Part shown: positions 1-64,000 of the stretch, one piece after another
Layout of the letters: the number at the start of each line of letters is the position of its first letter
Numbering within the stretch: the stretch's first letter is position 1
Source of the DNA: Candidatus Bipolaricaulota bacterium
Lineage (GTDB): Bacteria; Bipolaricaulota; Bipolaricaulia; M55B111
NCBI GenBank assembly: GCA_021735245.1
Contig: JAIPHJ010000008.1
Coordinates: 10-64,009 of the forward strand
Length of the DNA: 64,000 nucleotides
Reading direction: 5' to 3'
Made by a program: the position numbers and the translations under genes
Notes under the pieces: model-generated
The model's database searches: none
Seen by the model: the letters and a program-made list of their open reading frames with translations, nothing else
What the model was told of the DNA's origin: nothing

Positions 1-30
1 CCCATATTGGGTATAAGGCGGGAAACGGGT

Positions 31-127
31 TCGATTGACTGCTGGGTCGATTGTCGTTAAAGAAAAACATTCCTGACCTTACGGGTTTGTGGTTACAAGC
101 CCCGCACCTTGGTGCGGGGTAATTGAC
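31..127 (-). mobile_element. IS200/IS605-type left-end hairpin element (type A); may continue past the window start
   Basis: Minus strand reads GTCAATTACCCCGCACCAAGGTGCGGGGCTTGTAA...GACCCAGCAGTCAATCGA; homologous to copies at 31811, 32677 and 40212. Confidence 0.7.
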
Positions 128-221
128 TTCAGAAAAACGTTGCGGAATTTTAACCAAAGTGATAGGGCGGAAATTTAGCCTTAACGGAAAGGTTAAGACC
201 AGTTTTTAGAACCGGGTTTTC

Positions 222-250
222 TTGACATAAACCATGAAGCATTACATTAT
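222..250 (+). promoter_or_regulatory. Putative sigma70 promoter of the pfkB-family gene
   Basis: TTGACA at 222-227, 17-nt spacer, CATTAT at 245-250. Confidence 0.45.
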
Positions 251-335
251 ATAGGCTCAGTATATTAAGAAAGGAGGGACTATTCTTTGTCTATACGGAA
301 AGCGGGACACTATTTTTTAATCAAGGGGTTATTTT

Positions 336-1214
336 ATGAAAAAGTTTGAGGTCATGTTGCTGGGTCACTTTACTAAGGATCGAGAAGTAGTGGGGCAACA
401 GGAGGCTGATCTTCTCGGCGGTGCGGTCTATTTCGGGGCGTTCCCGCTTAAAAAGATGGGGGTAAAAGTCGGGGTCGTTACTAAACTGGCCGAGGAGGAC
501 TTTTCGGGACTTACGGAATTTAAAGAGGCCAATATTCCTGTATTCGCTTCCAGGGCCCCTGAAACTACGGGAATGAAAAACGTCTATCCCACCGAAAAAC
601 GGGAAGAAAGAAAGAGTTACCAGACAGGCTTTGCCGGACCTTTTGATCGAAGTGACTTACCCGAAGTTGACACTGAGATCTTCCATATTGGGGCTCTATT
701 GCGGGGGGAAGTTTCACCTGAATTGATAAAGCATTTGAGCCAGGGATCGGAGCTGGGGCTGGATTTACAGGGATTTGTTCGAAAAAAGAGTGGCGACGAC
801 ATTGTATTGGAAAAGTGGGAAAAAGCTGGAGAAGTCTTACCTTATGTTACCTATCTAAAGGCAGACGACAACGAGGCGGAGATCTTGACCGGGGAAGAAG
901 ACCTGACCGGAGCGACTAAGGAGCTGGCCAGGCTGGGACCCGAAGAGGTTGTGGTTACCCACGACGATGGCGTAATAGCATACACAGAAGGTAAGGTCCA
1001 TCGGGCCCCGTTTAGGCCTAAGTCTTTGGATGGTAGAACGGGCAGAGGGGATACCTGTATGGCAACCTACCTGGGTAAAAGGTCGCAAGGATCGACTCCA
1101 GAGGAAGCAATAAGGTACGCGGCGGCTCTTACGACCCTTAAACTAGAGGAGCCGGGCCCGTTTAACAGGGAAATAGGTGAAGTCAAGAAGCTACTGGAAG
1201 AGCAACAATTTTAG
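336..1214 (+). CDS. PfkB/ribokinase-family carbohydrate kinase
   Basis: N-terminal GG motif (LLGGAVYF), DLQGFVR, YLKADDNEA, C-terminal GRTGRGDT anion-hole motif. Confidence 0.85.
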   Translation: MKKFEVMLLGHFTKDREVVGQQEADLLGGAVYFGAFPLKKMGVKVGVVTKLAEEDFSGLTEFKEANIPVFASRAPETTGMKNVYPTEKREERKSYQTGFAGPFDRSDLPEVDTEIFHIGALLRGEVSPELIKHLSQGSELGLDLQGFVRKKSGDDIVLEKWEKAGEVLPYVTYLKADDNEAEILTGEEDLTGATKELARLGPEEVVVTHDDGVIAYTEGKVHRAPFRPKSLDGRTGRGDTCMATYLGKRSQGSTPEEAIRYAAALTTLKLEEPGPFNREIGEVKKLLEEQQF

Positions 1215-1700
1215 CCAGTAACGGATTTCTAAAAATCCCTGGTTGTCCGTAAATATAGTAGATATTCTGTACGGTGAATCGAAATCCTGCCCGGAAAAGT
1301 AGTTACGGGATAAGTATACTGGGTAATTTGACTTTTTATATTGTCTCTGTATAATGTAACAATTCTCGAAGGGGTCTAAAATATTAGATATCATTTCGAA
1401 GGGAAACTACAGGTGGATGGGAGCCCGATATGTTGAAGAGAGGTTTCTCGTAAAATAGAATATTTTCTATTAGACTCCTAGACAGAAAGATTATTAGAAG
1501 GGAAGGGCGGAATAATTTTTTAGATGCTGCCTGTTGGTGACAGTAAATATTCCATCTCATCCAACGGGGGTGAAACTAAAGTACCAGTTTTTATTTCTCA
1601 ATTCGTTTAACGGAGCTATTTGATGTAACTAATTCTTTAGACTCGGAATTTTTTATTAATAACCATTCATTATAACTATAAAGGAGGTATTTCATAAAAA

Positions 1701-2996
1701 TTGAATAAAAAAATTGCTGTAGTGTTATTGCTGGGTATATTGGGAACCGCCCTGTTTTCGGTATTTAGTTTTAGTGCTGACGTACAACTTGATTACTGGA
1801 TTTGGGATCCAACTATTAGGGGAAAGTACGAGAAGGCAATAGAAGAATTCGAATCCCAGAACCCCGACATCGAGGTCAATCTGAATGCAATAGAACCCGA
1901 TAACTACTGGACGAAGATGAGGCTAAATGCCAGAACCAACCAGCTACCCGACGTCTTTAACATGAGTTCCGCGTTCTTGGAGCAGTGGGTATCCAATGGA
2001 TCGGTAATGGCCCTTGATAAGTTTCTAGAAGAAGACTTAAATCAGGAGAATTACTTCTCCCCTCTGTTTGACGTCCTCACGTTTGACGGCTCCACGTATG
2101 CCCTGCCGTTTGCCTGGGTTACCCCGGTTTTATACTACAATAAGGACGCTTTCGACGAAGCAGGAGTGGACTACCCGTCAAATGGCTGGACCTGGGACGA
2201 TTTTCTCAAGGCAGCCAGGAAGCTGACGAAAGACTCTAACGGTGACGGAAAAATCGACCAATGGGGTTTCTGGTTCTACGGTCGTTACGCCCATATCGAA
2301 CCATGGATCTATCAAAACAACGGGCGACTGCTGGATGAAAACAAGCAGAACTTTGATCCCTCGCCCGAAGCCGTAGAAGCTTTAAGGTTCTTAACCGATC
2401 TCGTTCTGGAACACGAAGTGGCGCCGTCTAAGTCAGAGATGTCCGGGATAGATCAACAGAATGTTTTCCCCCAGGGCGAGGCAGCGATGTGGGTGGACGG
2501 CAGCTGGAGCATAGAGAATAACCGTCGCATTATCGGTGATAGTTTCGACTGGGGTATAGCTAAGGTCCCTCGCGGTCCAAGCTGGGAAGAGGATACTCTC
2601 TTTGCCTGGCCGGATAACATAGCCATCTCTCCGAACACTGACCATCCGGAAGCAGCCTGGAAACTCGCCAAATTCTTTAGCGGTCCCGGTCTGAGTTCAG
2701 ATCTCTACATGGCCGGCAAGATACCCTCTTACAACCCCCTGGCAAAATCGGAAGAGTTCTTCAACCAGGATGCCCAACCTTCCAATATAACAAAACTACT
2801 CGAGTGGGGTAGTCTGCCGATGAAGACGTCATTTACAAAAAGCTGGTCCGAATGGCGCGGTTACGCCGGTGCTGAAGGGCTTGGACTTACGGGTGCTATT
2901 GATCAAGTTATCAATGGCAGGAAGGATTTCGATCAGGCAATGAAAGAAGCCAACAAATACATCAACAAAGTTCTAGACGAAAACTACGAAGAATAA
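1701..2996 (+). CDS. Sugar ABC transporter (CUT1) substrate-binding protein
   Basis: Signal peptide; PDVF, YALPF..VLYYNKDAFDEAGVDYP..WTWDDF motifs; AAGGAGGT upstream. Confidence 0.9.
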   Translation: MNKKIAVVLLLGILGTALFSVFSFSADVQLDYWIWDPTIRGKYEKAIEEFESQNPDIEVNLNAIEPDNYWTKMRLNARTNQLPDVFNMSSAFLEQWVSNGSVMALDKFLEEDLNQENYFSPLFDVLTFDGSTYALPFAWVTPVLYYNKDAFDEAGVDYPSNGWTWDDFLKAARKLTKDSNGDGKIDQWGFWFYGRYAHIEPWIYQNNGRLLDENKQNFDPSPEAVEALRFLTDLVLEHEVAPSKSEMSGIDQQNVFPQGEAAMWVDGSWSIENNRRIIGDSFDWGIAKVPRGPSWEEDTLFAWPDNIAISPNTDHPEAAWKLAKFFSGPGLSSDLYMAGKIPSYNPLAKSEEFFNQDAQPSNITKLLEWGSLPMKTSFTKSWSEWRGYAGAEGLGLTGAIDQVINGRKDFDQAMKEANKYINKVLDENYEE

Positions 2997-3016
2997 CCGG
3001 TAAAATTTATACAGTA

Positions 3017-3054
3017 ATAAAGGGGGGGAGAAGATGGTTTTCTCTCCCCTTTAT
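3017..3054 (+). terminator. Stem-loop after the SBP gene (terminator or mRNA stabiliser)
   Basis: ATAAAGGGG..GAGAA / TTCTCTCCCCTTTAT inverted repeat. Confidence 0.6.
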
Positions 3055-3213
3055 TTATTAAACTTGTAGATCATTTTTGAAAACTGCCGGTAAGCCAGAA
3101 CATCGCTTCCTTTTATTCTCATTTAACTGTATACAATCCTTATTAAGGTTTGTTCGGCAAACAAAGTTACCCTAACAACTTTGAAGAGTATTTAAAAACT
3201 TAAGGAGGGAAAC

Positions 3214-4101
3214 TTGAGAAACGGTGCTCGCAACTGGTATCAGTCCTGGCATCCTTACGCTTTCCTCGCTCTGGGAGTCGTAGGGCTGTTTGTCTTTAGG
3301 TTAGGGCCAATCGGGGCGGCCTTTTTCATGAGCTTCACCGAATGGAATATTATGGGAGATATAGAGTGGGTAGGGCTAGCCAACTACAAGGAAATGTTTG
3401 CGAGTGGGGATTTTTGGATAGTCCTGCGCAACACAGGGGTTTTTACTTTAATATACGTTCCCGGGGCACTCTTTGCGGGTTTTCTACTCTCCCTGGTTAT
3501 AAATGTTAAAGTCAAGGCAGTAAGTTTCTTTCGCGCGTTGTTTTTCTCTCCCCTGGTTACTTCGGCGGTAGCTATAGGAATGGCCTGGAGCTGGATTCTT
3601 AGTCCAAAATTTGGAATACTCAATTATTTCATAAATGCAGCTTTAGGTATCGAAGGACCGGCCTGGTTGGGTAATCCTGATACGGCCCTGATGGCGGTTG
3701 CGCTGGTATTTATTTGGAAGGAAGCAGGTTTCTATATGATTATATTTCTGGCTGGCTTACAAAACATTCCAAACAGCCTTTACGAAGTAGCTTCTGTGGA
3801 TGGAGCTTCGTGGTGGCACAAGCTGAGAAAGATTACCCTACCTTTGTTGACGCCAACGACTTTTTTCGCCTTAATTATTGCCGTCTTTCGGTTATGGCAG
3901 CATTTTCAGTTAGTTTATGCCATGACCAAAGGAGGTCCGGGTATTTCTTCAACCACCCTGCCCTATTCGATTTACCAGAATGCTTTTGTCTTTTATAACA
4001 TGGGTTATGCTTCCGCTTTAGCTTATGTTTTCGTATTAATCGTAGGGGCCATAACCGCTCTGAATTTTTACTACAAGAGCCGCTGGGTTACATATCAATG
4101 A
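3214..4101 (+). CDS. Sugar ABC transporter permease (MalF-like)
   Basis: Multiple TM segments; EAA loop YEVASVDGAS; TTG start after TAAGGAGG. Confidence 0.9.
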   Translation: MRNGARNWYQSWHPYAFLALGVVGLFVFRLGPIGAAFFMSFTEWNIMGDIEWVGLANYKEMFASGDFWIVLRNTGVFTLIYVPGALFAGFLLSLVINVKVKAVSFFRALFFSPLVTSAVAIGMAWSWILSPKFGILNYFINAALGIEGPAWLGNPDTALMAVALVFIWKEAGFYMIIFLAGLQNIPNSLYEVASVDGASWWHKLRKITLPLLTPTTFFALIIAVFRLWQHFQLVYAMTKGGPGISSTTLPYSIYQNAFVFYNMGYASALAYVFVLIVGAITALNFYYKSRWVTYQ

Positions 4102-4122
4102 AATCACATATAGAGGGAGAAT

Positions 4123-4953
4123 ATGAGTAAAACTCAAAAAGTCATATATTATACACTAGTTACCGGAATAGGTTTTATCTGGGCGTTCCCTTTTCTCTGG
4201 ATGATGAATGCATCTTTTAGTACCCAGGAGGTAATATTTAGCCTCCCTCCTAAATTAGGTGACTTATTTACCTCTTCGAATCCTTTTATTAACTATATAA
4301 AGGTTTTAACGGAGTATAATTTCTTCCGGTATATGCTAAATACGGCTTTTGTTACCGTTAGCGCTTCGGTTGGCCAGTTACTAACGTGCTCGCTGGCCGG
4401 GTTTGCTTTCGCCAGGATGAAATTCCGGGGTAAAAACGTTCTCTTTGGTCTTTTCCTCATGACGATGAGCGTGCCAATTCAGGTAGTTATAATACCGGAG
4501 TTCTTACTCATGATGCACCTCGGATGGTTGGACACCTGGCTTCCGCTGATCGTTCCCTCGATCTTCGTGGGTTCGTTGGGAACTTTTTTGATGCGTACTT
4601 TCTTTGAAAATATTCCTCAGGAAATCGAGGACTCTGCGGTCGTTGATGGTGCCGGCCCGTTCAGACTTTACTGGAACGTCTTTCTTCCTCAAGCAAAGAC
4701 TCCGTTAATTACGCTTTTCATTCTTGCTTTTATTACAAACTGGAACCAGTTACTTCGACCGATACTCTATATAAATAGTAGAAGTCTGATGACACTGCCA
4801 ATGGCTTTGACTCAATTTCAGAGCCAATACGAGGCCGAATGGCATTTATTACTTACCGGTTCCGTTATAACCGTCGTGCCTCTCATAATACTATATATCT
4901 TCCTCCAAAGATACGTCATAAGGGGTATGGCCAGGGTAGGAATAAAAGGCTAA
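4123..4953 (+). CDS. Sugar ABC transporter permease (MalG-like)
   Basis: EAA loop IEDSAVVDGAG; typical C-terminus FLQRYVIRG. Confidence 0.9.
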   Translation: MSKTQKVIYYTLVTGIGFIWAFPFLWMMNASFSTQEVIFSLPPKLGDLFTSSNPFINYIKVLTEYNFFRYMLNTAFVTVSASVGQLLTCSLAGFAFARMKFRGKNVLFGLFLMTMSVPIQVVIIPEFLLMMHLGWLDTWLPLIVPSIFVGSLGTFLMRTFFENIPQEIEDSAVVDGAGPFRLYWNVFLPQAKTPLITLFILAFITNWNQLLRPILYINSRSLMTLPMALTQFQSQYEAEWHLLLTGSVITVVPLIILYIFLQRYVIRGMARVGIKG

Positions 4954-4960
4954 CAGGGAC

Positions 4961-5021
4961 AAAAACCAGCCGATTCCTCCCCACAGCGAGCTGTGGGGCT
5001 TCCTCGGCAAGTTTTGGTGAA
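4961..5021 (+). mobile_element. IS200/IS605-type right-end hairpin element (type B)
   Basis: ACCAGCCGATTCCTCCCCACAGCGAGCTGTGGGGCTTCCTCGGCAAGTTTTGGTGAA; homologous to 26595-26655 and 32019-32075. Confidence 0.7.
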
Positions 5022-5248
5022 AGGTCTCGGTTATACGGAAACTTGCAATCAAACAAATTACTTTGAGTTGAAAAAACAGGTTCGACTACTATCTGATTTA
5101 TCTAAGGAGGGGCAACATCAGTTCGAGAAAAAAAACTTTCGAGGAAAGTGGGTTTAGATTTGAACGTACAAAGCGAAGCTTCGGAGAAGAATATTTTGCG
5201 GCATCAAGTCTAAAGCTCAAGGACGAGTGGTCCCTTAGACCTCGCTTT

Positions 5249-6544
5249 TTGGAAGATAAAAGTTTTCCCGTCCTTGTATACGCTGCATCGACGAGAGCAT
5301 CCAAATTGAAGAAAAAGTTAGGGGAGGTCCATCCTGTAATTTCTTTCTTCCCTTCTTTACCGGGTGAGGACGTTGAAGACTTAACCGAAGAAATAACGGA
5401 TTCCGGAGAAGTATTGCTATCCGCTCATTCACGAATAAATTATGCTTTGCGGAAAGCCCTGGAGAACGAGCAATTATTTATTGAAGACGGCAAGCTACGC
5501 TCCGAAGAGGTTAACAGCGCACGGTTGATAGAAATTCTGTACGAAAAAAATAATCTTTACGTCGAATCCGATCGATCCCGGAAAGAAAAACTCCGAGAGA
5601 AGTCACAGCTCCTGCCGGTAAATAGTAACTGTGGCTTCCCTTCGCGAGTCAAGCACAAACACGAGATATTAATGAACGCTTCGTTCTTTTTGTTAGAGCC
5701 GAGCGATATGAAGAGTGTACATTCCCTTTTCTGTCAGCCCTACGGATTAATCCTGAACCGAGGTAAGGTTCTACACCCTCCTCTCTTCCCCCGGGGAGCC
5801 ATTATTAGGGGAGAAGACGAAAGTAAAGCAGAAGTTTTATCCATCAGGGACGTAGATTTAAAGATAGGGGAAGAGAGGCTCAAGATTTCAGACAACTGCA
5901 GTGTTTTTACCAGAGCAAAAACGTACCTTACCCCTGAAAATCCCCATGAAACGCATTTAGCAGTAGTTAACAATCAAATAGTTTCTTACAAAGAGAATGG
6001 AGGTTTAAGGGTCCCGGATGCTGGATTCGTTTTGGCAGTCAAAAAAGACCTCTTTAGCAAATTGGAACTCTCTTCTCGGGTTGAGTATTTCTGGCGGAAT
6101 GACCCGGGGCCATCCCAACCGGTCTGGGGAATCCAGGTCGGCCCCGTTTTGTTCAGGGATGGATCAGTTCGTGACTCATTTGGTGAAGAAGCTTTCTCTG
6201 ACCGCCATCCGCCAACCGTATTTCCTTACAACTGGAACGAAACTCCAGCGGCACGGCTTGCGATAGCCGTAACGGAGGATGAAGAAATGATGCTGCTGGC
6301 GGTAGAGGGGTGCAACGACTCCGATTACCATCCCGGTTTCGATAGCCGAGGTGCAACGCTGGAGGAGTTGGTGGAGCTCTTGAGGGGAAATAATGTCAAG
6401 TGTGCGCTCAATCTAGACGGCGGAGGGTCAACCAGTCTGTATTTCGAAGGAGGGAGCTGTATCAAAAAGGCAGATAGAAAGAAACTACCGGGTGTAGCTT
6501 ATGAACGACCCGTTCCTTTAGTCATAACCGGTCGACAGGAGTGA
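5249..6544 (+). CDS. Phosphodiester glycosidase family protein (NAGPA/DUF2233-like); frame is open upstream to an ATC at 5117
   Basis: NASFF, GPVLFRDG, ARLAIAV, GATLEEL and ALNLDGGGSTSL motifs. Confidence 0.8.
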   Translation: MEDKSFPVLVYAASTRASKLKKKLGEVHPVISFFPSLPGEDVEDLTEEITDSGEVLLSAHSRINYALRKALENEQLFIEDGKLRSEEVNSARLIEILYEKNNLYVESDRSRKEKLREKSQLLPVNSNCGFPSRVKHKHEILMNASFFLLEPSDMKSVHSLFCQPYGLILNRGKVLHPPLFPRGAIIRGEDESKAEVLSIRDVDLKIGEERLKISDNCSVFTRAKTYLTPENPHETHLAVVNNQIVSYKENGGLRVPDAGFVLAVKKDLFSKLELSSRVEYFWRNDPGPSQPVWGIQVGPVLFRDGSVRDSFGEEAFSDRHPPTVFPYNWNETPAARLAIAVTEDEEMMLLAVEGCNDSDYHPGFDSRGATLEELVELLRGNNVKCALNLDGGGSTSLYFEGGSCIKKADRKKLPGVAYERPVPLVITGRQE

Positions 6545-6550
6545 ACTACA

Positions 6551-8746
6551 GTGAAAGCTTTAATCCTTGCTGGAGGAAAAGGCAGTAGGTCTGGAGTTGA
6601 TTACCCGAAGGTGCTCCAAAAGCTAGGGGAGAAAAGAGTTATTGACCATATATTGGAAAAAGCCAAACAATTTCTGGATCCTTCCGATATTTACATTGTT
6701 GTCGGTTACCAGAAAGAAGCGATAATAGATTATTTAGGCGCTAGTTACAATTACATAAACCAGGAAGAACAATTAGGCACAGCGCATGCAGCATTGCAGG
6801 CGACGGAGGAACTAAGAAATTGGAGTGGGACCCTTCTTGTCCTGTATGGAGATACTCCTCTGTTTCGGCAAGAATCAATTAGAGGCTTGATTAACTACCA
6901 TCAGCAGAAAGGCCCCGCCCTGACGATTTTTACGGCTTTTTTAGAGGATCCTCCCCCTTACGGGCGAGTCGTGAGGGATGACGAAGGGCGAATAACTTCT
7001 GTCATCGAGGAGTTCGACGCTTCGACTTCAGTAAAAGAAATTAAAGAAATAAATATTGGGGCCTATGTTGCTGAATGGCCCGAAATAGTACCTTCTTTGA
7101 GAGAGCTGGAAAGGGATAACGAACAGGATGAATATCTCTTTACTGACGTGGTTAAAGAGCTAACGGAACGAGATTTAAACGTCCACTCCTATCGCACCTT
7201 TGATAGCGATGAGATCCTCGGCATCAATACGCCAGAAGATCTGGATACTGCAGAGTTCATTTTGCAGAAAAGAACTTTCAGACCCTTCCAGCGGGAAGAA
7301 AAAAATATTATTGAATTTGGTACGGGGGGCTGGAGGGGGATTATCGGTGAAGGGTTCACATTTGACAACGTCAGAAGACTTGCCCAGGCCATTGCAAATA
7401 ACTTAATACGCGAGGGAAAAGAAGACGAAGGTGTAATCATCGGCTTTGGCAGACGGTTTTTGTCTAATAGGTTTGCGGAAGCATTTGCAGAGGTGCTGGC
7501 TGGTAATAACGTAAAAACTACCGTTTTGCCGGAAAGTTCCCCGACGCCGGTTATTGTGTACGCCACTCAAACGTCCGATCACGCTCTGGGAATTATGGTT
7601 ACGGCCAGTCATAATCCGGCTAAGTATAATGGGATCAAAATTAGAGCGGAAGAAGGCAAGCCAATGCCCGACTCAAAAACTCACTCTTTTGCCGAGGAAG
7701 CAAATTCATTTGATTCTCAGGAGGTAGTAAAAGCGGATTATTCGTCCTGTCAGAAAGCGGATTATATAAAAGAAAGGGAGTATAGCAATAGCTACATCGA
7801 CGCCGTAGAAGAAAAAATAGATATGGATTCTATAAGGTCCGCTGACATGCATGTAATCCTTGATCCGATGCATGGAGTAGGGCAAGTTACGCTTGAAACT
7901 ATACTGACGGAGTGCCGCTGTAAACTTAATACGATCCACGATCGCCACGATCCGCTTTTTGGTGGCCAGTCGCCTTCCCCGGATCTTTCTTCGTTGACGG
8001 AATTGACGTCCTTAGTTCAAGAGGAAAGCTACGACCTGGGGCTGGCTACGGACGGGGACGCTGACCGTATAGCCGTAATAGATGAGCGAGGAGAGTACGT
8101 CTCTGCCAACGATATATTAACCATCCTTTATTATTACCTGCACGAATACAGGAAGTTGTCAGGGGGAGTGGTCCGAAATTTAGCTACCACCCACAAGCTC
8201 GATAGACTCGCTCAGTCCTTCGGGGAAGAGTGTATAGAAGTACCTGTAGGGTTTAAACACATTTATCAGGCTATGAATGAAAGCGGAGCCCTGCTCGGAG
8301 GCGAGAGCAGTGGGGGGTTGACAGTTAGAGATCATATACCGGGTAAAGATGGGGTCTTTGCGGCTGCTTTGATTGTAGAACTTCTGGCAAAGAGCGGTAA
8401 ATCGTTGAGTGACTTTCAAGCTGAGTTAAAAGATATTACCGGTGAGTTATATACTTACCAGGAGAACATCGAATACCAGGGAGAAATGAAGGCAACTTTA
8501 ACAAAACAGTTCAAGGAAAGAGATCTAGAGGAAATTGCCGGACACTCTGTAGAATATACTACCCACAAGGACGGTGTCAAATATTTTCTGGAGAATGACA
8601 ACTGGGCCTTACTCCGTTTCTCCGGCACCGAGCCCCTCCTTCGCCTGCGTGCCGAAGGAACCACGAAAAGTACAGCGAAACGTTTAGTAAAGGGGCTTTA
8701 CGATAAATTTGAACTGGACACCCTGGAGGGGAAAAAGATTTATTAG
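6551..8746 (+). CDS. Fusion of a GlmU-type sugar-1-phosphate nucleotidyltransferase and an alpha-D-phosphohexomutase
   Basis: N-terminal ILAGGKGSR..PKVL, QLGTAHA, YGDTPL, YGRVVR, GINT; C-terminal FGTGGWRG, TASHNP, DGDADR, GGESSGG, RFSGTEP. Confidence 0.9.
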   Translation: MKALILAGGKGSRSGVDYPKVLQKLGEKRVIDHILEKAKQFLDPSDIYIVVGYQKEAIIDYLGASYNYINQEEQLGTAHAALQATEELRNWSGTLLVLYGDTPLFRQESIRGLINYHQQKGPALTIFTAFLEDPPPYGRVVRDDEGRITSVIEEFDASTSVKEIKEINIGAYVAEWPEIVPSLRELERDNEQDEYLFTDVVKELTERDLNVHSYRTFDSDEILGINTPEDLDTAEFILQKRTFRPFQREEKNIIEFGTGGWRGIIGEGFTFDNVRRLAQAIANNLIREGKEDEGVIIGFGRRFLSNRFAEAFAEVLAGNNVKTTVLPESSPTPVIVYATQTSDHALGIMVTASHNPAKYNGIKIRAEEGKPMPDSKTHSFAEEANSFDSQEVVKADYSSCQKADYIKEREYSNSYIDAVEEKIDMDSIRSADMHVILDPMHGVGQVTLETILTECRCKLNTIHDRHDPLFGGQSPSPDLSSLTELTSLVQEESYDLGLATDGDADRIAVIDERGEYVSANDILTILYYYLHEYRKLSGGVVRNLATTHKLDRLAQSFGEECIEVPVGFKHIYQAMNESGALLGGESSGGLTVRDHIPGKDGVFAAALIVELLAKSGKSLSDFQAELKDITGELYTYQENIEYQGEMKATLTKQFKERDLEEIAGHSVEYTTHKDGVKYFLENDNWALLRFSGTEPLLRLRAEGTTKSTAKRLVKGLYDKFELDTLEGKKIY

Positions 8747-8764
8747 GATGAAGTTATACCGAAA

Positions 8765-8815
8765 CTAGCCGAAAGTATTCCCGGGGTAACCCCTGGGCTG
8801 ATCGGCAGGTTTTTC
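8765..8815 (+). repeat. Degenerate type B hairpin copy
   Basis: TAGCCGA..TTCCCCGGGGTAACCCCTGGG..TCGGCAGGTTTT resembles 26600-26650. Confidence 0.45.
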
Positions 8816-9064
8816 CTCCAGCGTTTTTGAAAGACGCAATTTAGGGCAACAGGAGCTTTTTGTACGCGGCCCGATTTTTATTAACGGGGTAATAGATTGG
8901 TTGTAGCAGTTTAAGTTGAACCGAATTAGTCGAAATTGGTGCGCTGAAAGGTCCAACTTGGGCGGGGTTTCAGTTGTGAGTGCACCGGAAGACCAGGTGC
9001 TCGGTCCAGTATGGTCTTCGGGGTTACCTGGTGATCCCGCAGTCACAATCAAGGGGGTAGCAGT

Positions 9065-9724
9065 TTGATGCAAAAAGATACTATTTACACTTCGGAAAGA
9101 AATAGAGGTTCCAAAATTGTTCACGCTCTAATTTTCGACATGGGGGGAGTGATTTTTCCCCTTGATCACATGATAACCTGTCGCAAATTATCCAGGCATT
9201 GCAAATACGGACCGAAAAAAATTTACGATAAAATATTTGATTCCGAACTCGAAGATTTTTTTGCCAATGGACAAATCACTTCAAAAACATTTTATCACGA
9301 ACTAAAAAACATGTTAAAATTCGACGACCTGTCCTTCGATGAATTCCTCGAAATTTGGTCCAATATATTTCAAAAAGATCAGGCAGTATGGAAACTAATC
9401 GAGGAATTTAATAATAAGGGAGTTAACCTATATCTACTATCAAATACCGATAAAGTCCACTTTGAGCATCTCGAAAAAAAGTACGAGGTATCCAGGTTGT
9501 TCGATGATTGCATTCTGTCTTTTAGGGTCGGTAAAACTAAGCCGGATCCGGAAATATATAAGGTTGCTATGCAAAAAGCTGAGTTACCTCCGGAGGATTT
9601 GGTTTTTATTGACGATACCAGGGAAAACGTCTTAGGAGCTAATAGTCTGGGCTTGAATGCGATTCATTTTAGATCTCCCGGTGGACTCAGGGAAGACCTT
9701 GCGAGTTTTGAAATAGCCTTATAA
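9065..9724 (+). CDS. HAD-superfamily phosphatase (YihX-like); real start probably near 9116
   Basis: FDMGGV motif I, LLSNT motif II, KPDPEIY, FIDD motif IV. Confidence 0.85.
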   Translation: MMQKDTIYTSERNRGSKIVHALIFDMGGVIFPLDHMITCRKLSRHCKYGPKKIYDKIFDSELEDFFANGQITSKTFYHELKNMLKFDDLSFDEFLEIWSNIFQKDQAVWKLIEEFNNKGVNLYLLSNTDKVHFEHLEKKYEVSRLFDDCILSFRVGKTKPDPEIYKVAMQKAELPPEDLVFIDDTRENVLGANSLGLNAIHFRSPGGLREDLASFEIAL

Positions 9725-9878
9725 AACCGAGTTAAGCGTCTGAGTTTAATATAACCTTTCCCCGATTCCGTTATCCTCGAAAATCCCGTGCAAGGGATAA
9801 ATTCTTCATCCAGATCGGTTTCCGTAAAATGGTGGCGACGGTAAAAGACAAATATCGGCAGTTTTCACCGGGAATCGG

Positions 9879-10715
9879 CTAGATAGAATATTCCTGGGTC
9901 TTTTCTCCCCCTCCGGTCTCGATCCTCTCCCTCAGCCGGCTGGATAGGTAGTCTATACCCCAGACCATGAGCACTATCAACATCGTCAGCACGACCGCTT
10001 TCGGAAAGTTCCATTTATTGATATAGCTATAGAGACGCATACCTATTCCTCCCCCGCCAACTATTCCAATTATCGTCGCCATTCTCACGTTGATATCCAG
10101 CCTGTAAAGGGTAAATGAAAGGTAGGGGTTAATAATCTGGGGGATCACTCCGTAAGCCAATACCAGCAACTTCCCCGCCCCCGTAGCTCTAATTGCTTCC
10201 ATTGGCCCGACGTCTATACTCTCGACTCTTTCGGAGAAAAGCTTCGTCATGTCGGCGACGGAGTGGATCCAGAGAGCCAGCACGCCGGGAAACGGTCCCG
10301 TCCGAACCCATACGACGAATATAATTGCCCAGATAATCGGCTGGATGGAGCGAATAACGCTTGCCAGACCTCTGACAGCCGTGTAAATCGCCTTTGCAAC
10401 CGGGGAGTTCATCAGGTTTTTCGCGCCGAGGAATGAAAGGACTATGGCAAAAGGTAAAGCAAGGGCCGTTGCCATGAAGGCCATGTACAGGGTCTTAATC
10501 AGCAGGATTACCCCTTCTCCAAATACGGACCAGTCCGGTTTGGCAAATGCCGACCATAATTTTAGAGTGCTGGGGAAGTTTTCTATCAGGAGAGAGAGGT
10601 CCAGGTTTATCCTGTTTAATGCTACCAGGAAAGCGACGGCGAAAAGAACGGCTATCCCCAGATTTCTCCAGAACGGCCAGGAACTTCTTTCCGGTATTTC
10701 TGTTTCCTGGTTCAT
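9879..10715 (-). CDS. phnE: Phosphonate/phosphite ABC transporter permease
   Basis: MEAIRATGA EAA loop; YRLDINVRMATIIGIVGGGGIG PhnE signature. Confidence 0.85.
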   Translation of the reverse strand: MNQETEIPERSSWPFWRNLGIAVLFAVAFLVALNRINLDLSLLIENFPSTLKLWSAFAKPDWSVFGEGVILLIKTLYMAFMATALALPFAIVLSFLGAKNLMNSPVAKAIYTAVRGLASVIRSIQPIIWAIIFVVWVRTGPFPGVLALWIHSVADMTKLFSERVESIDVGPMEAIRATGAGKLLVLAYGVIPQIINPYLSFTLYRLDINVRMATIIGIVGGGGIGMRLYSYINKWNFPKAVVLTMLIVLMVWGIDYLSSRLRERIETGGGEKTQEYSI

Positions 10716-11791
10716 ACTATCTTCTCCCTCGCTTTACCACTGATATAGTCGAGCAACCAGACCACCGTAGCGATAACTATGGTTACCGCCCCTACCTGGT
10801 TCCAGTCCAGCTGGCTCTTGTAGTAGAAGAAGAACCGGCCGATTCCCCCTCCGCCTACCAGAGCAATTACGGTCGCCATTCGGACGTTGATGTCGAGCCG
10901 GTAGAGCAGGAATGCGGTATACTGCGGTATCACCTGAGGGACAGCTCCGTACCTGACTATCTGCCAGAACGAAGCGCCGGTGGCCTGAACGGCTTCGATT
11001 GGCCCTTTCTTTATCGACTCCACCTGTTCTGAGAACAGCTTTGCCAGGGCAGCCATCGAGTGAATGAGCAAAGCGAACGTTCCGGCGGCCGGGCCCCAGC
11101 CAACCCAGATCGCGAAGACTATGGCCCACAGAAGGCTCTCCACCGACCTCACCACGTTGAAGAAGGCCCTGGTGACGTAGAAGATCGTCTTTCTGAAAAG
11201 GCTTCCACCCATGATATTTCTCGCGCCCAGAAATCCCAGGGGAGCGGCGAGAACTCCTCCGAGAAGAGTTGCCAGGTAGGCCATGAACAAGGTGTCTACG
11301 AGGCTGCCCAGTATAGTATCATTGAGCTCCGGGTCTATGTTCATTAGATGAGTGAAATCCGGGTGCGACAGGCCGTACCAGAGGTGAGAAGTCTTCGAGG
11401 CTCTGCGGGTTATTATTCCGAGCTCCATGTCAGTGGTCAACCAGCCGACCCAGAACGTAAGGACGATCAGTACCACCGTGGTAATTCCCCAGTTGGTCAG
11501 AGCCCAGGTCTTACGGGGCGCCCTTTCTTTACCCTTTATCGTCTTGAGGCCGACGCTTATTCCGAACCTTTCGCTGGCCAGAGCACACCCTAAAGTCCCG
11601 AGAACCGTTAGAGCCCAGCCCCACGGTTCCAGGGTTAAAGACCCGTACCAATCCACGTACTGGGTATACCAGTAGCTGTCGAGGAGAAAAATTACCGTGT
11701 AGGCAAGGTAACCCCAGATCAACCAGTCAAGTAACAGGGGCTTAATTCCCTCGGCCAGGTCAGGAAATGTGAACCTTTTCGGCTTCTTCAC
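10712..11791 (-). CDS. phnE: Phosphonate/phosphite ABC transporter permease with N-terminal TM extension
   Basis: IEAVQATGA; YRLDINVRMATVIALVGGGGIG. Confidence 0.85.
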   Translation of the reverse strand: MKKPKRFTFPDLAEGIKPLLLDWLIWGYLAYTVIFLLDSYWYTQYVDWYGSLTLEPWGWALTVLGTLGCALASERFGISVGLKTIKGKERAPRKTWALTNWGITTVVLIVLTFWVGWLTTDMELGIITRRASKTSHLWYGLSHPDFTHLMNIDPELNDTILGSLVDTLFMAYLATLLGGVLAAPLGFLGARNIMGGSLFRKTIFYVTRAFFNVVRSVESLLWAIVFAIWVGWGPAAGTFALLIHSMAALAKLFSEQVESIKKGPIEAVQATGASFWQIVRYGAVPQVIPQYTAFLLYRLDINVRMATVIALVGGGGIGRFFFYYKSQLDWNQVGAVTIVIATVVWLLDYISGKAREKIV

Positions 11792-12521
11792 CGAATACCT
11801 CCTTGAATTTCTGATCGTCTATTCCCTTAGGATGACCGTCGTAGACGATCTTGCCACCTTTTAAACCGATAGCTCGGGTTCCGTACTTCCTGACCAGGTC
11901 CAAAAAGTGAAGACTGGTAATTACCGTCTTTCCCTGGTCGTTTATCTCGGCTAAGTAGTCCATTATAGTTCCGGAAGTTGCTGGATCGAGGCTGGAGACG
12001 GGTTCGTCGGCCAAGAGAAGTTTCGGGTCCTGCATCAGTGCCCGGGCGATACCCACCCTTTGTTGCTGCCCTCCGCTCAGTTCGTCGGCTCGCTTGAAAG
12101 CCTGTTCCGGTATTCCGACCGTTTTAAGCTTTTCGTGGGCAGTCTGCTTCATCTCCTCCGGAAAGCGACCAAGCATGCTCCTCCAGAAGCTGAGTTCACC
12201 CAGCTGACCGGTAAGGACGTTGGTTAATACCAGAGAGCGTTCTATCAGGTTGAATCTTTGAAAAACCATGGCTATTTCTTTGCGGATGGCCTTTAATTCC
12301 TTGCTGGAGGCGGTTGTTACCTCTTTCCCCTCGAATTTTATGCTGCCTTCCGTCGGTTCGATTAACCGGTTGATACAGCGAAGCAGGGTAGATTTTCCCG
12401 AGCCGGATAACCCTATGACTACGAGAAATTCCCCTTGCTCTACTTCAAAGGAAATATCGTCCAGGGCAAGGACGTCCGGCGGGTATACCTTCGACAGGTT
12501 GTTGATTTCTAATTGAGCCAA
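11760..12521 (-). CDS. phnC: Phosphonate ABC transporter ATP-binding protein
   Basis: GLSGSGKS Walker A, LSGGQQQRVGIARAL, LADEPVSSLDP. Confidence 0.9.
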   Translation of the reverse strand: MAQLEINNLSKVYPPDVLALDDISFEVEQGEFLVVIGLSGSGKSTLLRCINRLIEPTEGSIKFEGKEVTTASSKELKAIRKEIAMVFQRFNLIERSLVLTNVLTGQLGELSFWRSMLGRFPEEMKQTAHEKLKTVGIPEQAFKRADELSGGQQQRVGIARALMQDPKLLLADEPVSSLDPATSGTIMDYLAEINDQGKTVITSLHFLDLVRKYGTRAIGLKGGKIVYDGHPKGIDDQKFKEVFGEEAEKVHIS

Positions 12522-12549
12522 GTTATTTCTCCCCCTCCGTGGGTAACAA

Positions 12550-12587
12550 ACTGAGAGGGCCGGAAGGCGAATTCCGGCCCTCTCAGT
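12550..12587 (-). terminator. Perfect 16-bp stem-loop between phnD and phnC
   Basis: ACTGAGAGGGCCGGAA / TTCCGGCCCTCTCAGT. Confidence 0.65.
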
Positions 12588-12602
12588 AAATGAATAATTC
12601 GG

Positions 12603-13643
12603 TTATTCTTCGTCAGGCACCGGGTAACCGACCAGTTCTCTGTAACCGTCGTAGTAATCGTCAGAAATCCTTTCCACGTCGGTCCACTCGTAGAAGTTAG
12701 AGTCTCCCCAGAGCTTGGAGCCTTCTTCCGTCCTGATGTGCTCGACGACTGCTTCGACTATCTTGTCTTCCATTGCCTTCGGAAAGTCGTTTACGAAAGT
12801 CAGCGCGTCGTTGGGCATCGGGCCGAAGGTTGCTACGACACCGATCTTATCGATGACTTCCCAATAGTCGTACATGCCCGTGTCGGCGGCCGCCTGTCGC
12901 GCATCGTAGATTTTACCCCTCAATTCCTCGGGGTAGAGCTTGTCCAGGGCGTGGTTCCAGATCCAGATTTCGGGGTCGTCGCCGTATTCCCAGTCAAAGT
13001 ATACTCCGTCGGGCGGGGTCGGAGGCGAACCGTAGGCAGTTGCGAAGTCACCTCTTTCCTCCAGCAAGGCTATTATTGAGGCGGTATGTCCCCCACTTTC
13101 GACTTTGTCGTCTATCTCGACTCCGTAGTTGTCGAATATTTTGTTTGGAACTACGTAACCCGACGTGCTTCCCACGTCGTTATAGATCCAGGTCTTTCCT
13201 TCCAGTGCTTCCAGTGCACCTTCCGTGGTCGGATGGTAATCAAATTCGTCCCGCCAGCCGTAGACGCTTGCGAAGTAATAGGGGTATCCGTATCGGACTG
13301 CCGCGAGCCTCGGATGAACCCCGCCGTCAGTCTCCTGGTAGAGCCGGGTGTACTGATTGGTGGTGGGCGTGGCCATCGTGTCGCCGTCAGCAGCCTTTAC
13401 TGCTTCAATTAGTGCCGCGTAATCGGCCGTCACGTGGGGCTCGATGTAGATATCCGTCATTTCGAAAAGGTCCTTCGCAATTTCGTTCGCCACATCTTCT
13501 ATGACCGTGGCGTTCGTGGACGGGGGAAAGAGCCACTGAACAGGATTCTTTTTCGTGCCTAATTCCGCGCTCAAAGCGCCAACACTTAGAAGTCCTACTG
13601 CCAGGACCAGAACAAACGTCAACTTAGCTTTTTTTAGCCACAT
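12603..13643 (-). CDS. phnD: Phosphate/phosphite/phosphonate ABC transporter substrate-binding protein
   Basis: Signal peptide; DYAALIEA, STSGYVVP, GGHTASI, MPND motifs; upstream of phnCEE. Confidence 0.8.
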   Translation of the reverse strand: MWLKKAKLTFVLVLAVGLLSVGALSAELGTKKNPVQWLFPPSTNATVIEDVANEIAKDLFEMTDIYIEPHVTADYAALIEAVKAADGDTMATPTTNQYTRLYQETDGGVHPRLAAVRYGYPYYFASVYGWRDEFDYHPTTEGALEALEGKTWIYNDVGSTSGYVVPNKIFDNYGVEIDDKVESGGHTASIIALLEERGDFATAYGSPPTPPDGVYFDWEYGDDPEIWIWNHALDKLYPEELRGKIYDARQAAADTGMYDYWEVIDKIGVVATFGPMPNDALTFVNDFPKAMEDKIVEAVVEHIRTEEGSKLWGDSNFYEWTDVERISDDYYDGYRELVGYPVPDEE

Positions 13644-13845
13644 TGGGCTATCCCTCCTGAAAAACCCTTGTCGGGCTTAATTAGAAAAATTTTTGTCAAG
13701 GAACCAGAATGAAGTTCCTTAACAATTTTGATAGAACCACTAATTTATAGTAAATCTTTTACCGGGCGAAGGCAAATAGTAGGGGGCCTGGTTTCGTTAT
13801 CGAGTATTGTTTTAGCTCGAGAGAGAGTAGTTACGGACCGGGAGA

Positions 13846-14340
13846 TTACCCCTGAAGCACAGTACTTTCGTAGTCGGAGGTAATTAACAGGTCCGCTCTA
13901 TTTCTATGAGTGGATATTATCTCGTGCTCCCGTTCCAGGACGTCTTCGAAGAACGGCTCCATCCTGTCCCGGCCCCGCCGTTTTCGGTCCTCGTAGGTTT
14001 GCCTGTAGTCCCTATCGATGAAAATTCGAAAGTCAGCGAATTCTAGCATTGTCGTGTAGGTTCCTTCGGCAATTAAAACTCCGTATTTCCCCACTTCCTT
14101 GACTTCGGTGGTAATTCTGTCCGCGTCGTAATCGACCAGCGGCTTGTATATTGAATCATCTCCTCTCTTGAAAGAGCGGAGGTTTGCGTCGAGGAAATCG
14201 AGCTTTACTTCGTAGGTTCCAACCTGATCTATGTTCTTCCTGCGCATTTCGTGGTTGGTTTGCGGGGGAAAGACGAAGTAATCGTCCTGCTGAAGAATAC
14301 CGGCTAGGAGTCCTTTTCCCCGCTGGGGAAGTTTCGGAGG
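13846..14340 (-). pseudogene. 5'-truncated uridine-kinase-like P-loop kinase
   Basis: Frame extends upstream of the ORF as ..GILQQDDYFVFPP.. and then meets TAA; IAEGTY and RIFID motifs present, Walker A absent. Confidence 0.6.
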
Positions 14341-14419
14341 TTACCCCCGAAGCCCCTGATAAAACCCTGTGGCATGATTGTGTATTCTATAAGTATTGCC
14401 TTTCTCTAGTTTAAATTGA

Positions 14420-15580
14420 CTATCTGCCAACAATGCCATCTAAACCGACAGGCAAACAGGCAGACCATAATTGTTTATCACACCCTAGGGGGTATAGTTT
14501 TCCATTTTTCCAACCGAAAAGTTCGTAAAACCCATGTTTGTCCAGCGCATTGAGAACTCTGCTTCCCCCGGTAACCAACCAGGGCTGATTGAATTTGTTG
14601 CCACTCTTGGCGATAAAATACTGTTCAAAAGGCCATACGGACCCCAAATGATAACTATCGGGGGAATAATCCGGTTGATCGGGTCTGTAGGTCCGAAATC
14701 CATAAGGAGTCAATAACGTTTTAGATTTTTCCATAATCTTCTCTAACTTTTTTTTGGGAATATCTTCCGGTTCGAGATAAGCAAGGGCGTGTAACCCGTC
14801 GGAACTTATTCCTGAAATTAGCCCAAGTTCGTCTTTCGCAATAGCAAAAAATTCGATTTGATCATCCCAGAAAACAGATAAAAGCGCATCCGCCATTTCT
14901 TTTGCTGTTTTTTTTAACTCGCCCTGGCTAAAGGATAGTTCGACCACGCCCGCTAACTTCACCGACTCCCTCAGGGCCGCTATCGTTTGGGCTTGGACTA
15001 ACATATACGCTATAGGGTAATGTGGATGCTCTCTGGAGGGAAGTCTATCGTCCTTCCAGTAAGTAGATTTGAGTGCGTAGCGGTTTGCTCCGCAATAAGA
15101 TGGATCTTCCCAGAAGAGACCTTCTCTTATATGGTTGAATAAATAGTTGAGGGATTTTTGGATGGAGCTTTCGCGGTTCTTTATAAATGCATGATATCCT
15201 TCATCCAGGAGCTTTCCAAGGCCTATCAGGGCTAACTGGGTGGTGTCCGAAGCGTTATATCGTGTTTCTCGGCCCCTCAAATTAACGTGGTCGTGCTCGT
15301 GTATTATCTTGCCTGGTTCCTCACCAGTTTGAGGATCTTGAGTTTTTCCTTGAGTTAAACAGGCAAACTTCACCACTTGGCGCAGAAAATCGGAATCGTC
15401 CAATATAAATGCCGAGAGGAATAGATCCCTTGCAAACAATCCAAATCTTGTTTCCCCATCCTTTATTCCGGCGTTGTACAGTGTAAATTCTTTGTTATTA
15501 ATTCGGGGATTTACTCGTAGTTCTTCAATTACCCTTTGTCCTGCCTTAATAGTTCTTTGAAGAAGCTTAGTTTCATCCAA
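14420..15580 (-). CDS. Amylo-alpha-1,6-glucosidase/glycogen-debranching-type glycoside hydrolase
   Basis: LFARDL, GEEPGKIIHE, YWKD, YGFRT, SYHLGSVWP, QLWSA motifs. Confidence 0.8.
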   Translation of the reverse strand: MDETKLLQRTIKAGQRVIEELRVNPRINNKEFTLYNAGIKDGETRFGLFARDLFLSAFILDDSDFLRQVVKFACLTQGKTQDPQTGEEPGKIIHEHDHVNLRGRETRYNASDTTQLALIGLGKLLDEGYHAFIKNRESSIQKSLNYLFNHIREGLFWEDPSYCGANRYALKSTYWKDDRLPSREHPHYPIAYMLVQAQTIAALRESVKLAGVVELSFSQGELKKTAKEMADALLSVFWDDQIEFFAIAKDELGLISGISSDGLHALAYLEPEDIPKKKLEKIMEKSKTLLTPYGFRTYRPDQPDYSPDSYHLGSVWPFEQYFIAKSGNKFNQPWLVTGGSRVLNALDKHGFYELFGWKNGKLYPLGCDKQLWSACLPVGLDGIVGR

Positions 15581-15592
15581 GGGAACTCTCCA

Positions 15593-16453
15593 TTATCCCT
15601 TAACCGAACCCGCCAAAATCCCTCGGACGAAATACCTTTGGAGGCTGAAGAACACGACCATCGGTAATACCATGGAGACAAAGGCGGCAGCGGTGAGTAG
15701 TTCCCAGTCCTGCCCTCGGGAGCCGACCAGGTTTGCTATCTTAAGTGTAAGTGGGGCTACTTCGGGAGAACCGCCGAGATATATCAGGGCTACCAGCAAA
15801 TCGTTCCAGACCCAGAGGAATTGAAAGATGAAGACGGAAGATATTGCTGGGACTGATAAAGGTAATACTATCCTGAAGAATATTTGAAGGGTTGAGGCCC
15901 CGTCTATCTCAGCTGAATCGAAGAGGTCGCTGGGTAAGCCGGCGATGAAATTGTGAAGAAGAAATACGGTCAGCGGCAACCCGTACCCAGTGTGAGCTAG
16001 CCAGATTCCCGGAAAAGTTCCTGCCAGCTTCAAGCTAGAGAAGATTCTATAGATAGGGATAAATGTCATCTGTAGAGGAATGACGAGCAGTCCCACTACC
16101 ACCATGAAGATATAGTCACGCCCCGGAAAGTCCATCCAGGCGAAGGCGTATGCGGCAAACCCGGCCAATAGTATCGGGATGAGTGTGGCCGGTATTGAGA
16201 TAAACAAGCTATTTATGAACGCCCTTCCCAGGCCTTGCTGGGTCAGAACCGACTTATAATTCTGTAAAGTATATTGAGTAAAGTCAAAAGGGTGTTCAAA
16301 TACAGTCCACCAGCCGGAATTTACTACGTCGCCCGGTGCCCTAAACGAAGTCACCAGCAGACCGAGAGTAGGTAACAGCCAAACCAGAGCGATAACTAAT
16401 ATTACCAAGTGTGTTGGTCCTCTCGACACAAGATTCTTTATTCTATTAATCAT
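15593..16453 (-). CDS. Alpha-glucoside ABC transporter permease (AglG-like)
   Basis: SAEIDGAS EAA loop; QFLWVWNDLLVAL; QRYFVRGILAGSVKG. Confidence 0.85.
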   Translation of the reverse strand: MINRIKNLVSRGPTHLVILVIALVWLLPTLGLLVTSFRAPGDVVNSGWWTVFEHPFDFTQYTLQNYKSVLTQQGLGRAFINSLFISIPATLIPILLAGFAAYAFAWMDFPGRDYIFMVVVGLLVIPLQMTFIPIYRIFSSLKLAGTFPGIWLAHTGYGLPLTVFLLHNFIAGLPSDLFDSAEIDGASTLQIFFRIVLPLSVPAISSVFIFQFLWVWNDLLVALIYLGGSPEVAPLTLKIANLVGSRGQDWELLTAAAFVSMVLPMVVFFSLQRYFVRGILAGSVKG

Positions 16454-17319
16454 CGTATTTCCCTCTGCCTCCTGAACCTTCTGATGTTAATTATCATTAC
16501 CGGTATTATTAGAACGAGCAAAATTACGGCCAGCGTGCCGGCTCGACCGAAGTGTTGAAATTTGAACATTTCCTTGTACATTCGGTTTGCGATAACCTCA
16601 GTATTGTAGTTTCCGTTGGTCATTACGTAAACAAAGTCGAATATCTTGAGTACAAATACGACCATAGTTGTAGCTACCACGGCAATGGTCGGCCGCATTA
16701 GCGGTAGAGTTATATGCCAGAAGATTTGCCACTCGGTTGCCCCATCAACTCGGGCGGATTCCATCAACTGGCGAGGGATGTTCTTATAAGCGGCAGATAA
16801 TACCACCATGCAGAACCCCGTCCATATCCAAACACCCACAAAAATAATGAAGAAATTGTTCCATGGTTTTCTAATCAACCAAGCTATGGGTTCTCCGCCG
16901 AAAAACGTAACAACTCTGTTCAACAAACCTATCTGGGGAATTCCCGGAGGTCTCCAGGCGTAAACGAATTTCCATATTACGCTCGCCCCCACCATGGATA
17001 TGGCCATAGGGAGAAATATTACCGATTTAGCAACCGATTCGTAGGCCACGCGATCGAGCAAAACAGCTAGTACCAGGCCAAAAGAAACAGTGAGAGCTGT
17101 AAAGAAGAACACCCACAGAGCGTTGTTTCGGAAGGCAGTCACCATCGTCGGATTAGTGAAAGCAAAGACGTAGTTCTTAACGCCGACGAATTCCTGAGAG
17201 TTGGAACCGTAAAAGGAGAGTATTACAGTCTTGATGGATGGATAAATCAGAAAGAAGCTCAGAAGGATCACTACCGGAGCTATGTATAGCCACGGTTTTA
17301 CCTTACCAGCTCTAATCAA
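16450..17319 (-). CDS. Alpha-glucoside ABC transporter permease (AglF-like)
   Basis: PMAISMVGASVIWKFVY; ESARVDGA EAA loop. Confidence 0.85.
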   Translation of the reverse strand: MIRAGKVKPWLYIAPVVILLSFFLIYPSIKTVILSFYGSNSQEFVGVKNYVFAFTNPTMVTAFRNNALWVFFFTALTVSFGLVLAVLLDRVAYESVAKSVIFLPMAISMVGASVIWKFVYAWRPPGIPQIGLLNRVVTFFGGEPIAWLIRKPWNNFFIIFVGVWIWTGFCMVVLSAAYKNIPRQLMESARVDGATEWQIFWHITLPLMRPTIAVVATTMVVFVLKIFDFVYVMTNGNYNTEVIANRMYKEMFKFQHFGRAGTLAVILLVLIIPVMIINIRRFRRQREIR

Positions 17320-17343
17320 TATTTGACCCCCTAAATTAAAAGT

Positions 17344-17377
17344 AAAAAGAAGGAGGGTGTCCCCTCCTTCTTTTTTT
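17344..17377 (-). terminator. Stem-loop after the SBP gene
   Basis: AAAAAGAAGGAGGG-TGTC-CCCTCCTTCTTTTT. Confidence 0.65.
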
Positions 17378-17385
17378 ATGAGATC

Positions 17386-18648
17386 TTAGTAAGCTTCGTC
17401 TGCGCTCCTTTCGATAGTTTTCAGTACTCCTGTCAGGTCTTCGCCACTAACGTAGTCCATTACCCCTGTCCATAAAGTTCCCGAACCGACGGCCGAAGGC
17501 ATGAGATCGGATCCATCAAAACGGAACGTTTCCGCTTCGGAAAGGATTCCGGCAGCTTTGGCTGTTATGGGGTCCGGGTAAACTTCTGAGCTAACGTTGG
17601 TGTTCACCGCTAACTTACCTAACTCCTTAACCCAGACTTCCTGAGCCTCAGCCGAGGCGAGGAATTCCATTAACTTGTGTGTTTCCTCCGTGTCGGTAAA
17701 GGCACTTACGAGGTCGCCAGCACCCAGGAGGGGGCTCCCGTGCTCCTCGTCAATCGGAGGAAATTTGAAGATGTCATAGTCCTCTCCCGGCACTAAGTCA
17801 GGGTATTGATCCTTAATAAAGCTCTGAATGAAAGTAGCCTGACGATGCATATAACAGCGGGGAGGGTCCGTGAACAGGCCAGCCGGGGAGTCTCCGAAGT
17901 AAGTTGTCAGCGCTCCGGTGGTGCCCCCGAATACGTAATCAGGGTTCTTTATTATACTGCCAAATTTCTCCCAGGCCCTGTGGACGACCGCGTCCGTCCA
18001 TTCTATTTCATGGTTGACCCAAGCGTCGTACATATCTGGTCCGGCGGTTCTAAGCATGATATCCTCGATCCAATCCGTGCCAACCCAACCGCTTGCAGCG
18101 CCGCTCTCCAGACCTATACACCAGGGAGTTCCTCCATTCGCAACTATTTGATCCGAAAGATCGATTAACTCGTCCCAGGTTTCGGGCACTTTGTAGCCCT
18201 GTTTTTCGAATTCCTTGGGATTGTACCAGACCAGGCTTTTGAGATCTGCGGAAAGAAAAACTCCGTAAAGATTATCATTTACGGTTGCCAGATCTACGAA
18301 GGCTTGCGGGTGATCTTCAACTATTGATTTATCAATGTTAACCAGAGCACCTTTCTTTGCAAACTCCTCCATCTGCCCGGGATTGGGAATAGCCGCTACG
18401 TCGGGAGGATTTCCACCCTCTACCCTGGTTACCAGAACAGTGGCTATATCCCTACCGATGGATTCAACAGTAACGTCAATCCCCGTATCTTCTTCAAATA
18501 TTTTTACTGTTTTCTTGAAGGCTTCCAGTTCTTCCCCACTCCAGGTGACGGCAATACTTACCTTGTTATCCTGGGCGAAACCGACGATTGTCATAGCTCC
18601 TGCTAACAGTAATCCGATCAAAACAATACTAAAACTTTTCTTTACCAT
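17386..18648 (-). CDS. Alpha-glucoside ABC transporter substrate-binding protein (AglE-like)
   Basis: GNPPDVAAIPNPG, KSLVWYNP, WCIGLESGAASGWVGTDWIED, RFDGSDLMP. Confidence 0.85.
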   Translation of the reverse strand: MVKKSFSIVLIGLLLAGAMTIVGFAQDNKVSIAVTWSGEELEAFKKTVKIFEEDTGIDVTVESIGRDIATVLVTRVEGGNPPDVAAIPNPGQMEEFAKKGALVNIDKSIVEDHPQAFVDLATVNDNLYGVFLSADLKSLVWYNPKEFEKQGYKVPETWDELIDLSDQIVANGGTPWCIGLESGAASGWVGTDWIEDIMLRTAGPDMYDAWVNHEIEWTDAVVHRAWEKFGSIIKNPDYVFGGTTGALTTYFGDSPAGLFTDPPRCYMHRQATFIQSFIKDQYPDLVPGEDYDIFKFPPIDEEHGSPLLGAGDLVSAFTDTEETHKLMEFLASAEAQEVWVKELGKLAVNTNVSSEVYPDPITAKAAGILSEAETFRFDGSDLMPSAVGSGTLWTGVMDYVSGEDLTGVLKTIERSADEAY

Positions 18649-19122
18649 CGTTGACCCTCCTTTTGGATTAATTCCGGGTAAAAATTATTGATTGGCTGAG
18701 CTAAAAATTTTACCTTATAGTGGTTTAACATCACCTCCTTTTTCATATTACATACCCCCATACTTCCAAACATCGCTTTATTAACCCATTTGGTATTATC
18801 AAGCGTCCATTACAAATCCTGAGCAAAAACACGTACTAATTTGCAGTTGTCATTCTAATTCCCTTTACGGATTTAGACCAGCGGAGTTAAAGATATCTGC
18901 TCACTATTAATAAGAGACTTTTTTAGTGTCAGTTTCATCTATTTTGTAAAATGCCATCGTGTTTCTCGACCCGGAAAACCCTTAAAAAATTATATTGAAA
19001 ATCTGATTTCTGTCAAATACATATATAGCTGTATAGGGCGGCCTATATCTTAGCGATTCTCGCCTGGGGGGTGAATTTCCCCATGATTCGACCCAGGGAT
19101 GCCATTCTCTTATAATAAAAAT

Positions 19123-19638
19123 ATGAAGAAAATACTGCAAAACTTTGAGTTATCTTTTGGTTGTTTTGTCGGCTGGGGGCTGCTGTACCTTCTCTGGCTG
19201 GTTCTCTTTCGGAAGATCGACCCTGTCATTATGGTGAGCGGGGTCTTTGTCGCCGGATTCGTGGTTTTCTTGTACGGCAGGTTCGAACTTGCTGTCGATA
19301 TTCCCCTCCGATCACTGGCCCGTCCCTTGCTCTGGATCAAGTTCTTTACGTCCCTGGTTCTGGAGATAGGTAAGTCCACCGTCAGGACGTGTTACATCAT
19401 TTTGACCGGGAGGGTAAAGGGTAAGATAGTTGCTTACGATACTAAACTGGGGTCCGGGTCGGGAAGACTATTTTTGATAAACTCCATTACGCTTACTCCG
19501 ATAACCATTGGAATACTCTCCGAAAAAAACCTGGTATATATTCACCACCTACATATCGAAGACAGGGACGACTACGAAGCCGTCGTGGATAAGATCCGTT
19601 CTACTTTCGAAGATCCTCTTCTAAAGCTTCTGGGATAA
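19123..19638 (+). CDS. mnhE: Mrp/Mnh antiporter subunit E (MbhA-like); start moved to ATG 19123
   Basis: LINSITLTP motif, LYIH-like C-terminus; TATAAT 6 nt before the ATG. Confidence 0.8.
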   Translation: MKKILQNFELSFGCFVGWGLLYLLWLVLFRKIDPVIMVSGVFVAGFVVFLYGRFELAVDIPLRSLARPLLWIKFFTSLVLEIGKSTVRTCYIILTGRVKGKIVAYDTKLGSGSGRLFLINSITLTPITIGILSEKNLVYIHHLHIEDRDDYEAVVDKIRSTFEDPLLKLLG

Positions 19639-19642
19639 AGCG

Positions 19643-19894
19643 ATGATCAGGATTTCAATCGACGCTGTCGTTGGGTTGAGTCTTGTTCTTACTCTCTATC
19701 GGCTGTTTTACGGACCCAGCGTCCTCGATCGTCTTCTCGGTTATAGTTCGGTTACCGGGAAAATAGTAATTCTTCTGGCGGTAGAGGGAATAATGGGAGG
19801 GAGGCCGGTCTTCATCAACCTGGCTCTGATCTACGGAGTGTTGAGCTTTCTTGGAATTGTCATTATAGCGAGGTATATAGAACGAGAGGTATGA
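19643..19894 (+). CDS. mnhF: Mrp/Mnh antiporter subunit F
   Basis: RLFYGPSVLDRL; three TM segments. Confidence 0.85.
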   Translation: MIRISIDAVVGLSLVLTLYRLFYGPSVLDRLLGYSSVTGKIVILLAVEGIMGGRPVFINLALIYGVLSFLGIVIIARYIEREV

Positions 19895-20196
19895 ACGTAT
19901 TTTCTCTGATACTGATCTATTTTGGTCTATTTTTGATGCTGGTGGGGTCCTTTGGTATCGCTCGGATGCCGGATATCTACTCGAGACTGCAGTCCAGCGG
20001 GGTATCGGATACGGTGGGTGTAATTGTTATGCTAGCGGGATTTCTCCTGCTGAACGGGTTCAGGTTTTCCGATTCTTTCCTTGGGTTGCTGATGTTGTTC
20101 TTCTTCGTTACCGGTCCAATTATCGGTCACTCCATTGCCAAATCGGCTTTTCTTTCGAAGGTCGAGCCCTCTCATTCCAGCGAAGAGGATGAGTGA
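19891..20196 (+). CDS. mnhG: Mrp/Mnh antiporter subunit G
   Basis: RMPDIYSRLQ..DTVG; TGPIIGHSIAK. Confidence 0.85.
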   Translation: MNVFSLILIYFGLFLMLVGSFGIARMPDIYSRLQSSGVSDTVGVIVMLAGFLLLNGFRFSDSFLGLLMLFFFVTGPIIGHSIAKSAFLSKVEPSHSSEEDE

Positions 20197-20199
20197 TCT

Positions 20200-21042
20200 A
20201 TGCTAATACTTTTCAGCCTCCTTCTGCTCGGGCTTTCCGTAGCCGTTTTACTCCAGAACAGGCTATTAAATGCGGTGATCCTGCTTGGCGTGTTTAGCCT
20301 CGTCAGTTCGGTTATCTATTTTTGGGTAGGGGCTCCGGACGTTGCCGTCACCGAGGGGGCGATTGGAGTAGCTTTCGTAACGTTTATTTACGTGCTGGCT
20401 TTAAGTGACCAGGGCAAGCTGCACGTGATTGCCGAAGAGGTCCCGCCTTTCCTGTTCCAGGAAAAAGGAGAACTGCAGGGGGCGGAGCTGGAGATACTGG
20501 AAGGGTTTGCCGAAAAAATAAACCTCGAGCTGGAGGTAGAGTTCGTGGGGCACCAGGAATTGACTTCGTTGATCGGGGGCAGGAGGGCGGACGTGATAGC
20601 TGGAGCCTATTTCCCCGGGTTCCTGGCCCAGGAGGAAATAAGCCACTCGAAGGGTTACAACCAGGGCCAGCTGGCGAAAATTCACCGGACCCCTCCGGGC
20701 GAGGGCGATATCGGAATCCTTGCGGAGACCGATCTTTCCGAATTTACCGAAATAAGCGAAGAAGATTTATCTCGATTTAGCTCTGTGGACGAGATGGTCA
20801 CGGCTTATAACGAGGGCCGGATTAGGGGATTCATTTCCGATTCCGGCCGGATGTCGGCCTCGTTGTACAGGGTAAATACTACCCTGCGGGATAAGAGTGA
20901 GATCGTTACGCTCGGTGAATTGGACTACAGTTTTGCCGTTTCTTCCGGGGAAGAAGAGCTTCTCGATCGGCTGAATGACTATTTGGCCGACCTGACTCGC
21001 TCGGGCAAAATCGGTGAACTGTTGTCGGATCACTTTCGGTGA
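20200..21042 (+). CDS. DUF4040 (MbhD-like) membrane subunit fused to a family-3 solute-binding domain
   Basis: aa 1-68: three TMs with APDVAVTEGAIG; aa 70-280: PPF..G.L.G.E.EI..FA..INLELE..ADVI ... YSFAVSSG..ELLDRLNDYL..L..SG. Confidence 0.8.
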   Translation: MLILFSLLLLGLSVAVLLQNRLLNAVILLGVFSLVSSVIYFWVGAPDVAVTEGAIGVAFVTFIYVLALSDQGKLHVIAEEVPPFLFQEKGELQGAELEILEGFAEKINLELEVEFVGHQELTSLIGGRRADVIAGAYFPGFLAQEEISHSKGYNQGQLAKIHRTPPGEGDIGILAETDLSEFTEISEEDLSRFSSVDEMVTAYNEGRIRGFISDSGRMSASLYRVNTTLRDKSEIVTLGELDYSFAVSSGEEELLDRLNDYLADLTRSGKIGELLSDHFR

Positions 21043-21743
21043 TAACAATGGGTAAGTATTCCGTGTCGTTGAAAACGTTGTACGTGATTTTTCTTGTGAT
21101 AATGTTTGGCGCCTTTACGATCGGAGCCCTGCTTATAGTAGATGATACGGGAGTTTCCCGGTTGGGTGCGATATACCTTGAGCGGAGTCAGAAGTTTCCA
21201 AATATTTCTAACGTCGTATTTGGGGTCTACGGGATGTACAGATTTTACGACACGCTGTTTGAATTATTGATATTCTCTACTGCCGTGCTGGGAATCACTG
21301 TATTTTCCGACCTGGAGCCCTCGCCGGGTTCGGCGTCGCGGAGACCGGTCGAGTCTCACGTTGTCTCAGCTTCTGCTTCGTTTCTCTACCCAATTATCGC
21401 CGTCTTTGGAATTTATCTCGCCTTTAGTGCCCATCTGGGTCCCGGAGGCGGGTTTGCCGGCGGGGTGATCAGCGGAACCGGGATACTTTTACTTGCTCTG
21501 GCGAAGGGCGCCGAGGAAACCGCTCGCAATTTCCGGGAAGATTCCATGAAGCAGCTCGAATACGTCGTACTTTTTCTGGCACTATTGGTAGCAATCCTTG
21601 GTGCCTTATATCCGACGGAAGTTTATCGGGATGCACTTGGAACCGGCGTGATCACCCTCGTAAATATATCGATAGCGATGAAGGTCTTCATCGGAACCTG
21701 GGCCATATTACACTTCTTTGTCAAACATAGAGGGGAAGTATGA
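21039..21743 (+). CDS. mnhB: Mrp/Mnh antiporter subunit B (MbhE/F-like)
   Basis: NVV..YRFYDTLFE; AHLGPGGGFAGG. Confidence 0.85.
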   Translation: MITMGKYSVSLKTLYVIFLVIMFGAFTIGALLIVDDTGVSRLGAIYLERSQKFPNISNVVFGVYGMYRFYDTLFELLIFSTAVLGITVFSDLEPSPGSASRRPVESHVVSASASFLYPIIAVFGIYLAFSAHLGPGGGFAGGVISGTGILLLALAKGAEETARNFREDSMKQLEYVVLFLALLVAILGALYPTEVYRDALGTGVITLVNISIAMKVFIGTWAILHFFVKHRGEV

Positions 21744-22108
21744 GTACCGGCGTACTGGCGTCTGCGATCTCGATAATTATCGTCTGTATTGGCGTACTTG
21801 GCCTGATACTTAAGCGAAATCTATTGTTGAAGCTTCTGAGTCTAAATATCGTAAATACGGCGACGATACTTTTCTTCGTACTGGTTGTTTACAGCCCCGG
21901 AGATAGAGCACCGATAGATCCGTCACCCGGGGTTCAATACGCCGACCCTCTACCTCAGGCTCTCGTCCTCACCTCCATAGTCATTAATTTCGGCGTCCTT
22001 GCTCTTTCACTTCTGTTTACGATGGTCCTGGTGAAGCGCTATCACACGCTTGATCTAATAAAAATAGAGGATTTCGTCAGGCGAGAATTCGAGGAGGAAA
22101 AGTCGTGA
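21740..22108 (+). CDS. mnhC: Mrp/Mnh antiporter subunit C
   Basis: ADPLPQALVLTSIVI. Confidence 0.9.
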   Translation: MSTGVLASAISIIIVCIGVLGLILKRNLLLKLLSLNIVNTATILFFVLVVYSPGDRAPIDPSPGVQYADPLPQALVLTSIVINFGVLALSLLFTMVLVKRYHTLDLIKIEDFVRREFEEEKS

Positions 22109-23631
22109 CCGCTCTACTGGTAGGGGTTGGCTCCTACGTCTCCGCGGGTATTTTAAGCCTTCTCTTTTCTCGTTACAGATTCTGGTTTAGTTTGTTAGGC
22201 TGGGCTGGAGCGCTGACCGGAGCTTCTTTTGGCGTCTCTTCCTTCCTCGGTTCGGGGCCGCTCGTGGGTACGCTGGGCAGGTGGGGAATTCTGGGGATCG
22301 AGATAGTAATAGATCAAACTACCCTCCTGTTTTCCGGCCTCGTCGTTATCCTGAATATTTTCACTCTGGTTTATCTCCGGGGGTCGAAGAAAGGGGTATT
22401 CTATTGCCTTTATAACTTCCTTCTGGCCACGACGTTTTCTATTGCTTTTTCTCACGATCTATTTAACCTCTACGTAACTATAGAGTTTATGTCCCTGGTG
22501 TCCATCCTGTTGATCGGATACGAGCGAAAAGCTTATCAAATTTATGCCGGCGCCAAATACCTGATAATTTCCTCGCTGGCAATGAGCCTTTACCTGATCG
22601 GACTGGGACTCGTTTACAGGGCTGGAGGAAGTCTGGGGATTAGCGAGCTGGCTCGGACCGTGGAAGGTGGGACTGATTTATCCATTTCCCTGGGTCTCTG
22701 TCTGATGTTGACCGGACTGGCCGTTAAAGGAGGAGTCTTTCTTTTCAGCATGTGGCTGCCCGACGCCCACTCCTACAGCGATACGGTTGTCTCCGCACTC
22801 CTTTCCGGAATGGCGATTAAGTCCGGCCTGATTGGAATCATCAGGGTCTCAGAAATGCTTGACTGGAGCCAGTTGTTGCTGGTGCTTGGGGCTCTGACCG
22901 GTATAGCAGGGGCAATATTTGCACTCGTAAGTCGCAAACCGAAAAAAATACTGGCCCATTCGACGATATCTCAGGTGGGTTATATCCTTATCGGAATTGG
23001 TACCGGAACTCCAGCAGGGGTTCTGGCCGCCTCGCTTCACTTATTTTTCCATGGACTGTTCAAGGCTTTGCTCTTTTTATCCGTAGGAGCAGCGGGGGTT
23101 GGAGCGGACGATATCGATCGAGCCAGGAACCTTTCGGTTCCCCTGACAAGCAAGGTAGGGTTGGTTGTCGGTTCGGTCTCGATAATGGCAATCCCCCCTT
23201 TCAACAAATACTTTAGCAAGACCATGCTCGTCGAGCAGGTAAACCAGGAGTGGGCCTGGTTTGCGATGCTGGCCATCGGACTCGGAACGGCCCTGTATAC
23301 CTTGAGACTTGACTGGGCTTTAATTTTTGAGGCTCGGACTGATTGGGCTGGTAAAAATGACTTTGTAGTAGTAGTTTTTGCCCTGGCTGTTGTTTTATCC
23401 AGCCTTCTGGCCTGGGTTATTTTAGGCAGCCCGGAGATGGTACAATTGCTGAGCTTGCACCACCTGGCTACATACCTTGTCATACCTGTTGTCGGCGGAT
23501 TTGCGCTGCTACTTTTCAAGAAGAAGTTGAGCGAGATCTCCCCCCCTGACTTTCCCTTTAGCCTGGAGAACTCCCTCGTTTCCTTGTTTACGGGCTTTCT
23601 GCTTATAGAGCTGGTATTGTTTGTACTTTAA
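22105..23631 (+). CDS. mnhD: Mrp/Mnh antiporter subunit D (proton-conducting, MbhH-like)
   Basis: DLFNLYVTIE, AVKGG, WLPDAH, STISQVGY, HGLFKALLF, PPFNKYFSK. Confidence 0.9.
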   Translation: MTALLVGVGSYVSAGILSLLFSRYRFWFSLLGWAGALTGASFGVSSFLGSGPLVGTLGRWGILGIEIVIDQTTLLFSGLVVILNIFTLVYLRGSKKGVFYCLYNFLLATTFSIAFSHDLFNLYVTIEFMSLVSILLIGYERKAYQIYAGAKYLIISSLAMSLYLIGLGLVYRAGGSLGISELARTVEGGTDLSISLGLCLMLTGLAVKGGVFLFSMWLPDAHSYSDTVVSALLSGMAIKSGLIGIIRVSEMLDWSQLLLVLGALTGIAGAIFALVSRKPKKILAHSTISQVGYILIGIGTGTPAGVLAASLHLFFHGLFKALLFLSVGAAGVGADDIDRARNLSVPLTSKVGLVVGSVSIMAIPPFNKYFSKTMLVEQVNQEWAWFAMLAIGLGTALYTLRLDWALIFEARTDWAGKNDFVVVVFALAVVLSSLLAWVILGSPEMVQLLSLHHLATYLVIPVVGGFALLLFKKKLSEISPPDFPFSLENSLVSLFTGFLLIELVLFVL

Positions 23632-23932
23632 CCCGTCTTTCTCCCAACTCCTGGAGGGTGGAAACTCCAGCTGCTCAAGTCCATAGATTGATCAGGCCGG
23701 GTCCCCGTACCCGGCCGATAATTCCGATAAAGACACTCCGCGCGGGCAATGGGAACCCGCGCTGCTTTTCTTTTTAGAAGTCCCTTATCCCGTAGGTGAT
23801 CAACTGGGCCATTTTCATATCTGTAGCAGCCGGAGCTCACACGGCCCGGCGTTTCGTTGAGGCGACCTCTCGGTCCGGCAGTGGGAGAAGGGCCTGCTCC
23901 AGAAGTTTAAAATTGAATCGAGGATTGATCCC

Positions 23933-24574
23933 TCAAAAGTCGTGCTGGTAGGCCAGGGTAGCGGTCAGTAAAACCGTCAGTCCGATAAACACCCAGGCGT
24001 CGACGTACCAGAAAAATATTACGATCCCGTATAGAAAGCCCCGCCTTCCCAACATGTAGCGTTGACTCCCCTTCTTGAATAATTTTTCCAGATAGGCCGG
24101 GGCTGAATTCCCTTCGATTTTTTCCAATTTTTCCGGGTCACTCCGGACCAGCACCGTGAGGTTGTTTATATGCCTCAAGGCAAGTAGAAGGTTAAGGAAC
24201 GAGAAAGCCAGGGTGAAAAAGACGAGCCATACCGGGTAGTTTACTGACTCAATAAGGGAGGGACCCTCAGTTACCGGTCCCCCCGTCAAACCATAAGTCA
24301 GAAGGAATCCAACCAACAGGATACTGGCAGAAGCTAGAAAGGTAATGCTCATGATCATATTTCTCAGCTGGTGCACCAGCAGGAGGTGTTGACCTTCCTC
24401 CGTAGACTTTTTCAACCAGGAGGCGTAACAATCGTTAATCCGGCCTTTCTTTGTCAAGCTCGGCTTTTTCTCTGTGAAGTACAGGTAAGTCCAGTGGTAA
24501 AGGGGGAAACAGAAGCCAAAGACGAGAAAAGCCAGTATGGTTTTTAATTCCATGTTGACCCCTTTGATTGGCAT
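23933..24574 (-). CDS. DUF599-like membrane protein; start probably the second Met
   Basis: QLRNMIMSITFLAS and GRRGFLY match the DUF599 pattern. Confidence 0.65.
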   Translation of the reverse strand: MPIKGVNMELKTILAFLVFGFCFPLYHWTYLYFTEKKPSLTKKGRINDCYASWLKKSTEEGQHLLLVHQLRNMIMSITFLASASILLVGFLLTYGLTGGPVTEGPSLIESVNYPVWLVFFTLAFSFLNLLLALRHINNLTVLVRSDPEKLEKIEGNSAPAYLEKLFKKGSQRYMLGRRGFLYGIVIFFWYVDAWVFIGLTVLLTATLAYQHDF

Positions 24575-24781
24575 ACGGTGGTCTAATTCAGGATATTAGC
24601 AGCGGGGCGAAATTACAAGACGAGAGTTACTACACCTTCTAAGCCTGAACGTGTTGAAAGTTTACCAAAATCGCCGGAGATTAAGCAGTTGACAACAAAA
24701 TGTTCTTAGTGTTCTTCTGCCTTCAGCCTCCGGCTGCAAGTCGTGGTGGGGGTTTTAGGGCTACGTAGCCTTCCCAATTTA

Positions 24782-26458
24782 TTAGAGCAAGCTCTGAAGC
24801 GGCTGGGGCCTTCCTATATGGTAGCCCTGGGCGTGGTCGGTCCCGTAATTTTTCACCATTTGAAGTGTCTCTTCGTCTTCGACGAACTCGGCTATTGTCT
24901 CCTTTTTTAGCCGGTGGGCAACCTCGACTATCGACTGGACCAGATCCTGATTCATAGAGTCCCGGGGGAGGTTCTGGATGAAGCTGCCGTCGATCTTCAG
25001 GTAGTCCACCGATAGCTGCTTGAGATAGTTGAACGAGGAAAACCCCATACCGAAATCGTCGAGAGCGAATTTACTTCCTCTTGACTTCAGAGTCGAAATG
25101 AAGTCGTTTGCAGACCCGATGTTGCTCAGGGCGGCAGTTTCCGTAACTTCGAACAGGACTCTTTCGAAGTTTCCTCCTTCCAGCGTCCGGTTGGACTTCA
25201 ACCAGTTTAGAAGTTCGTTGTCCGTCAGGGACTGACCGGATAAATTAATTGCAAATTGATGGTTAAGGCTTTCGCTCGCTGTTCCGGTCAAATTGTCCAG
25301 TGTTTCATTCACCACCCATTTATCGATATCCCTGCTCAGACCGAACTTTTCCGCCACCGGGAGAAACTTCCCCGGCGATATTAGCTCGCCTCCCCCTTCC
25401 AGCATCCTAATTAGTACCTCGTAATGGGATATATTATCAGATCCCAGTTCCAGTATAGGCTGTGCGTAGAGCACAAAGTTGTTTTTCTTTATCGCGCTAT
25501 CGATCCGGTTGACCCAGCCGATCCTCGATTTAACTTCTTCCTGGCTGTCGTGCTCCGAATCGTAAACTTTGAATTGATTTCTGCCAGATTCCTTTGCCTG
25601 GGCGAGAGCGATGTCCGCCTTTGCCAGTAGCTCATCGGTACTTGTGCCTTGATCTGGAAATAGGGAATACCCCATGCTAATAGTAGACTGGATTTTTGTG
25701 CCATTAGTCTTGAATCCTCGTTCCCGAACTTCTCGAATGATTTCCCTGGCTAGTTTTTCGGCATCTTTCCTAGTCTTTTCGGGAGATAGGACTATAAATT
25801 CGTCCCCGCCGAATCGGGCCAGGTTATCGGACTCGGATAGCTTGTTCTTCAATAGACCTGCCATTGAAACCAGTAGATCGTCGGCCGCTCCAAACCCGAA
25901 GCTGTTGTTGACTTCCCTTAATCGGTCTATATCAACTAATAAGACTGCCCCTGACGTCCCTTCACCGTTCTGGCTCAGATAGTTTTCGAGATCGTCACGA
26001 AATTTGTAGTGATTGGGTAGCCCTGTAAGTCTGTCGTGGTGTCGCTGGTGGTTAAGCTCTTTTTTTAACCTGATTGTGTCTGATTTATCCTTGAGTGATA
26101 CTATGGCTCCAATTACTTCCCCTTCTTCATCTCTGAGAGGGTTGGTCGTGCAGTTCACCGGGATTCTAACCCCGTCTTTTTTCCAGAATACATCTTCAAT
26201 GCTTATATTTTTTTTGTAGCTTATGGACCGTGATACGGGAGAAACTTCCCATTGATCTTTTCCGTCCCCGGTTGAGTAGATGAGGTTAGAGTGAAGATAA
26301 TCCCCCAACAAATCTTCCCCCTCTTTGATGATATTTCCTTCGGCCGACGAGTTTGCGAATACGATTTTGCCGTCTTCATTGACTACTAGAACGTTCTGAT
26401 CGGTTTTGTTTAGTAAAGCAGGGGTGGTAGCATTGATATTTTCGAATATTTCCTCCAA
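24782..26458 (-). CDS. PAS-GGDEF-EAL c-di-GMP cyclase/phosphodiesterase
   Basis: PAS/PAC; HDRLTGLPN; RFGGDEF; QPI..EVLIR; FEVTET; ALDDFG; KIDGSF; AEFVE; QGY. Confidence 0.92.
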   Translation of the reverse strand: MEEIFENINATTPALLNKTDQNVLVVNEDGKIVFANSSAEGNIIKEGEDLLGDYLHSNLIYSTGDGKDQWEVSPVSRSISYKKNISIEDVFWKKDGVRIPVNCTTNPLRDEEGEVIGAIVSLKDKSDTIRLKKELNHQRHHDRLTGLPNHYKFRDDLENYLSQNGEGTSGAVLLVDIDRLREVNNSFGFGAADDLLVSMAGLLKNKLSESDNLARFGGDEFIVLSPEKTRKDAEKLAREIIREVRERGFKTNGTKIQSTISMGYSLFPDQGTSTDELLAKADIALAQAKESGRNQFKVYDSEHDSQEEVKSRIGWVNRIDSAIKKNNFVLYAQPILELGSDNISHYEVLIRMLEGGGELISPGKFLPVAEKFGLSRDIDKWVVNETLDNLTGTASESLNHQFAINLSGQSLTDNELLNWLKSNRTLEGGNFERVLFEVTETAALSNIGSANDFISTLKSRGSKFALDDFGMGFSSFNYLKQLSVDYLKIDGSFIQNLPRDSMNQDLVQSIVEVAHRLKKETIAEFVEDEETLQMVKNYGTDHAQGYHIGRPQPLQSLL

Positions 26459-26518
26459 CTTAAACCTCCTATTTCTCGGCAGTTCCAGCTTTAAATAGTT
26501 AGAACGTGTTTCAGCTGA

Positions 26519-26655
26519 GTCTACAACCCCTACCCCAAGGGACGGGGTTGTAGAAGATCCCCCTTAAGTAGTTTTTTTCGGTCTTTTACAAACCAAAAAC
26601 CAGCCGATTTCTCCCCGGGAGGTGCCCCGGGCCTTCCTCGGCAGGTTTTGGTGAA
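26519..26655 (+). mobile_element. Complete miniature element (type A end plus type B end, about 135 bp, no ORF)
   Basis: CTACAACCCC..GGGGTTGTAG hairpin; spacer homologous to the copy ending at 40212; then ACCAGCCGATTTCTCCCC..CTCGGCAGGTTTTGGTGAA. Confidence 0.7.
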
Positions 26656-26979
26656 TAAAACAATGTAAGTATAAGTAGAGAGGCGCATTCAAAAGTGATT
26701 TATGTCCCGAACTCCCTAGAAAATAGTTCGAATTTATTTAGGATATAAAGTAGTTAATTCTATTCGATAATAATGTTGCTCGCCGGCGGAAGCCGATGAA
26801 ACTTAATTCGGAACAGACTATGAAACCGGGAATAACAGTGGTAAAGGGTGAATTTAGGAGAAGAAAGCAGGTAAAGCGCTGCAGGGTATTGAAGAACTAA
26901 TAATCGGCCTTCACTGGCAATTTCGCATTCATCCGCTAAAATATTTTTTGATTTGAATACCTTAACGGGAGTGATACGG

Positions 26980-27864
26980 GTGAAGTCGGAAATTACCAGG
27001 TTAATTGGTTCCCCGTTCTGGATTCTCATCAAGTCCGGCGTGATAGTAGTTGCCACGTACCTGGGGGCAAAACTTACCAAATATCTACTTGACCGTTGGT
27101 CTCAGCGCCGACTGAACCAGTTGAAGGACAAGCAGAAGACGACCGCTGTAACCACCCAGATGGAAGTCTTCCGGAGGGTGGGAGGGTTATTTATCTGGTT
27201 TATAGGGATAATAATCCTGGTATCTCAGTTCCCGGTGGTCCGGAGCCTGGGAGTCGGTTTGTTTGCATCTGCCGGAGTCGTAGGACTGGTAATTGGTCTG
27301 GCTGCTCAGAATACTCTGTCCAACATGATTGCCGGGATAGTTCTTTCCTTCTCTCAGCCACTTCGACTGGGAGATGCGGTGATAATGGATGACGATTTCG
27401 GCTACGTCGAGGAAATAACTCTGATGCAGACCTTCATCCGCACCTGGGATAACCGGCGGATCATCGTCCCCAACGACGTCCTGAGTAACAGAATTGTCCA
27501 GAATTGGTCGATCAAGGATCCGAAACTGCTTGCTGCTACGATAATCTACCTCGATTACGGTGCGGATATAGAAAAAATTCGGGAATGGATTAAGGAAGCT
27601 GTAACGGAGAGCGAATACTGGAACGGGGAAGGCGAACCCGGTGTTCAGGTCATGGACTTTACCGAGAAAACCATCAAAGTCCGGGCGCTGGCCTGGGCCG
27701 ACGATCCACCTTCGGCCTGGAACCTCCGCTGCGAGATCAGGGAGAAGTTAATAGAGCACTTCCGGGAGGAGGGGCTGGAATTTCCCAAATTTCGGGTCGA
27801 AATGGAACGGCCGGAGTTCGAGACCTTTGAAGAGAACGTGGAATCGGGTATCGATTCCTCATGA
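26980..27864 (+). CDS. Small-conductance mechanosensitive channel (MscS family)
   Basis: GLAAQNTLSNMIAG..QPLRLGD; TWDNRRIIVPN; GTG start chosen after GGAGTG. Confidence 0.9.
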   Translation: MKSEITRLIGSPFWILIKSGVIVVATYLGAKLTKYLLDRWSQRRLNQLKDKQKTTAVTTQMEVFRRVGGLFIWFIGIIILVSQFPVVRSLGVGLFASAGVVGLVIGLAAQNTLSNMIAGIVLSFSQPLRLGDAVIMDDDFGYVEEITLMQTFIRTWDNRRIIVPNDVLSNRIVQNWSIKDPKLLAATIIYLDYGADIEKIREWIKEAVTESEYWNGEGEPGVQVMDFTEKTIKVRALAWADDPPSAWNLRCEIREKLIEHFREEGLEFPKFRVEMERPEFETFEENVESGIDSS

Positions 27865-27984
27865 GTTGTTCTTGAATGGATGAATATTATTAGGTGTGGA
27901 AGTCTAAAGACTTCCTCTACTTCAAGAGGGAATAACAGCGCATCTGGTGTTTGTGGCGGAACTCATTAGAGTTCCACATCATTG

Positions 27985-28965
27985 CTAAAACCAGTCCTTC
28001 TTCTTGAAGTAATAAACCATTCCCAGAGCCATAGAGCCCATGACTCCCAGCGCTCCGTAGTAACCCCAATCCCAGCTTAACTCAGGCATTATCTCGAAGT
28101 TCATCCCATAAATCCCTGCGATGAAGGTAAGAGGGATGAATATGGTGGCTACTATCGTCAGCGTCTTCATTATTTCGTTCATCCGATTGGATATGGATGT
28201 CATGTACATGTCCCTCGCCATGCTAATTAAATCCCGGTAGTTGGTCAGCAGGTCGAAAATTCTGATCATGTTGTCCTGGATGTCCCGGAAATACACCTTC
28301 CTTTCGTCGGCGATGAACTGGGTATCAGTCCTGGCCAGTTTTGCCGCCATCTCCCTCTGGGGTCCGGCAGTTTTTTGTATTTCAATTAAGTCTGAACGGA
28401 GGTTGGAAATTTTTGTCAGCAGTTCCTCGTCGGGTTCCGTAAGAACCTCGTCCTCAACCTGGCCAATTTCGTCTTCCAGTTTATCCAGGACGGGATAATA
28501 ATTGTCCGAAATTCCGTCCAAAAGGTAGTAACACAGGTAATCTACCCCTCTGCCGAAGTATCTTTCGGGGTTCTGGGTAATTTGCTCCTCTAATTGTCCT
28601 ATTACGGGGAGATTTCGCCGGTGAAAGCTCAGCAAAAAATTGGGCCCGAGTACCAGAGAGAGCTGGAACGTCTGCATTTCTCCTATTTCCCAGTCCTGAG
28701 CGGGGATTCTGGCCAAAATGTAGAGGTAGTCCTGAAACGAATCCACTGTTGGTCTGCTTTCAGTCGTCAGAACGTCCTCTACAGTAAGAGGGTGGAGATC
28801 CAGCTCCTCTCCGACTCGTTTGGTCTCGGATTCGAAAACCTCAGCACCGACGTCCAGCCAGAATAAAACCCCTCTTTGGTTAGCCTGCCCCTGAAAGTTC
28901 TCAAGGGCGTCTTCAACCTGGATTCCGGGCTCTGGCTCGTTGGGATAGAAAAGATAACCTTTCAT
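27985..28965 (-). CDS. corA: Magnesium/cobalt transporter
   Basis: HPLTVED; MKTLT..PLTFIAGIYGMNF..MPEL. Confidence 0.92.
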   Translation of the reverse strand: MKGYLFYPNEPEPGIQVEDALENFQGQANQRGVLFWLDVGAEVFESETKRVGEELDLHPLTVEDVLTTESRPTVDSFQDYLYILARIPAQDWEIGEMQTFQLSLVLGPNFLLSFHRRNLPVIGQLEEQITQNPERYFGRGVDYLCYYLLDGISDNYYPVLDKLEDEIGQVEDEVLTEPDEELLTKISNLRSDLIEIQKTAGPQREMAAKLARTDTQFIADERKVYFRDIQDNMIRIFDLLTNYRDLISMARDMYMTSISNRMNEIMKTLTIVATIFIPLTFIAGIYGMNFEIMPELSWDWGYYGALGVMGSMALGMVYYFKKKDWF

Positions 28966-29852
28966 TCTTCTTTAGTAATCTCGGTAAATTGACCGTCTCC
29001 TTGCGGATAGACGTAGACGTCTCGCTGGGGAAATGGAATCCCAATTCCGGCCTCGTTTAGTTTTTTATCGATCTTTCTCCTTACGTTATCCCTGACGGCT
29101 ATCCTGTCCTTCGGGGTGGAAATCCAGACTCTGAGTTCGAAGTTAAGTGCCGAATCGGCGTGTTCCTTGAAGAAGACCTGTGGTTCGGGTGTATCGAGAA
29201 TTTTTTCCTCTTCGTCCGCTATCTCCAACAGTATATCTTCGACCTTCTCGATGTCCGTTCCGTAGTCTACACCGATAGGGATGCGGAGCCGGAGCGTCGT
29301 ATCGCCGGCATAGGACCAATTTGTAACCTGTTTACTTACAAGGTCAGAATTCGGAACTATAATCGATTCGTTGTCGAAAGTGTTAACCACTGCAACTCTG
29401 AACCTAATTTCCTCGACCTTTCCGATTATTCCTTCGACTTCCACTATATCGCCGACCTGAATCGGCCTTTCAAGAAGCAGAATGAGGCCGGAAGCAAAGT
29501 TGGAAAATATGTTCTGCAGGCCGAACCCTATACCTACACCGAACAGACCACCGAATACAGCCAGGATTGACAGATCGAACCCGATCATCTGTAGTCCGAT
29601 AAGGAATCCTACGGTGACCGTTACGTACCTGACCAGGCGAGATAGGGTATACTGGGCGCCCTTCTCTATTTCTGTCTTGGAATATACGTTACGCTTGAGA
29701 AACCTGGTTAACAGGCGGGCGAGGACTACGGAGAGGATGATAACGACTATGAAGTACAGGAAAGACATTACTGAAATACCCTGGCCGCTGACCGTGAAGA
29801 TGGGTTTCTGCAGGAGGTCCCACACGGAAGCAAAAGCCGCAGAGGAGTTCAT
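28962..29852 (-). CDS. MscS/MscK-type mechanosensitive channel
   Basis: GIGFGLQNIFSNFASGLILLLERPIQVGD; IPFPQRDV; start taken at the ATG after AGGGGTGA. Confidence 0.9.
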   Translation of the reverse strand: MNSSAAFASVWDLLQKPIFTVSGQGISVMSFLYFIVVIILSVVLARLLTRFLKRNVYSKTEIEKGAQYTLSRLVRYVTVTVGFLIGLQMIGFDLSILAVFGGLFGVGIGFGLQNIFSNFASGLILLLERPIQVGDIVEVEGIIGKVEEIRFRVAVVNTFDNESIIVPNSDLVSKQVTNWSYAGDTTLRLRIPIGVDYGTDIEKVEDILLEIADEEEKILDTPEPQVFFKEHADSALNFELRVWISTPKDRIAVRDNVRRKIDKKLNEAGIGIPFPQRDVYVYPQGDGQFTEITKEE

Positions 29853-29974
29853 GTATTCACCCCTTCTTGTATTTCTCAACTATGTCGAACGGGAAAATCC
29901 GAAGTAGAGAAATCATCTTATTTGCAAACTTCCTCCCTGATTTGGTTAAAACTTGTTTAGGACCAATCAAAAGG

Positions 29975-30481
29975 TTAAGTCTGCCCGGGTGTCTCGGACT
30001 CCTGTTGTCTGGCCTTTCCTAATCCAGGTCTCGCGACCGTTACTACTTCGTGGCTGAATCCTTTTTCCTCGAGGACCGTCTCCATTTCCTCCAGGAAGGG
30101 GGTAATCAGGCTTTCAGTTCCGCTGAGTTCTATCTCGAAGCCCGGTTGCTCCCTGGCTATTACCTTAAACGTGGACTTTCTCGAGAGGAAACCGCTTTTA
30201 GCTTGCTCTAACTCTTTGCCTTCCTCGTCCAGTTTCTGAATATTGGCTTCGTAAATCCACCGTCCACCAGCTTTGTAAGCCTGGTCCCTATCGAGCTTAT
30301 CTGCCCTGACTGGATTGTTTTTGTTGTACTTTTCTATAGTTTCGTTGATTACCTCGTAAAAATCTTCCAGAAAGTCGTCCATACTCCCGTAATTTTTCTC
30401 CAGTCTGCACAAAAAGCGAACTATACTATCTCTTGTTTCTTCTTCTTTTTTTCCAGAGGAGAGCCAGTCCATAATACCCAT
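29975..30481 (-). CDS. Hypothetical protein
   Basis: 168-aa ORF with GAGGTGA ribosome-binding site; composition typical of this genome. Confidence 0.65.
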   Translation of the reverse strand: MGIMDWLSSGKKEEETRDSIVRFLCRLEKNYGSMDDFLEDFYEVINETIEKYNKNNPVRADKLDRDQAYKAGGRWIYEANIQKLDEEGKELEQAKSGFLSRKSTFKVIAREQPGFEIELSGTESLITPFLEEMETVLEEKGFSHEVVTVARPGLGKARQQESETPGQT

Positions 30482-30989
30482 CTGAAATCACCTCAATATA
30501 AATATTTACCAGTATACAATATAGCCCGGGAAGCCGAGGAAACCAAAAAATTAACAAATCGGTGCACTTTAAGAATTTATCTACTCTGGGTAACTTTCCA
30601 TTTTGATTGCACTATTTAGTTTATACTCCAGGGAGGATAATATCAATTTTGCCATTTGCATTATCCCGGAACTACTGGTCCGCCCTGAACCCGGCTCGGA
30701 AGGTCTATCGCAGGATCACGAACCTCTCGAGCAAAACTGATCATCCATCTCGATCTTTGGCTGGATTACTCTGATAACCGGATAAATCGGTCCGGCCCTT
30801 TCCTGATGTCTTGGGACGATAATGTCTAAAATGCATCATTCTAGGTATAATAAATAATGGTAGCAATTGGTGACAAATTGAAAAAGATTAAGATCTTTGA
30901 CAGTCCGGGATGAAAGCGTCTGACAAGGTGGCTGACGGCGACACAGAGTCGCCAAAAATCAAACCTTTGCAACTCATGGGAGCATCTAT

Positions 30990-31050
30990 AAAGGCAAACC
31001 GGGGGGGACCCGGGGCGCAAAGCTACGGCCTCTAAGAGTGAATACGAGAA
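30990..31050 (+). promoter_or_regulatory. Partial c-di-GMP-I (GEMM-I) aptamer, 5' copy
   Basis: GGCAAACC-GGG-GGGA-CCC-GG-GGCGCAAAGCTACGGCCTCTAA; the canonical 3' strand (AGC.GGGTTRCC) is missing. Confidence 0.65.
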
Positions 31051-31209
31051 AGGCACACCCACGGGCAACCTGGGGTCGCAAAACCACGGGTCCGTCCTGG
31101 TTCGCTGGTTCTCTGAGTTTATTGGGTTCGTTGAATTGATATAGCAATCAATTCGATAAACCCTTAACCCGACGAACTGAGAATGGATAGCCGGGTTGCC
31201 GTGGCTCTT
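31034..31209 (+). promoter_or_regulatory. c-di-GMP-I (GEMM-I) riboswitch aptamer with about 90-nt hairpin insertion in P3
   Basis: GGCACACCCACGG-GCAA-CCTGGGGTCGCAAAACCACGGGTCCGT ... ATGGATAGCCGGGTTGCCG; P1 AAGAG..TACG / CGTG.CTCTT. Confidence 0.78.
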
Positions 31210-31258
31210 AGTGGTGGACGAGCTGCTGGATGCTCAACATCGCTAGGAGGTGCTTTCC

Positions 31259-31687
31259 ATGAGGAAACCATTTATCGTAGCGTTGGTGGTAATTTTAGCA
31301 AGCACCTTATCCATAGCCGGTTTTGCCGCAGAGGATACCGCTGAAGCATATGCCAGCTTTAACGTAAATTCGACACTTTCCCTGCCCGTAATAAATGGAC
31401 AGGTAGTAGACTTTGGTGCTGTAACACCCGGGGAATCCTACGAGAAAAAAGGCGGTACCAAATTGAAAGTATCAGCTAACAGGGATTTAAGCTGGGTTAT
31501 TACGACAAGCAAATCGAGCACGACATTGGGAGAGAACGAAATGGATGCCCTGGTGGTCGAACTTGGAACGGTTAGTGGTACAGGTAGGGATAATAATATC
31601 AAGGTGGATTACATTTTGAACGTTCCGGAAGAGATGCCTTCCGGTAACCACACCGTTACAGTCACTTTTACCGCGTCAGCGGATTAA
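31259..31687 (+). CDS. Small secreted beta-rich protein, pilin/spore-coat-U/WxL-like
   Basis: AGGAGG before ATG 31259; signal peptide ending AGFA; VDFG, V.AN..W, and C-terminal G.HTVTVTFTAS strand. Confidence 0.7.
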   Translation: MRKPFIVALVVILASTLSIAGFAAEDTAEAYASFNVNSTLSLPVINGQVVDFGAVTPGESYEKKGGTKLKVSANRDLSWVITTSKSSTTLGENEMDALVVELGTVSGTGRDNNIKVDYILNVPEEMPSGNHTVTVTFTASAD

Positions 31688-31729
31688 GTGCTTGTTAAAA
31701 ATTACCAGAATTTCAGAACGGTGAGTGCC

Positions 31730-31757
31730 AGGCGGGAGGGTAACCTCTCGCCTTTTT
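31730..31757 (+). terminator. Rho-independent terminator
   Basis: AGGCGGGAGG-GTAA-CCTCTCGCCT-TTTT. Confidence 0.75.
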
Positions 31758-31810
31758 AATTTTTTCCCGGCCTCAATTTAAATCCTTTCAGTTGCCAGTA
31801 TTTCCGGAGA

Positions 31811-32075
31811 GTCAAGAACCCCGCCCCAAAGGACGGGGCTTGTAGAAAAATAATTGGATACAAACTTAGATTTGAAAAACGAGAATTGACCCAGCACTCA
31901 GTTGAGGAGACTAATTTGGTTGAAACTAAAGTACGAATATCACGGTTACCGTAGCACAATTTGATAAGATCACAATCCCCTGACCAATTATCTTATCTCA
32001 ACTGAGTGCTGGACAAACACCAGCCGATTCAGCCCCGCAGCAAGCCACGGGGCTTTCTCGGCAAGTGATGGTAAA
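31811..32075 (+). mobile_element. Complete non-autonomous element (type A end, internal 16-bp inverted repeat, type B end; about 265 bp)
   Basis: GTCAAGAACCCCGCCCCAAAGGACGGGGCTTGTAG..TTGAC; CCAGCACTCAGTTGAG 31891-31906 / CTCAACTGAGTGCTGG 31997-32012; ACCAGCCGATTC..CTCGGCAAGTGATGGTAA. Confidence 0.72.
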
Positions 32076-32133
32076 TTTTTCAGTAAACTGATTTTTAAAT
32101 ACCTCAAATTATCTCCACCAGGGTGAACTTCCA

Positions 32134-32496
32134 ATGGAAGGTTCAAATTATGACATCGCCTCGGCTTACGACGGTTCCAGGGACGAATTCCTTTCCCTTG
32201 CCTTCGATTGTACCAGGATGGTTACCCAGCTAAGCCAGGGAGCCAAACTGGAAAGCCAGGGGAACCACGAGTCGGCCATGTCCCTCCTCGAAAACGTAGA
32301 AACCCGTATCGACACCTGGATCGAGAAGCTGGAAGATCTGGATACCGAAGGGGTCGATAAAAAAGAACTATTTCGGGACCTGGAGGGAGCCCGGGAAGCG
32401 ATCAGGGTTGATTCATTCGAATAGTCCCGGGAATTGCGAGAGCATTACTACCTAAAAGACCGGCTCTCCGGGGAAGATCTCCGTCTCTTCTCATGA
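32134..32496 (+). pseudogene. Helical hypothetical protein fragment with probable premature TAG
   Basis: 96-aa ORF with no obvious RBS; the frame continues past TAG as SRELREHYYLKDRLSGEDLRLFS; lies between two hairpin elements. Confidence 0.45.
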
Positions 32497-32579
32497 TGGT
32501 GAGTCTGGTCAAATACGTAAATACAGGTACCTGTATTCAAGATCTTCAGACAGAAAGTATAATTATTTACAGGAACTTC

Positions 32580-32677
32580 GCCCGATTGCCAGATGGGTCT
32601 CGTGTTTTTGAAGGAAGTAGTTGTTGTTTATAAAGGGATTTTTCTACAAGCCCCACCCGGAAGGCGGGGTAATTGAC
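32580..32677 (-). mobile_element. Type A left-end hairpin element
   Basis: Minus strand GTCAATTACCCCGCCTTCCGGGTGGGGCTTGTAGAAAAATCCC..GACCCATCTGGCAATCGG. Confidence 0.68.
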
Positions 32678-32839
32678 TGAAAATCCCTGTTTCATTTTGG
32701 AAAGTTCCCTTCCCTGCTCGATCGTTTTGTTATTTTTTGGATCTTTTTGGCTTGCTTACTTTTCCGCCTGAGTTCCGGTTAAGATGGGTGGGTGTAAAAG
32801 CTTGGTGGGTTAAAAAACTATGAATTTTTGGGTGAGGAT

Positions 32840-32995
32840 TTAAGCAGCGGAAATGGTATAGATTAAACTTGCCTGATAGTTCCCTTCCACGTATTCGTCC
32901 TCGTCGTAATTTACTTTGTAGTCGACTCTGAAATTGTATTTGCCTGCTTGGCCAGGGGGCAGTACTAATTTCGACGAACTGGCCGGTAGAGTGTC
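32840..32995 (-). pseudogene. 3' remnant of a paralog of the 31259 secreted protein (absent from the ORF track)
   Basis: Manual translation ..GQAGKYNFRVDYKVNYDEDEYVEGNYQASLIYTISAA* aligns to GTGRDNNIKVDYILNVPEEMPSGNHTVTVTFTASAD*; no start codon. Confidence 0.62.
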
Positions 32996-33138
32996 GTTCC
33001 TACAAATTGAATTTTCGGAGGTCTTTTGCTATAGTAATTAAAACAATGCCTTTATCTATATAGTTCTTCTTCTAATTGATCCGAGGGAATTTAGTAAATT
33101 AAGGATACACCAAACTTTATATTTTAGATGTCGTAAAC

Positions 33139-36100
33139 ATGGGACATACTATTTTTAAAGAGAGCGTCCGGGTCACTCCGGGCAAACTGATATTGGTAAT
33201 CTTTGCGGTATTAACTTTCCTGTTTATCTCTTCTTCAACTATACTGGCGGATGACGGTCCACCCTGGGTGGGGACTACTCTCGACGACCTATCATACACG
33301 GAACAGGAGGGGTGGAAGGGCCTGGATGCGGAAGTGACTGTGACCTCGGATACAAACGACTTCACCGACGGGTACGTCGAGGTGGAGATAGCTGACGGAA
33401 CCCGGTTCGACGAGCTACAGTTGGTGGACGGGACGGACCTGAGTGTTGACGGGAATGTAGTTTACTGGAATGGCGATCGGGTAGGCTCGATCGACAATAC
33501 CTACGACGGTTCGAACGGAAGACTCCGAATTAATTTTAGCGCTGCGGCCCCGCTTGAAAATTCTGGTTTCGAGTCGGGTGACCTATCCGGCTGGACGGTT
33601 AATACAGTCGGGAACAGTATGAGAGGACAGACATGGGCGGAGGGCCCTGACGTCCTGGGATTTACCGGTGATTCTGACCCCAGATATGATGACCAGATTT
33701 CGGGCTCAGGGGTTACGGACGTTAATTCCGGCGCGGCCTACGAAGGGGAATACGGGCTGGAGCTTGAAATTACCGGTGATGTTGGTGCCGCTTACGGTAC
33801 CGGTCACACCCCGTCTGTAACGAGCTCGACGTTTACCGCCGAGTCAGGTGATAGCCTGACCGTGAGGTGGAAGGCTTCCCAGACGAATGACTACTACGAT
33901 GTTTTTGGTTTCCTGTTCTCTGATTCCGACGGCGACGGAAAGATGGCCAATGAGAATTACCAACTTCTCTTTCACGAGATCGGCTCGGACACCGGCGGAT
34001 GGCAAAGCTTAACCACCTCTCTCACGATAGGGGGAGACAATCTCCGATTTAAGTTTCTGAACGGGGGCTACGACCGGTCCGGTAACATGGTCGTCGGGTC
34101 TTATCTCTGCATAGACGAGATAAAACTCCAGATTTCAAATACTACCACCGCCACTGAGGCAGTAGTTCAGTCCGTAATAGAACATTTGGAGTACAGAAAT
34201 ACCTCCGATAACCCCGGGGACGTAAAAAATTACGACCTAAACTTCAGAGAAAGCGACGGAGGGTTAGGGTATAACTCTGCCCGGATAGACATCTCTCCGG
34301 AAAACGATCCACCAACCGGGGTAAGTTTGAGCGGCAACTCTGTGGACGAAAATACTCCGCCCGGGAATATCGTGGGGACTCTTTCGACGACTGATCCGGA
34401 CGATTCAAGTTTCACGTATAGCTTAATCGGCGGCGACACCGGGTCTTTCAGGATCAACGACGTCCAGCTTGAGACCGCCAGAGAGTTCGATTACGAATCT
34501 CAAACGACCTATACCGTTCAGGTACAGTCCGATGACGGGAACGGCGGTACGTACGATCGGACGTTCACCATCTCCGTTAATGATGTCAACGATAAACCGA
34601 TTGCCGACGCCGGGCCCAGCAAGATAATTAGCCTTCACGAGACAGCTATCCTCGATGGGTCCAGCTCAGTAGATAAGGATGGCGATTCGCTTAGTTTCAG
34701 CTGGAGCCTTGTTCAGAAACCGTCGGACCTTTCGATCCCCGTTACCGTTCAGGATAACCTATCAAATCCTAACGCTTCCAGGGCCGAGTTCTTTCCTACA
34801 GGTAAGGGAGAAAATACGCGAGGCATTTACCGGTTTGAACTTGCTGTCTCGGACGGTAACGGAAATTCGGATACCGACGAACTTCAAATAACGGTAACCG
34901 GCTCACCGAAAGATATAAAAGGCGACAGCCTGACTTCGAAAGGGGTTGAGGGTCCCGATCCCGGACCTGCCGACTTCACTGAAGAAGCGGATCTCAAAGT
35001 CGACTTAAAAAACGTGAACTCCGGCACCCGGGGACTAATAGGTGGGTTTCAATACGATGAGGCGTACTTTCCTGAAGACAAAAGGTTTCCCGGCCCTGCA
35101 GTAAAATACGCCGACGTAAAAGCAATAGAGGTAAATTCCGGCAATGCACGGATCAGCGTACATTATACGGATCAGGAGGTATCTCAATTTATCGAGGAGG
35201 GACTAAAGCTCTACGTCTATTACGACGGGAGCTGGTCCGAGGCAGATAATATAAATGTGGATACTTCCGACAACGTCGTACAGGGTGACGTAGCCGTTTC
35301 AAAACTCACCGGAAGCCCGATAACTGTCTCGGGGAACCAATCACCCCGCGCCGATTTCGCCTACGAACCATCCGAACCCGAAGTTAACGAGACAATAAAC
35401 TTTTACGGGGCCCTCTCCTCGGATTCGGACGGCTCTATAAGCACTTACAGGTGGGACTGGACGAACGACGGAAGGTACGATACTACTGCTTCTGCCCCTA
35501 CCAGCACGCATTCGTTCCCGGATTACGACATCTATACCGTCAAACTGCAGGTCGTTGACGACGACGGGGGGACCGCGACCTTCACAAAAGAAGTTAACGT
35601 AGGTAAAAACACGAAGGAAGGGAAAGACGTTGACGTCCAGTTCGATAGTTTATCCTACAATTGTGGGTCCCTGAAAGGAGTTAAGTTAACGTTCAGCGAG
35701 GTAACCAGCACCGGCTCCACGGAAGTAAGGGTAAGTGACGAACCGTCATTTGCTCAGCCGTCCGGCATTACTTTCCTGGATTGTTTTTACAGGATAGAAA
35801 CTACCGCTGGTTTCAAGGGCCCGGTAGGGATCGAGATGGACTACGACGACTCGTCATTGACCGAAACTCAGGAGAAAAACCTGAAATTGTTTAAATTGAC
35901 CGAAGACGAAGGATGCCAGGCTATTACCGAATCACTTGACCCTGAAAAGAATGTAGTCAGCGGGAAGTCAGGTGGTTTTTCCTACTTTTCTCTCGGTTAC
36001 GGCACAGGCACCTTGCCGGGTGAAGATTTGATTAACCACGGCCCAAACCCCGTCCCGGACGAGGGCTGTGACTTCTGGCTTGACCTACCGGAGGAAGCAA

Positions 36101-36339
36101 GCGGGGCGACACTTAGAATCTATGACGTAGACGGTAAGCCACTTTACGAAGTGGACCTGGATGCAAACCAGAGCAGGTATCCCTCCACCGGCAGGTGGAA
36201 CCCGCAAGACGAAAACGGAAGTAAATTGGATACCGGCGTTTACATATATCGGGTGAGAGTCAAAGGAGATAATGGTTCCGATAGATGGTCGGAGGTGCAC
36301 AGGCTGGTGCTGGATAGGTCGGACCCCTCTCAGGGATGA
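33139..36339 (+). CDS. Large secreted surface/adhesin protein: CBM-like, cadherin, PKD domains and C-terminal FlgD-Ig/T9SS-CTD-like domain
   Basis: Signal peptide; NSGFESGDLSGW; ENDPPT..VDEN..DPD..DYE..VNDVND; PIADAG; NQSPRADF..DSDG..WDW..VVDDDG; GPNP..LRIYD..G..W..D..G..L..GVYIYR. Confidence 0.82.
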   Translation: MGHTIFKESVRVTPGKLILVIFAVLTFLFISSSTILADDGPPWVGTTLDDLSYTEQEGWKGLDAEVTVTSDTNDFTDGYVEVEIADGTRFDELQLVDGTDLSVDGNVVYWNGDRVGSIDNTYDGSNGRLRINFSAAAPLENSGFESGDLSGWTVNTVGNSMRGQTWAEGPDVLGFTGDSDPRYDDQISGSGVTDVNSGAAYEGEYGLELEITGDVGAAYGTGHTPSVTSSTFTAESGDSLTVRWKASQTNDYYDVFGFLFSDSDGDGKMANENYQLLFHEIGSDTGGWQSLTTSLTIGGDNLRFKFLNGGYDRSGNMVVGSYLCIDEIKLQISNTTTATEAVVQSVIEHLEYRNTSDNPGDVKNYDLNFRESDGGLGYNSARIDISPENDPPTGVSLSGNSVDENTPPGNIVGTLSTTDPDDSSFTYSLIGGDTGSFRINDVQLETAREFDYESQTTYTVQVQSDDGNGGTYDRTFTISVNDVNDKPIADAGPSKIISLHETAILDGSSSVDKDGDSLSFSWSLVQKPSDLSIPVTVQDNLSNPNASRAEFFPTGKGENTRGIYRFELAVSDGNGNSDTDELQITVTGSPKDIKGDSLTSKGVEGPDPGPADFTEEADLKVDLKNVNSGTRGLIGGFQYDEAYFPEDKRFPGPAVKYADVKAIEVNSGNARISVHYTDQEVSQFIEEGLKLYVYYDGSWSEADNINVDTSDNVVQGDVAVSKLTGSPITVSGNQSPRADFAYEPSEPEVNETINFYGALSSDSDGSISTYRWDWTNDGRYDTTASAPTSTHSFPDYDIYTVKLQVVDDDGGTATFTKEVNVGKNTKEGKDVDVQFDSLSYNCGSLKGVKLTFSEVTSTGSTEVRVSDEPSFAQPSGITFLDCFYRIETTAGFKGPVGIEMDYDDSSLTETQEKNLKLFKLTEDEGCQAITESLDPEKNVVSGKSGGFSYFSLGYGTGTLPGEDLINHGPNPVPDEGCDFWLDLPEEASGATLRIYDVDGKPLYEVDLDANQSRYPSTGRWNPQDENGSKLDTGVYIYRVRVKGDNGSDRWSEVHRLVLDRSDPSQG

Positions 36340-36360
36340 AAATTAGACCAGCTCCTAACC

Positions 36361-36906
36361 TTACAGGAAATAAGCGAAGTAAGCGACGGAGGCCAAAGCA
36401 AACACTTTGGCAACTTTTGCGAATATAATAACTGCGAGGCCGAACCTAATCTTCAGCGCTTCGACTGCAAATAACGCCGCTCCCGTCATGAGAGTGCCCA
36501 GGAAGGGAATGGGAAAAAACGACAGACCGAAAACCGTCAGGTAGTCGTACCCGTACGTGTCGATGAGTTTAGAAATCAACTTACCCCTCTTTTCCTCTGA
36601 TTTCAAAAGGGACAAAGAACTACTTCCAGAGTCTTCCGAGAGGTTATTCACCCTGTCTAAATGCCGTTTAAACCAGGGGAATTTTAACTGAAGGTAGGCC
36701 CTAAAACGTTTTATTTTCTTGTCTGGTATGAGTAAGTTGATCGGTACGTAGAGTACAAATAGTCCCCAGAGGTTGATTCCAAGCGCCACGGACAGGGAAA
36801 AGATCATTGCCTCGTGGTTCAGGAAGCGGCGAAACAGTATCTGGTCGGAAGTTAGCCACCACTGAAAAAACATATTCGCCACGTAAACTGACTTTTCTAC
36901 GAACAT
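36361..36906 (-). CDS. Hypothetical membrane protein
   Basis: Three to four hydrophobic segments; GAGG RBS. Confidence 0.6.
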   Translation of the reverse strand: MFVEKSVYVANMFFQWWLTSDQILFRRFLNHEAMIFSLSVALGINLWGLFVLYVPINLLIPDKKIKRFRAYLQLKFPWFKRHLDRVNNLSEDSGSSSLSLLKSEEKRGKLISKLIDTYGYDYLTVFGLSFFPIPFLGTLMTGAALFAVEALKIRFGLAVIIFAKVAKVFALASVAYFAYFL

Positions 36907-37197
36907 TGCAATCCTCTGGTCAGCGAACTCCAGGATTTACGGCCACACCCACTTAAGCTTTTCACCGAAATTCTAGCAGGTTTTAGCGCGGGTTTTGAGG
37001 GGAATTTTAAAATTGTCGAGGGACTGGGTGAAGTGAGCAGGGTAGCGAGCTTCTCCACCAGGGGGAACGGCGACGGTAAGAGCCGCCTTCGGCCGGACTT
37101 ACGGAGCGGGTAATCGTGACGGGGGGCAACCTAACACGTTCCAGCTAGTTAGAAAAACACGGAGTAGTTCCGGGGATCGGTCAAAAGTTTACTGGTG

Positions 37198-38148
37198 TCA
37201 GAAAAAACCGATGACTTCGAAACCTTTGTAAAGCCCAAAGGCAAATAGTGCGGCCGCCGTGGGAGACGCGATCCAGCCTATTACGATTTTCGTTATCTTC
37301 CTCAGACTAACTGTTTTAGCTCCCTTGACTAACCCTACTCCTATTACTGCTCCCACGATTGCCTGTGAGGTGGAAACGGGAATACCGACGCTGGCAAAGA
37401 AGTTGACGGCACCGGCAGCGGATAGCTGGGCCGCCACAGCCGAAAGGGGGTCCAGGCTCGTTATTCCCTTGCCTACTGTTTCAGTTACCTTTTTCCCGTA
37501 AGTAAGCGTTCCTGCTGAAACGGCTACTCCGGCCAGCAACGCCAGCCAGGTCTTATCAATACCCAGGGCTGCCAGAGGACCTACGGAGGTCCCTACTGTA
37601 TTTGCACCAAGCGAAAACGCTACGTAGCCTCCGGAAGCTATAACCAGATAGCTCAATATTCTGTCCCATAAAAACACCAGTCTTACGCGCTTCAGGAAAA
37701 ATGCCAGGAGGTGATAGAGAAAAAAACTGATAAGGGCGGTCATAGGGGGATTTAATACCCAGACTTCTACTATAGTGACCACCTGACCTATATTAACTTT
37801 ACTTCCCATGCCAAGAGCAGCCCCTATAACACCGCCAACGATGGCCTGAGAAGTAGAAACGGGAACCTTGAAAAATGTTGCTGCGGTGACGAAGATGCCG
37901 GCGGATAACATGGCGATAAATACTGCTTTCATGTTGAGGGGGCTTACTGCTACGCTCTTCCCGATAGTTTCCATAACCTGGTGACTCTGGAATAAAGCTC
38001 CCAGGACGACAAATATTGCCACCAGATAGACCATCTTACGGTAGGATATTAGGCCGGATCCCACCGGTATTCCCATGCAATTGGCCGTATCGTTTGCTCC
38101 AATGTTCCAACCGACGTAGACGCCAACCAGGAGTAGTAAAATCAGCAT
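37198..38148 (-). CDS. PiT-family inorganic phosphate/anion transporter
   Basis: IGANDTAN; PVSTSQA twice; LGANTVG. Confidence 0.9.
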   Translation of the reverse strand: MLILLLLVGVYVGWNIGANDTANCMGIPVGSGLISYRKMVYLVAIFVVLGALFQSHQVMETIGKSVAVSPLNMKAVFIAMLSAGIFVTAATFFKVPVSTSQAIVGGVIGAALGMGSKVNIGQVVTIVEVWVLNPPMTALISFFLYHLLAFFLKRVRLVFLWDRILSYLVIASGGYVAFSLGANTVGTSVGPLAALGIDKTWLALLAGVAVSAGTLTYGKKVTETVGKGITSLDPLSAVAAQLSAAGAVNFFASVGIPVSTSQAIVGAVIGVGLVKGAKTVSLRKITKIVIGWIASPTAAALFAFGLYKGFEVIGFF

Positions 38149-38995
38149 AATATCAACTATTAATTATTTTTTTCGTACGTCTCCGATTTTCGGATATCCG
38201 TTTTGGTCAAGGTTTATTAAACCCTTAAAGTAAATGTAAGTATAAGCAATTATGTAGTACGTGTTCCAACCCTCCAACCCAGTCGGTATGTAAACCCGGA
38301 TAATTGGTTCATAAAAGTGGTAACCGGAGTCCCCACGCTACAGTTGCTCAGAAAATAACGCAGTATATATACAACTATGATTTAAATATACTACAATAAA
38401 GATAGAAGTCAATAAACTAGTTACGTTAATCAACTCAGAGCTGGTTAGGGATATTAGCACATCGAACCAGATTAAATTTTCAGATCTGAATCGAGGGGTT
38501 TTAGCACGTAAGTTCGAAGGGAAAGGGTAAGGGTATTTTACAGGCGAGATTTGGTCCAGCACCCGGATGAGCTCCGGGACCTGGCTCGTGATCTTTGACT
38601 TTGCTCCGGTATAGTCTGCCCCAATCGTTCAGTGGTAGATTACATAAGCTTGAGTCTAAAATATCTATAGGTCCGTAGCAGGACTGGAAACCTATCGAGG
38701 GAAGGATGCTCTCCAGGCCACGGAAGAAACAAGATACCACTTACCGCGGGGACAAAGGCGGCTTAAATATTGACCCGTTGACCGGCTTTTCCGGTCAGGG
38801 CTGGATGTCAGGAATCGCTAACTGGATTTTGTGAATGATCATTCCGTCGGGAGTTATCTCTAAGGTCTCTAAGTTACTGAAGTATCACAAGCAGGGAACG
38901 TATTTCCGACTCCACAGGGTCATGAGGTATTGGAAAAAAGCCATGTATTCATTTAAATACAATGTACACTACCTGTAGATCTAGCAGAGTTGTTG

Positions 38996-39030
38996 GCTGG
39001 CCAGGTAGATTTAGTACTATCTGGCCAGCT
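38996..39030. terminator. GC-rich stem-loop
   Basis: GCTGGCCAG.TAG..CTA.CTGGCCAGC. Confidence 0.45.
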
Positions 39031-39158
39031 CTATTACCCTTTTCTACAGTTTTGGCGAGTTTTTACCGTTGTCTGACTAGTACCTTATGCCTCCTCGGTT
39101 TCCCGGCAGGTGGTAATCCGCCGGGCTTTTAACCGGACAGATTTGTGCCTCGAAAACT

Positions 39159-40043
39159 TTAGCCGCTCAAACTTAGAACGTACTGTTGTGCGGGACCGCT
39201 TAGTTTGACCACTACCACCAAAAAAGTGTTGCCCGGCACGGGAGCGTTACCGATAGTAGTTAGGGGTTCGGTAGAGGCGGGAGCGTCACAGGAAACTTCT
39301 ATTCCTCCTCCGGTAGGGAGAACGGAAGCGCAGAAATTAAGCGAGGAGCTGACTACCAGAAGGACCATAGGAGAGGAAGGTCGATCCCACGTAGCTACGG
39401 CCCTTAATTGACCGGGGCCGTTGATCCAGTAAGCCGTGGCGGTAAAGCCGCTCCCGAGTGAACCTATCAACATGGGATCAGCTACGTTACCCAGTTTTGG
39501 ATTGTTCCTGCTTCCCTGAATTTCCAGCTCCGCTCCGCTCCTGCTGAGCTGGTTTAGTACCTCCTGCGGACTGGATCCAGGCGAGATACCCTGCAGCCTC
39601 GAAGGAAGTCGAGCTCGGCCCTGCCCGGGCTGGGGATGTTGGTCCTCCTCGGGCGGTTGCTCGCCTTCCGAGAATGCGGAAATTTGGCCGCAACGATACT
39701 CCTCTCTTTCTCCCATTTCGACTTGAACGCTGAATTCCCGTTCCCTGTCGTCTCGACCACTTACGGCTACGGCAGTGGGCCTGTTATTGAGTTCGAAAGT
39801 GAAGGTCCTGGTTTGGTCCAACTCGACTGACCGGGCAGGAGAGAACACCTTGAGGCCTATCGGAAATCCACCCCGCTGAAACGTGAATTTGGAAATCCCG
39901 ACTGGACCTTTACATGACGTGTTACTGACCCTAACTCTTGTAGTCACGGCCGTTGAAGTTTGGCTCGTCGCTATAATCGCAATTCCGACGAACAGGACGG
40001 CCACTAAAACAAAGGTTTTTGTTTTCGGATGCCTTGAAAACAT
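39159..40043 (-). CDS. Secreted two-domain hypothetical protein with Pro/Gln linker
   Basis: N-terminal signal sequence, two Cys pairs, linker QPPEEDQHPQPGQG; AGGAGTGA RBS. Confidence 0.7.
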   Translation of the reverse strand: MFSRHPKTKTFVLVAVLFVGIAIIATSQTSTAVTTRVRVSNTSCKGPVGISKFTFQRGGFPIGLKVFSPARSVELDQTRTFTFELNNRPTAVAVSGRDDREREFSVQVEMGEREEYRCGQISAFSEGEQPPEEDQHPQPGQGRARLPSRLQGISPGSSPQEVLNQLSRSGAELEIQGSRNNPKLGNVADPMLIGSLGSGFTATAYWINGPGQLRAVATWDRPSSPMVLLVVSSSLNFCASVLPTGGGIEVSCDAPASTEPLTTIGNAPVPGNTFLVVVVKLSGPAQQYVLSLSG

Positions 40044-40116
40044 TTTATCACTCCTTTTCCCTTCAGTGCTTATTTATACTCCCATCGAGTAGTTTTAAGT
40101 CAAAGATCGCATTAAA

Positions 40117-40212
40117 TCGGTTGACTGCTGGGACCTGGTTTGTGAAAGATCGCAAAAACTACTTAAAGGGGATTTTCTACGGGTCCCGTCCCCTGGAGGC
40201 GGGGTTCTTGAC
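40117..40212 (-). mobile_element. Type A left-end hairpin element
   Basis: Minus strand GTCAAGAACCCCGCCTCCAGGGGACGGGACCCGTAGAAAATCCCCTTTAAGTAGTTTTTGCGATCTTTCACAAACC..CCCAGCAGTCAACCGA. Confidence 0.7.
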
Positions 40213-40426
40213 AAGCGTACCCGACATCGAAATCAATAAGTTCAAAAGACCTTCTTCGCGATAATGATAATCACTGTTATGTTCATTGCAAAAAGCGACA
40301 GAAACTGCAATGACAAAAAATGTTCGAAAAAATACGTCAGGTAGTTCGTAGAGGGGAGCGATAGTAAAGGGGAGAGCAATCAATTCAAAAAATTCCGGTC
40401 CCCCGGATTCAAGTACTTGCCCGGGT

Positions 40427-40897
40427 TTATTTCAGTTTATTCAGTTCCACTCTTAGAATCTCGTAGTGCTCCCTTTCGTTTGAAGCCAGAAAACCCAGCA
40501 GCCTGCGGACCTCCTTGTCCTCGAACTCGTCAATCAGTTCCCTGTAAAACTTTTCCGCGTTCCGCTCTGCCTCTATCGCTTCTTCGATTATCTTCCTGGG
40601 AGTGGTTTCTCCGGAGGTCTCTTCCGGAACCTCTACCCCAGAACGTTCCGGAAGGGGAATTTCTTCGTCGGGAAAGAAATCGTCGAAAGTGGACCGCAAC
40701 TTTTCCTCGTGGTTTTCTTCCTGAGTTATAAACCTTTCTATTATGGGTGCGGTTTCATCGGGAAGGTCCTTTTCGAGCAGGTTACGGTAGATATCGGCTT
40801 CCTCGAGTTCGGTTCTTACGGCCCTCCCCAGCAGTTCCTGGAGCGAGACTTCAAAATTGAACAGATCGAAGGGAGACGAATCTTTTTCCCTGTTCAT
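40427..40897 (-). CDS. Rubrerythrin/ferritin-like protein
   Basis: Two E..Y / E..H di-iron half-sites (TELEEADIY..QEENH; AERNAEKFY..NEREH). Confidence 0.85.
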   Translation of the reverse strand: MNREKDSSPFDLFNFEVSLQELLGRAVRTELEEADIYRNLLEKDLPDETAPIIERFITQEENHEEKLRSTFDDFFPDEEIPLPERSGVEVPEETSGETTPRKIIEEAIEAERNAEKFYRELIDEFEDKEVRRLLGFLASNEREHYEILRVELNKLK

Positions 40898-41062
40898 AAT
40901 TTTACCTCCTTCTTATAGATTCAAATTTAAAGGGTAGTTAAAACATTTGTCTCTTCCCAGGGTAACCGTTACTCTGTGAAGTGTAATGGAAAGGAAGTTC
41001 GCAGCCAATTTAACTTCGGGAAACGTCCAGTAACTGTAATTAATCAATTCGGGGTGGTGGAG

Positions 41063-41578
41063 ATGGCACTCAAGGAACTCCTTTTATTGGGCGACGAGAA
41101 GTTGCGGCAGGAGTCGGAACCCGTTTCCGATATTTCCAAAAGCAGCGTTGAAAAAATTAAAAAGGATTTACACGATACTCTCACCGACCTCCAGGACCAG
41201 TACGGAATGGGCCGGGCTCTCGCTGCCCCTCAGATTGGCCATCTAAAGCAGATCATATATTACAATTATGACGGTGAATCCTTTTATATGATAAACCCCC
41301 GAATAGTTGCAGAAAGCTCGGAGAAGTTCCAGGTGTGGGACAGTTGTTTCAGCTTCAACCTGGCTTTCTTCGTGCAAATTCCCAGGAGCAAAAACGTAAC
41401 CGTTAAATATCTAAACGGAGAAGGCGCTAACCGAGAGGTGCAGGCAGAGCTGGAAGAAGCCGAATTATTCCAGCACGAAATTGATCATTTAAACGGAAAG
41501 TTGGCAGTAGACCACCTGCAATCACCCGCCGACATAATTACCCGCGAGGAATGGGAAAAACGCACCGAATCGGATTAG
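41063..41578 (+). CDS. def: Peptide deformylase family protein (variant motifs)
   Basis: GRALAAPQIG, INPRI, DSCFS, QHEIDHLNG; start moved to the ATG after GGTGG. Confidence 0.8.
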   Translation: MALKELLLLGDEKLRQESEPVSDISKSSVEKIKKDLHDTLTDLQDQYGMGRALAAPQIGHLKQIIYYNYDGESFYMINPRIVAESSEKFQVWDSCFSFNLAFFVQIPRSKNVTVKYLNGEGANREVQAELEEAELFQHEIDHLNGKLAVDHLQSPADIITREEWEKRTESD

Positions 41579-41590
41579 AACCCCTTAGAA

Positions 41591-42691
41591 TCAACTACCG
41601 CCTTTCAGGTATCGAGGAAAGAACTTCCTGGTTTTGTTGGCGATGAAGACCAGGGTCAACATGACCGGCACCTCGACGAGCACGCCGACGACCGTGGCCA
41701 GGGCCGCTCCGGAAGCGACTCCGAAAACGGAGATGGCTACTGCCACCGCCAGTTCGAAGAAGTTGCTGGCCCCGATCATGGAAGCTGGTGCCGCGATATC
41801 GTGATCCAGGTTCCAGAGGTAGGACCACCCGTAAGCAATAGAGAATATAGTAAATGTGAAGAGCACCAGCGGAATTGCAATCAGTAAAATATGCAGCGGG
41901 TTGTTAATTATCTTATCACCTTGGAAAGAGAAGAGTAGTATCAGGGTAAGCAACAAGCCGGCCGTCGGGAAGGTATCTATTTTCTCCAGAAAAACGTCTT
42001 CGAACCAGGACTCACCGTACTTGCCTATAAGGTAATTCCTCGAGAGGTAACCGGCGATCAGAGGGATGACCACGAACAACACCACCGAAAGTATTAAGGT
42101 ATCGTACGGGACCGTTATACCTCCGATACCCAGGAGGAAAGTGACCAGAGGTACGTAAGCAAACAGCAGGATCACGTCGTTGGTAGCTACCTGGACCAGC
42201 GTATAAGCAGGGTCACCGTCGGAAAGGTAACTCCAGACGAATACCATCGCCGTACAGGGAGCGGATCCCAGAAGTACTGCGCCGGCTATATACTGGTCCT
42301 GGAGGACGGACGATATAAATGGGGAAAACAGTTTAGTCATAAACAACCAGAACAGGAAATACATCACGAACGGCTTTATCAGCCAGTTCGAGGTCCAGGT
42401 TACGAGCAAACCCTTAGGTTTCTTCCTTACGTCCAGAACGCTCTGGAAGTCGATCTCGACCATCATCGGATATATCATGAACCAGATGAGTACTGCAACC
42501 GGTATGTTAACCCGGGCGTACTGAATTTCGCCCAGAACGTTCGGGATTACCGGAACGTACCTGCCGACCATCACACCGAGCCCTATGCATATAGCCACCC
42601 AGACCGAGAGATATTTTTCGAAGAAGGTCAGTTCTCTGCCCAGCCCTTCGGCGTCTTCCTTGACTGAATTGTCGTTCTTTTGTTCTTTCAC
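41591..42691 (-). CDS. acr3: Arsenite efflux transporter Acr3
   Basis: FFEKYLSVWV, MIYPMM, APCTAMVFVWS, ASNFFELAVAVA, GVLVEVPVM. Confidence 0.95.
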   Translation of the reverse strand: MKEQKNDNSVKEDAEGLGRELTFFEKYLSVWVAICIGLGVMVGRYVPVIPNVLGEIQYARVNIPVAVLIWFMIYPMMVEIDFQSVLDVRKKPKGLLVTWTSNWLIKPFVMYFLFWLFMTKLFSPFISSVLQDQYIAGAVLLGSAPCTAMVFVWSYLSDGDPAYTLVQVATNDVILLFAYVPLVTFLLGIGGITVPYDTLILSVVLFVVIPLIAGYLSRNYLIGKYGESWFEDVFLEKIDTFPTAGLLLTLILLFSFQGDKIINNPLHILLIAIPLVLFTFTIFSIAYGWSYLWNLDHDIAAPASMIGASNFFELAVAVAISVFGVASGAALATVVGVLVEVPVMLTLVFIANKTRKFFPRYLKGGS

Positions 42692-42725
42692 GCGAAAAAC
42701 ACCACCTGTAATTACTTACAAAAGT

Positions 42726-43121
42726 CTATTCGTCGCCTTCGTCGTCCGGATGTCCCGTGACGCATTTTCCGTTTTCTCTGCGGTAAATTCTTTCTCGCAG
42801 GCGCTTTTCGTCCTCTCTAAAAGTTTCACCGTCCAGGACTTCACCAATCGTTTCCAGTATAGCCTGAGCGCCGGATCCCGCGTCGTAGGAGAGGCTGTAA
42901 TAAGACCATACTCCGTCCTTTCTACTATCGACGAGGCCGATCCGTTTGAGCCTGTTGAGGTGTCGGGAGACCGTATACTCAGGAAGTTGCAGCGCGTCTT
43001 CGAGTTCGCAGACACAGGGCTCTTCCTCGGAAGTTAGCAATAGATTCAGCAGCCTCAATCTAGTTTCGTTCGATAGCGACTGGAGCAATTCCTCCGTTTC
43101 CGCCAGGTTCAAGTTTGACAC
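42726..43121 (-). CDS. arsR: ArsR/SmtB metalloregulator
   Basis: TRLRLL..PCVCEL..VSRHL..L..GLV..RKDGVWSYY. Confidence 0.9.
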   Translation of the reverse strand: MSNLNLAETEELLQSLSNETRLRLLNLLLTSEEEPCVCELEDALQLPEYTVSRHLNRLKRIGLVDSRKDGVWSYYSLSYDAGSGAQAILETIGEVLDGETFREDEKRLRERIYRRENGKCVTGHPDDEGDE

Positions 43122-43126
43122 CCTTT

Positions 43127-43156
43127 ATGTAAGTATGTACTTTCCTACATATTATA
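43127..43156 (-). promoter_or_regulatory. ArsR-type operator abutting the -10 box
   Basis: 24-bp imperfect palindrome ATGTAAGTATGTACTTTCCTACAT at 43127-43150; TATAAT on the minus strand at 43151-43156. Confidence 0.7.
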
Positions 43157-43265
43157 GATAAGAAGAGAACTTTTCAACAGGTTCAACGCAGGTGATCCGG
43201 GGGGTCAGCAGCACTCGAAGCTTTTTATTAACCTCCGGTGTCGCGATTCCCTTAAATATCCCTTC

Positions 43266-43682
43266 TTAAGCTATCTCTTCCAGCAGAGAATCGACCCTCT
43301 GTTCTATCTCGTCTCTTATCTCACGGACCTTCTCTATCCCTGCTTCTGCCGGGTCGTCGAGATCCCATTCCATATCCGTCCCATCCCAGGTGGCGGGACA
43401 GACTCCCCTGGCCGAGCATCCCATAGTAATAACGTAATTACAGTCATCCAGCTCCCCCGGTTCGGCAAATGACGGCTCGTTCGAGGAAAGATCGAACCCC
43501 TTTTCTTTCATCGCTTTCACCACCACGTCGTGAATGGCCTCGGCGGGGTCCGTACCCCCGGAAATGATTTTTACCGGGAGATCCTTTTCTTTTACTTTTT
43601 GTCGGGCGAAAGCGGCTGCCATCTGACTTCTACCGGCATTCTGAACGCATATAAAAGCCACACAATGTTTTTCTTCGGTCAT
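43266..43682 (-). CDS. arsC: Arsenate reductase (LMW-PTP type)
   Basis: CVQNAGRSQMA P-loop; TMGC..C; WDLDDP. Confidence 0.85.
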   Translation of the reverse strand: MTEEKHCVAFICVQNAGRSQMAAAFARQKVKEKDLPVKIISGGTDPAEAIHDVVVKAMKEKGFDLSSNEPSFAEPGELDDCNYVITMGCSARGVCPATWDGTDMEWDLDDPAEAGIEKVREIRDEIEQRVDSLLEEIA

Positions 43683-43745
43683 GAAACACTCCTTGAATTT
43701 TTGACCTTATCGAGAGCTCGGATAAGTAAAAAGTTTTCTGAGCCT

Positions 43746-45029
43746 TTACTTGACTTCAAACATGGGAAGGACCTTCTTTCTAATCAAAACCAATAAGAGA
43801 GAGCCAGACAGTGCTGCTCCGAAGACGATCAACGTTCCCATCAGGCTATTCATCAGCTCCGGGGCGAACAGGAAACTAACTGCCAGGGTCAACATCAGCG
43901 TACCGCCGACCAGCTTTAAGGCCCTGCCGTGTTCTTCCTGAAGCTTGCTCGACTGTAGAGTAATGCTGACCGTCCCGAATACCAGTAGCTCGTCCAGCAG
44001 GTAGATAACCATATAGATGAGGAAAAGAATTCCAAAAGTCGCCCCCGAAACCCCCTGGGTATTAAGAATGCCGGTCCAGACCACCGGGAAGCCGGCGGTG
44101 CAGGGTAACTCCGCCAGGGTAATCCCCAGGGCCATAAGAACAGTGGCCCCGACCAGTGCAGGTAGGGAGTGACTCTTCTGGGTCAAGTTCCGGAATTTAT
44201 CGGCTATTTTGGGTTTTACACTCTCGGGAATGGTGAAAGAAATTCCTTCTTTGAACCAGAAGTAGTCCTTTATGTTGACCAGTCCGAACGAGAAAGCTAT
44301 GACTGCTACGAGGACCCGGATCCATAGCAGTTGACCGATGTACTGGAAAGCGCTGAACAGGCCGAGAATGAATAGCCCGTAGGCGGATGCAGTGACCGCG
44401 AGGAAGGTCAACCCGACGATGACTATTTTCTTTCGGGACTTAGTGTAAATTAACAATCCCAGCAGGAAGGTAAGGACCCAAAGTGAACAGGGGTTAAACC
44501 CGTCGACAAACGCTATCAATGCCGTTGACATGAATGCGGACATCGAGGAAAGGTCGACCGTCCCGACGAAAGGCAAATTTATGGTCTCTTCTTTCGTGCT
44601 GGTCGGCGTTTCCGGCGCCGCGGCTTCTCCTTTGAGCTTTAACATCGGGTTCACACAGCGGTTTTCGGTACAGTACTTGACCTTTTCCTCTATTTGGTTC
44701 TCAATTTTCTTCGTGAACCCAACCCAGACGTCTCCTCCTATGAAGGTAGCCGGGACCGTTCGTATTTCTTGTCCGTACTCTTCCCCCATTTCCTTTAATA
44801 GTTTCAGGTTTTCTTCACTGTCGCGGATTTCTTTTTTTTCCACTTCGAGCGATGGGTGCCTGTTCTGTAACTTTTCGAGAAAGTCCTCCTCTTCGGCACA
44901 ACGCGGACAACCCTCCATCTTAAAAAAGTAGATAACCGTCTCGTCGTTGGTTGCACCGACAGAAAGGGAAAATAGAGATAACAGGATTAATGTTAGAACT
45001 AATCCGGAAACCTTCAGTCGATTATTCAT
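43746..45029 (-). CDS. Glutaredoxin-domain plus DsbD/CcdA-like membrane thiol-redox protein
   Basis: Signal peptide, CPRC, TVPATFIG; membrane DGFNPC and ELPCTAG motifs. Confidence 0.8.
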   Translation of the reverse strand: MNNRLKVSGLVLTLILLSLFSLSVGATNDETVIYFFKMEGCPRCAEEEDFLEKLQNRHPSLEVEKKEIRDSEENLKLLKEMGEEYGQEIRTVPATFIGGDVWVGFTKKIENQIEEKVKYCTENRCVNPMLKLKGEAAAPETPTSTKEETINLPFVGTVDLSSMSAFMSTALIAFVDGFNPCSLWVLTFLLGLLIYTKSRKKIVIVGLTFLAVTASAYGLFILGLFSAFQYIGQLLWIRVLVAVIAFSFGLVNIKDYFWFKEGISFTIPESVKPKIADKFRNLTQKSHSLPALVGATVLMALGITLAELPCTAGFPVVWTGILNTQGVSGATFGILFLIYMVIYLLDELLVFGTVSITLQSSKLQEEHGRALKLVGGTLMLTLAVSFLFAPELMNSLMGTLIVFGAALSGSLLLVLIRKKVLPMFEVK

Positions 45030-45188
45030 ATACCGGTTCTAAACCTCCGAATTGCTGCTTTCACGGGAAACCGCAAATCTTCAAAACGTTTCACGCTGGA
45101 TAGTCTCAACATTTAGGTCTTTTTGTTTTTCAGGTTCTCTTTGAAACGGTTTTTCCCTATCCAATCATCCCGGCTTAACTCCGGGGAT

Positions 45189-46121
45189 TCAAAAAACCAG
45201 ATTGAACACGAACCCGAGTACCATAATACCAACTCCGATGATGCTTCCGTAGGCGATAAGCAGGTTTCTCTTCATTACCTGTTTGAGCAGGACGAACTGT
45301 GGTACCGACAATGCCGCTACCGACATCATGAACGCGATGGACGTTCCAACCGGCAGTCCTTTGCTGATCAAACTCTCCGCCACGGGTATCACGCCCATTA
45401 TATTGGTGTAGATTGGAATCCCCAGAGCGGTGGCCGCCGGAACGGCGAACGCCCCCTGAAGCGTGTTTTGAATGAAATCTTCCGGCAGGAAGCCGTGTAT
45501 CGCCGCTCCCATCCCGACTCCTATTACCACGTAGGGAAAGATTCGGCCGACTATTTCTTTCGCGTCCACGTACGCCTCCCGAAGGCGCTTTCTGGCGGAT
45601 TTGGTTGAGTCACCAGGTTCGTCCCCGTTGGCCGAGAAGTCGAAGTCCACCACGTACCGTTCGAACCCCAGCACTTTCAGGCCGCTACCGCCGATAATCC
45701 CGACCGTCAGGCCTCCAAGTAAGTAGGCTAGCGTCAGTCCCCAGCCGAAGGTTCCGAAAAGTACGAAGACCGCGGCGGTATTTACCATAGGGGAGACGGT
45801 AAGAAACGTTATGGTCATGCCGAACGGTACCCCGGCTCCGACGAAACCGAGAAAGAGGGGGACTGTGGAGCAGGAACAGAAGGGTGAAATAACTCCCAAC
45901 CCTGCGGCCAGCACGTAACCGACCAGGGCCTTCTTGCCCTTCAGGAAGTCCCTGATCTTTTCCGGCGGAAGGTACGTCCTGAGGTAACTAACCGAAAAGA
46001 CAACTCCGAGCAGGATGACGGTAATCTTCAGCGTATCGTAGATCCAAAACTCCAGCGAAGACGCTAACCTCCCGGTTAGACCGGTTAAATGAACTAACTG
46101 AACCGCGATATATTCGAACAT
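45189..46121 (-). CDS. DUF318/ArsP-family permease
   Basis: SPFCSCSTVPLFLG, SPMVN, FMMSVAALSVP. Confidence 0.88.
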   Translation of the reverse strand: MFEYIAVQLVHLTGLTGRLASSLEFWIYDTLKITVILLGVVFSVSYLRTYLPPEKIRDFLKGKKALVGYVLAAGLGVISPFCSCSTVPLFLGFVGAGVPFGMTITFLTVSPMVNTAAVFVLFGTFGWGLTLAYLLGGLTVGIIGGSGLKVLGFERYVVDFDFSANGDEPGDSTKSARKRLREAYVDAKEIVGRIFPYVVIGVGMGAAIHGFLPEDFIQNTLQGAFAVPAATALGIPIYTNIMGVIPVAESLISKGLPVGTSIAFMMSVAALSVPQFVLLKQVMKRNLLIAYGSIIGVGIMVLGFVFNLVF

Positions 46122-46139
46122 ATAGCTTCCTGGCCTTCT

Positions 46140-46379
46140 TTAGGAAAGTACCTCTCGAATTTCCTGAGAAGAGGGCACGGTACCTTTGAACTCCACCTCG
46201 CCGTCTGCCACCAGGGCCGGGGTGCTCATTACTCCGTAGCTGGCAAACCTGGCGGGATCTTCTACCTTTACTACGTCAATTTCGTCTTCCTTCCCCATTT
46301 CCTCGACAATCCTTTCGACGTCATGTTTTAAGCTTTCGCACGTTGAACATCCGCTGCTTCCAAGTATTTCAACTTTCAC
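46140..46379 (-). CDS. Small redox-active disulfide protein (thioredoxin-like, MTH895 type)
   Basis: ILGSSGCSTC; YGVMSTPALV.DG. Confidence 0.88.
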   Translation of the reverse strand: MKVEILGSSGCSTCESLKHDVERIVEEMGKEDEIDVVKVEDPARFASYGVMSTPALVADGEVEFKGTVPSSQEIREVLS

Positions 46380-46656
46380 TTTGGTTCACCTCGTTTTGTG
46401 TTAGTTCTGTTGCTAACTCCAGCAAGTTGTTTACCTTTTCCCTGTCTCGGACTTCGCACTCGACCCGCTTGCCCACGCGTTTGGTCTTCAGTAAGCCGAC
46501 TTCTTCCAGTTTTTTCAGGTGCCTGTAAATGACGGACCTGTCCCTGTCGATAACTCCCTCCAGTTCGCAATAGCAGGTTGGCTCATCTACCTGAAGCAGG
46601 TGTTTGAGCAACTTCAATCTCTGCTCGGAGCCGAGTACTTTGAATAATCGATGCAT
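46369..46656 (-). CDS. arsR: ArsR/SmtB metalloregulator (second copy)
   Basis: FKVLG..QRLKLL..CYCEL..RHLKKLEEVGLL; start taken at MHRLFK. Confidence 0.82.
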   Translation of the reverse strand: MHRLFKVLGSEQRLKLLKHLLQVDEPTCYCELEGVIDRDRSVIYRHLKKLEEVGLLKTKRVGKRVECEVRDREKVNNLLELATELTQNEVNQSES

Positions 46657-46705
46657 TATTGCACATCCTTGCATAGAAAATAAGCCAAACAATTAGCGAT
46701 GTCAA
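46651..46705 (-). promoter_or_regulatory. Promoter and ArsR-type operator
   Basis: Minus strand TTGACA-17-TATTTT followed by the 24-bp palindrome ATGCAAGGATGTGCAATAATGCAT (46651-46674). Confidence 0.7.
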
Positions 46706-46846
46706 GGTTAATGTATTCACAATTGGGAGGTTAAACCTTTCCTTTGCTCAAATACAGCTGGCCTTATCTACCGTTAACTGGGCTTTTAGAAAATATCCGG
46801 TGGTAATTCAAAGTGATCCCTATAACAAATGTTCGACCCGGACAAC

Positions 46847-47302
46847 CTAGTATAGATCCTTCAGGTAAGGAAGCAGGGTGAACCTGATCAGAGCAAAGGT
46901 CAGGGCACTGACGATCACGAAAGCCACTTCGGGAAAACTTGCGGATATCGCCAGACCCAGAGCGGCTCCCGCCGCCGGGGGATGTTCGGCGTCGAAGAGA
47001 ACCATGAAGAACGAGGCCGACCCCACAGCTACTCCCCCGGCCACCCAGAGGGGACCAAGATACGAGCAGGCAAAACCGACTAGAGCCGCTATCACGCCCC
47101 CGCCAATTATATTCCTGGTTCTGGCCGTTCTATTGTGGGGTAGGCCGAAAACCGTAAATGCGGTCGACCCGGCGGCAGCTATCAGCACCAGACCGACCAT
47201 TCGGGTGAAGGTTATCAACAGCAGGATCGATAGCCCCGCCCCCGCGCTTTGCCAGAGGTAATTCAACCACTTTTTTATAAAGCTTTTGCTGAAGATTCTC
47301 AT
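46847..47302 (-). CDS. HPP-family membrane protein
   Basis: GSTAFTVF..P..A..RNIIGG; EHPPAAG. Confidence 0.85.
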   Translation of the reverse strand: MRIFSKSFIKKWLNYLWQSAGAGLSILLLITFTRMVGLVLIAAAGSTAFTVFGLPHNRTARTRNIIGGGVIAALVGFACSYLGPLWVAGGVAVGSASFFMVLFDAEHPPAAGAALGLAISASFPEVAFVIVSALTFALIRFTLLPYLKDLY

Positions 47303-47329
47303 TCTTATTCGGAATTTGATCCCCGGTCT

Positions 47330-47851
47330 CTACCAGGCCGCTACTTTCGTCTGTTTTGAAAGTTGTTCTTCATCCTGGTCCGTCTCGCTCAAAAGTGCTG
47401 CTACCACCGATTCCTTTATCGTATCGATATCCAGGTCTTCGGAAGTACTGAATATTCCTATTCTCGTATTCGTCTCTACCGGTGCTGAATAAATCACCGT
47501 TTTTACATTTTTGCAGATTGACATTTCGTCCATAATTACTACACCAACAGATTCTATTTCTTTTTGGAACGATTCGGGCAGTTCTTCTCTGCTGGACAGT
47601 TCTTCATGGGAAAGATCCGAAGGAATTGCCCAGGCCACTGCTTTCGTTCTTCTGCTCGTGATGCTTTTCGAAGGAGTCCATAAAATGACCTGGTTTTCTT
47701 TTAGAATACCTTCTTTAGAAAGAAGAGAACCTTCAACCCGGTTGGCTAACTTTGGACTTGCTTTGTCAAGTGTTTTGGCCGCCACAGAGCCCGCCCCCAG
47801 GACCATAAGGAATGAGAGAGTGAGTAAAAAAATCACTGTATTTTTTCTCAT
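47330..47851 (-). CDS. Secreted hypothetical protein
   Basis: Signal peptide; AAGGAGG RBS. Confidence 0.65.
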   Translation of the reverse strand: MRKNTVIFLLTLSFLMVLGAGSVAAKTLDKASPKLANRVEGSLLSKEGILKENQVILWTPSKSITSRRTKAVAWAIPSDLSHEELSSREELPESFQKEIESVGVVIMDEMSICKNVKTVIYSAPVETNTRIGIFSTSEDLDIDTIKESVVAALLSETDQDEEQLSKQTKVAAW

Positions 47852-48323
47852 CGTTATTCCCTCCTTACAACCATTTTCGACATAAAAAGTGAAAAATCAA
47901 TTTAAGGCTACTGTGCCGTATGGGAGGAATTACGAAAAAACCAATCAAGAGGTTCCTGAAAGGACGTACTCCCACCATTAGGCAGAAGTATCCAGGCGTT
48001 TTATGTAAAGGAAAAACCTTATTGAAACTTACTTTAGCCCAACGCTGAGGTGTAAACCATTTCTTAAAAGAACATAAAATACAGCTCTGGGCCTGCAGAA
48101 AATTACATCGTGTGAGTCCATATAGAGTCAGGGTATAGTATGGTTCCCGATGGCAACCTCGCCCTGAACAGAAAGGAATTCTCTCCTTTCAATATCTCTC
48201 ATGCCTGGTTCTCTCCGGAATCGAACTCGAGAAATTCGCATTTCGGGTCCAGGCCCACCTATCCCCTAATAGATCAACTTCTGTTAGCCCAGACGACTGA
48301 AAAAGGACAGGGGAGGCAAAATC

Positions 48324-48506
48324 CTAACCAAGGTCATCTTCGTTGATAACGTCCTTTTCACCCCAGGTGATGGTTTTTCCGCAATTTTCGCAATTGGTGG
48401 TGGCTTCCTGGATTCGGATAGCTCGGAAGAACTTTTTGCTCTCGACGACCTTGCTGGTGCCTGTCTCTTCCCCGCAGTGGGGGCATTCTACATTCAATTC
48501 CGGCAT
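48324..48506 (-). CDS. Small zinc-ribbon protein
   Basis: CPHC and CENC pairs; AGGGGTGA RBS. Confidence 0.7.
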   Translation of the reverse strand: MPELNVECPHCGEETGTSKVVESKKFFRAIRIQEATTNCENCGKTITWGEKDVINEDDLG

Positions 48507-48811
48507 TTTTCACCCCCTTACTCGTCAAAATCTGGCCGGTGGAAGAAAACAAGTACAGGCAAACGGGGTCCAGTTAGGATTATATAAATGGACCAGGTTC
48601 TGATCAAATTTACCCGGGCAAAGAATAGCCCCAGCCGTAAGTATAGGACCCAGCGGCAGAAATGGGGATAACGGGACAAGTACGTATTATCTCGAGCTGG
48701 AGCCAACCACCTGGATAGTGGACCTTTCGGCGATCCTCGGATTATCCCCAAAGCAAGGGAAAAGCGTGACTGTTCCGGGTAAAGTCCGTAATTCTCAAAA
48801 CGTGGCCGGAC

Positions 48812-51433
48812 CTATAATGGATAATTCATTTTTATCATATCTTCACTTTGGCCCACTACCCGGAACCCCATATGTTTGCTAAAATTAATCATCCGTTTGT
48901 TTTCGACACGAACAAATTCGTAAATGCTATATAGGTCCATATCCTGGGCCCACTCGACAAGCGCCTCCGTTAACTCCCTGCCCAACCCCAAACCCTGCCA
49001 GGGATCGCCAACCACAATAGCGTACTCTCCTTTTTCTCCGGTGGGGTCAACTATTAATCGGGCCATCCCCATCATCTTCTCTTCGCCCCCTTCTTTCAAT
49101 ATTCCCACTATAGCCATTTCGCGGCGATAGTCGATATTGGTGAAGGTGCTCATCTTTCTATGAGTTACCGCCTGGGGAGAGGAGAAAAATCGCTCTCTCC
49201 AGGTCCTCTCGGAAAAGGTGTCAAAGAGTTCTACTTCCAGGGGTTCGTCCTCGGGACGAATTGGACGTATAGTTACAGATCGGCCATCCTTTAACTCGGC
49301 TTCACTTACATAACGCTCAGGATAAGGGCTAATGATCATGTGGGAGTGCGGCCTTTCGTCTTTTTCCGCTTTAGCCGGTCCTAAAGTTACTTCGGTCCCC
49401 AGAGCCCTCAGTTTCTCCTCCGCGAGGACCAGGCGAGGAATATTTATCTCGACAATCTCGGGATAATCTATCAGTAACTGTGAAAATGAAGCCAGCGTCC
49501 TCTCGAGTTCTCGTATTAGGTGTGGAGGGTCCCTGTAAAGATTTTTGAGAAGGCGCTCGATCCCTGCCTCCTCCAGCAGACGGCGGGCCAGTACCTGGTT
49601 TAAAGGTGGAAAACCTACGATATTGCTAACCTTTACGTCGTAGTTTTCCCTTGTTGGATTTACCATAATTAGGGAACCAAATAGACTGTCCCTGTAAGAG
49701 TTGAGACGGATAATCGAAGACCCCTCCGGGACTTTCTCCCGGACGAGTAGTTGGTTATTTTGGTGAGAACCGCTACCAACCATTCTGGAGAGAGCGGATT
49801 CAAGTTGGTCCCAAGTGTTAACCGTTAGCTTCCACCCTCTGTCTCCTTTCAAGGTGAGGGGAAACCCAGCCGTGGAAGCGAACTCTTTTGCCTCCGAAAC
49901 GGAGCAGATCGACTTCTGGTCAAGGGGATTTATATCGTAAGCCCGAAGAAGTTTTCGAGTTTCCGTTTCGGACAACTTAGTTATCCCCTCCTCAATGTCC
50001 TTCTTAATGTGTTTGGGGATAGAGTAAGCGGTTGGGCTGAATTCCAATTGCTCGGGCGTCTGATAAAGCATCTCCAAATTTCGAACGTACTGATAGAGAT
50101 AAAGATAAGCTTTAGCCGCTTGTTCCGGTGCCGTACAGGTGACTATACCGTTATCCCGAAGTTTTTTTCGGCCCTCCCGAGCTTCTTTCCCTCCGATCCA
50201 GGCCGTGAGCACTGGTTTTTCCGTATCTTCTACCACTTCCACCACCGCTTCAGCGGCATCCGTCGCCGGGGCCTCCCCTTGTGGGCAGTAGATGACGAGC
50301 AGGGCATCGACGTCCCCGTCCTCTGAAACTACCCTGCCACATTTTTCGTACCTGGTACTACCCGCATCTCCTAAGACATCTAAAGGATTGCCCGGGTTGG
50401 CTTGAGGGGGTAATAACTTGCCAAGCTTTTGCCGGGTTTCTTTGTGGAAAGTCGCGACTCGCCCACCTTGGTCCAGCAGGGTGTCCAGAGCCAATATGGC
50501 GGGACCGTTTGCGTTGGTAACCACTGCCAGATTCGGACCCTCGGGGAGGGGTTCGTGAGCGAGGATTTCCGAACAAGCAAATAGATCTTCTAAAGTCCTA
50601 ACTCGAGTTATGCCCACTCGCTTGAATAATGCATCGTATACTTCATTCCGCCGGGGGCTAAGCCCTATGTGGGAGGAGACCAGGGACTGGCTTTGAGGGT
50701 GCCTACCCCCTTTAAGACAAATTATAGGCTTCCTCCGGGCAAAGGGCCTGGCTGCTCTGATGAACGCTTCGGGATCCTCCAGAGTTTCCAGATAAAGAAT
50801 AATACTTTTGGTGGAAGGATCTTGACCGTAGTAGTCGATCAGGTCGGCGAAACCAATATCGAGCGTATTACCGATGGAGACGAAGGCGCTAAATCCTATC
50901 CGGGACTCAGTAGCCCAATCGATCAGGCTTGACCCCATTGCCCCGCTCTGGGAAATAAAGGCTACTCCTCCTGGCGAAGGAACCTCTCGAGCAAAGCTCA
51001 AGTTTAACCGGGCGGGAGGCCTGATAAAGCCCAGACAGTTCGGCCCCAAAATTCTCATGCCGTACTTTTTTCTCCCGGCTTCGATTTTTTCTTGTAATTT
51101 TTCCCCTTGAATACCGGCTTCGCTAAATCCAGCGGATATTATTATTACAGCGCTAATTCCCGCCTTCCCGCATTCCTCCACTATAGAAGGAACGGTAGAA
51201 GCGGGGGTGGCGATGATCGCTACGTCTATTGGCTCCGGGATAGCTCCTACGTCCGGATAACTCGTCCGCCCCAGCACTGAATCCCTATTCGGGTTAACCG
51301 CAAAGACTCGACCCTGAAATCCCTGAAGGACGTTTCGCAACAAAGTGGCGCCAACGGACCTTTCGGAACTACTAGCTCCTATCACTGCTACCGAGTTCGG
51401 CTCAAAAAGCTTCTGGAGATTATGTATAGTCAT
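48812..51433 (-). CDS. Bifunctional acyl-CoA ligase-like/GNAT protein lysine acetyltransferase (Pat/PatZ type)
   Basis: VAVIGAS, GPNCLG, SQSGA, NPLD; C-terminal IRPIRPED, IDY.REMA, WQGLGLG. Confidence 0.9.
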   Translation of the reverse strand: MTIHNLQKLFEPNSVAVIGASSSERSVGATLLRNVLQGFQGRVFAVNPNRDSVLGRTSYPDVGAIPEPIDVAIIATPASTVPSIVEECGKAGISAVIIISAGFSEAGIQGEKLQEKIEAGRKKYGMRILGPNCLGFIRPPARLNLSFAREVPSPGGVAFISQSGAMGSSLIDWATESRIGFSAFVSIGNTLDIGFADLIDYYGQDPSTKSIILYLETLEDPEAFIRAARPFARRKPIICLKGGRHPQSQSLVSSHIGLSPRRNEVYDALFKRVGITRVRTLEDLFACSEILAHEPLPEGPNLAVVTNANGPAILALDTLLDQGGRVATFHKETRQKLGKLLPPQANPGNPLDVLGDAGSTRYEKCGRVVSEDGDVDALLVIYCPQGEAPATDAAEAVVEVVEDTEKPVLTAWIGGKEAREGRKKLRDNGIVTCTAPEQAAKAYLYLYQYVRNLEMLYQTPEQLEFSPTAYSIPKHIKKDIEEGITKLSETETRKLLRAYDINPLDQKSICSVSEAKEFASTAGFPLTLKGDRGWKLTVNTWDQLESALSRMVGSGSHQNNQLLVREKVPEGSSIIRLNSYRDSLFGSLIMVNPTRENYDVKVSNIVGFPPLNQVLARRLLEEAGIERLLKNLYRDPPHLIRELERTLASFSQLLIDYPEIVEINIPRLVLAEEKLRALGTEVTLGPAKAEKDERPHSHMIISPYPERYVSEAELKDGRSVTIRPIRPEDEPLEVELFDTFSERTWRERFFSSPQAVTHRKMSTFTNIDYRREMAIVGILKEGGEEKMMGMARLIVDPTGEKGEYAIVVGDPWQGLGLGRELTEALVEWAQDMDLYSIYEFVRVENKRMINFSKHMGFRVVGQSEDMIKMNYPL

Positions 51434-51654
51434 AAAGCTCTCCAGGGAACAGTTGGGCGGCCAGGATTGTTGCTCCTAAACGCAAAACTAAATGGATTAA
51501 GAAGGTTTTACCTTCGACTTTTATTCTACCCTTATACTGGACCAAAGAGTGGTAATTTTCAAACTGGTTCGTCTCTACGTGTCTGGAAAATTCTCCTTTC
51601 TCTTTACTTTCCTAATTACTCGAGACTTTATCCATCAATCAAAACGACTCCATT

Positions 51655-51709
51655 CCACACAAAATCTACACATCTCGTTCACAGGTTTCCCACAAACGGG
51701 GAGTATATT
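51655..51709 (+). promoter_or_regulatory. OmpR-type tandem direct-repeat operator and -10 box
   Basis: CACA at 51658, 51669, 51680, 51691 (11-bp period); TATATT at 51704. Confidence 0.65.
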
Positions 51710-51749
51710 TATGTCAATTAGGTATTAGAAAAATAATCCTCCACTGGAG

Positions 51750-52445
51750 GTGGAGAAAATGAAACAAAGTCTAATTAATAACAAAACAACAGCATTGTTT
51801 TTTAGCCTGATTATTGGTCTGCTATTAGTCGGTAGCTCATTCGGCACGATGGCCCTCGCGGGGGAGGACCAATACGGGGCAGAAAACGTAAACGCGGAGC
51901 AAACCTACACGATCGAAGAGATGTTGAACTACGCGATAGAGGACGAGTACAAGGCACGTGCTGAGTACGAACTAATAATCGAGGAGATGGATAGAGGAAG
52001 GCCATTTACGAACATAGTCAAGGCTGAAGAGACTCACATCGCAATGCTGACGTCGCTGTTCGCAAAATACGGAGTTGAACTGCCAGCGGATAACGCGTTC
52101 GAACACACGGTATTGCCTAATAGCATCGATTCGGCCTTAGAGACGGGCGTTAAGGCTGAGATAGACAACATAGCGATGTACGAGCAGTTCCTCAGTCAGG
52201 ACCTCCCGGAGGATATTGAAGACACCTGTATCAGGTTGAAGAATGGATCACAAAACCACCTTGAAGCTTTTCAACGGGTACTTTCTGGTGGCAACCAGAA
52301 CGTGGGCCGCGGTGAGAAATCCGGAGAGAATCGGGGACCAATGAAGGACCGTAATAAAGGAACTATGAACGACGAAAACCGTAACGGAAAGGGCCCCCAT
52401 GGACAATTGAACCGGGAAAATAACCGGAAAGATGGCAGGAACTAA
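51750..52445 (+). CDS. DUF2202-like secreted ferritin-fold protein with Gly/Asn/Arg-rich tail
   Basis: AIEDEYKARAEY, PF.NI..AE.TH, AEIDNIAMY, SQNHL. Confidence 0.8.
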   Translation: MEKMKQSLINNKTTALFFSLIIGLLLVGSSFGTMALAGEDQYGAENVNAEQTYTIEEMLNYAIEDEYKARAEYELIIEEMDRGRPFTNIVKAEETHIAMLTSLFAKYGVELPADNAFEHTVLPNSIDSALETGVKAEIDNIAMYEQFLSQDLPEDIEDTCIRLKNGSQNHLEAFQRVLSGGNQNVGRGEKSGENRGPMKDRNKGTMNDENRNGKGPHGQLNRENNRKDGRN

Positions 52446-52656
52446 TTGCTCTCCGGACTAACTGCTTATCTTGCTAATGGCCGGGTGGATACTCTGCTCG
52501 GCTTATCTCTTTACAGCAAGTAAAGCCCGAATGCCGCAACGTCGTACTAAGGATTTCTGATCAATAATTGAGAGGTTAGTAAAAGTCCTATATAACTAGA
52601 ATACCTAAGTTTGAAATCATCAGGACGCACGAAGAAGATAATCGGAGGAAACAAGT

Positions 52657-53352
52657 ATGCAGAAAGTACTCGTGATCGAGGACGAGGGCAGAATAGTAAG
52701 GTTGATCAGGGATTACCTGGAAAAAGAAGGTTATAAAGTCATCGACGCCCGAGACGGGGAAGAAGGTCTTGTGGCCTTTGAGCGCCAGGAACCTGCTCTG
52801 ATAATTCTGGACCTGATGTTGCCGAAAAAGGACGGCCTGGAGGTGGCGAAAGAGATAAGGAAGGAGTCTCAGGTCCCAATCATCATGTTGACGGCAAAGA
52901 CGGAAGAAGCTGACCGAGTAACCGGGCTGGAGATCGGTGCCGATGACTACGTGACCAAACCGTTCAGTCTTAGGGAACTGGCTGCCCGGATCAAGGCAGT
53001 TCTGCGCCGTTCCGAGGGAGATCTCGAAAAACAGGATAGGGTCAAGCGGGGAGAGCTGTCGATCAATCCAGAAACTCATCAGGTAAAACTCGAGGGCGAG
53101 GTAGTCGACCTAACCCCGACGGAATTTGCCCTGCTTCTCGCCCTGGCTAGGAGACCCGGCCGTGCCTTTACGAGAAAAAGCTTGCTGGAAGAGATCGGTC
53201 ACTTTCCCGGCGAAAACGTAAAACGGAAGATAGATACTCATGTAAAAAACCTGCGAAAAAAACTGTCCGGTCCGGACGAGCGACCCCGGTTTATCGAAAC
53301 CGTCCACGGGGTTGGCTACCGGTTTCGAAAGGATAATGGCGAGGAGACATGA
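52657..53352 (+). CDS. OmpR-family response regulator
   Basis: IEDE, LDLMLP, MLTAK, GADDYVTKPF; winged helix TVHGVGY. Confidence 0.95.
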   Translation: MQKVLVIEDEGRIVRLIRDYLEKEGYKVIDARDGEEGLVAFERQEPALIILDLMLPKKDGLEVAKEIRKESQVPIIMLTAKTEEADRVTGLEIGADDYVTKPFSLRELAARIKAVLRRSEGDLEKQDRVKRGELSINPETHQVKLEGEVVDLTPTEFALLLALARRPGRAFTRKSLLEEIGHFPGENVKRKIDTHVKNLRKKLSGPDERPRFIETVHGVGYRFRKDNGEET

Positions 53353-54743
53353 AAAACCTCTTTAGTTCCTTTCGTTTCAAACTGGTTTTATCACTTTTCC
53401 TAATAGTTATCGTAATTCTTGGTTCCCTCTACTACGTCGTAAACCGAACTACCCAGAGCGAGTTTCGGGATTACGTCGTCCGCGGTCGGAGTAACCAGCT
53501 ACGGGGAACCAGGGAAACGCTACTGAGTTACTACCGTACTAACGGTTCCTGGAACGGAGCGGATTCGGTATTCAAGGATAGAGTTGGATCCAATGTAGGA
53601 GGTAACGGAAAAGGCCCGGGAAGTTCGGCCAGTTCTCCGGCCAGCGGCGCACGCCACGTAGCTCTGGTCGGACCTGACGGACGAATTATTGCGTCCTACG
53701 ACGGGGAGATGGTCGGAAAGAAAATACCCGGCGATTTGCTCTCTCAGGGCATATCACTTGAGCTGGATGGCAAAAAGATAGGAACGTTGCTTGCCGGACC
53801 GCTCCTGGCCGCCGAACTGGACCAGTCGGAGCGGCAATTCCTGGAATCGGTAAACAGGAGGATAATTTATGCGGGGGCTGTCGGCCTTGCCGTCGCGCTT
53901 TTGCTCGGTTGGCTGCTGATCAAACAGCTGACCAGGCCTTTGAACAAGCTGACCCGGGCCACCAGGGAGGTCTCCCAGGGTAAACTGGACCACCGAGTTT
54001 CCGTGGATTCGAATGACGAGCTAGGAGAACTAGCCGAGTCGTTTAACAGGATGACGAGCAGCCTGCAGGAGTCGGAAGAAATTAGACGTCGGATGATCGG
54101 AGATATCGCACATGAATTGCGAACCCCGTTGACTGTTTTAAACGGCGAAGTGGAGGCAATCAGGGAGGGAGTTTACGAGCCGACCGACGAAAAACTGGAG
54201 GAAATTCAGGAAGATATAAATTTGCTCAATCGACTGATTGAGGACCTGCGCGAGCTGACGCTTGCCGAGGCCGGCGAACTTGAATTAAACAGGGAGCCTG
54301 TGGACCTCGCCGAGCTTATTAGGAAGTCAACCAACAAGTTGAGCGATCTCACTGCCGAAAGCGACGTAGAACTAAAGACTGATTTACCAGAAGCTGTGCC
54401 CGAGACAGAGCTTGACGCAGACAGGATATTGCAGGTAATCAACAACTTAGTAAAGAACGCGATCAGTCATACCGAATCCGGAGAAGTTCGGATAAGTCTG
54501 GAGGAACAACCTGAAGATATAGTTATGAAAATTACCGATACCGGGGAAGGAATCCCGGAGGATAAGCTGGAACATGTTTTCGACCGATTTTACCGGGTGG
54601 ACAGCTCTCGTTCCGGCGAAGGTGGATCCGGTCTGGGTCTATCGATAGCCAAGGAGTTAGTCCGGGCCCACGGCGGAGAGATCTGGATCAACTCCGAACC
54701 AGGAAATGGAACCACCGTAAGTTTCTCCCTTCCAAAGAATTAA
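53349..54743 (+). CDS. HAMP sensor histidine kinase (BaeS-like)
   Basis: Two TMs, HAMP, AHELRTP, N box, DTGEGI, FDRFYR, GSGLGL. Confidence 0.95.
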   Translation: MKNLFSSFRFKLVLSLFLIVIVILGSLYYVVNRTTQSEFRDYVVRGRSNQLRGTRETLLSYYRTNGSWNGADSVFKDRVGSNVGGNGKGPGSSASSPASGARHVALVGPDGRIIASYDGEMVGKKIPGDLLSQGISLELDGKKIGTLLAGPLLAAELDQSERQFLESVNRRIIYAGAVGLAVALLLGWLLIKQLTRPLNKLTRATREVSQGKLDHRVSVDSNDELGELAESFNRMTSSLQESEEIRRRMIGDIAHELRTPLTVLNGEVEAIREGVYEPTDEKLEEIQEDINLLNRLIEDLRELTLAEAGELELNREPVDLAELIRKSTNKLSDLTAESDVELKTDLPEAVPETELDADRILQVINNLVKNAISHTESGEVRISLEEQPEDIVMKITDTGEGIPEDKLEHVFDRFYRVDSSRSGEGGSGLGLSIAKELVRAHGGEIWINSEPGNGTTVSFSLPKN

Positions 54744-54782
54744 TTCCAATCTTCCCTCAGTTAAAAAGTAAGAGATTCAAAA

Positions 54783-54837
54783 CCACACATAATCTTCACA
54801 GTTAACACATCGGTTCGACACATTCCCGGTATATACT
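54783..54837 (+). promoter_or_regulatory. OmpR-type direct-repeat operator and -10 box
   Basis: CACA at 54786, 54797, 54806 (off phase), 54819; TATACT at 54832. Confidence 0.6.
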
Positions 54838-54868
54838 TTCCCTGAATTAACATAAGAGGTGAAACAAA

Positions 54869-55534
54869 ATGTTATCAAAAAACTTCAAAATCACGAGCGT
54901 ACTTTCACTGGTATTGGTTTTAGGCCTTATGGTCACTAGTTTTGTCGGGTTTGCCGGTAACGGGTTCGGTTCTGAAGGAGAAAGGATCTTGAAAGAGACT
55001 TACATCGACCTTTTGGCACCGAAGCTGGGGCTGGAAACGGAGAATCTGGATGCGCTGATGGATAAAGCGATGAACCAGGCAGTAGCCGAGGATGAAAGGC
55101 CGATAGGTGACAACTACCTGGAAATTCTGGTTGCCGAAGTGGCGGATATGGACGTCGAAAAATTGAAGACAACGATGGTAGAAACGAAAGCGGAAGCCGC
55201 GGACAAGCTAGCGGCGGAAGGGGCGATAAGCGAAGAGCTGGCAAACACCTTCAAAGAGAGGGCTTCGACCTTCCCGTTTGGCTACTCCAACCAGGGTGCC
55301 GAGAAGGGGAAAAGTCAGAGATCGTCTCCGGGCAAGGCACAAAATAGGGACGGTAACCAGTACGGCGCAGCTGACGGCACTGGCTCCGCCTTACAGCCTG
55401 AAGACGGCACCGGTTACGGACCGGGAGCCGGTCGGGCAAATGACGGGACATGTGATGGAGGCGGTCCGCACGGAAGACAGGCCGGGGATGACGAGGAAAG
55501 AGGCAGTCGGAATGGTGGACGACGTAAAAACTAA
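54869..55534 (+). CDS. Secreted helical protein with Gly-rich low-complexity tail
   Basis: Signal peptide ending VGFA; repeated DGTG motifs; GAGGTGA RBS. Confidence 0.75.
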   Translation: MLSKNFKITSVLSLVLVLGLMVTSFVGFAGNGFGSEGERILKETYIDLLAPKLGLETENLDALMDKAMNQAVAEDERPIGDNYLEILVAEVADMDVEKLKTTMVETKAEAADKLAAEGAISEELANTFKERASTFPFGYSNQGAEKGKSQRSSPGKAQNRDGNQYGAADGTGSALQPEDGTGYGPGAGRANDGTCDGGGPHGRQAGDDEERGSRNGGRRKN

Positions 55535-55566
55535 ATAGTTGCAGATCAGTTAAAGCAAAGCTCCAT

Positions 55567-55596
55567 AGCCAGGTGGTCGGTTGACCACCTGGCTTT
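55567..55596 (+). terminator. Rho-independent terminator
   Basis: AGCCAGGTGGTC-GGTT-GACCACCTGGCT-TT. Confidence 0.75.
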
Positions 55597-55947
55597 CTAT
55601 TTTACCCCAAATATTGAATTGACGGCTTCCCCATGTTTTCAATTTGACGGCAACTTTGATAGGCCAAGCAAATCAAAGCCGACTCAATAGCTCGTTCAGA
55701 GTATGCTATGACTTCAGAGAGGGGTTAGATGCAACATGAAACCCAAAGGCAGCCAAGAAGTTATTCTATCTACCAAACAAAGAACAGTCCGAGGACTGGA
55801 CCAAGATAAGGATACGTGGCTTTAAAAAGCACGAGACCAATTAGAGGAAATGTTTGAAGAGCGTTACGGGACGAACCGAAACAAATCAGATCAGTCAACC
55901 CGGGAGGAGACCCCTGAAGTTGGGAATACACAACTTTTTTTGCACTA

Positions 55948-56195
55948 CTGAAGATAGAATCAACCGAGGTAGAACCAATAAGTGAAGAAGAAATAAAAGG
56001 AGAGGTAGATGACCTACACAAATTACTTACCAAAGGTAGCTTCTTTGAGCAGAAACAATTCCTTTCCAAGTTCATAGAAGAAATTATCGTGAACCCATTG
56101 GTAAAGTCGAAAATGAGTTTTCTTAGTTCACTAGGTAAGAACGAATAGGTTAAGCAATCTAGCTCCCCGGCGTGCACTTCATACAAACTTTTGTA
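55948..56195 (+). pseudogene. C-terminal remnant of a large serine recombinase (absent from the ORF track)
   Basis: Manual translation LKIESTEVEPISEEEIKGEVDDLHKLLTKGSFFEQKQFLSKFIEEIIVNP resembles the LSR coiled-coil-distal 'E.K..L...I..I.V' pattern. Confidence 0.55.
56162..56192 (+). repeat. att-like direct repeat, copy 1
   Basis: GCTCCCCGGCGTGCACTTCATACAAACTTTT; 28/31 identical to 57378-57408. Confidence 0.8.
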
Positions 56196-56462
56196 CTGAT
56201 TTTGGATTAAAAATGGTTTTGGTCGTAATGTATTTTGACTTAGATAAATCAGCAGGATTTTTATTTAAGCAGTAATTCTCCCGGATTCGAGAATTTTATT
56301 TTAGCTTCTTAGTATAGGGGGTGATGCGAAAAAAATACGCACCCACTCTTCCCATGAAATTGCGATATAACATGAAAAGTTTTATTATAAAAATTAATTG
56401 GGTGTTTTGATAAAATTCTAAAATTTGTCTAAATTCTTATTGTTAAGCCTGTTTAATTCACA

Positions 56463-57185
56463 TTGAAACTAACAATTTCCCCGAAGATAAAAAGTTTTCT
56501 CGACAATAGAAGTCAAATTTTTTGGGGGGCATTTTATTTTCTTTTAGGGAGTATTGTTACCTTATTGATTGGAATGTGGACTTCTGGTCGACTCAGAACA
56601 ACTGGAAAACACATTGAGATTAAGGCAACAGGTCAAGTGCTCCTCACTTCCAATGATCAGCCTGATGTATCTTTATTATATAAAGGGGAAAAATTCCCTA
56701 ATCTTAGAATAATTACAGTCAGGATTTCCAATGTCGGTACTAAGGGTATGAATGGTATAGCTGGAAATAAAAACGTTTCTCAACCAATAAGGTTCTCTTT
56801 TAGTAAAGCTAAGTCAGAATTGTTAGGAGCGAGCGTCAATAGAAATCCAACTGGGGTTAAAGTAAAACGCAGATTAATAAAAGAAAAAGATAAATTGGTA
56901 GTCGAATTTGATGTATTAAACAAAAAGAATTACTTCTCTTTAAATATTTTCTATTCTGCAAGCCAGAAGATATGTCCTAAAGTAGACGGAAAGTTCAAAG
57001 ATATAAGTCGAAATGAATTGAATACTCTGAAAAATTGCCCCCTTCAAGAAAGACAGGGGCTTTTCCCCTTTTGGTGGCCACTATTAATTATTATGGGAGT
57101 GAGTGTATTAATAATGATTTTGTCCGTTTTTCGCAATATATTAGGGAAAGTAAAATATGAATACGTGGCTAAAAAGGATAAGTAA
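56463..57185 (+). CDS. AT-rich hypothetical membrane protein with N- and C-terminal TM segments
   Basis: 240-aa ORF with markedly lower GC and basic composition. Confidence 0.65.
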   Translation: MKLTISPKIKSFLDNRSQIFWGAFYFLLGSIVTLLIGMWTSGRLRTTGKHIEIKATGQVLLTSNDQPDVSLLYKGEKFPNLRIITVRISNVGTKGMNGIAGNKNVSQPIRFSFSKAKSELLGASVNRNPTGVKVKRRLIKEKDKLVVEFDVLNKKNYFSLNIFYSASQKICPKVDGKFKDISRNELNTLKNCPLQERQGLFPFWWPLLIIMGVSVLIMILSVFRNILGKVKYEYVAKKDK

Positions 57186-57377
57186 ATTTAATACTTAAAA
57201 AAGCTACTCTTCTTATTAAGGAAATATCGGGAGAAGAGTGTGCTAAATCAAAACCAGTTTACTCCAGTAAAGTCAAAAGGTGAGAACCCTCGTTTATTTC
57301 GGCAGAAGAGTTGACGTAAAGATATAACGATTATCTAAAAAAGTTGAGTGTCTTTGTGAAGAAAAAGAACCTATTTT

Positions 57378-57408
57378 GCTCCCCGGGATGCACTTCATAA
57401 AAACTTTT
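57378..57408 (+). repeat. att-like direct repeat, copy 2
   Basis: GCTCCCCGGGATGCACTTCATAAAAACTTTT. Confidence 0.8.
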
Positions 57409-57431
57409 AGAGTGATAATTAAATGAGATTT

Positions 57432-57482
57432 TACTAGTAGGTATTCCTTAACGTCCGGATCATATCAAAGCTCCCAACTCAT
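57432..57482 (-). pseudogene. Truncated RelE/ParE-like toxin remnant
   Basis: ATGA overlap with the antitoxin stop codon; reads MSWEL*YDPDVKEYL. Confidence 0.5.
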
Positions 57483-57703
57483 TTGAGATTCTCAAAAACT
57501 TCCTCATGGGAAAGAGTATTCCCCGACTCGTAGTTTTCCAGAGCCTTTTGTCGAATTTCTTCGAGGGACACCTTGCGTAAAATTACGTTGCCATCTCTTT
57601 CTATGAGTGCTAGCTTGTCACCTTTTTTCAGTTCCAGTTTCTCACGAATCTCCTTGGGTATGGTTATCTGTCCCTTGCTGGTGAGGGTTGCGGTAGTGGT
57701 CAT
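57479..57703 (-). CDS. AbrB/MazE/SpoVT-family antitoxin
   Basis: TSKGQITIPKEIREKL.L..GD.L; C-terminal G.TLSHEEV; GGAGG RBS. Confidence 0.9.
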   Translation of the reverse strand: MTTTATLTSKGQITIPKEIREKLELKKGDKLALIERDGNVILRKVSLEEIRQKALENYESGNTLSHEEVFENLK

Positions 57704-57957
57704 GATTACCCTCCTATTTATTTGTTGAATCGAGTAAGAAATCCTTACTTAGGCTAAAATTACTATACTATGATAAACTGAAATTATCAAACTCGCCGGT
57801 TTCGCCAACTGTAAATGATCTTACTAGGGTTCGTTCTTTTACCAGTGTGTCTGTTGGCCGAAACAAGGCTCCATGCAAAGCCAAAGAGTTTATAAGGCTC
57901 ATTTTGGATTTAGTGTATTATAGCCTCCAGAGGCGAGGGTTGGGGCTGTCGTAACTT

Positions 57958-57989
57958 TTAACAAATTCTTAACATTTCATTAATAAGTT
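57958..57989 (+). promoter_or_regulatory. TTAACA direct repeats (OmpR/PhoP-type box) and -10 of a probable leaderless transcript
   Basis: TTAACA 57958, TTAACA 57969, TTAATA 57980; TAAGTT at 57984-57989, 6 nt before the ATG. Confidence 0.55.
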
Positions 57990-57995
57990 ATCTAT

Positions 57996-58700
57996 ATGGA
58001 CAAGAAAATACTGGTTGTCGACGACGATAAAGAGCTCGTGGATTTCCTCGAAGATTATCTTGAAAAAGACGGGTACTCCGTCACGGGAGCCTACAACGGG
58101 AAAGAAGCTCTCCAGTTATTTAGAAAGCGTGAGTTTGACCTGGTCGTCCTGGATCTCATGCTACCGGAGATGGACGGTTACAACGTATGTAAAAGGATGA
58201 GGCGCGATTCGGAAGTACCCATAGTTATGCTTACCGCGAAAACGGCCGATGAAGAAAAGATAAAAGGTCTCGATCTTGGAGCGGACGATTACGTGACGAA
58301 GCCGTTTAATCCGGGAGAACTACTGGCCAGGATCAGAGCCTCGCTCAGGAGAGTCGAGAATGAAGATCAGCCAAAAGAACTCACTTACGGGGACCTTACC
58401 GTCAATTTTTCGAGAAAAGAGGTCCTACTGGACAACGAACCTGTAGACATTACCCCGACTGAGTTCAAAATACTGGCGGCCCTGGTCAAAGAACCGGACA
58501 AGGTATTTTCGAGAACTCAGCTTATCCATGCCGCCCTGGGCTTCGGGTACGAAAGCTTCGAGAGGACAATCGATGTGCATATCAAACACCTGAGGGACAA
58601 GATCGAACCGGATCCCCAGGATCCCAGTTATATAAAGACCGTCTTCGGTATGGGTTATAAGTTCGATTCCAGAGGGAAAGAAGGAGGTAGCGAAACATGA
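57996..58700 (+). CDS. OmpR-family response regulator
   Basis: VDDD, LDLMLP, MLTAK, GADDYVTKPF, RTIDVHI, TVFGMGY. Confidence 0.95.
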   Translation: MDKKILVVDDDKELVDFLEDYLEKDGYSVTGAYNGKEALQLFRKREFDLVVLDLMLPEMDGYNVCKRMRRDSEVPIVMLTAKTADEEKIKGLDLGADDYVTKPFNPGELLARIRASLRRVENEDQPKELTYGDLTVNFSRKEVLLDNEPVDITPTEFKILAALVKEPDKVFSRTQLIHAALGFGYESFERTIDVHIKHLRDKIEPDPQDPSYIKTVFGMGYKFDSRGKEGGSET

Positions 58701-60073
58701 TTTACAGCATTCGCTGGAAGTTGCTTGTGGGGTTCATCCTTATCGTGGCGGTTGCAATAGGTACGGTAGCTTTTGTTGCTAACCGGACCGCCACCCGGGA
58801 GTTCGACCGGTACATAACCCAGGACCAGGCGTTAAAATACCAGCGGCTCTCGCTAATGTTGTCCAGTTATTACGAACAGACCGGAAGCTGGGAAGGTGTA
58901 CAGAAACTAATTGACAGAATAAGTAAGACTTATCAGAATCGAATCGTTCTCACAGGTGTCGAGGGAAGCGTGGTTGCTGATACCGCCGGTTTAACAGGTA
59001 GTTCCTCTCAGGATGCATTGAACCTGAAGATAGCGACCCTGGGAGAAGCGAATAACCCAAGCGGGTTCCTTTATCTCAAGGATAGAAAACGATCGGAACT
59101 GGAAAAGATCTTTCTTTCTTCGGTCAACGAGTCTATTACCTTTGCGGCAATTATCTCCGTTCTGGCGGCAGTATTTCTTACTCTAATATATTCAAGAAGG
59201 ACGTTAAAGCCGATTAATGATATTACCTCGGCCGCCGAGAGGATAGAACGCGGTAATCTGGACCAGGAAGTAAAGGTAAAGTCACGGGACGAAGTGGGAA
59301 AGCTTGCCTCCGCCTTCAATTCCATGGCGGAGGAGTTGAAGAAACAGGAAAGGTTGAGGAAAGATATGGTCAGCGACGTAGCCCACGAGTTGAGAAGCCC
59401 TCTAACCAAGATTCACGGTTACCTGAAAGCGATAAAGGAGGGAACGATGGAAGCCAATGAAAAAGCAATCGATTCGCTTTACAGGAATTCCAAGTTGTTA
59501 AAGAGACTGGTTGATGATCTCCAAGACCTGGCGATGGCGGAGGCTGGCAAGCTAAACCTCGAGAAGCAACCTATCCTTTTAAGCGATATAATCTCTAAAG
59601 CCAAAGAATCAATTCACCTCAGGCTGGAAGAAGGAAACCTTGAGTTAAATGTGGGCTCTAACGGCAAGGTACTTTTAAACGTGGATCCCGACAGGATACA
59701 CCAGGTACTGCAAAATCTCCTTGAAAACGCAATTATCCATAGCCCCGAGGGAGGAACGATACAATTAGGTACCGAACTCACCGACGATCAAGTTGAGATC
59801 AGTATTTCCGATGAAGGTGAAGGAATTCCGAAAGAGGATCTACCGCACGTATTTGATAGATTTTACCGGGTGGATCGGTCTCGCTCGCGGACTACCGGAG
59901 GAACGGGATTAGGACTAACTATCTCGAAAGAATTGGTCGAGGCTCACGGTGGAAAAATTGATGTCAGAAGCGAAGAAGGCGAAGGTTCTACCTTCACTGT
60001 AACCCTGCCTTACAAAGAAAAGGGGAGGGTTGCCGATAATCTGCCGCGAAACTGGGATAACCCTAACCAGTAG
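58697..60073 (+). CDS. HAMP sensor histidine kinase (BaeS-like)
   Basis: Two TMs, HAMP, AHELRSP, NAI, DEGEGI, GTGLGL. Confidence 0.95.
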   Translation: MIYSIRWKLLVGFILIVAVAIGTVAFVANRTATREFDRYITQDQALKYQRLSLMLSSYYEQTGSWEGVQKLIDRISKTYQNRIVLTGVEGSVVADTAGLTGSSSQDALNLKIATLGEANNPSGFLYLKDRKRSELEKIFLSSVNESITFAAIISVLAAVFLTLIYSRRTLKPINDITSAAERIERGNLDQEVKVKSRDEVGKLASAFNSMAEELKKQERLRKDMVSDVAHELRSPLTKIHGYLKAIKEGTMEANEKAIDSLYRNSKLLKRLVDDLQDLAMAEAGKLNLEKQPILLSDIISKAKESIHLRLEEGNLELNVGSNGKVLLNVDPDRIHQVLQNLLENAIIHSPEGGTIQLGTELTDDQVEISISDEGEGIPKEDLPHVFDRFYRVDRSRSRTTGGTGLGLTISKELVEAHGGKIDVRSEEGEGSTFTVTLPYKEKGRVADNLPRNWDNPNQ

Positions 60074-60160
60074 ATTTTGAACCCGATGAAAAGGCTCTTC
60101 TCAGAATCCTTTTATCCTCTTGTTTCTATTAAATATAACCCTATTCTTATTTTTTAGGGG

Positions 60161-60904
60161 GTGATTTTGGTGAAATATACCCGTAAAGGAAATGATTTAG
60201 TCAGCTATATGACAGCTAGCCTTCTGTTTCTACTGCTTTTCGCCACCCTCGCTATTCCAGTCCACGCTGATCAAGAAGAGAAGCAAAGTTCCACTGTAGC
60301 TATAGTAAACGGGGAAGAGATTACTAAAAGAAGCCTGGCGAGAAGGGCAGTGATCCAGCGGATACTTTTGGCTTTAAAAGGAGTACCGGAGTTCGCGAAA
60401 TTTTTAATGAAGACCAAAGAAGGCCAAAGGGCCCTGGATGCTTACAGAAGCCACGTGATAGAAAAGTTGATCGAAGAAGAACTCATCCTCCAGAAAGCAG
60501 AATCCCGGGGGATCGAGGTAAAGGACCGAGAAATTGAAAACAGGTTGACAACCATAATTAACAGAACGAAGGAAGTTAAAAATAAAGAGGAACTAATAGA
60601 GAAATTAAAGAAAGACCAGAGAACGCTCGAGGACCTCAAGGAAGAAATCCGTCGGAAAATTGTTAGGGAAAAACTCAGACGGGAAGTCGTTGGAAAGGTA
60701 AATGTAAGTGAATCGGAAATCCGTAATCATTACGAAAAAAACAAGGATTCTTTCCGGGGCAAAGACGGTGAAGTAAAACCCCTTGCAGAAGAAAAAGACC
60801 ATATCCGAGAAAAGTTAAGGGAAGATAAGAAAGAAGCTCGTTGGAAAGAATGGCTGACAAAAGTTAAAAAGGAGGCGAAAATAGTCAGGGATCTAAGAGA
60901 TTGA
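60161..60904 (+). CDS. SurA/PrsA N-terminal-domain chaperone lacking a parvulin domain
   Basis: VAIVNGEEIT, LIEEELILQKA..GIEV, VSESEI..YE.NK..F, PL.E.K..I, W...KKEAKI. Confidence 0.8.
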   Translation: MILVKYTRKGNDLVSYMTASLLFLLLFATLAIPVHADQEEKQSSTVAIVNGEEITKRSLARRAVIQRILLALKGVPEFAKFLMKTKEGQRALDAYRSHVIEKLIEEELILQKAESRGIEVKDREIENRLTTIINRTKEVKNKEELIEKLKKDQRTLEDLKEEIRRKIVREKLRREVVGKVNVSESEIRNHYEKNKDSFRGKDGEVKPLAEEKDHIREKLREDKKEARWKEWLTKVKKEAKIVRDLRD

Positions 60905-61132
60905 CTGTTAAGGACCTGAAATCCAGCACACCCTTCAATGGAGCCTCCTTTCTAGGGCTTTCTTTATTAACTTTTTTCTCTTCCAAAAACAATTATCTAC
61001 CCAAATCCTTCCAGACCTCTATTTTGTTAATAAGATTTTAAAATTGACTTTCTAAATTATAAGCGATCAGAGTTCGGGGAAGTGAAGTCCAACGATCAAT
61101 TTACCCTATAACTTTAACAGGGAGGTAAAAAG

Positions 61133-61474
61133 ATGGAAGTCGAATTCAGAGTCAACTCGGACCATTTAGGTTGGGACGACCCCGCAATAGAGCCGGCGAT
61201 ACAGGAATACACCAGCCCTCTCTGGCCCTTTGGCAGGAGGGAAAAGGCTCAGGCAGTACTTGAGGAAAAACAGAAGGAGTTGCTGGAAAAGCACGGGATA
61301 GAGGAGGACTCGTCGCTCGGTGTAACCGTTCTTAAAGTCGATGGAGTGGAAACAGAAGAAGAGGCTTGGGAAGTAATTAAATCCTTCCAGGAAGATATCG
61401 ACAAATTGTACCGGGAAGAGTTCGGACTGGATGAACCTCTCGAAGTTGCAATTAGAGAAAGAGCGAGGGCTTAG
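61133..61474 (+). CDS. Acidic hypothetical protein
   Basis: GGAGGT RBS; 113 aa. Confidence 0.7.
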   Translation: MEVEFRVNSDHLGWDDPAIEPAIQEYTSPLWPFGRREKAQAVLEEKQKELLEKHGIEEDSSLGVTVLKVDGVETEEEAWEVIKSFQEDIDKLYREEFGLDEPLEVAIRERARA

Positions 61475-61513
61475 GGTTACCTCCACAGAACATTCCTAAA
61501 TAATAAACGCCTT

Positions 61514-61984
61514 ATGAGGTGGCTCGTGAAGCTTAAGGAAAGGATTCCATTCCCTGGAGGAGATGGTGTCGGAACTGAGGAGCAACAAGGTAGAGTTCGT
61601 CTCCTGGGTAAGTTAGAGGACCTTGAATCTTTTGAAGTTTCCGACTTCAATAAACTGTTCAAGGCCGCCGCAATCAAACTAGAGAACCGAGTGGATAATG
61701 GATCCGTCTTTCTAGGAGATGAGATCGCTCGTAATGTAAACAAGGAAGACCTTCTGGAACAACACCTTTCTTATCGGGTGGAGGTGTCTGAAGAAGAAAG
61801 TAGTCTTCTAAAAGAGACAACTACGGTTAAAATCATCCATGTCATCCTTAGAGCTCAGCCCAACGATGCCATTGAGATAAACGGTCCCCATGATATCTCC
61901 TCCCGCTACAAAGAAGCTCTTAAGGACGCATTCAACGAAATCACTGGTGAGAACATAACCTTCCAGGATATAGTAAAGGACTGA
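61514..61984 (+). CDS. Hypothetical protein
   Basis: Co-oriented ORF filling the operon gap; start uncertain. Confidence 0.6.
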   Translation: MRWLVKLKERIPFPGGDGVGTEEQQGRVRLLGKLEDLESFEVSDFNKLFKAAAIKLENRVDNGSVFLGDEIARNVNKEDLLEQHLSYRVEVSEEESSLLKETTTVKIIHVILRAQPNDAIEINGPHDISSRYKEALKDAFNEITGENITFQDIVKD

Positions 61985-61994
61985 GACATCCTTC

Positions 61995-62600
61995 ATGTCA
62001 AAGAGTTGTGTAATAGAAAGTGAACAACTTTGTTTTAAGCCGCTGGAGCGGAGGTACCTCGACCGCTACATAAGCTGGCTAAACGATCCCAGGTTAAATC
62101 GCCACCTGGGTCCTATTACTGGTTCTCTATTTACCAAAGAGAAGGGCGAAGAGTGGTACAACCGGATGAAGGAACAAAATGACAAGCGTATTTTCTCATT
62201 CCACCCCAAGGAAGGAGAAGTCGAGCCAATAGGTTACTGCGGTCTCTACCAAATAGATCACAGACACGAGAGGGCGACGATCCAGGTAATTATTGGAGAA
62301 GAAGAGTATAGAGGACGAGGTTTCGGAACGGAGATAACGAGACTTCTGCTTGACTATGGCTTTTCTCTGCTTAGCCTCGACTCAGTCAGTTTGTCCTTCA
62401 TGGAGACCAACAGTAAGGCCCGGCGGGTTCCCAAGAAACTCGGGTTCCGAGAGGCGGGTAGGTTGAGAAACTACTGGAATGTCGACGGAAAGTACTATGA
62501 CAGGATATTGATGGATATCACTAGAGAAGAGTTCTACGAAGAGAACGAGGCACAAATTGCCGATAACTACCTTCAAATCGAGACCAAAATTAAGGGGTGA
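61995..62600 (+). CDS. RimJ/RimL-type GNAT acetyltransferase
   Basis: IGYCGL..ID, IG..EYRGRGFG, LGFREAGRLR. Confidence 0.88.
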   Translation: MSKSCVIESEQLCFKPLERRYLDRYISWLNDPRLNRHLGPITGSLFTKEKGEEWYNRMKEQNDKRIFSFHPKEGEVEPIGYCGLYQIDHRHERATIQVIIGEEEYRGRGFGTEITRLLLDYGFSLLSLDSVSLSFMETNSKARRVPKKLGFREAGRLRNYWNVDGKYYDRILMDITREEFYEENEAQIADNYLQIETKIKG

Positions 62601-63154
62601 TTGATTTGGCAAAAGCGGACGAATCGGACAAAAATTTGTGGCTACAGAGAGGAAAACTCTCCCTGTACGCAATAGTTGCTGCGGGGATAGGGTTCCTTGT
62701 TGGTCTGTATATTGTCGCTCCCATGATGCCAAAAACGGCGGCTTACGTGCCCGATGCGGTAAAGAAAATGGAAACGGATGTGGTCGGTTTTACCAATCCC
62801 GGAAACGGAGAGTTATTACTTCCGGTAAAATTAACCGAGGAAGAAGACGCAGTGGATAAGGGGTTGAACAGTATCGGATCAGAAGCGTGGGGGAATACTT
62901 ATCTACTTTTCGACGAGGGAGACGTGACTTCATGGGGGGGAGATTTCGACGTAAGTAAGATAAAGGCTTCCCTCTCTTTTGCAGGAATGAACGGTGAAGG
63001 TGAAGTAGTAGAAGTTAAAGAAGCTGAGGTAGGTGACGAAGAAGTTGAAATAGAGAGCGACCACCGGTGGGTGCTAATCATGAAAACAGAGGTTATGAAT
63101 GAGTACGGTATAAAAGCTGGCTCGAAACTCATGACGAATACTCTGCCTGATTAG
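62597..63154 (+). CDS. Membrane-anchored DUF192-like protein
   Basis: One TM; KGL..LLF..SL.F..G.VV..WVL...GIK.G..L pattern. Confidence 0.6.
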   Translation: MIDLAKADESDKNLWLQRGKLSLYAIVAAGIGFLVGLYIVAPMMPKTAAYVPDAVKKMETDVVGFTNPGNGELLLPVKLTEEEDAVDKGLNSIGSEAWGNTYLLFDEGDVTSWGGDFDVSKIKASLSFAGMNGEGEVVEVKEAEVGDEEVEIESDHRWVLIMKTEVMNEYGIKAGSKLMTNTLPD

Positions 63155-63203
63155 TAGTAAAAAATCTTTAAACTAACCCGTGGGTTAGATCCCACAATCC
63201 CTG

Positions 63204-63239
63204 AGCAGGCTGCCTCGGATCGTTTCGGGGCAGTCTGCT
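63204..63239. terminator. Stem-loop between convergent genes
   Basis: AGCAGGCTGCCTCGGA / TTCGGGGCAGTCTGCT. Confidence 0.7.
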
Positions 63240-63251
63240 ATCTCTTTATAT

Positions 63252-63464
63252 TTATTCAGCAAAACTTCCGGTCTTCACAAATACCGCGTGGCAATCTCCC
63301 TGCTCGGCCAGGTCTTGGCAGTCTTCGCAAACCTCTTCAGGTTCGCCGTAGGACTTGTCGATTCGTTTTTCTGAATTTTCTAAAGCATCGCCCTCGCCCA
63401 TTTCTTCTAAATGTTCCCGACAGAAGTGGTAACGATCTTTTTCTTCTTCCAATTTTACATACAT
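63252..63464 (-). CDS. Small putative zinc-binding protein
   Basis: HFCREH and CEDC motifs; GGAGGT RBS. Confidence 0.65.
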   Translation of the reverse strand: MYVKLEEEKDRYHFCREHLEEMGEGDALENSEKRIDKSYGEPEEVCEDCQDLAEQGDCHAVFVKTGSFAE

Positions 63465-64000
63465 TTGGCTTTACCTCCTACCTGATCAATTTTTGTTTAT
63501 GTGCTCTCGCAAGAAAAATAAGAAGTGATTGTTAAAGTCTTATTAACGATTATCTTCTCACGGAGATGGGGATAACCTCGTTTAAAGGCATCTGCTCGAG
63601 ATTAATATTAAGATTTTATCAATCTCACAACCTTCTATTTGAGGTGACCTGAATCCCATAGAATTTAAATAATTCCCCACTCTAACTACCCGTAGAACCA
63701 GTAAGTAAAAAGAAAGAAAGGGGTGAAACCAACGGGTTGGGTTAAGATTGCAGCCCGGCGCTCGGAGGACTTTGCTGAAAATTATAAGGCAGTAGCAAAT
63801 CCTCAAAAGATCAGTTCAGGATAGAATATGGTTTGTAAAAATAATATCTCTACCAGAAAGAATAAGCCGGAGAAGAGGTATGGAAGAATTGTAAAACCGT
63901 TGATACTGTAGTTTTTAGGTTGACAGTCGAAAAAGTTTGTCGAGAAAGACGCTATCGATAATAAAAGGATCAGTTTTTTGTCAAAAAGGTAGGAATTGAT

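Follow-up and report, generated by a model that had tools for sequence, protein, structure and literature searches.

A gene in the window (the whole 64,000-nucleotide stretch of a Candidatus Bipolaricaulota contig that was analysed) joins the MbhD-type membrane module of an Mrp complex to a domain derived from family-3 solute-binding proteins (SBP), and this fusion is a real, widespread and unstudied variant of Mrp with an altered ion path, belonging to a subfamily that is uncharacterised. What is new here is that operons carrying the fusion form, as judged from MrpD phylogeny and subunit alignments, one old MrpD clade in which the cation-path residues on the cytoplasmic side have been replaced. 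We consider it an even chance (a probability of about 0.5) that the SBP-derived domain forms an integral cap or gate, lying in the cytoplasm over the remodelled cation entrance of an Mrp-type complex that lacks MrpA.

Structure of the fusion gene and its operon

The fusion gene is a single unbroken open reading frame of 280 codons with an ATG start, and its product matches two Pfam domains above their cut-offs: MbhD (PF13244; E 7e-16, 58.6 bits against a cut-off of 27.2) and SBP_bac_3 (PF00497; E 1e-11, 45.1 bits against 26.4). The motif APDVAVTEGAIG is found in the protein. An AlphaFold2 model built on a 56-sequence alignment (pLDDT 93.1, pTM 0.81) has three transmembrane (TM) helices (residues 2–18, 22–42 and 46–69), which a linker of 3 residues joins to a complete two-lobe fold that opens with a strand at 73–78, and in this model the inter-domain geometry looks rigid. 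Foldseek matched the model to closed amino-acid-binding proteins (E 3e-18, TM-score on the target 0.72–0.78), and the score of 0.75 to 1wdn (closed) against 0.54 to 1ggg (open) reflects a clamshell modelled closed. When a family profile was compared with the PDB, the best sequence match was 6h30, the tethered GlnPQ domain pair (E 5e-31), and 4zv1 was matched at E 5e-22. The preliminary description had read the frame as an MbhD module followed by a complete SBP_bac_3 domain, and both the domain search and the modelled fold agree; its equation of MbhD with TM1–3 of NuoJ/ND6 is likewise that of PMC7419157.

Glu52 (codon 20353–20355), in the third helix, is the equivalent of MbhD E69 and MrpA E706, aligning to 6cfw_D with an offset of +17, and is kept in Bipolaricaulota; E69d is named as the homologue of E706a in the corresponding passage of PMC7419157. 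According to section 8 of the same paper, mutations of H719 and P721, at the end of the E706-equivalent helix, altered the Km for Na+ of the Anoxybacillus flavithermus Mrp. It is 3 residues after the helix bearing this coupling-site glutamate that the SBP-type domain starts.

One operon, 19099–23631 (Table 1), encodes the full set of Mrp domain types by Pfam (E, F, G, MrpA-C/MbhD+MbhE, B, C and D), MbhE being recognised from a weak match together with the alignment to 6u8y_E, and its order is mrpE-F-G-[fusion gene]-[MbhE+MrpB]-C-D. Four of its six junctions are 4-nt overlaps and the remaining two are gaps of 3–4 nt, bearing out the tightly coupled mnhE-F-G-[fusion gene]-B-C-D operon proposed earlier. 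The operon lacks mrpA: its only PF00361 protein is the MrpD-like subunit, no MrpA N-terminal part is present, and the flanking genes are unrelated, the one after mrpD being a DUF599 gene on the opposite strand. Nor does the operon hold an ABC transporter partner. By predicted gene content, it is of the ‘group 3’ stand-alone Mrp type, with no MrpA and a single MrpD; in the passage of PMC8415708 that defines it, group 3 is without mrpA and has MrpD-type antiporter subunit(s) only. Upstream of the operon, an Rfam scan of 18500–19300 (E≤1) returned a single sub-threshold chance match (16.5 bits against a cut-off of 55.6), and promoter and terminator scans did no better than shuffles.

Table 1. Coordinates of the fusion gene, its two parts and the other subunit genes of the operon.
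Feature	Position	Strand	Evidence
MrpE/MbhA-like subunit, 179 aa	19099–19638	+	Pfam MNHE PF01899, E 1.3e-20; alignment to chain A of both MBH and MBS
MrpF/MbhB-like subunit, 83 aa	19643–19894	+	Pfam PF04066; gapless alignment to 6z16_F, 6cfw_B, 6u8y_B
MrpG/MbhC-like subunit, 101 aa	19891–20196	+	Pfam PF03334; alignment to 6z16_G, 7qru_G
Fusion gene: MbhD/MrpA-C(TM17–19)-like module + predicted cytoplasmic SBP_bac_3 domain	20200–21042	+	ORF, Pfam, homologues, AlphaFold2, Foldseek
MbhD/DUF4040 part, residues 7–70	20218–20409	+	Pfam, AlphaFold2 secondary structure, alignment to 6cfw_D
SBP_bac_3 (periplasmic-binding-protein type II) domain, residues 77–279	20428–21036	+	Pfam, profile against PDB, Foldseek, 16-sequence alignment
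MbhE-like (N-terminal two TM) + MrpB/MbhF-like subunit, 234 aa	21039–21743	+	Pfam MnhB, weak MbhE match; alignment to MBS chain 6u8y_E
MrpC/NuoK-like subunit, 122 aa	21740–22108	+	Pfam PF00420; alignment to 6cfw_G, 6u8y_G
MrpD/NuoN-like antiporter subunit, 508 aa	22105–23631	+	Pfam PF00361, E 2.7e-52

Distribution of the fusion

We reject an artefact, because genomes across the phylum share the single frame: a full-length, single-frame match occurs in 83 of 151 sampled Bipolaricaulota genomes (a count of rows), which rules out the assembly join or lost stop codon that the preliminary description had named as possible refutations. Split-gene homologues, named there in the same role, were not seen as a rule; both Pfam domains are present in 52 of 53 homologues, the halves lie in adjacent frames in only one genome of the phylum, and overlapping frames were found in one Thermotogota assembly, that of Marinitoga lauensis. 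An intact extended form is found in about 94 of 151 Thermotogota. Across the phylum, the two-lobe SBP fold of about 210 residues has been kept under purifying selection, with identities down to about 30%.

The architecture is not unique; many genomes of two phyla carry it, cultured Marinitoga species among them. A locus search with a tighter Marinitoga alignment recovered three loci, one with the fusion, and a search with a single Marinitoga protein found nothing. No paper describing a combination of MbhD and SBP_bac_3 emerged from our literature search, in line with the earlier statement that no characterised Mrp has such an architecture. Genes of this kind are currently labelled ‘transporter substrate-binding domain-containing protein’, ‘hydrogenase subunit MbhD domain-containing protein’ or ‘ABC-type amino acid transport substrate-binding protein’, and these labels are misleading for an Mrp subunit.

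Residues of the cation path

In an MrpD tree of 41 rows, from a quick IQ-TREE search, all 20 fused operons fall on one side of a branch of length 1.26 (SH-aLRT 100). The fused operons are one old, distinct Mrp clade, comprising Bipolaricaulota, Thermotogota and probably Synergistota.

Fused and unfused loci for residue counts were hand-picked from match lists. MrpF Ser35 (codon 19745–19747) lies opposite an Asp in 6z16_F, 6cfw_B and 6u8y_B, Asp29 being kept, and position 35 is Asp in none of 24 fused operons against all 22 unfused ones; in the passage of PMC7419157 on this residue, D35 is called ‘invariably conserved’ and is essential as judged by D35L. MrpC Asn39 is opposite D37g of MBH and Ile43 opposite H41g; an acidic residue occupies position 39 in 20 of 21 unfused operons but in only 3 of the 24 fused, and all 21 unfused operons have Asn at position 43, as against 1 of the 24 fused. 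At the other end of the path, Asp71 and Glu75 of the MbhE+MrpB subunit are the equivalents of the MrpA periplasmic exit pair D792/E796; all 30 fused loci have retained both, as have 21 of 22 unfused loci (one gap). The essential Pro of MrpG (the P86g equivalent) is also kept. MrpG H42 was considered as a discriminating entry residue and rejected; this operon has Gln at the position, but so does the solved MBS complex.

These alignments indicate that the cytoplasm-side residues of the cation path are replaced in the fused clade and that the exit pair is kept. Since the fused operons form one clade, the covariation is essentially a single evolutionary event and therefore no proof that the domain and the changes in the path are functionally linked. 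Furthermore, coordination of Na+ is still possible with Ser, Asn or Thr, and the path may simply be retuned.

Membrane orientation of the SBP-type domain

The fusion protein has no signal peptide, and its SBP-type domain follows TM3 of a predicted N-out/C-in module. Mean numbers of Lys plus Arg over 56 family members follow the positive-inside rule, with 0.27 at the N-terminus, 1.86 in loop 1–2, 0.07 in loop 2–3 and 2.43 after TM3. The homologous TM3–TM4 loop of an unfused MbhD+MbhE paralogue (contig C8) is rich in Lys and Arg, and in the next subunit of the operon (MbhE+MrpB) a Lys-bearing N-terminus precedes the first TM helix. A sister protein carries PTS_EIIA_2, with a GIALTH His motif, at the same position after MbhD; a metagenome scan for the MbhD-PTS_EIIA_2 fusion found nothing. 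The topology of NuoL/MrpA is established, and was used to place the end of MrpA TMH19. Helix HL of MrpA is stated in the literature to be cytoplasmic, from which the end of TMH19 should be cytoplasmic too. Given this homology, the positive-inside counts and the sister MbhD-EIIA fusion, a cytoplasmic location, as the preliminary description had thought probable, is strongly predicted for the SBP-type domain.

The domain is very acidic (residues 71–280 have a net charge of −21 and a pI of 4.5), and at −10% its net charge resembles that of extracellular proteins encoded in the window (SBP_bac_1, −9.0%; a PKD/cadherin protein, −9.8%), which is weak evidence for an outside location. Across the 56 members, net charge ranges from −32 to +6, ruling out a conserved negative ‘cation antenna’ as a feature of the family.

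Conservation of the clamshell and its ligand site

We take the canonical family-3 site to consist of an Arg and a Ser/Thr that bind the alpha-carboxylate, a Gly-Ser/Thr motif in lobe 2 and an Asp that holds the alpha-amino group. The Arg-bearing segment of canonical proteins (…TITEERKK… in AncQR) is opposite AYFPGFLAQEE, which has no Arg, a replacement already noted in the preliminary description and upheld by the AncQR alignment. The loop differs between orthologues (FPGFLAQEE, FPGHLGQQG, FTRSCTDID, YPTPAQEEQ and MPTPKGKKK, among others), and in the lobe-2 segment opposite the GST motif of AncQR only G172 is conserved. Carboxylate Arg, Ser/Thr and lobe-2 motif are therefore absent, with variable residues in their place among orthologues, and of the site only E79/E80 and D214 are kept, which align with two conserved acidic positions of canonical binding proteins; the Asp equivalent to D214 presumably contacts the amino group of the ligand. 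Invariant positions in a 16-sequence family alignment are E80, P82, G94, A134, G135, G172, D214, R217 and F245.

The majority fraction within orthologues declines from 0.81 in MbhD through 0.68 in the first half of lobe 1 to 0.46 in the ligand-site loop and 0.42 in lobe 2, which is shortened, carries indels and is variable among orthologues. Most of lobe 2 is missing from related Thermotogota forms and forms of about 180 aa retain only half of lobe 1, the protein becoming progressively smaller across lineages, with lengths of 280, about 230 and about 180 aa. Hence, the function shared by these extensions cannot be cleft closure. In Bipolaricaulota, the complete closed clamshell and the invariant E80, D214 and R217 leave room for a ligand. 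The clamshell is modelled with a single tether, from lobe 1.

Proposed function and alternative explanations

In our preferred explanation, the fusion gene encodes the MbhD subunit (MrpA TM17–19, NuoJ TM1–3) of a stand-alone group 3 Mrp-type complex, the third helix with Glu52 running via the 3-residue linker straight into a cytoplasmic domain that derives from a family-3 SBP and has lost the canonical amino-acid site. We infer that this domain sits over the MbhD/MrpF entrance region, where it may shape or gate cation access to Glu52, working in the manner of the cytoplasmic regulatory domains that are built into other transporters and unlike a classical ligand receptor.

We regard as doubtful the explanation that the domain is a structural remnant, a scaffold for folding, assembly, stability or dimerisation only, with no role in ion access or regulation. 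The degenerate ligand site and the progressive shortening across lineages are consistent with it, as is the conservation of the membrane-adjacent lobe 1a, the most conserved piece of the domain (0.68); moreover, Mrp complexes dimerise, and in the passage of PMC7419157 on this point the dimer is proposed to stabilise an unfavourable membrane-thinning fold. Phylum-wide purifying selection on the two-lobe fold argues against it, however, the invariant charged residues E80, D214 and R217 are untypical of a mere scaffold, and the coincidence with changes in the cation path suggests a link to transport. Far less probable than any other explanation considered here is a tethered extracytoplasmic binding domain, comparable to those of GlnPQ and OpuA, that captures solute for the membrane complex or signals to it. 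SBP_bac_3 domains do normally lie outside, the best PDB match is itself a tethered pair, and the domain is as acidic as extracellular proteins of the window; yet the 56 sequences clearly follow the positive-inside rule, the basic loop of the unfused MbhD+MbhE and the Lys-bearing N-terminus of the next subunit agree with it, MrpA TMH19 should end in the cytoplasm, the sister protein has the cytoplasmic PTS_EIIA_2 at the same position, and solute uptake is not known for Mrp complexes.

The preliminary description had suggested a small-molecule sensor that gates the antiporter, and this found no support, the ligand-site loop and lobe 2 being the least conserved parts and lobe 2 being reduced in Thermotogota. 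It is unlikely that the complex is a ligand-gated Mrp, in which the clamshell binds a non-amino-acid small molecule (a cation or an amine, for example) and closure, transmitted via TM3 to Glu52, switches the antiporter; that the clamshell is a working cytoplasmic sensor of a cation, polyamine or other amine held at E79/E80-D214, its motion passing via TM3 to Glu52, we think quite unlikely. A complete, confidently folded clamshell, modelled closed on a short rigid tether to the Glu52 helix, speaks for ligand gating, as do E79/E80 and invariant D214 at conserved acidic positions beside an invariant R217, and the EIIA-type regulatory domain at the same site in another lineage indicates that the position accepts regulatory modules. 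But the residues that would hold a carboxylate are gone from a loop that varies between orthologues, the GST-motif segment is unconserved beyond G172 in a lobe with indels, and sister lineages do without most of lobe 2 or with half of lobe 1; R217 could itself fill the amine site, and there is one tether only, against the glutamate receptors, whose pore is inserted between the clamshell halves. Ligand gating is, in sum, weakly supported.

Significance

Current debate on ion coupling in complex I, MBH and Mrp centres on TM3 of NuoJ/ND6/MbhD. Here, a soluble domain of about 210 residues is predicted directly on the cytoplasmic end of that helix, in a minimal complex with one proton channel and without MrpA or a redox module, and residues proposed as the cytoplasmic Na+ entrance are changed in the same clade. 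Should the domain cap or gate this entrance, the clade would allow the disputed Na+ entry route to be tested by simple genetics (MrpF D35 versus the domain), would give structural biologists a handle on a small Mrp, and would supply cultured hosts (Marinitoga) for its study. Even if its role were purely structural, a separate and widespread Mrp subfamily would be recognised and annotation improved. If ligand sensing were true, this clade would hold the first members of the Mrp/MBH/complex I superfamily to be gated by a ligand, and nature would have supplied a system for driving the NuoJ/ND6-TM3-equivalent helix from outside the membrane.

Comparison with known systems

A close counterpart is the stand-alone group 3 Mrp of Pyrococcus furiosus, given as mrpEFGBB'CD in the passages of PMC8415708 that treat it. 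As described there, it shares the order E-F-G-[MbhD/E-type]-[B-type]-C-D, the absence of MrpA and of any redox or energy-input module, a single MrpD-type proton channel, and subunits homologous to MbhA-H. In P. furiosus, MbhD and MbhE are fused as one ‘MrpB’, with no soluble domain in the account given in those passages, whereas here MbhE is fused to MrpB and MbhD ends in the predicted cytoplasmic SBP-type domain; MrpF Asp35 and the acidic residue of MrpC are also replaced here. All seven subunit types align with those of A. flavithermus Mrp (6z16) and of MBH/MBS (6cfw, 6u8y), with which the coupling Glu (E706a/E69d, here E52), the exit pair D792/E796 (D71/E75), MrpF D29 and MrpG P86 are shared. 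The operon differs from them in lacking the MrpA N-terminal antiporter module and helix HL, in having Ser for MrpF D35 and Asn and Ile for MrpC H37/H40 (D37g/H41g in MBH), and in the soluble domain attached where the E706-equivalent helix ends.

With family-3 solute-binding proteins (GlnH, HisJ, ArtJ, ArgBP), the domain shares a PF00497 match above the cut-off, the type II two-lobe fold and the acidic E79/E80 and D214. It differs in lacking a signal peptide, in its attachment behind a TM helix and its predicted cytoplasmic location, in the loss of the carboxylate Arg and Ser/Thr, in its short and variable lobe 2, and in having no ABC partner. GlnPQ, OpuA and GluR0/iGluR also join an SBP-type clamshell covalently to a membrane transport protein, but their domains are extracytoplasmic with conserved ligand sites, and neither seems to hold for the fusion protein. 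In iGluRs, the pore is inserted between the clamshell halves, resulting in two or three linkers. Here there is one N-terminal tether and the partner belongs to the complex I/Mrp superfamily, so that the features of iGluR-type gating (a conserved ligand site and linkers from both lobes) are missing, and lobe 2 is dispensable in sister lineages.

In the papers searched, no such appended domain was described for any Mrp or complex-I-type assembly. The MbhD-PTS_EIIA_2 fusion is a parallel case of a soluble domain on MbhD. RCK/KTN domains of Kef and Trk are cytoplasmic regulatory domains fused to cation transporters. A soluble cytoplasmic domain appended to a cation/proton exchanger is likewise found in the C-terminal hydrophilic domains of NhaP/NHE (PMC5703873), and from these, as from the domains of Kef and Trk, the fusion protein is set apart by its fold, which is that of a type II periplasmic binding protein.

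Fusion gene and operon

The preliminary description had reported a single open reading frame joining an MbhD/DUF4040 module to a family 3 solute-binding domain (SBP_bac_3), and ORF and Pfam analysis recovered it as described, both domains scoring above the curated cut-offs. The same analysis places MrpE, MrpF and MrpG upstream, and an MbhE-like+MrpB fusion, MrpC and MrpD downstream; the tight coupling claimed for this operon is borne out by its junctions, four of which overlap by 4 nt and two of which are gaps of 3-4 nt. Gene order corresponds to MbhA-H, MrpA is absent, and no redox module was found near the operon in the window. By the definition in the accessible text of PMC8415708, in which absence of MrpA marks the 'group 3' stand-alone Mrp, the operon belongs to that group. 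The gene after MrpD (DUF599) lies on the opposite strand. Elsewhere in the window, a patch with a GC content of 0.35, compared to about 0.47-0.51 in other parts, may be foreign DNA.

Coordinates of the fusion gene, its domains and other features of the window
Feature	Position	Strand	Description
Fusion gene	20200-21042	+	one ORF, 280 aa
MbhD/DUF4040 (PF13244) part of fusion protein	residues 7-70		Pfam, above curated cut-off
SBP_bac_3 (PF00497) part of fusion protein	residues 77-279		Pfam, above curated cut-off
DUF599 membrane protein and PAS-GGDEF-EAL protein (c-di-GMP turnover)	23933-26458	-	directly downstream of operon
1066-aa protein	33139-36339	+	PKD, cadherin-like and Ig-like domains; pI 4.1, net charge -104; probably a cell-surface protein
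Low-GC patch	56001-58000
Basic ORF within low-GC patch	56463-57185		240 aa, pI 10.2; no Pfam match

Distribution of the fusion

The MbhD-SBP_bac_3 fusion is real, and its recurrence identifies it as a true gene and not an assembly artefact. Both Pfam domains occur in 52 of 53 homologues (154-490 aa, identities down to 30%), the single exception (P0048) being a 229-aa fragment; the named homologues among the 53 are from Candidatus Bipolaricaulota/Acetothermia. Counts of genomes were tallied from the listed rows of profile searches. Among 151 genomes of the phylum, the whole profile was matched in one frame in 83 and in part in seven more, several at contig ends, while one genome (G014) has the halves in adjacent frames. 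Among 151 Thermotogota genomes, an extended MbhD is intact in approximately 94, partial in three and in overlapping frames in one, Marinitoga lauensis. Homologues are therefore not consistently split; consistent splitting was one of the outcomes that the preliminary description had named as refuting its proposal. In M. lauensis LG1 (L010:6001-6740) the two frames encode 92 aa of MbhD and 162 aa of the SBP part, and other Marinitoga species have an intact gene of 245-251 aa; long-read assembly may have introduced a frameshift here, or the gene may truly be split or decaying. Two genomes, G099 (contigs C2 and C71) and G215 (C45 and C53), each carry two full-length copies.

Searching 1.84 billion cluster representatives exhaustively returned 324 proteins at E<=1e-3. 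Of the 150 listed, the 87 that were at least 160 aa long and matched from within the MbhD part were scanned with Pfam; all contain MbhD and 45 contain SBP_bac_3 at E<=0.01, 27 of these above the gathering score. Named members include at least six Marinitoga species, other Thermotogota, and Synergistota, in which Pfam recognises MbhD only. Most of the loci fetched from the two phyla preserve the order E-F-G-[MbhD with or without SBP]-[MbhE/B]-C-D. In some Thermotogota loci (L015-L018, L038) the fusion and MbhE/B genes stand side by side and the flanks retrieved lack E, F, G, C and D; the other subunits may be encoded elsewhere in those genomes.

Fold and ligand-binding residues

An AlphaFold2 model built on a 56-sequence alignment (pLDDT 93.1, pTM 0.81) has helices at residues 2-18, 22-42 and 46-69, followed after three residues by a strand (73-78) and then a full alpha/beta two-lobe domain. 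The first 74 positions of the family profile match chain D of both MBH and MBS. Foldseek searches of the PDB returned family 3 amino-acid-binding proteins (4ymx, ArgBP, GlnBP, ArtJ and the GluR0 core; E about 1e-17), closed forms fitting better than open (TM-score on target ~0.75-0.76 for 1wdn against 0.54 for 1ggg).

The most exciting reading, that the clamshell gates the complex in response to a small molecule, is not favoured by these data and we consider it improbable, since the evidence from alignments speaks mostly against a conserved ligand. The preliminary description had noted that AYFPGFLAQEE replaces the arginine segment; alignment to AncQR places AYFPGFLAQEE, which contains no Arg, opposite the carboxylate-binding Thr and Arg of canonical proteins. 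The equivalent segment varies freely among orthologues, and only G172 is conserved opposite the AncQR GST motif in lobe 2. Conservation in a 16-sequence family alignment falls from 0.81 in MbhD and 0.68 in the first half of lobe 1 to 0.46 in the 'ITPER' loop and 0.42 in lobe 2. Thermotogota relatives of ~230 aa have most of lobe 2 deleted, and in the AlphaFold2 model of a 234-aa member (pLDDT 92.2; Foldseek TM-score on target about 0.55) what remains of lobe 2 is about one strand and one helix. Proteins of ~180 aa align with the window protein only through residue 134 (hhalign probability 99.9) and so cover just half of lobe 1. On the other side, E79/E80 and the invariant D214 and R217 are retained in the window's lineage; E79/E80 and D214 align with conserved acidic positions that presumably contact the ligand's amino group in canonical proteins, and this arrangement would be compatible with a ligand that is a cation, or with an Arg of the protein itself acting as a 'pseudo-ligand' that locks the shell.

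The ~180-aa proteins form a large group (A4; about 31 cluster representatives, ~175-195 aa) in which MbhD is followed by an extension of ~110 residues. Its first ~65 residues share homology with the first half of lobe 1 of the SBP domain; these proteins are weakly related to the NCBIfam PRK07377 'hypothetical protein' models.

Attachment point and membrane orientation

Glu52 of the fusion protein aligns with MbhD E69, equivalent to MrpA E706, described in the consulted sections of Steiner and Sazanov (PMC7419157) as an essential carboxylate in contact with a bound cation where Na+ and H+ are coupled; mutations of H719 and P721, at the end of the E706 helix, alter the Km for Na+ (same sections). 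Hence, the helix that carries the coupling Glu leads into the soluble domain ~20 residues further on. A metagenomic protein of 231 aa (P0172) and its cluster carry MbhD and PTS_EIIA_2, with a GIALTH motif, joined at this point; cytoplasmic regulatory modules thus seem to have been attached to the MbhD C-terminus more than once.

Four lines of evidence argue strongly that the SBP-type domain lies on the cytoplasmic side, as previously proposed. Over 56 sequences the charge pattern follows the positive-inside rule, mean K+R being high in loop 1-2 (1.86) and immediately behind TM3 (2.43) and low at the N-terminus (0.27) and in loop 2-3 (0.07). A paralogue on another contig of the same genome (C8), whose MbhD and MbhE form a single chain of 217 aa, has four Arg/Lys in the loop at the equivalent point, and the next subunit of the window operon has a Lys-bearing N-terminus ahead of its first TM helix. 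Helix HL is located between TM15 and TM16 of MrpA/NuoL. Its cytoplasmic position, given in the consulted sections of PMC7419157, would make odd helices run from outside to inside, so that TMH19 of MrpA, the equivalent of MbhD TM3, should end in the cytoplasm. Finally, in one lineage an EIIA domain with its GIALTH histidine motif is fused at the same point. An extracellular domain would accord with its unusual acidity (net -21 over 210 residues, pI 4.5), nearer that of the window's extracellular SBP_bac_1 and PKD/cadherin proteins than of its other proteins; set against the four lines, such a location is very improbable. Net charge ranges from -32 to +6 across the family, which rules out acidity as a family feature.

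A separate Mrp subfamily with altered cation-path residues

When aligned without gaps to 6z16_F (Anoxybacillus flavithermus Mrp), 6cfw_B (MBH) and 6u8y_B (MBS), MrpF of the window keeps Asp29 but has Ser35 in the position of Asp35. D35f is termed 'invariably conserved' in the consulted sections of PMC7419157, and D35L abolishes activity. We hand-picked 40 further operons (20 fused, 20 unfused) from the match lists of both phyla for long contigs and spread, and pooled them with earlier loci after removing duplicates of the window, C8 and L010. Where both an MbhD and an MrpF ORF were present, position 35 was S, N, A, H or L in 24/24 fused operons (14 Bipolaricaulota, 10 Thermotogota) and Asp in 22/22 unfused operons (11 Bipolaricaulota, including the window genome's own paralogue, 10 Thermotogota and 1 Fermentibacterota). 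MrpC-39, opposite MBH D37g, is acidic in 20/21 unfused but 3/24 fused operons, and MrpC-43 is Asn in 21/21 and 1/24 respectively. All 30 fused loci and 21 of 22 unfused loci (with one gap) retain the exit pair D71/E75 (equivalent to D792/E796). Of 31 fused loci, 20 have Glu52 in MbhD and the others have Gln or Ser there; in family alignments Glu52 is invariant in the Bipolaricaulota-type set, the Gln/Ser forms occurring in the Thermotogota-type set. In an MrpD tree (41 rows, quick IQ-TREE search) all 20 fused operons fall on one side of a branch (SH-aLRT 100, length 1.26), with a separate subgroup for each phylum. It follows that the covariation with path residues marks the clade as a whole and reflects what is essentially a single event, rather than co-evolution that happened repeatedly. 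A Na+ path can still be lined by Ser, Asn and Thr.

The C8 cluster (1-5495), a second and canonical Mrp/Mbh-type cluster of the genome, comprises the tail of a larger membrane subunit, MbhD+MbhE (without an SBP domain), MrpB, MrpC, MrpD, MrpE, MrpF (Asp35 kept), MrpG and a 203-aa 4Fe-4S dicluster protein, the contig ending inside the cluster; it is probably part of a redox-driven (Mbh/Mbx-like) complex.

Proposed role of the domain

The minimal complex (E, F, G, the extended MbhD, MbhE/B, C, D) retains the MrpD proton channel, the coupling Glu and the periplasmic exit. What has changed are the residues by which cations have been proposed to enter from the cytoplasm. The coupling helix bears a rigidly tethered soluble domain at its end on the cytoplasmic side. 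This domain would sit over the MbhD/MrpF region on the cytoplasmic face, and may form part of the cation entrance or control it. We give a probability of about 0.5 to its being a built-in cap or gate of that entrance, with a logic like that of the regulatory domains that other cation exchangers carry in the cytoplasm and of the same-site EIIA fusion. A purely structural remnant seems a doubtful account of the domain, on a par with gating by a ligand.

Comparison with known systems

The claim that no characterised Mrp has this architecture agrees with our literature searches. Those for DUF4040 with solute-binding, and for DUF4040/PF13244/'MbhD domain' (two unrelated papers), gave no description of it, nor did those combining Mrp with Thermotoga/group 3 or substrate-binding/cytoplasmic domain; the accessible text of the Mrp review PMC5703873 and of structural papers on Mrp/MBH makes no mention of such a domain. 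The proteins are present in public databases under automatic names only; the fusion is uncharacterised and occurs beyond the window's genome. The closest characterised system is the stand-alone group 3 Mrp of P. furiosus, which, according to the accessible text of PMC8415708, differs from the window's complex in having no soluble domain and resembles it in lacking MrpA.
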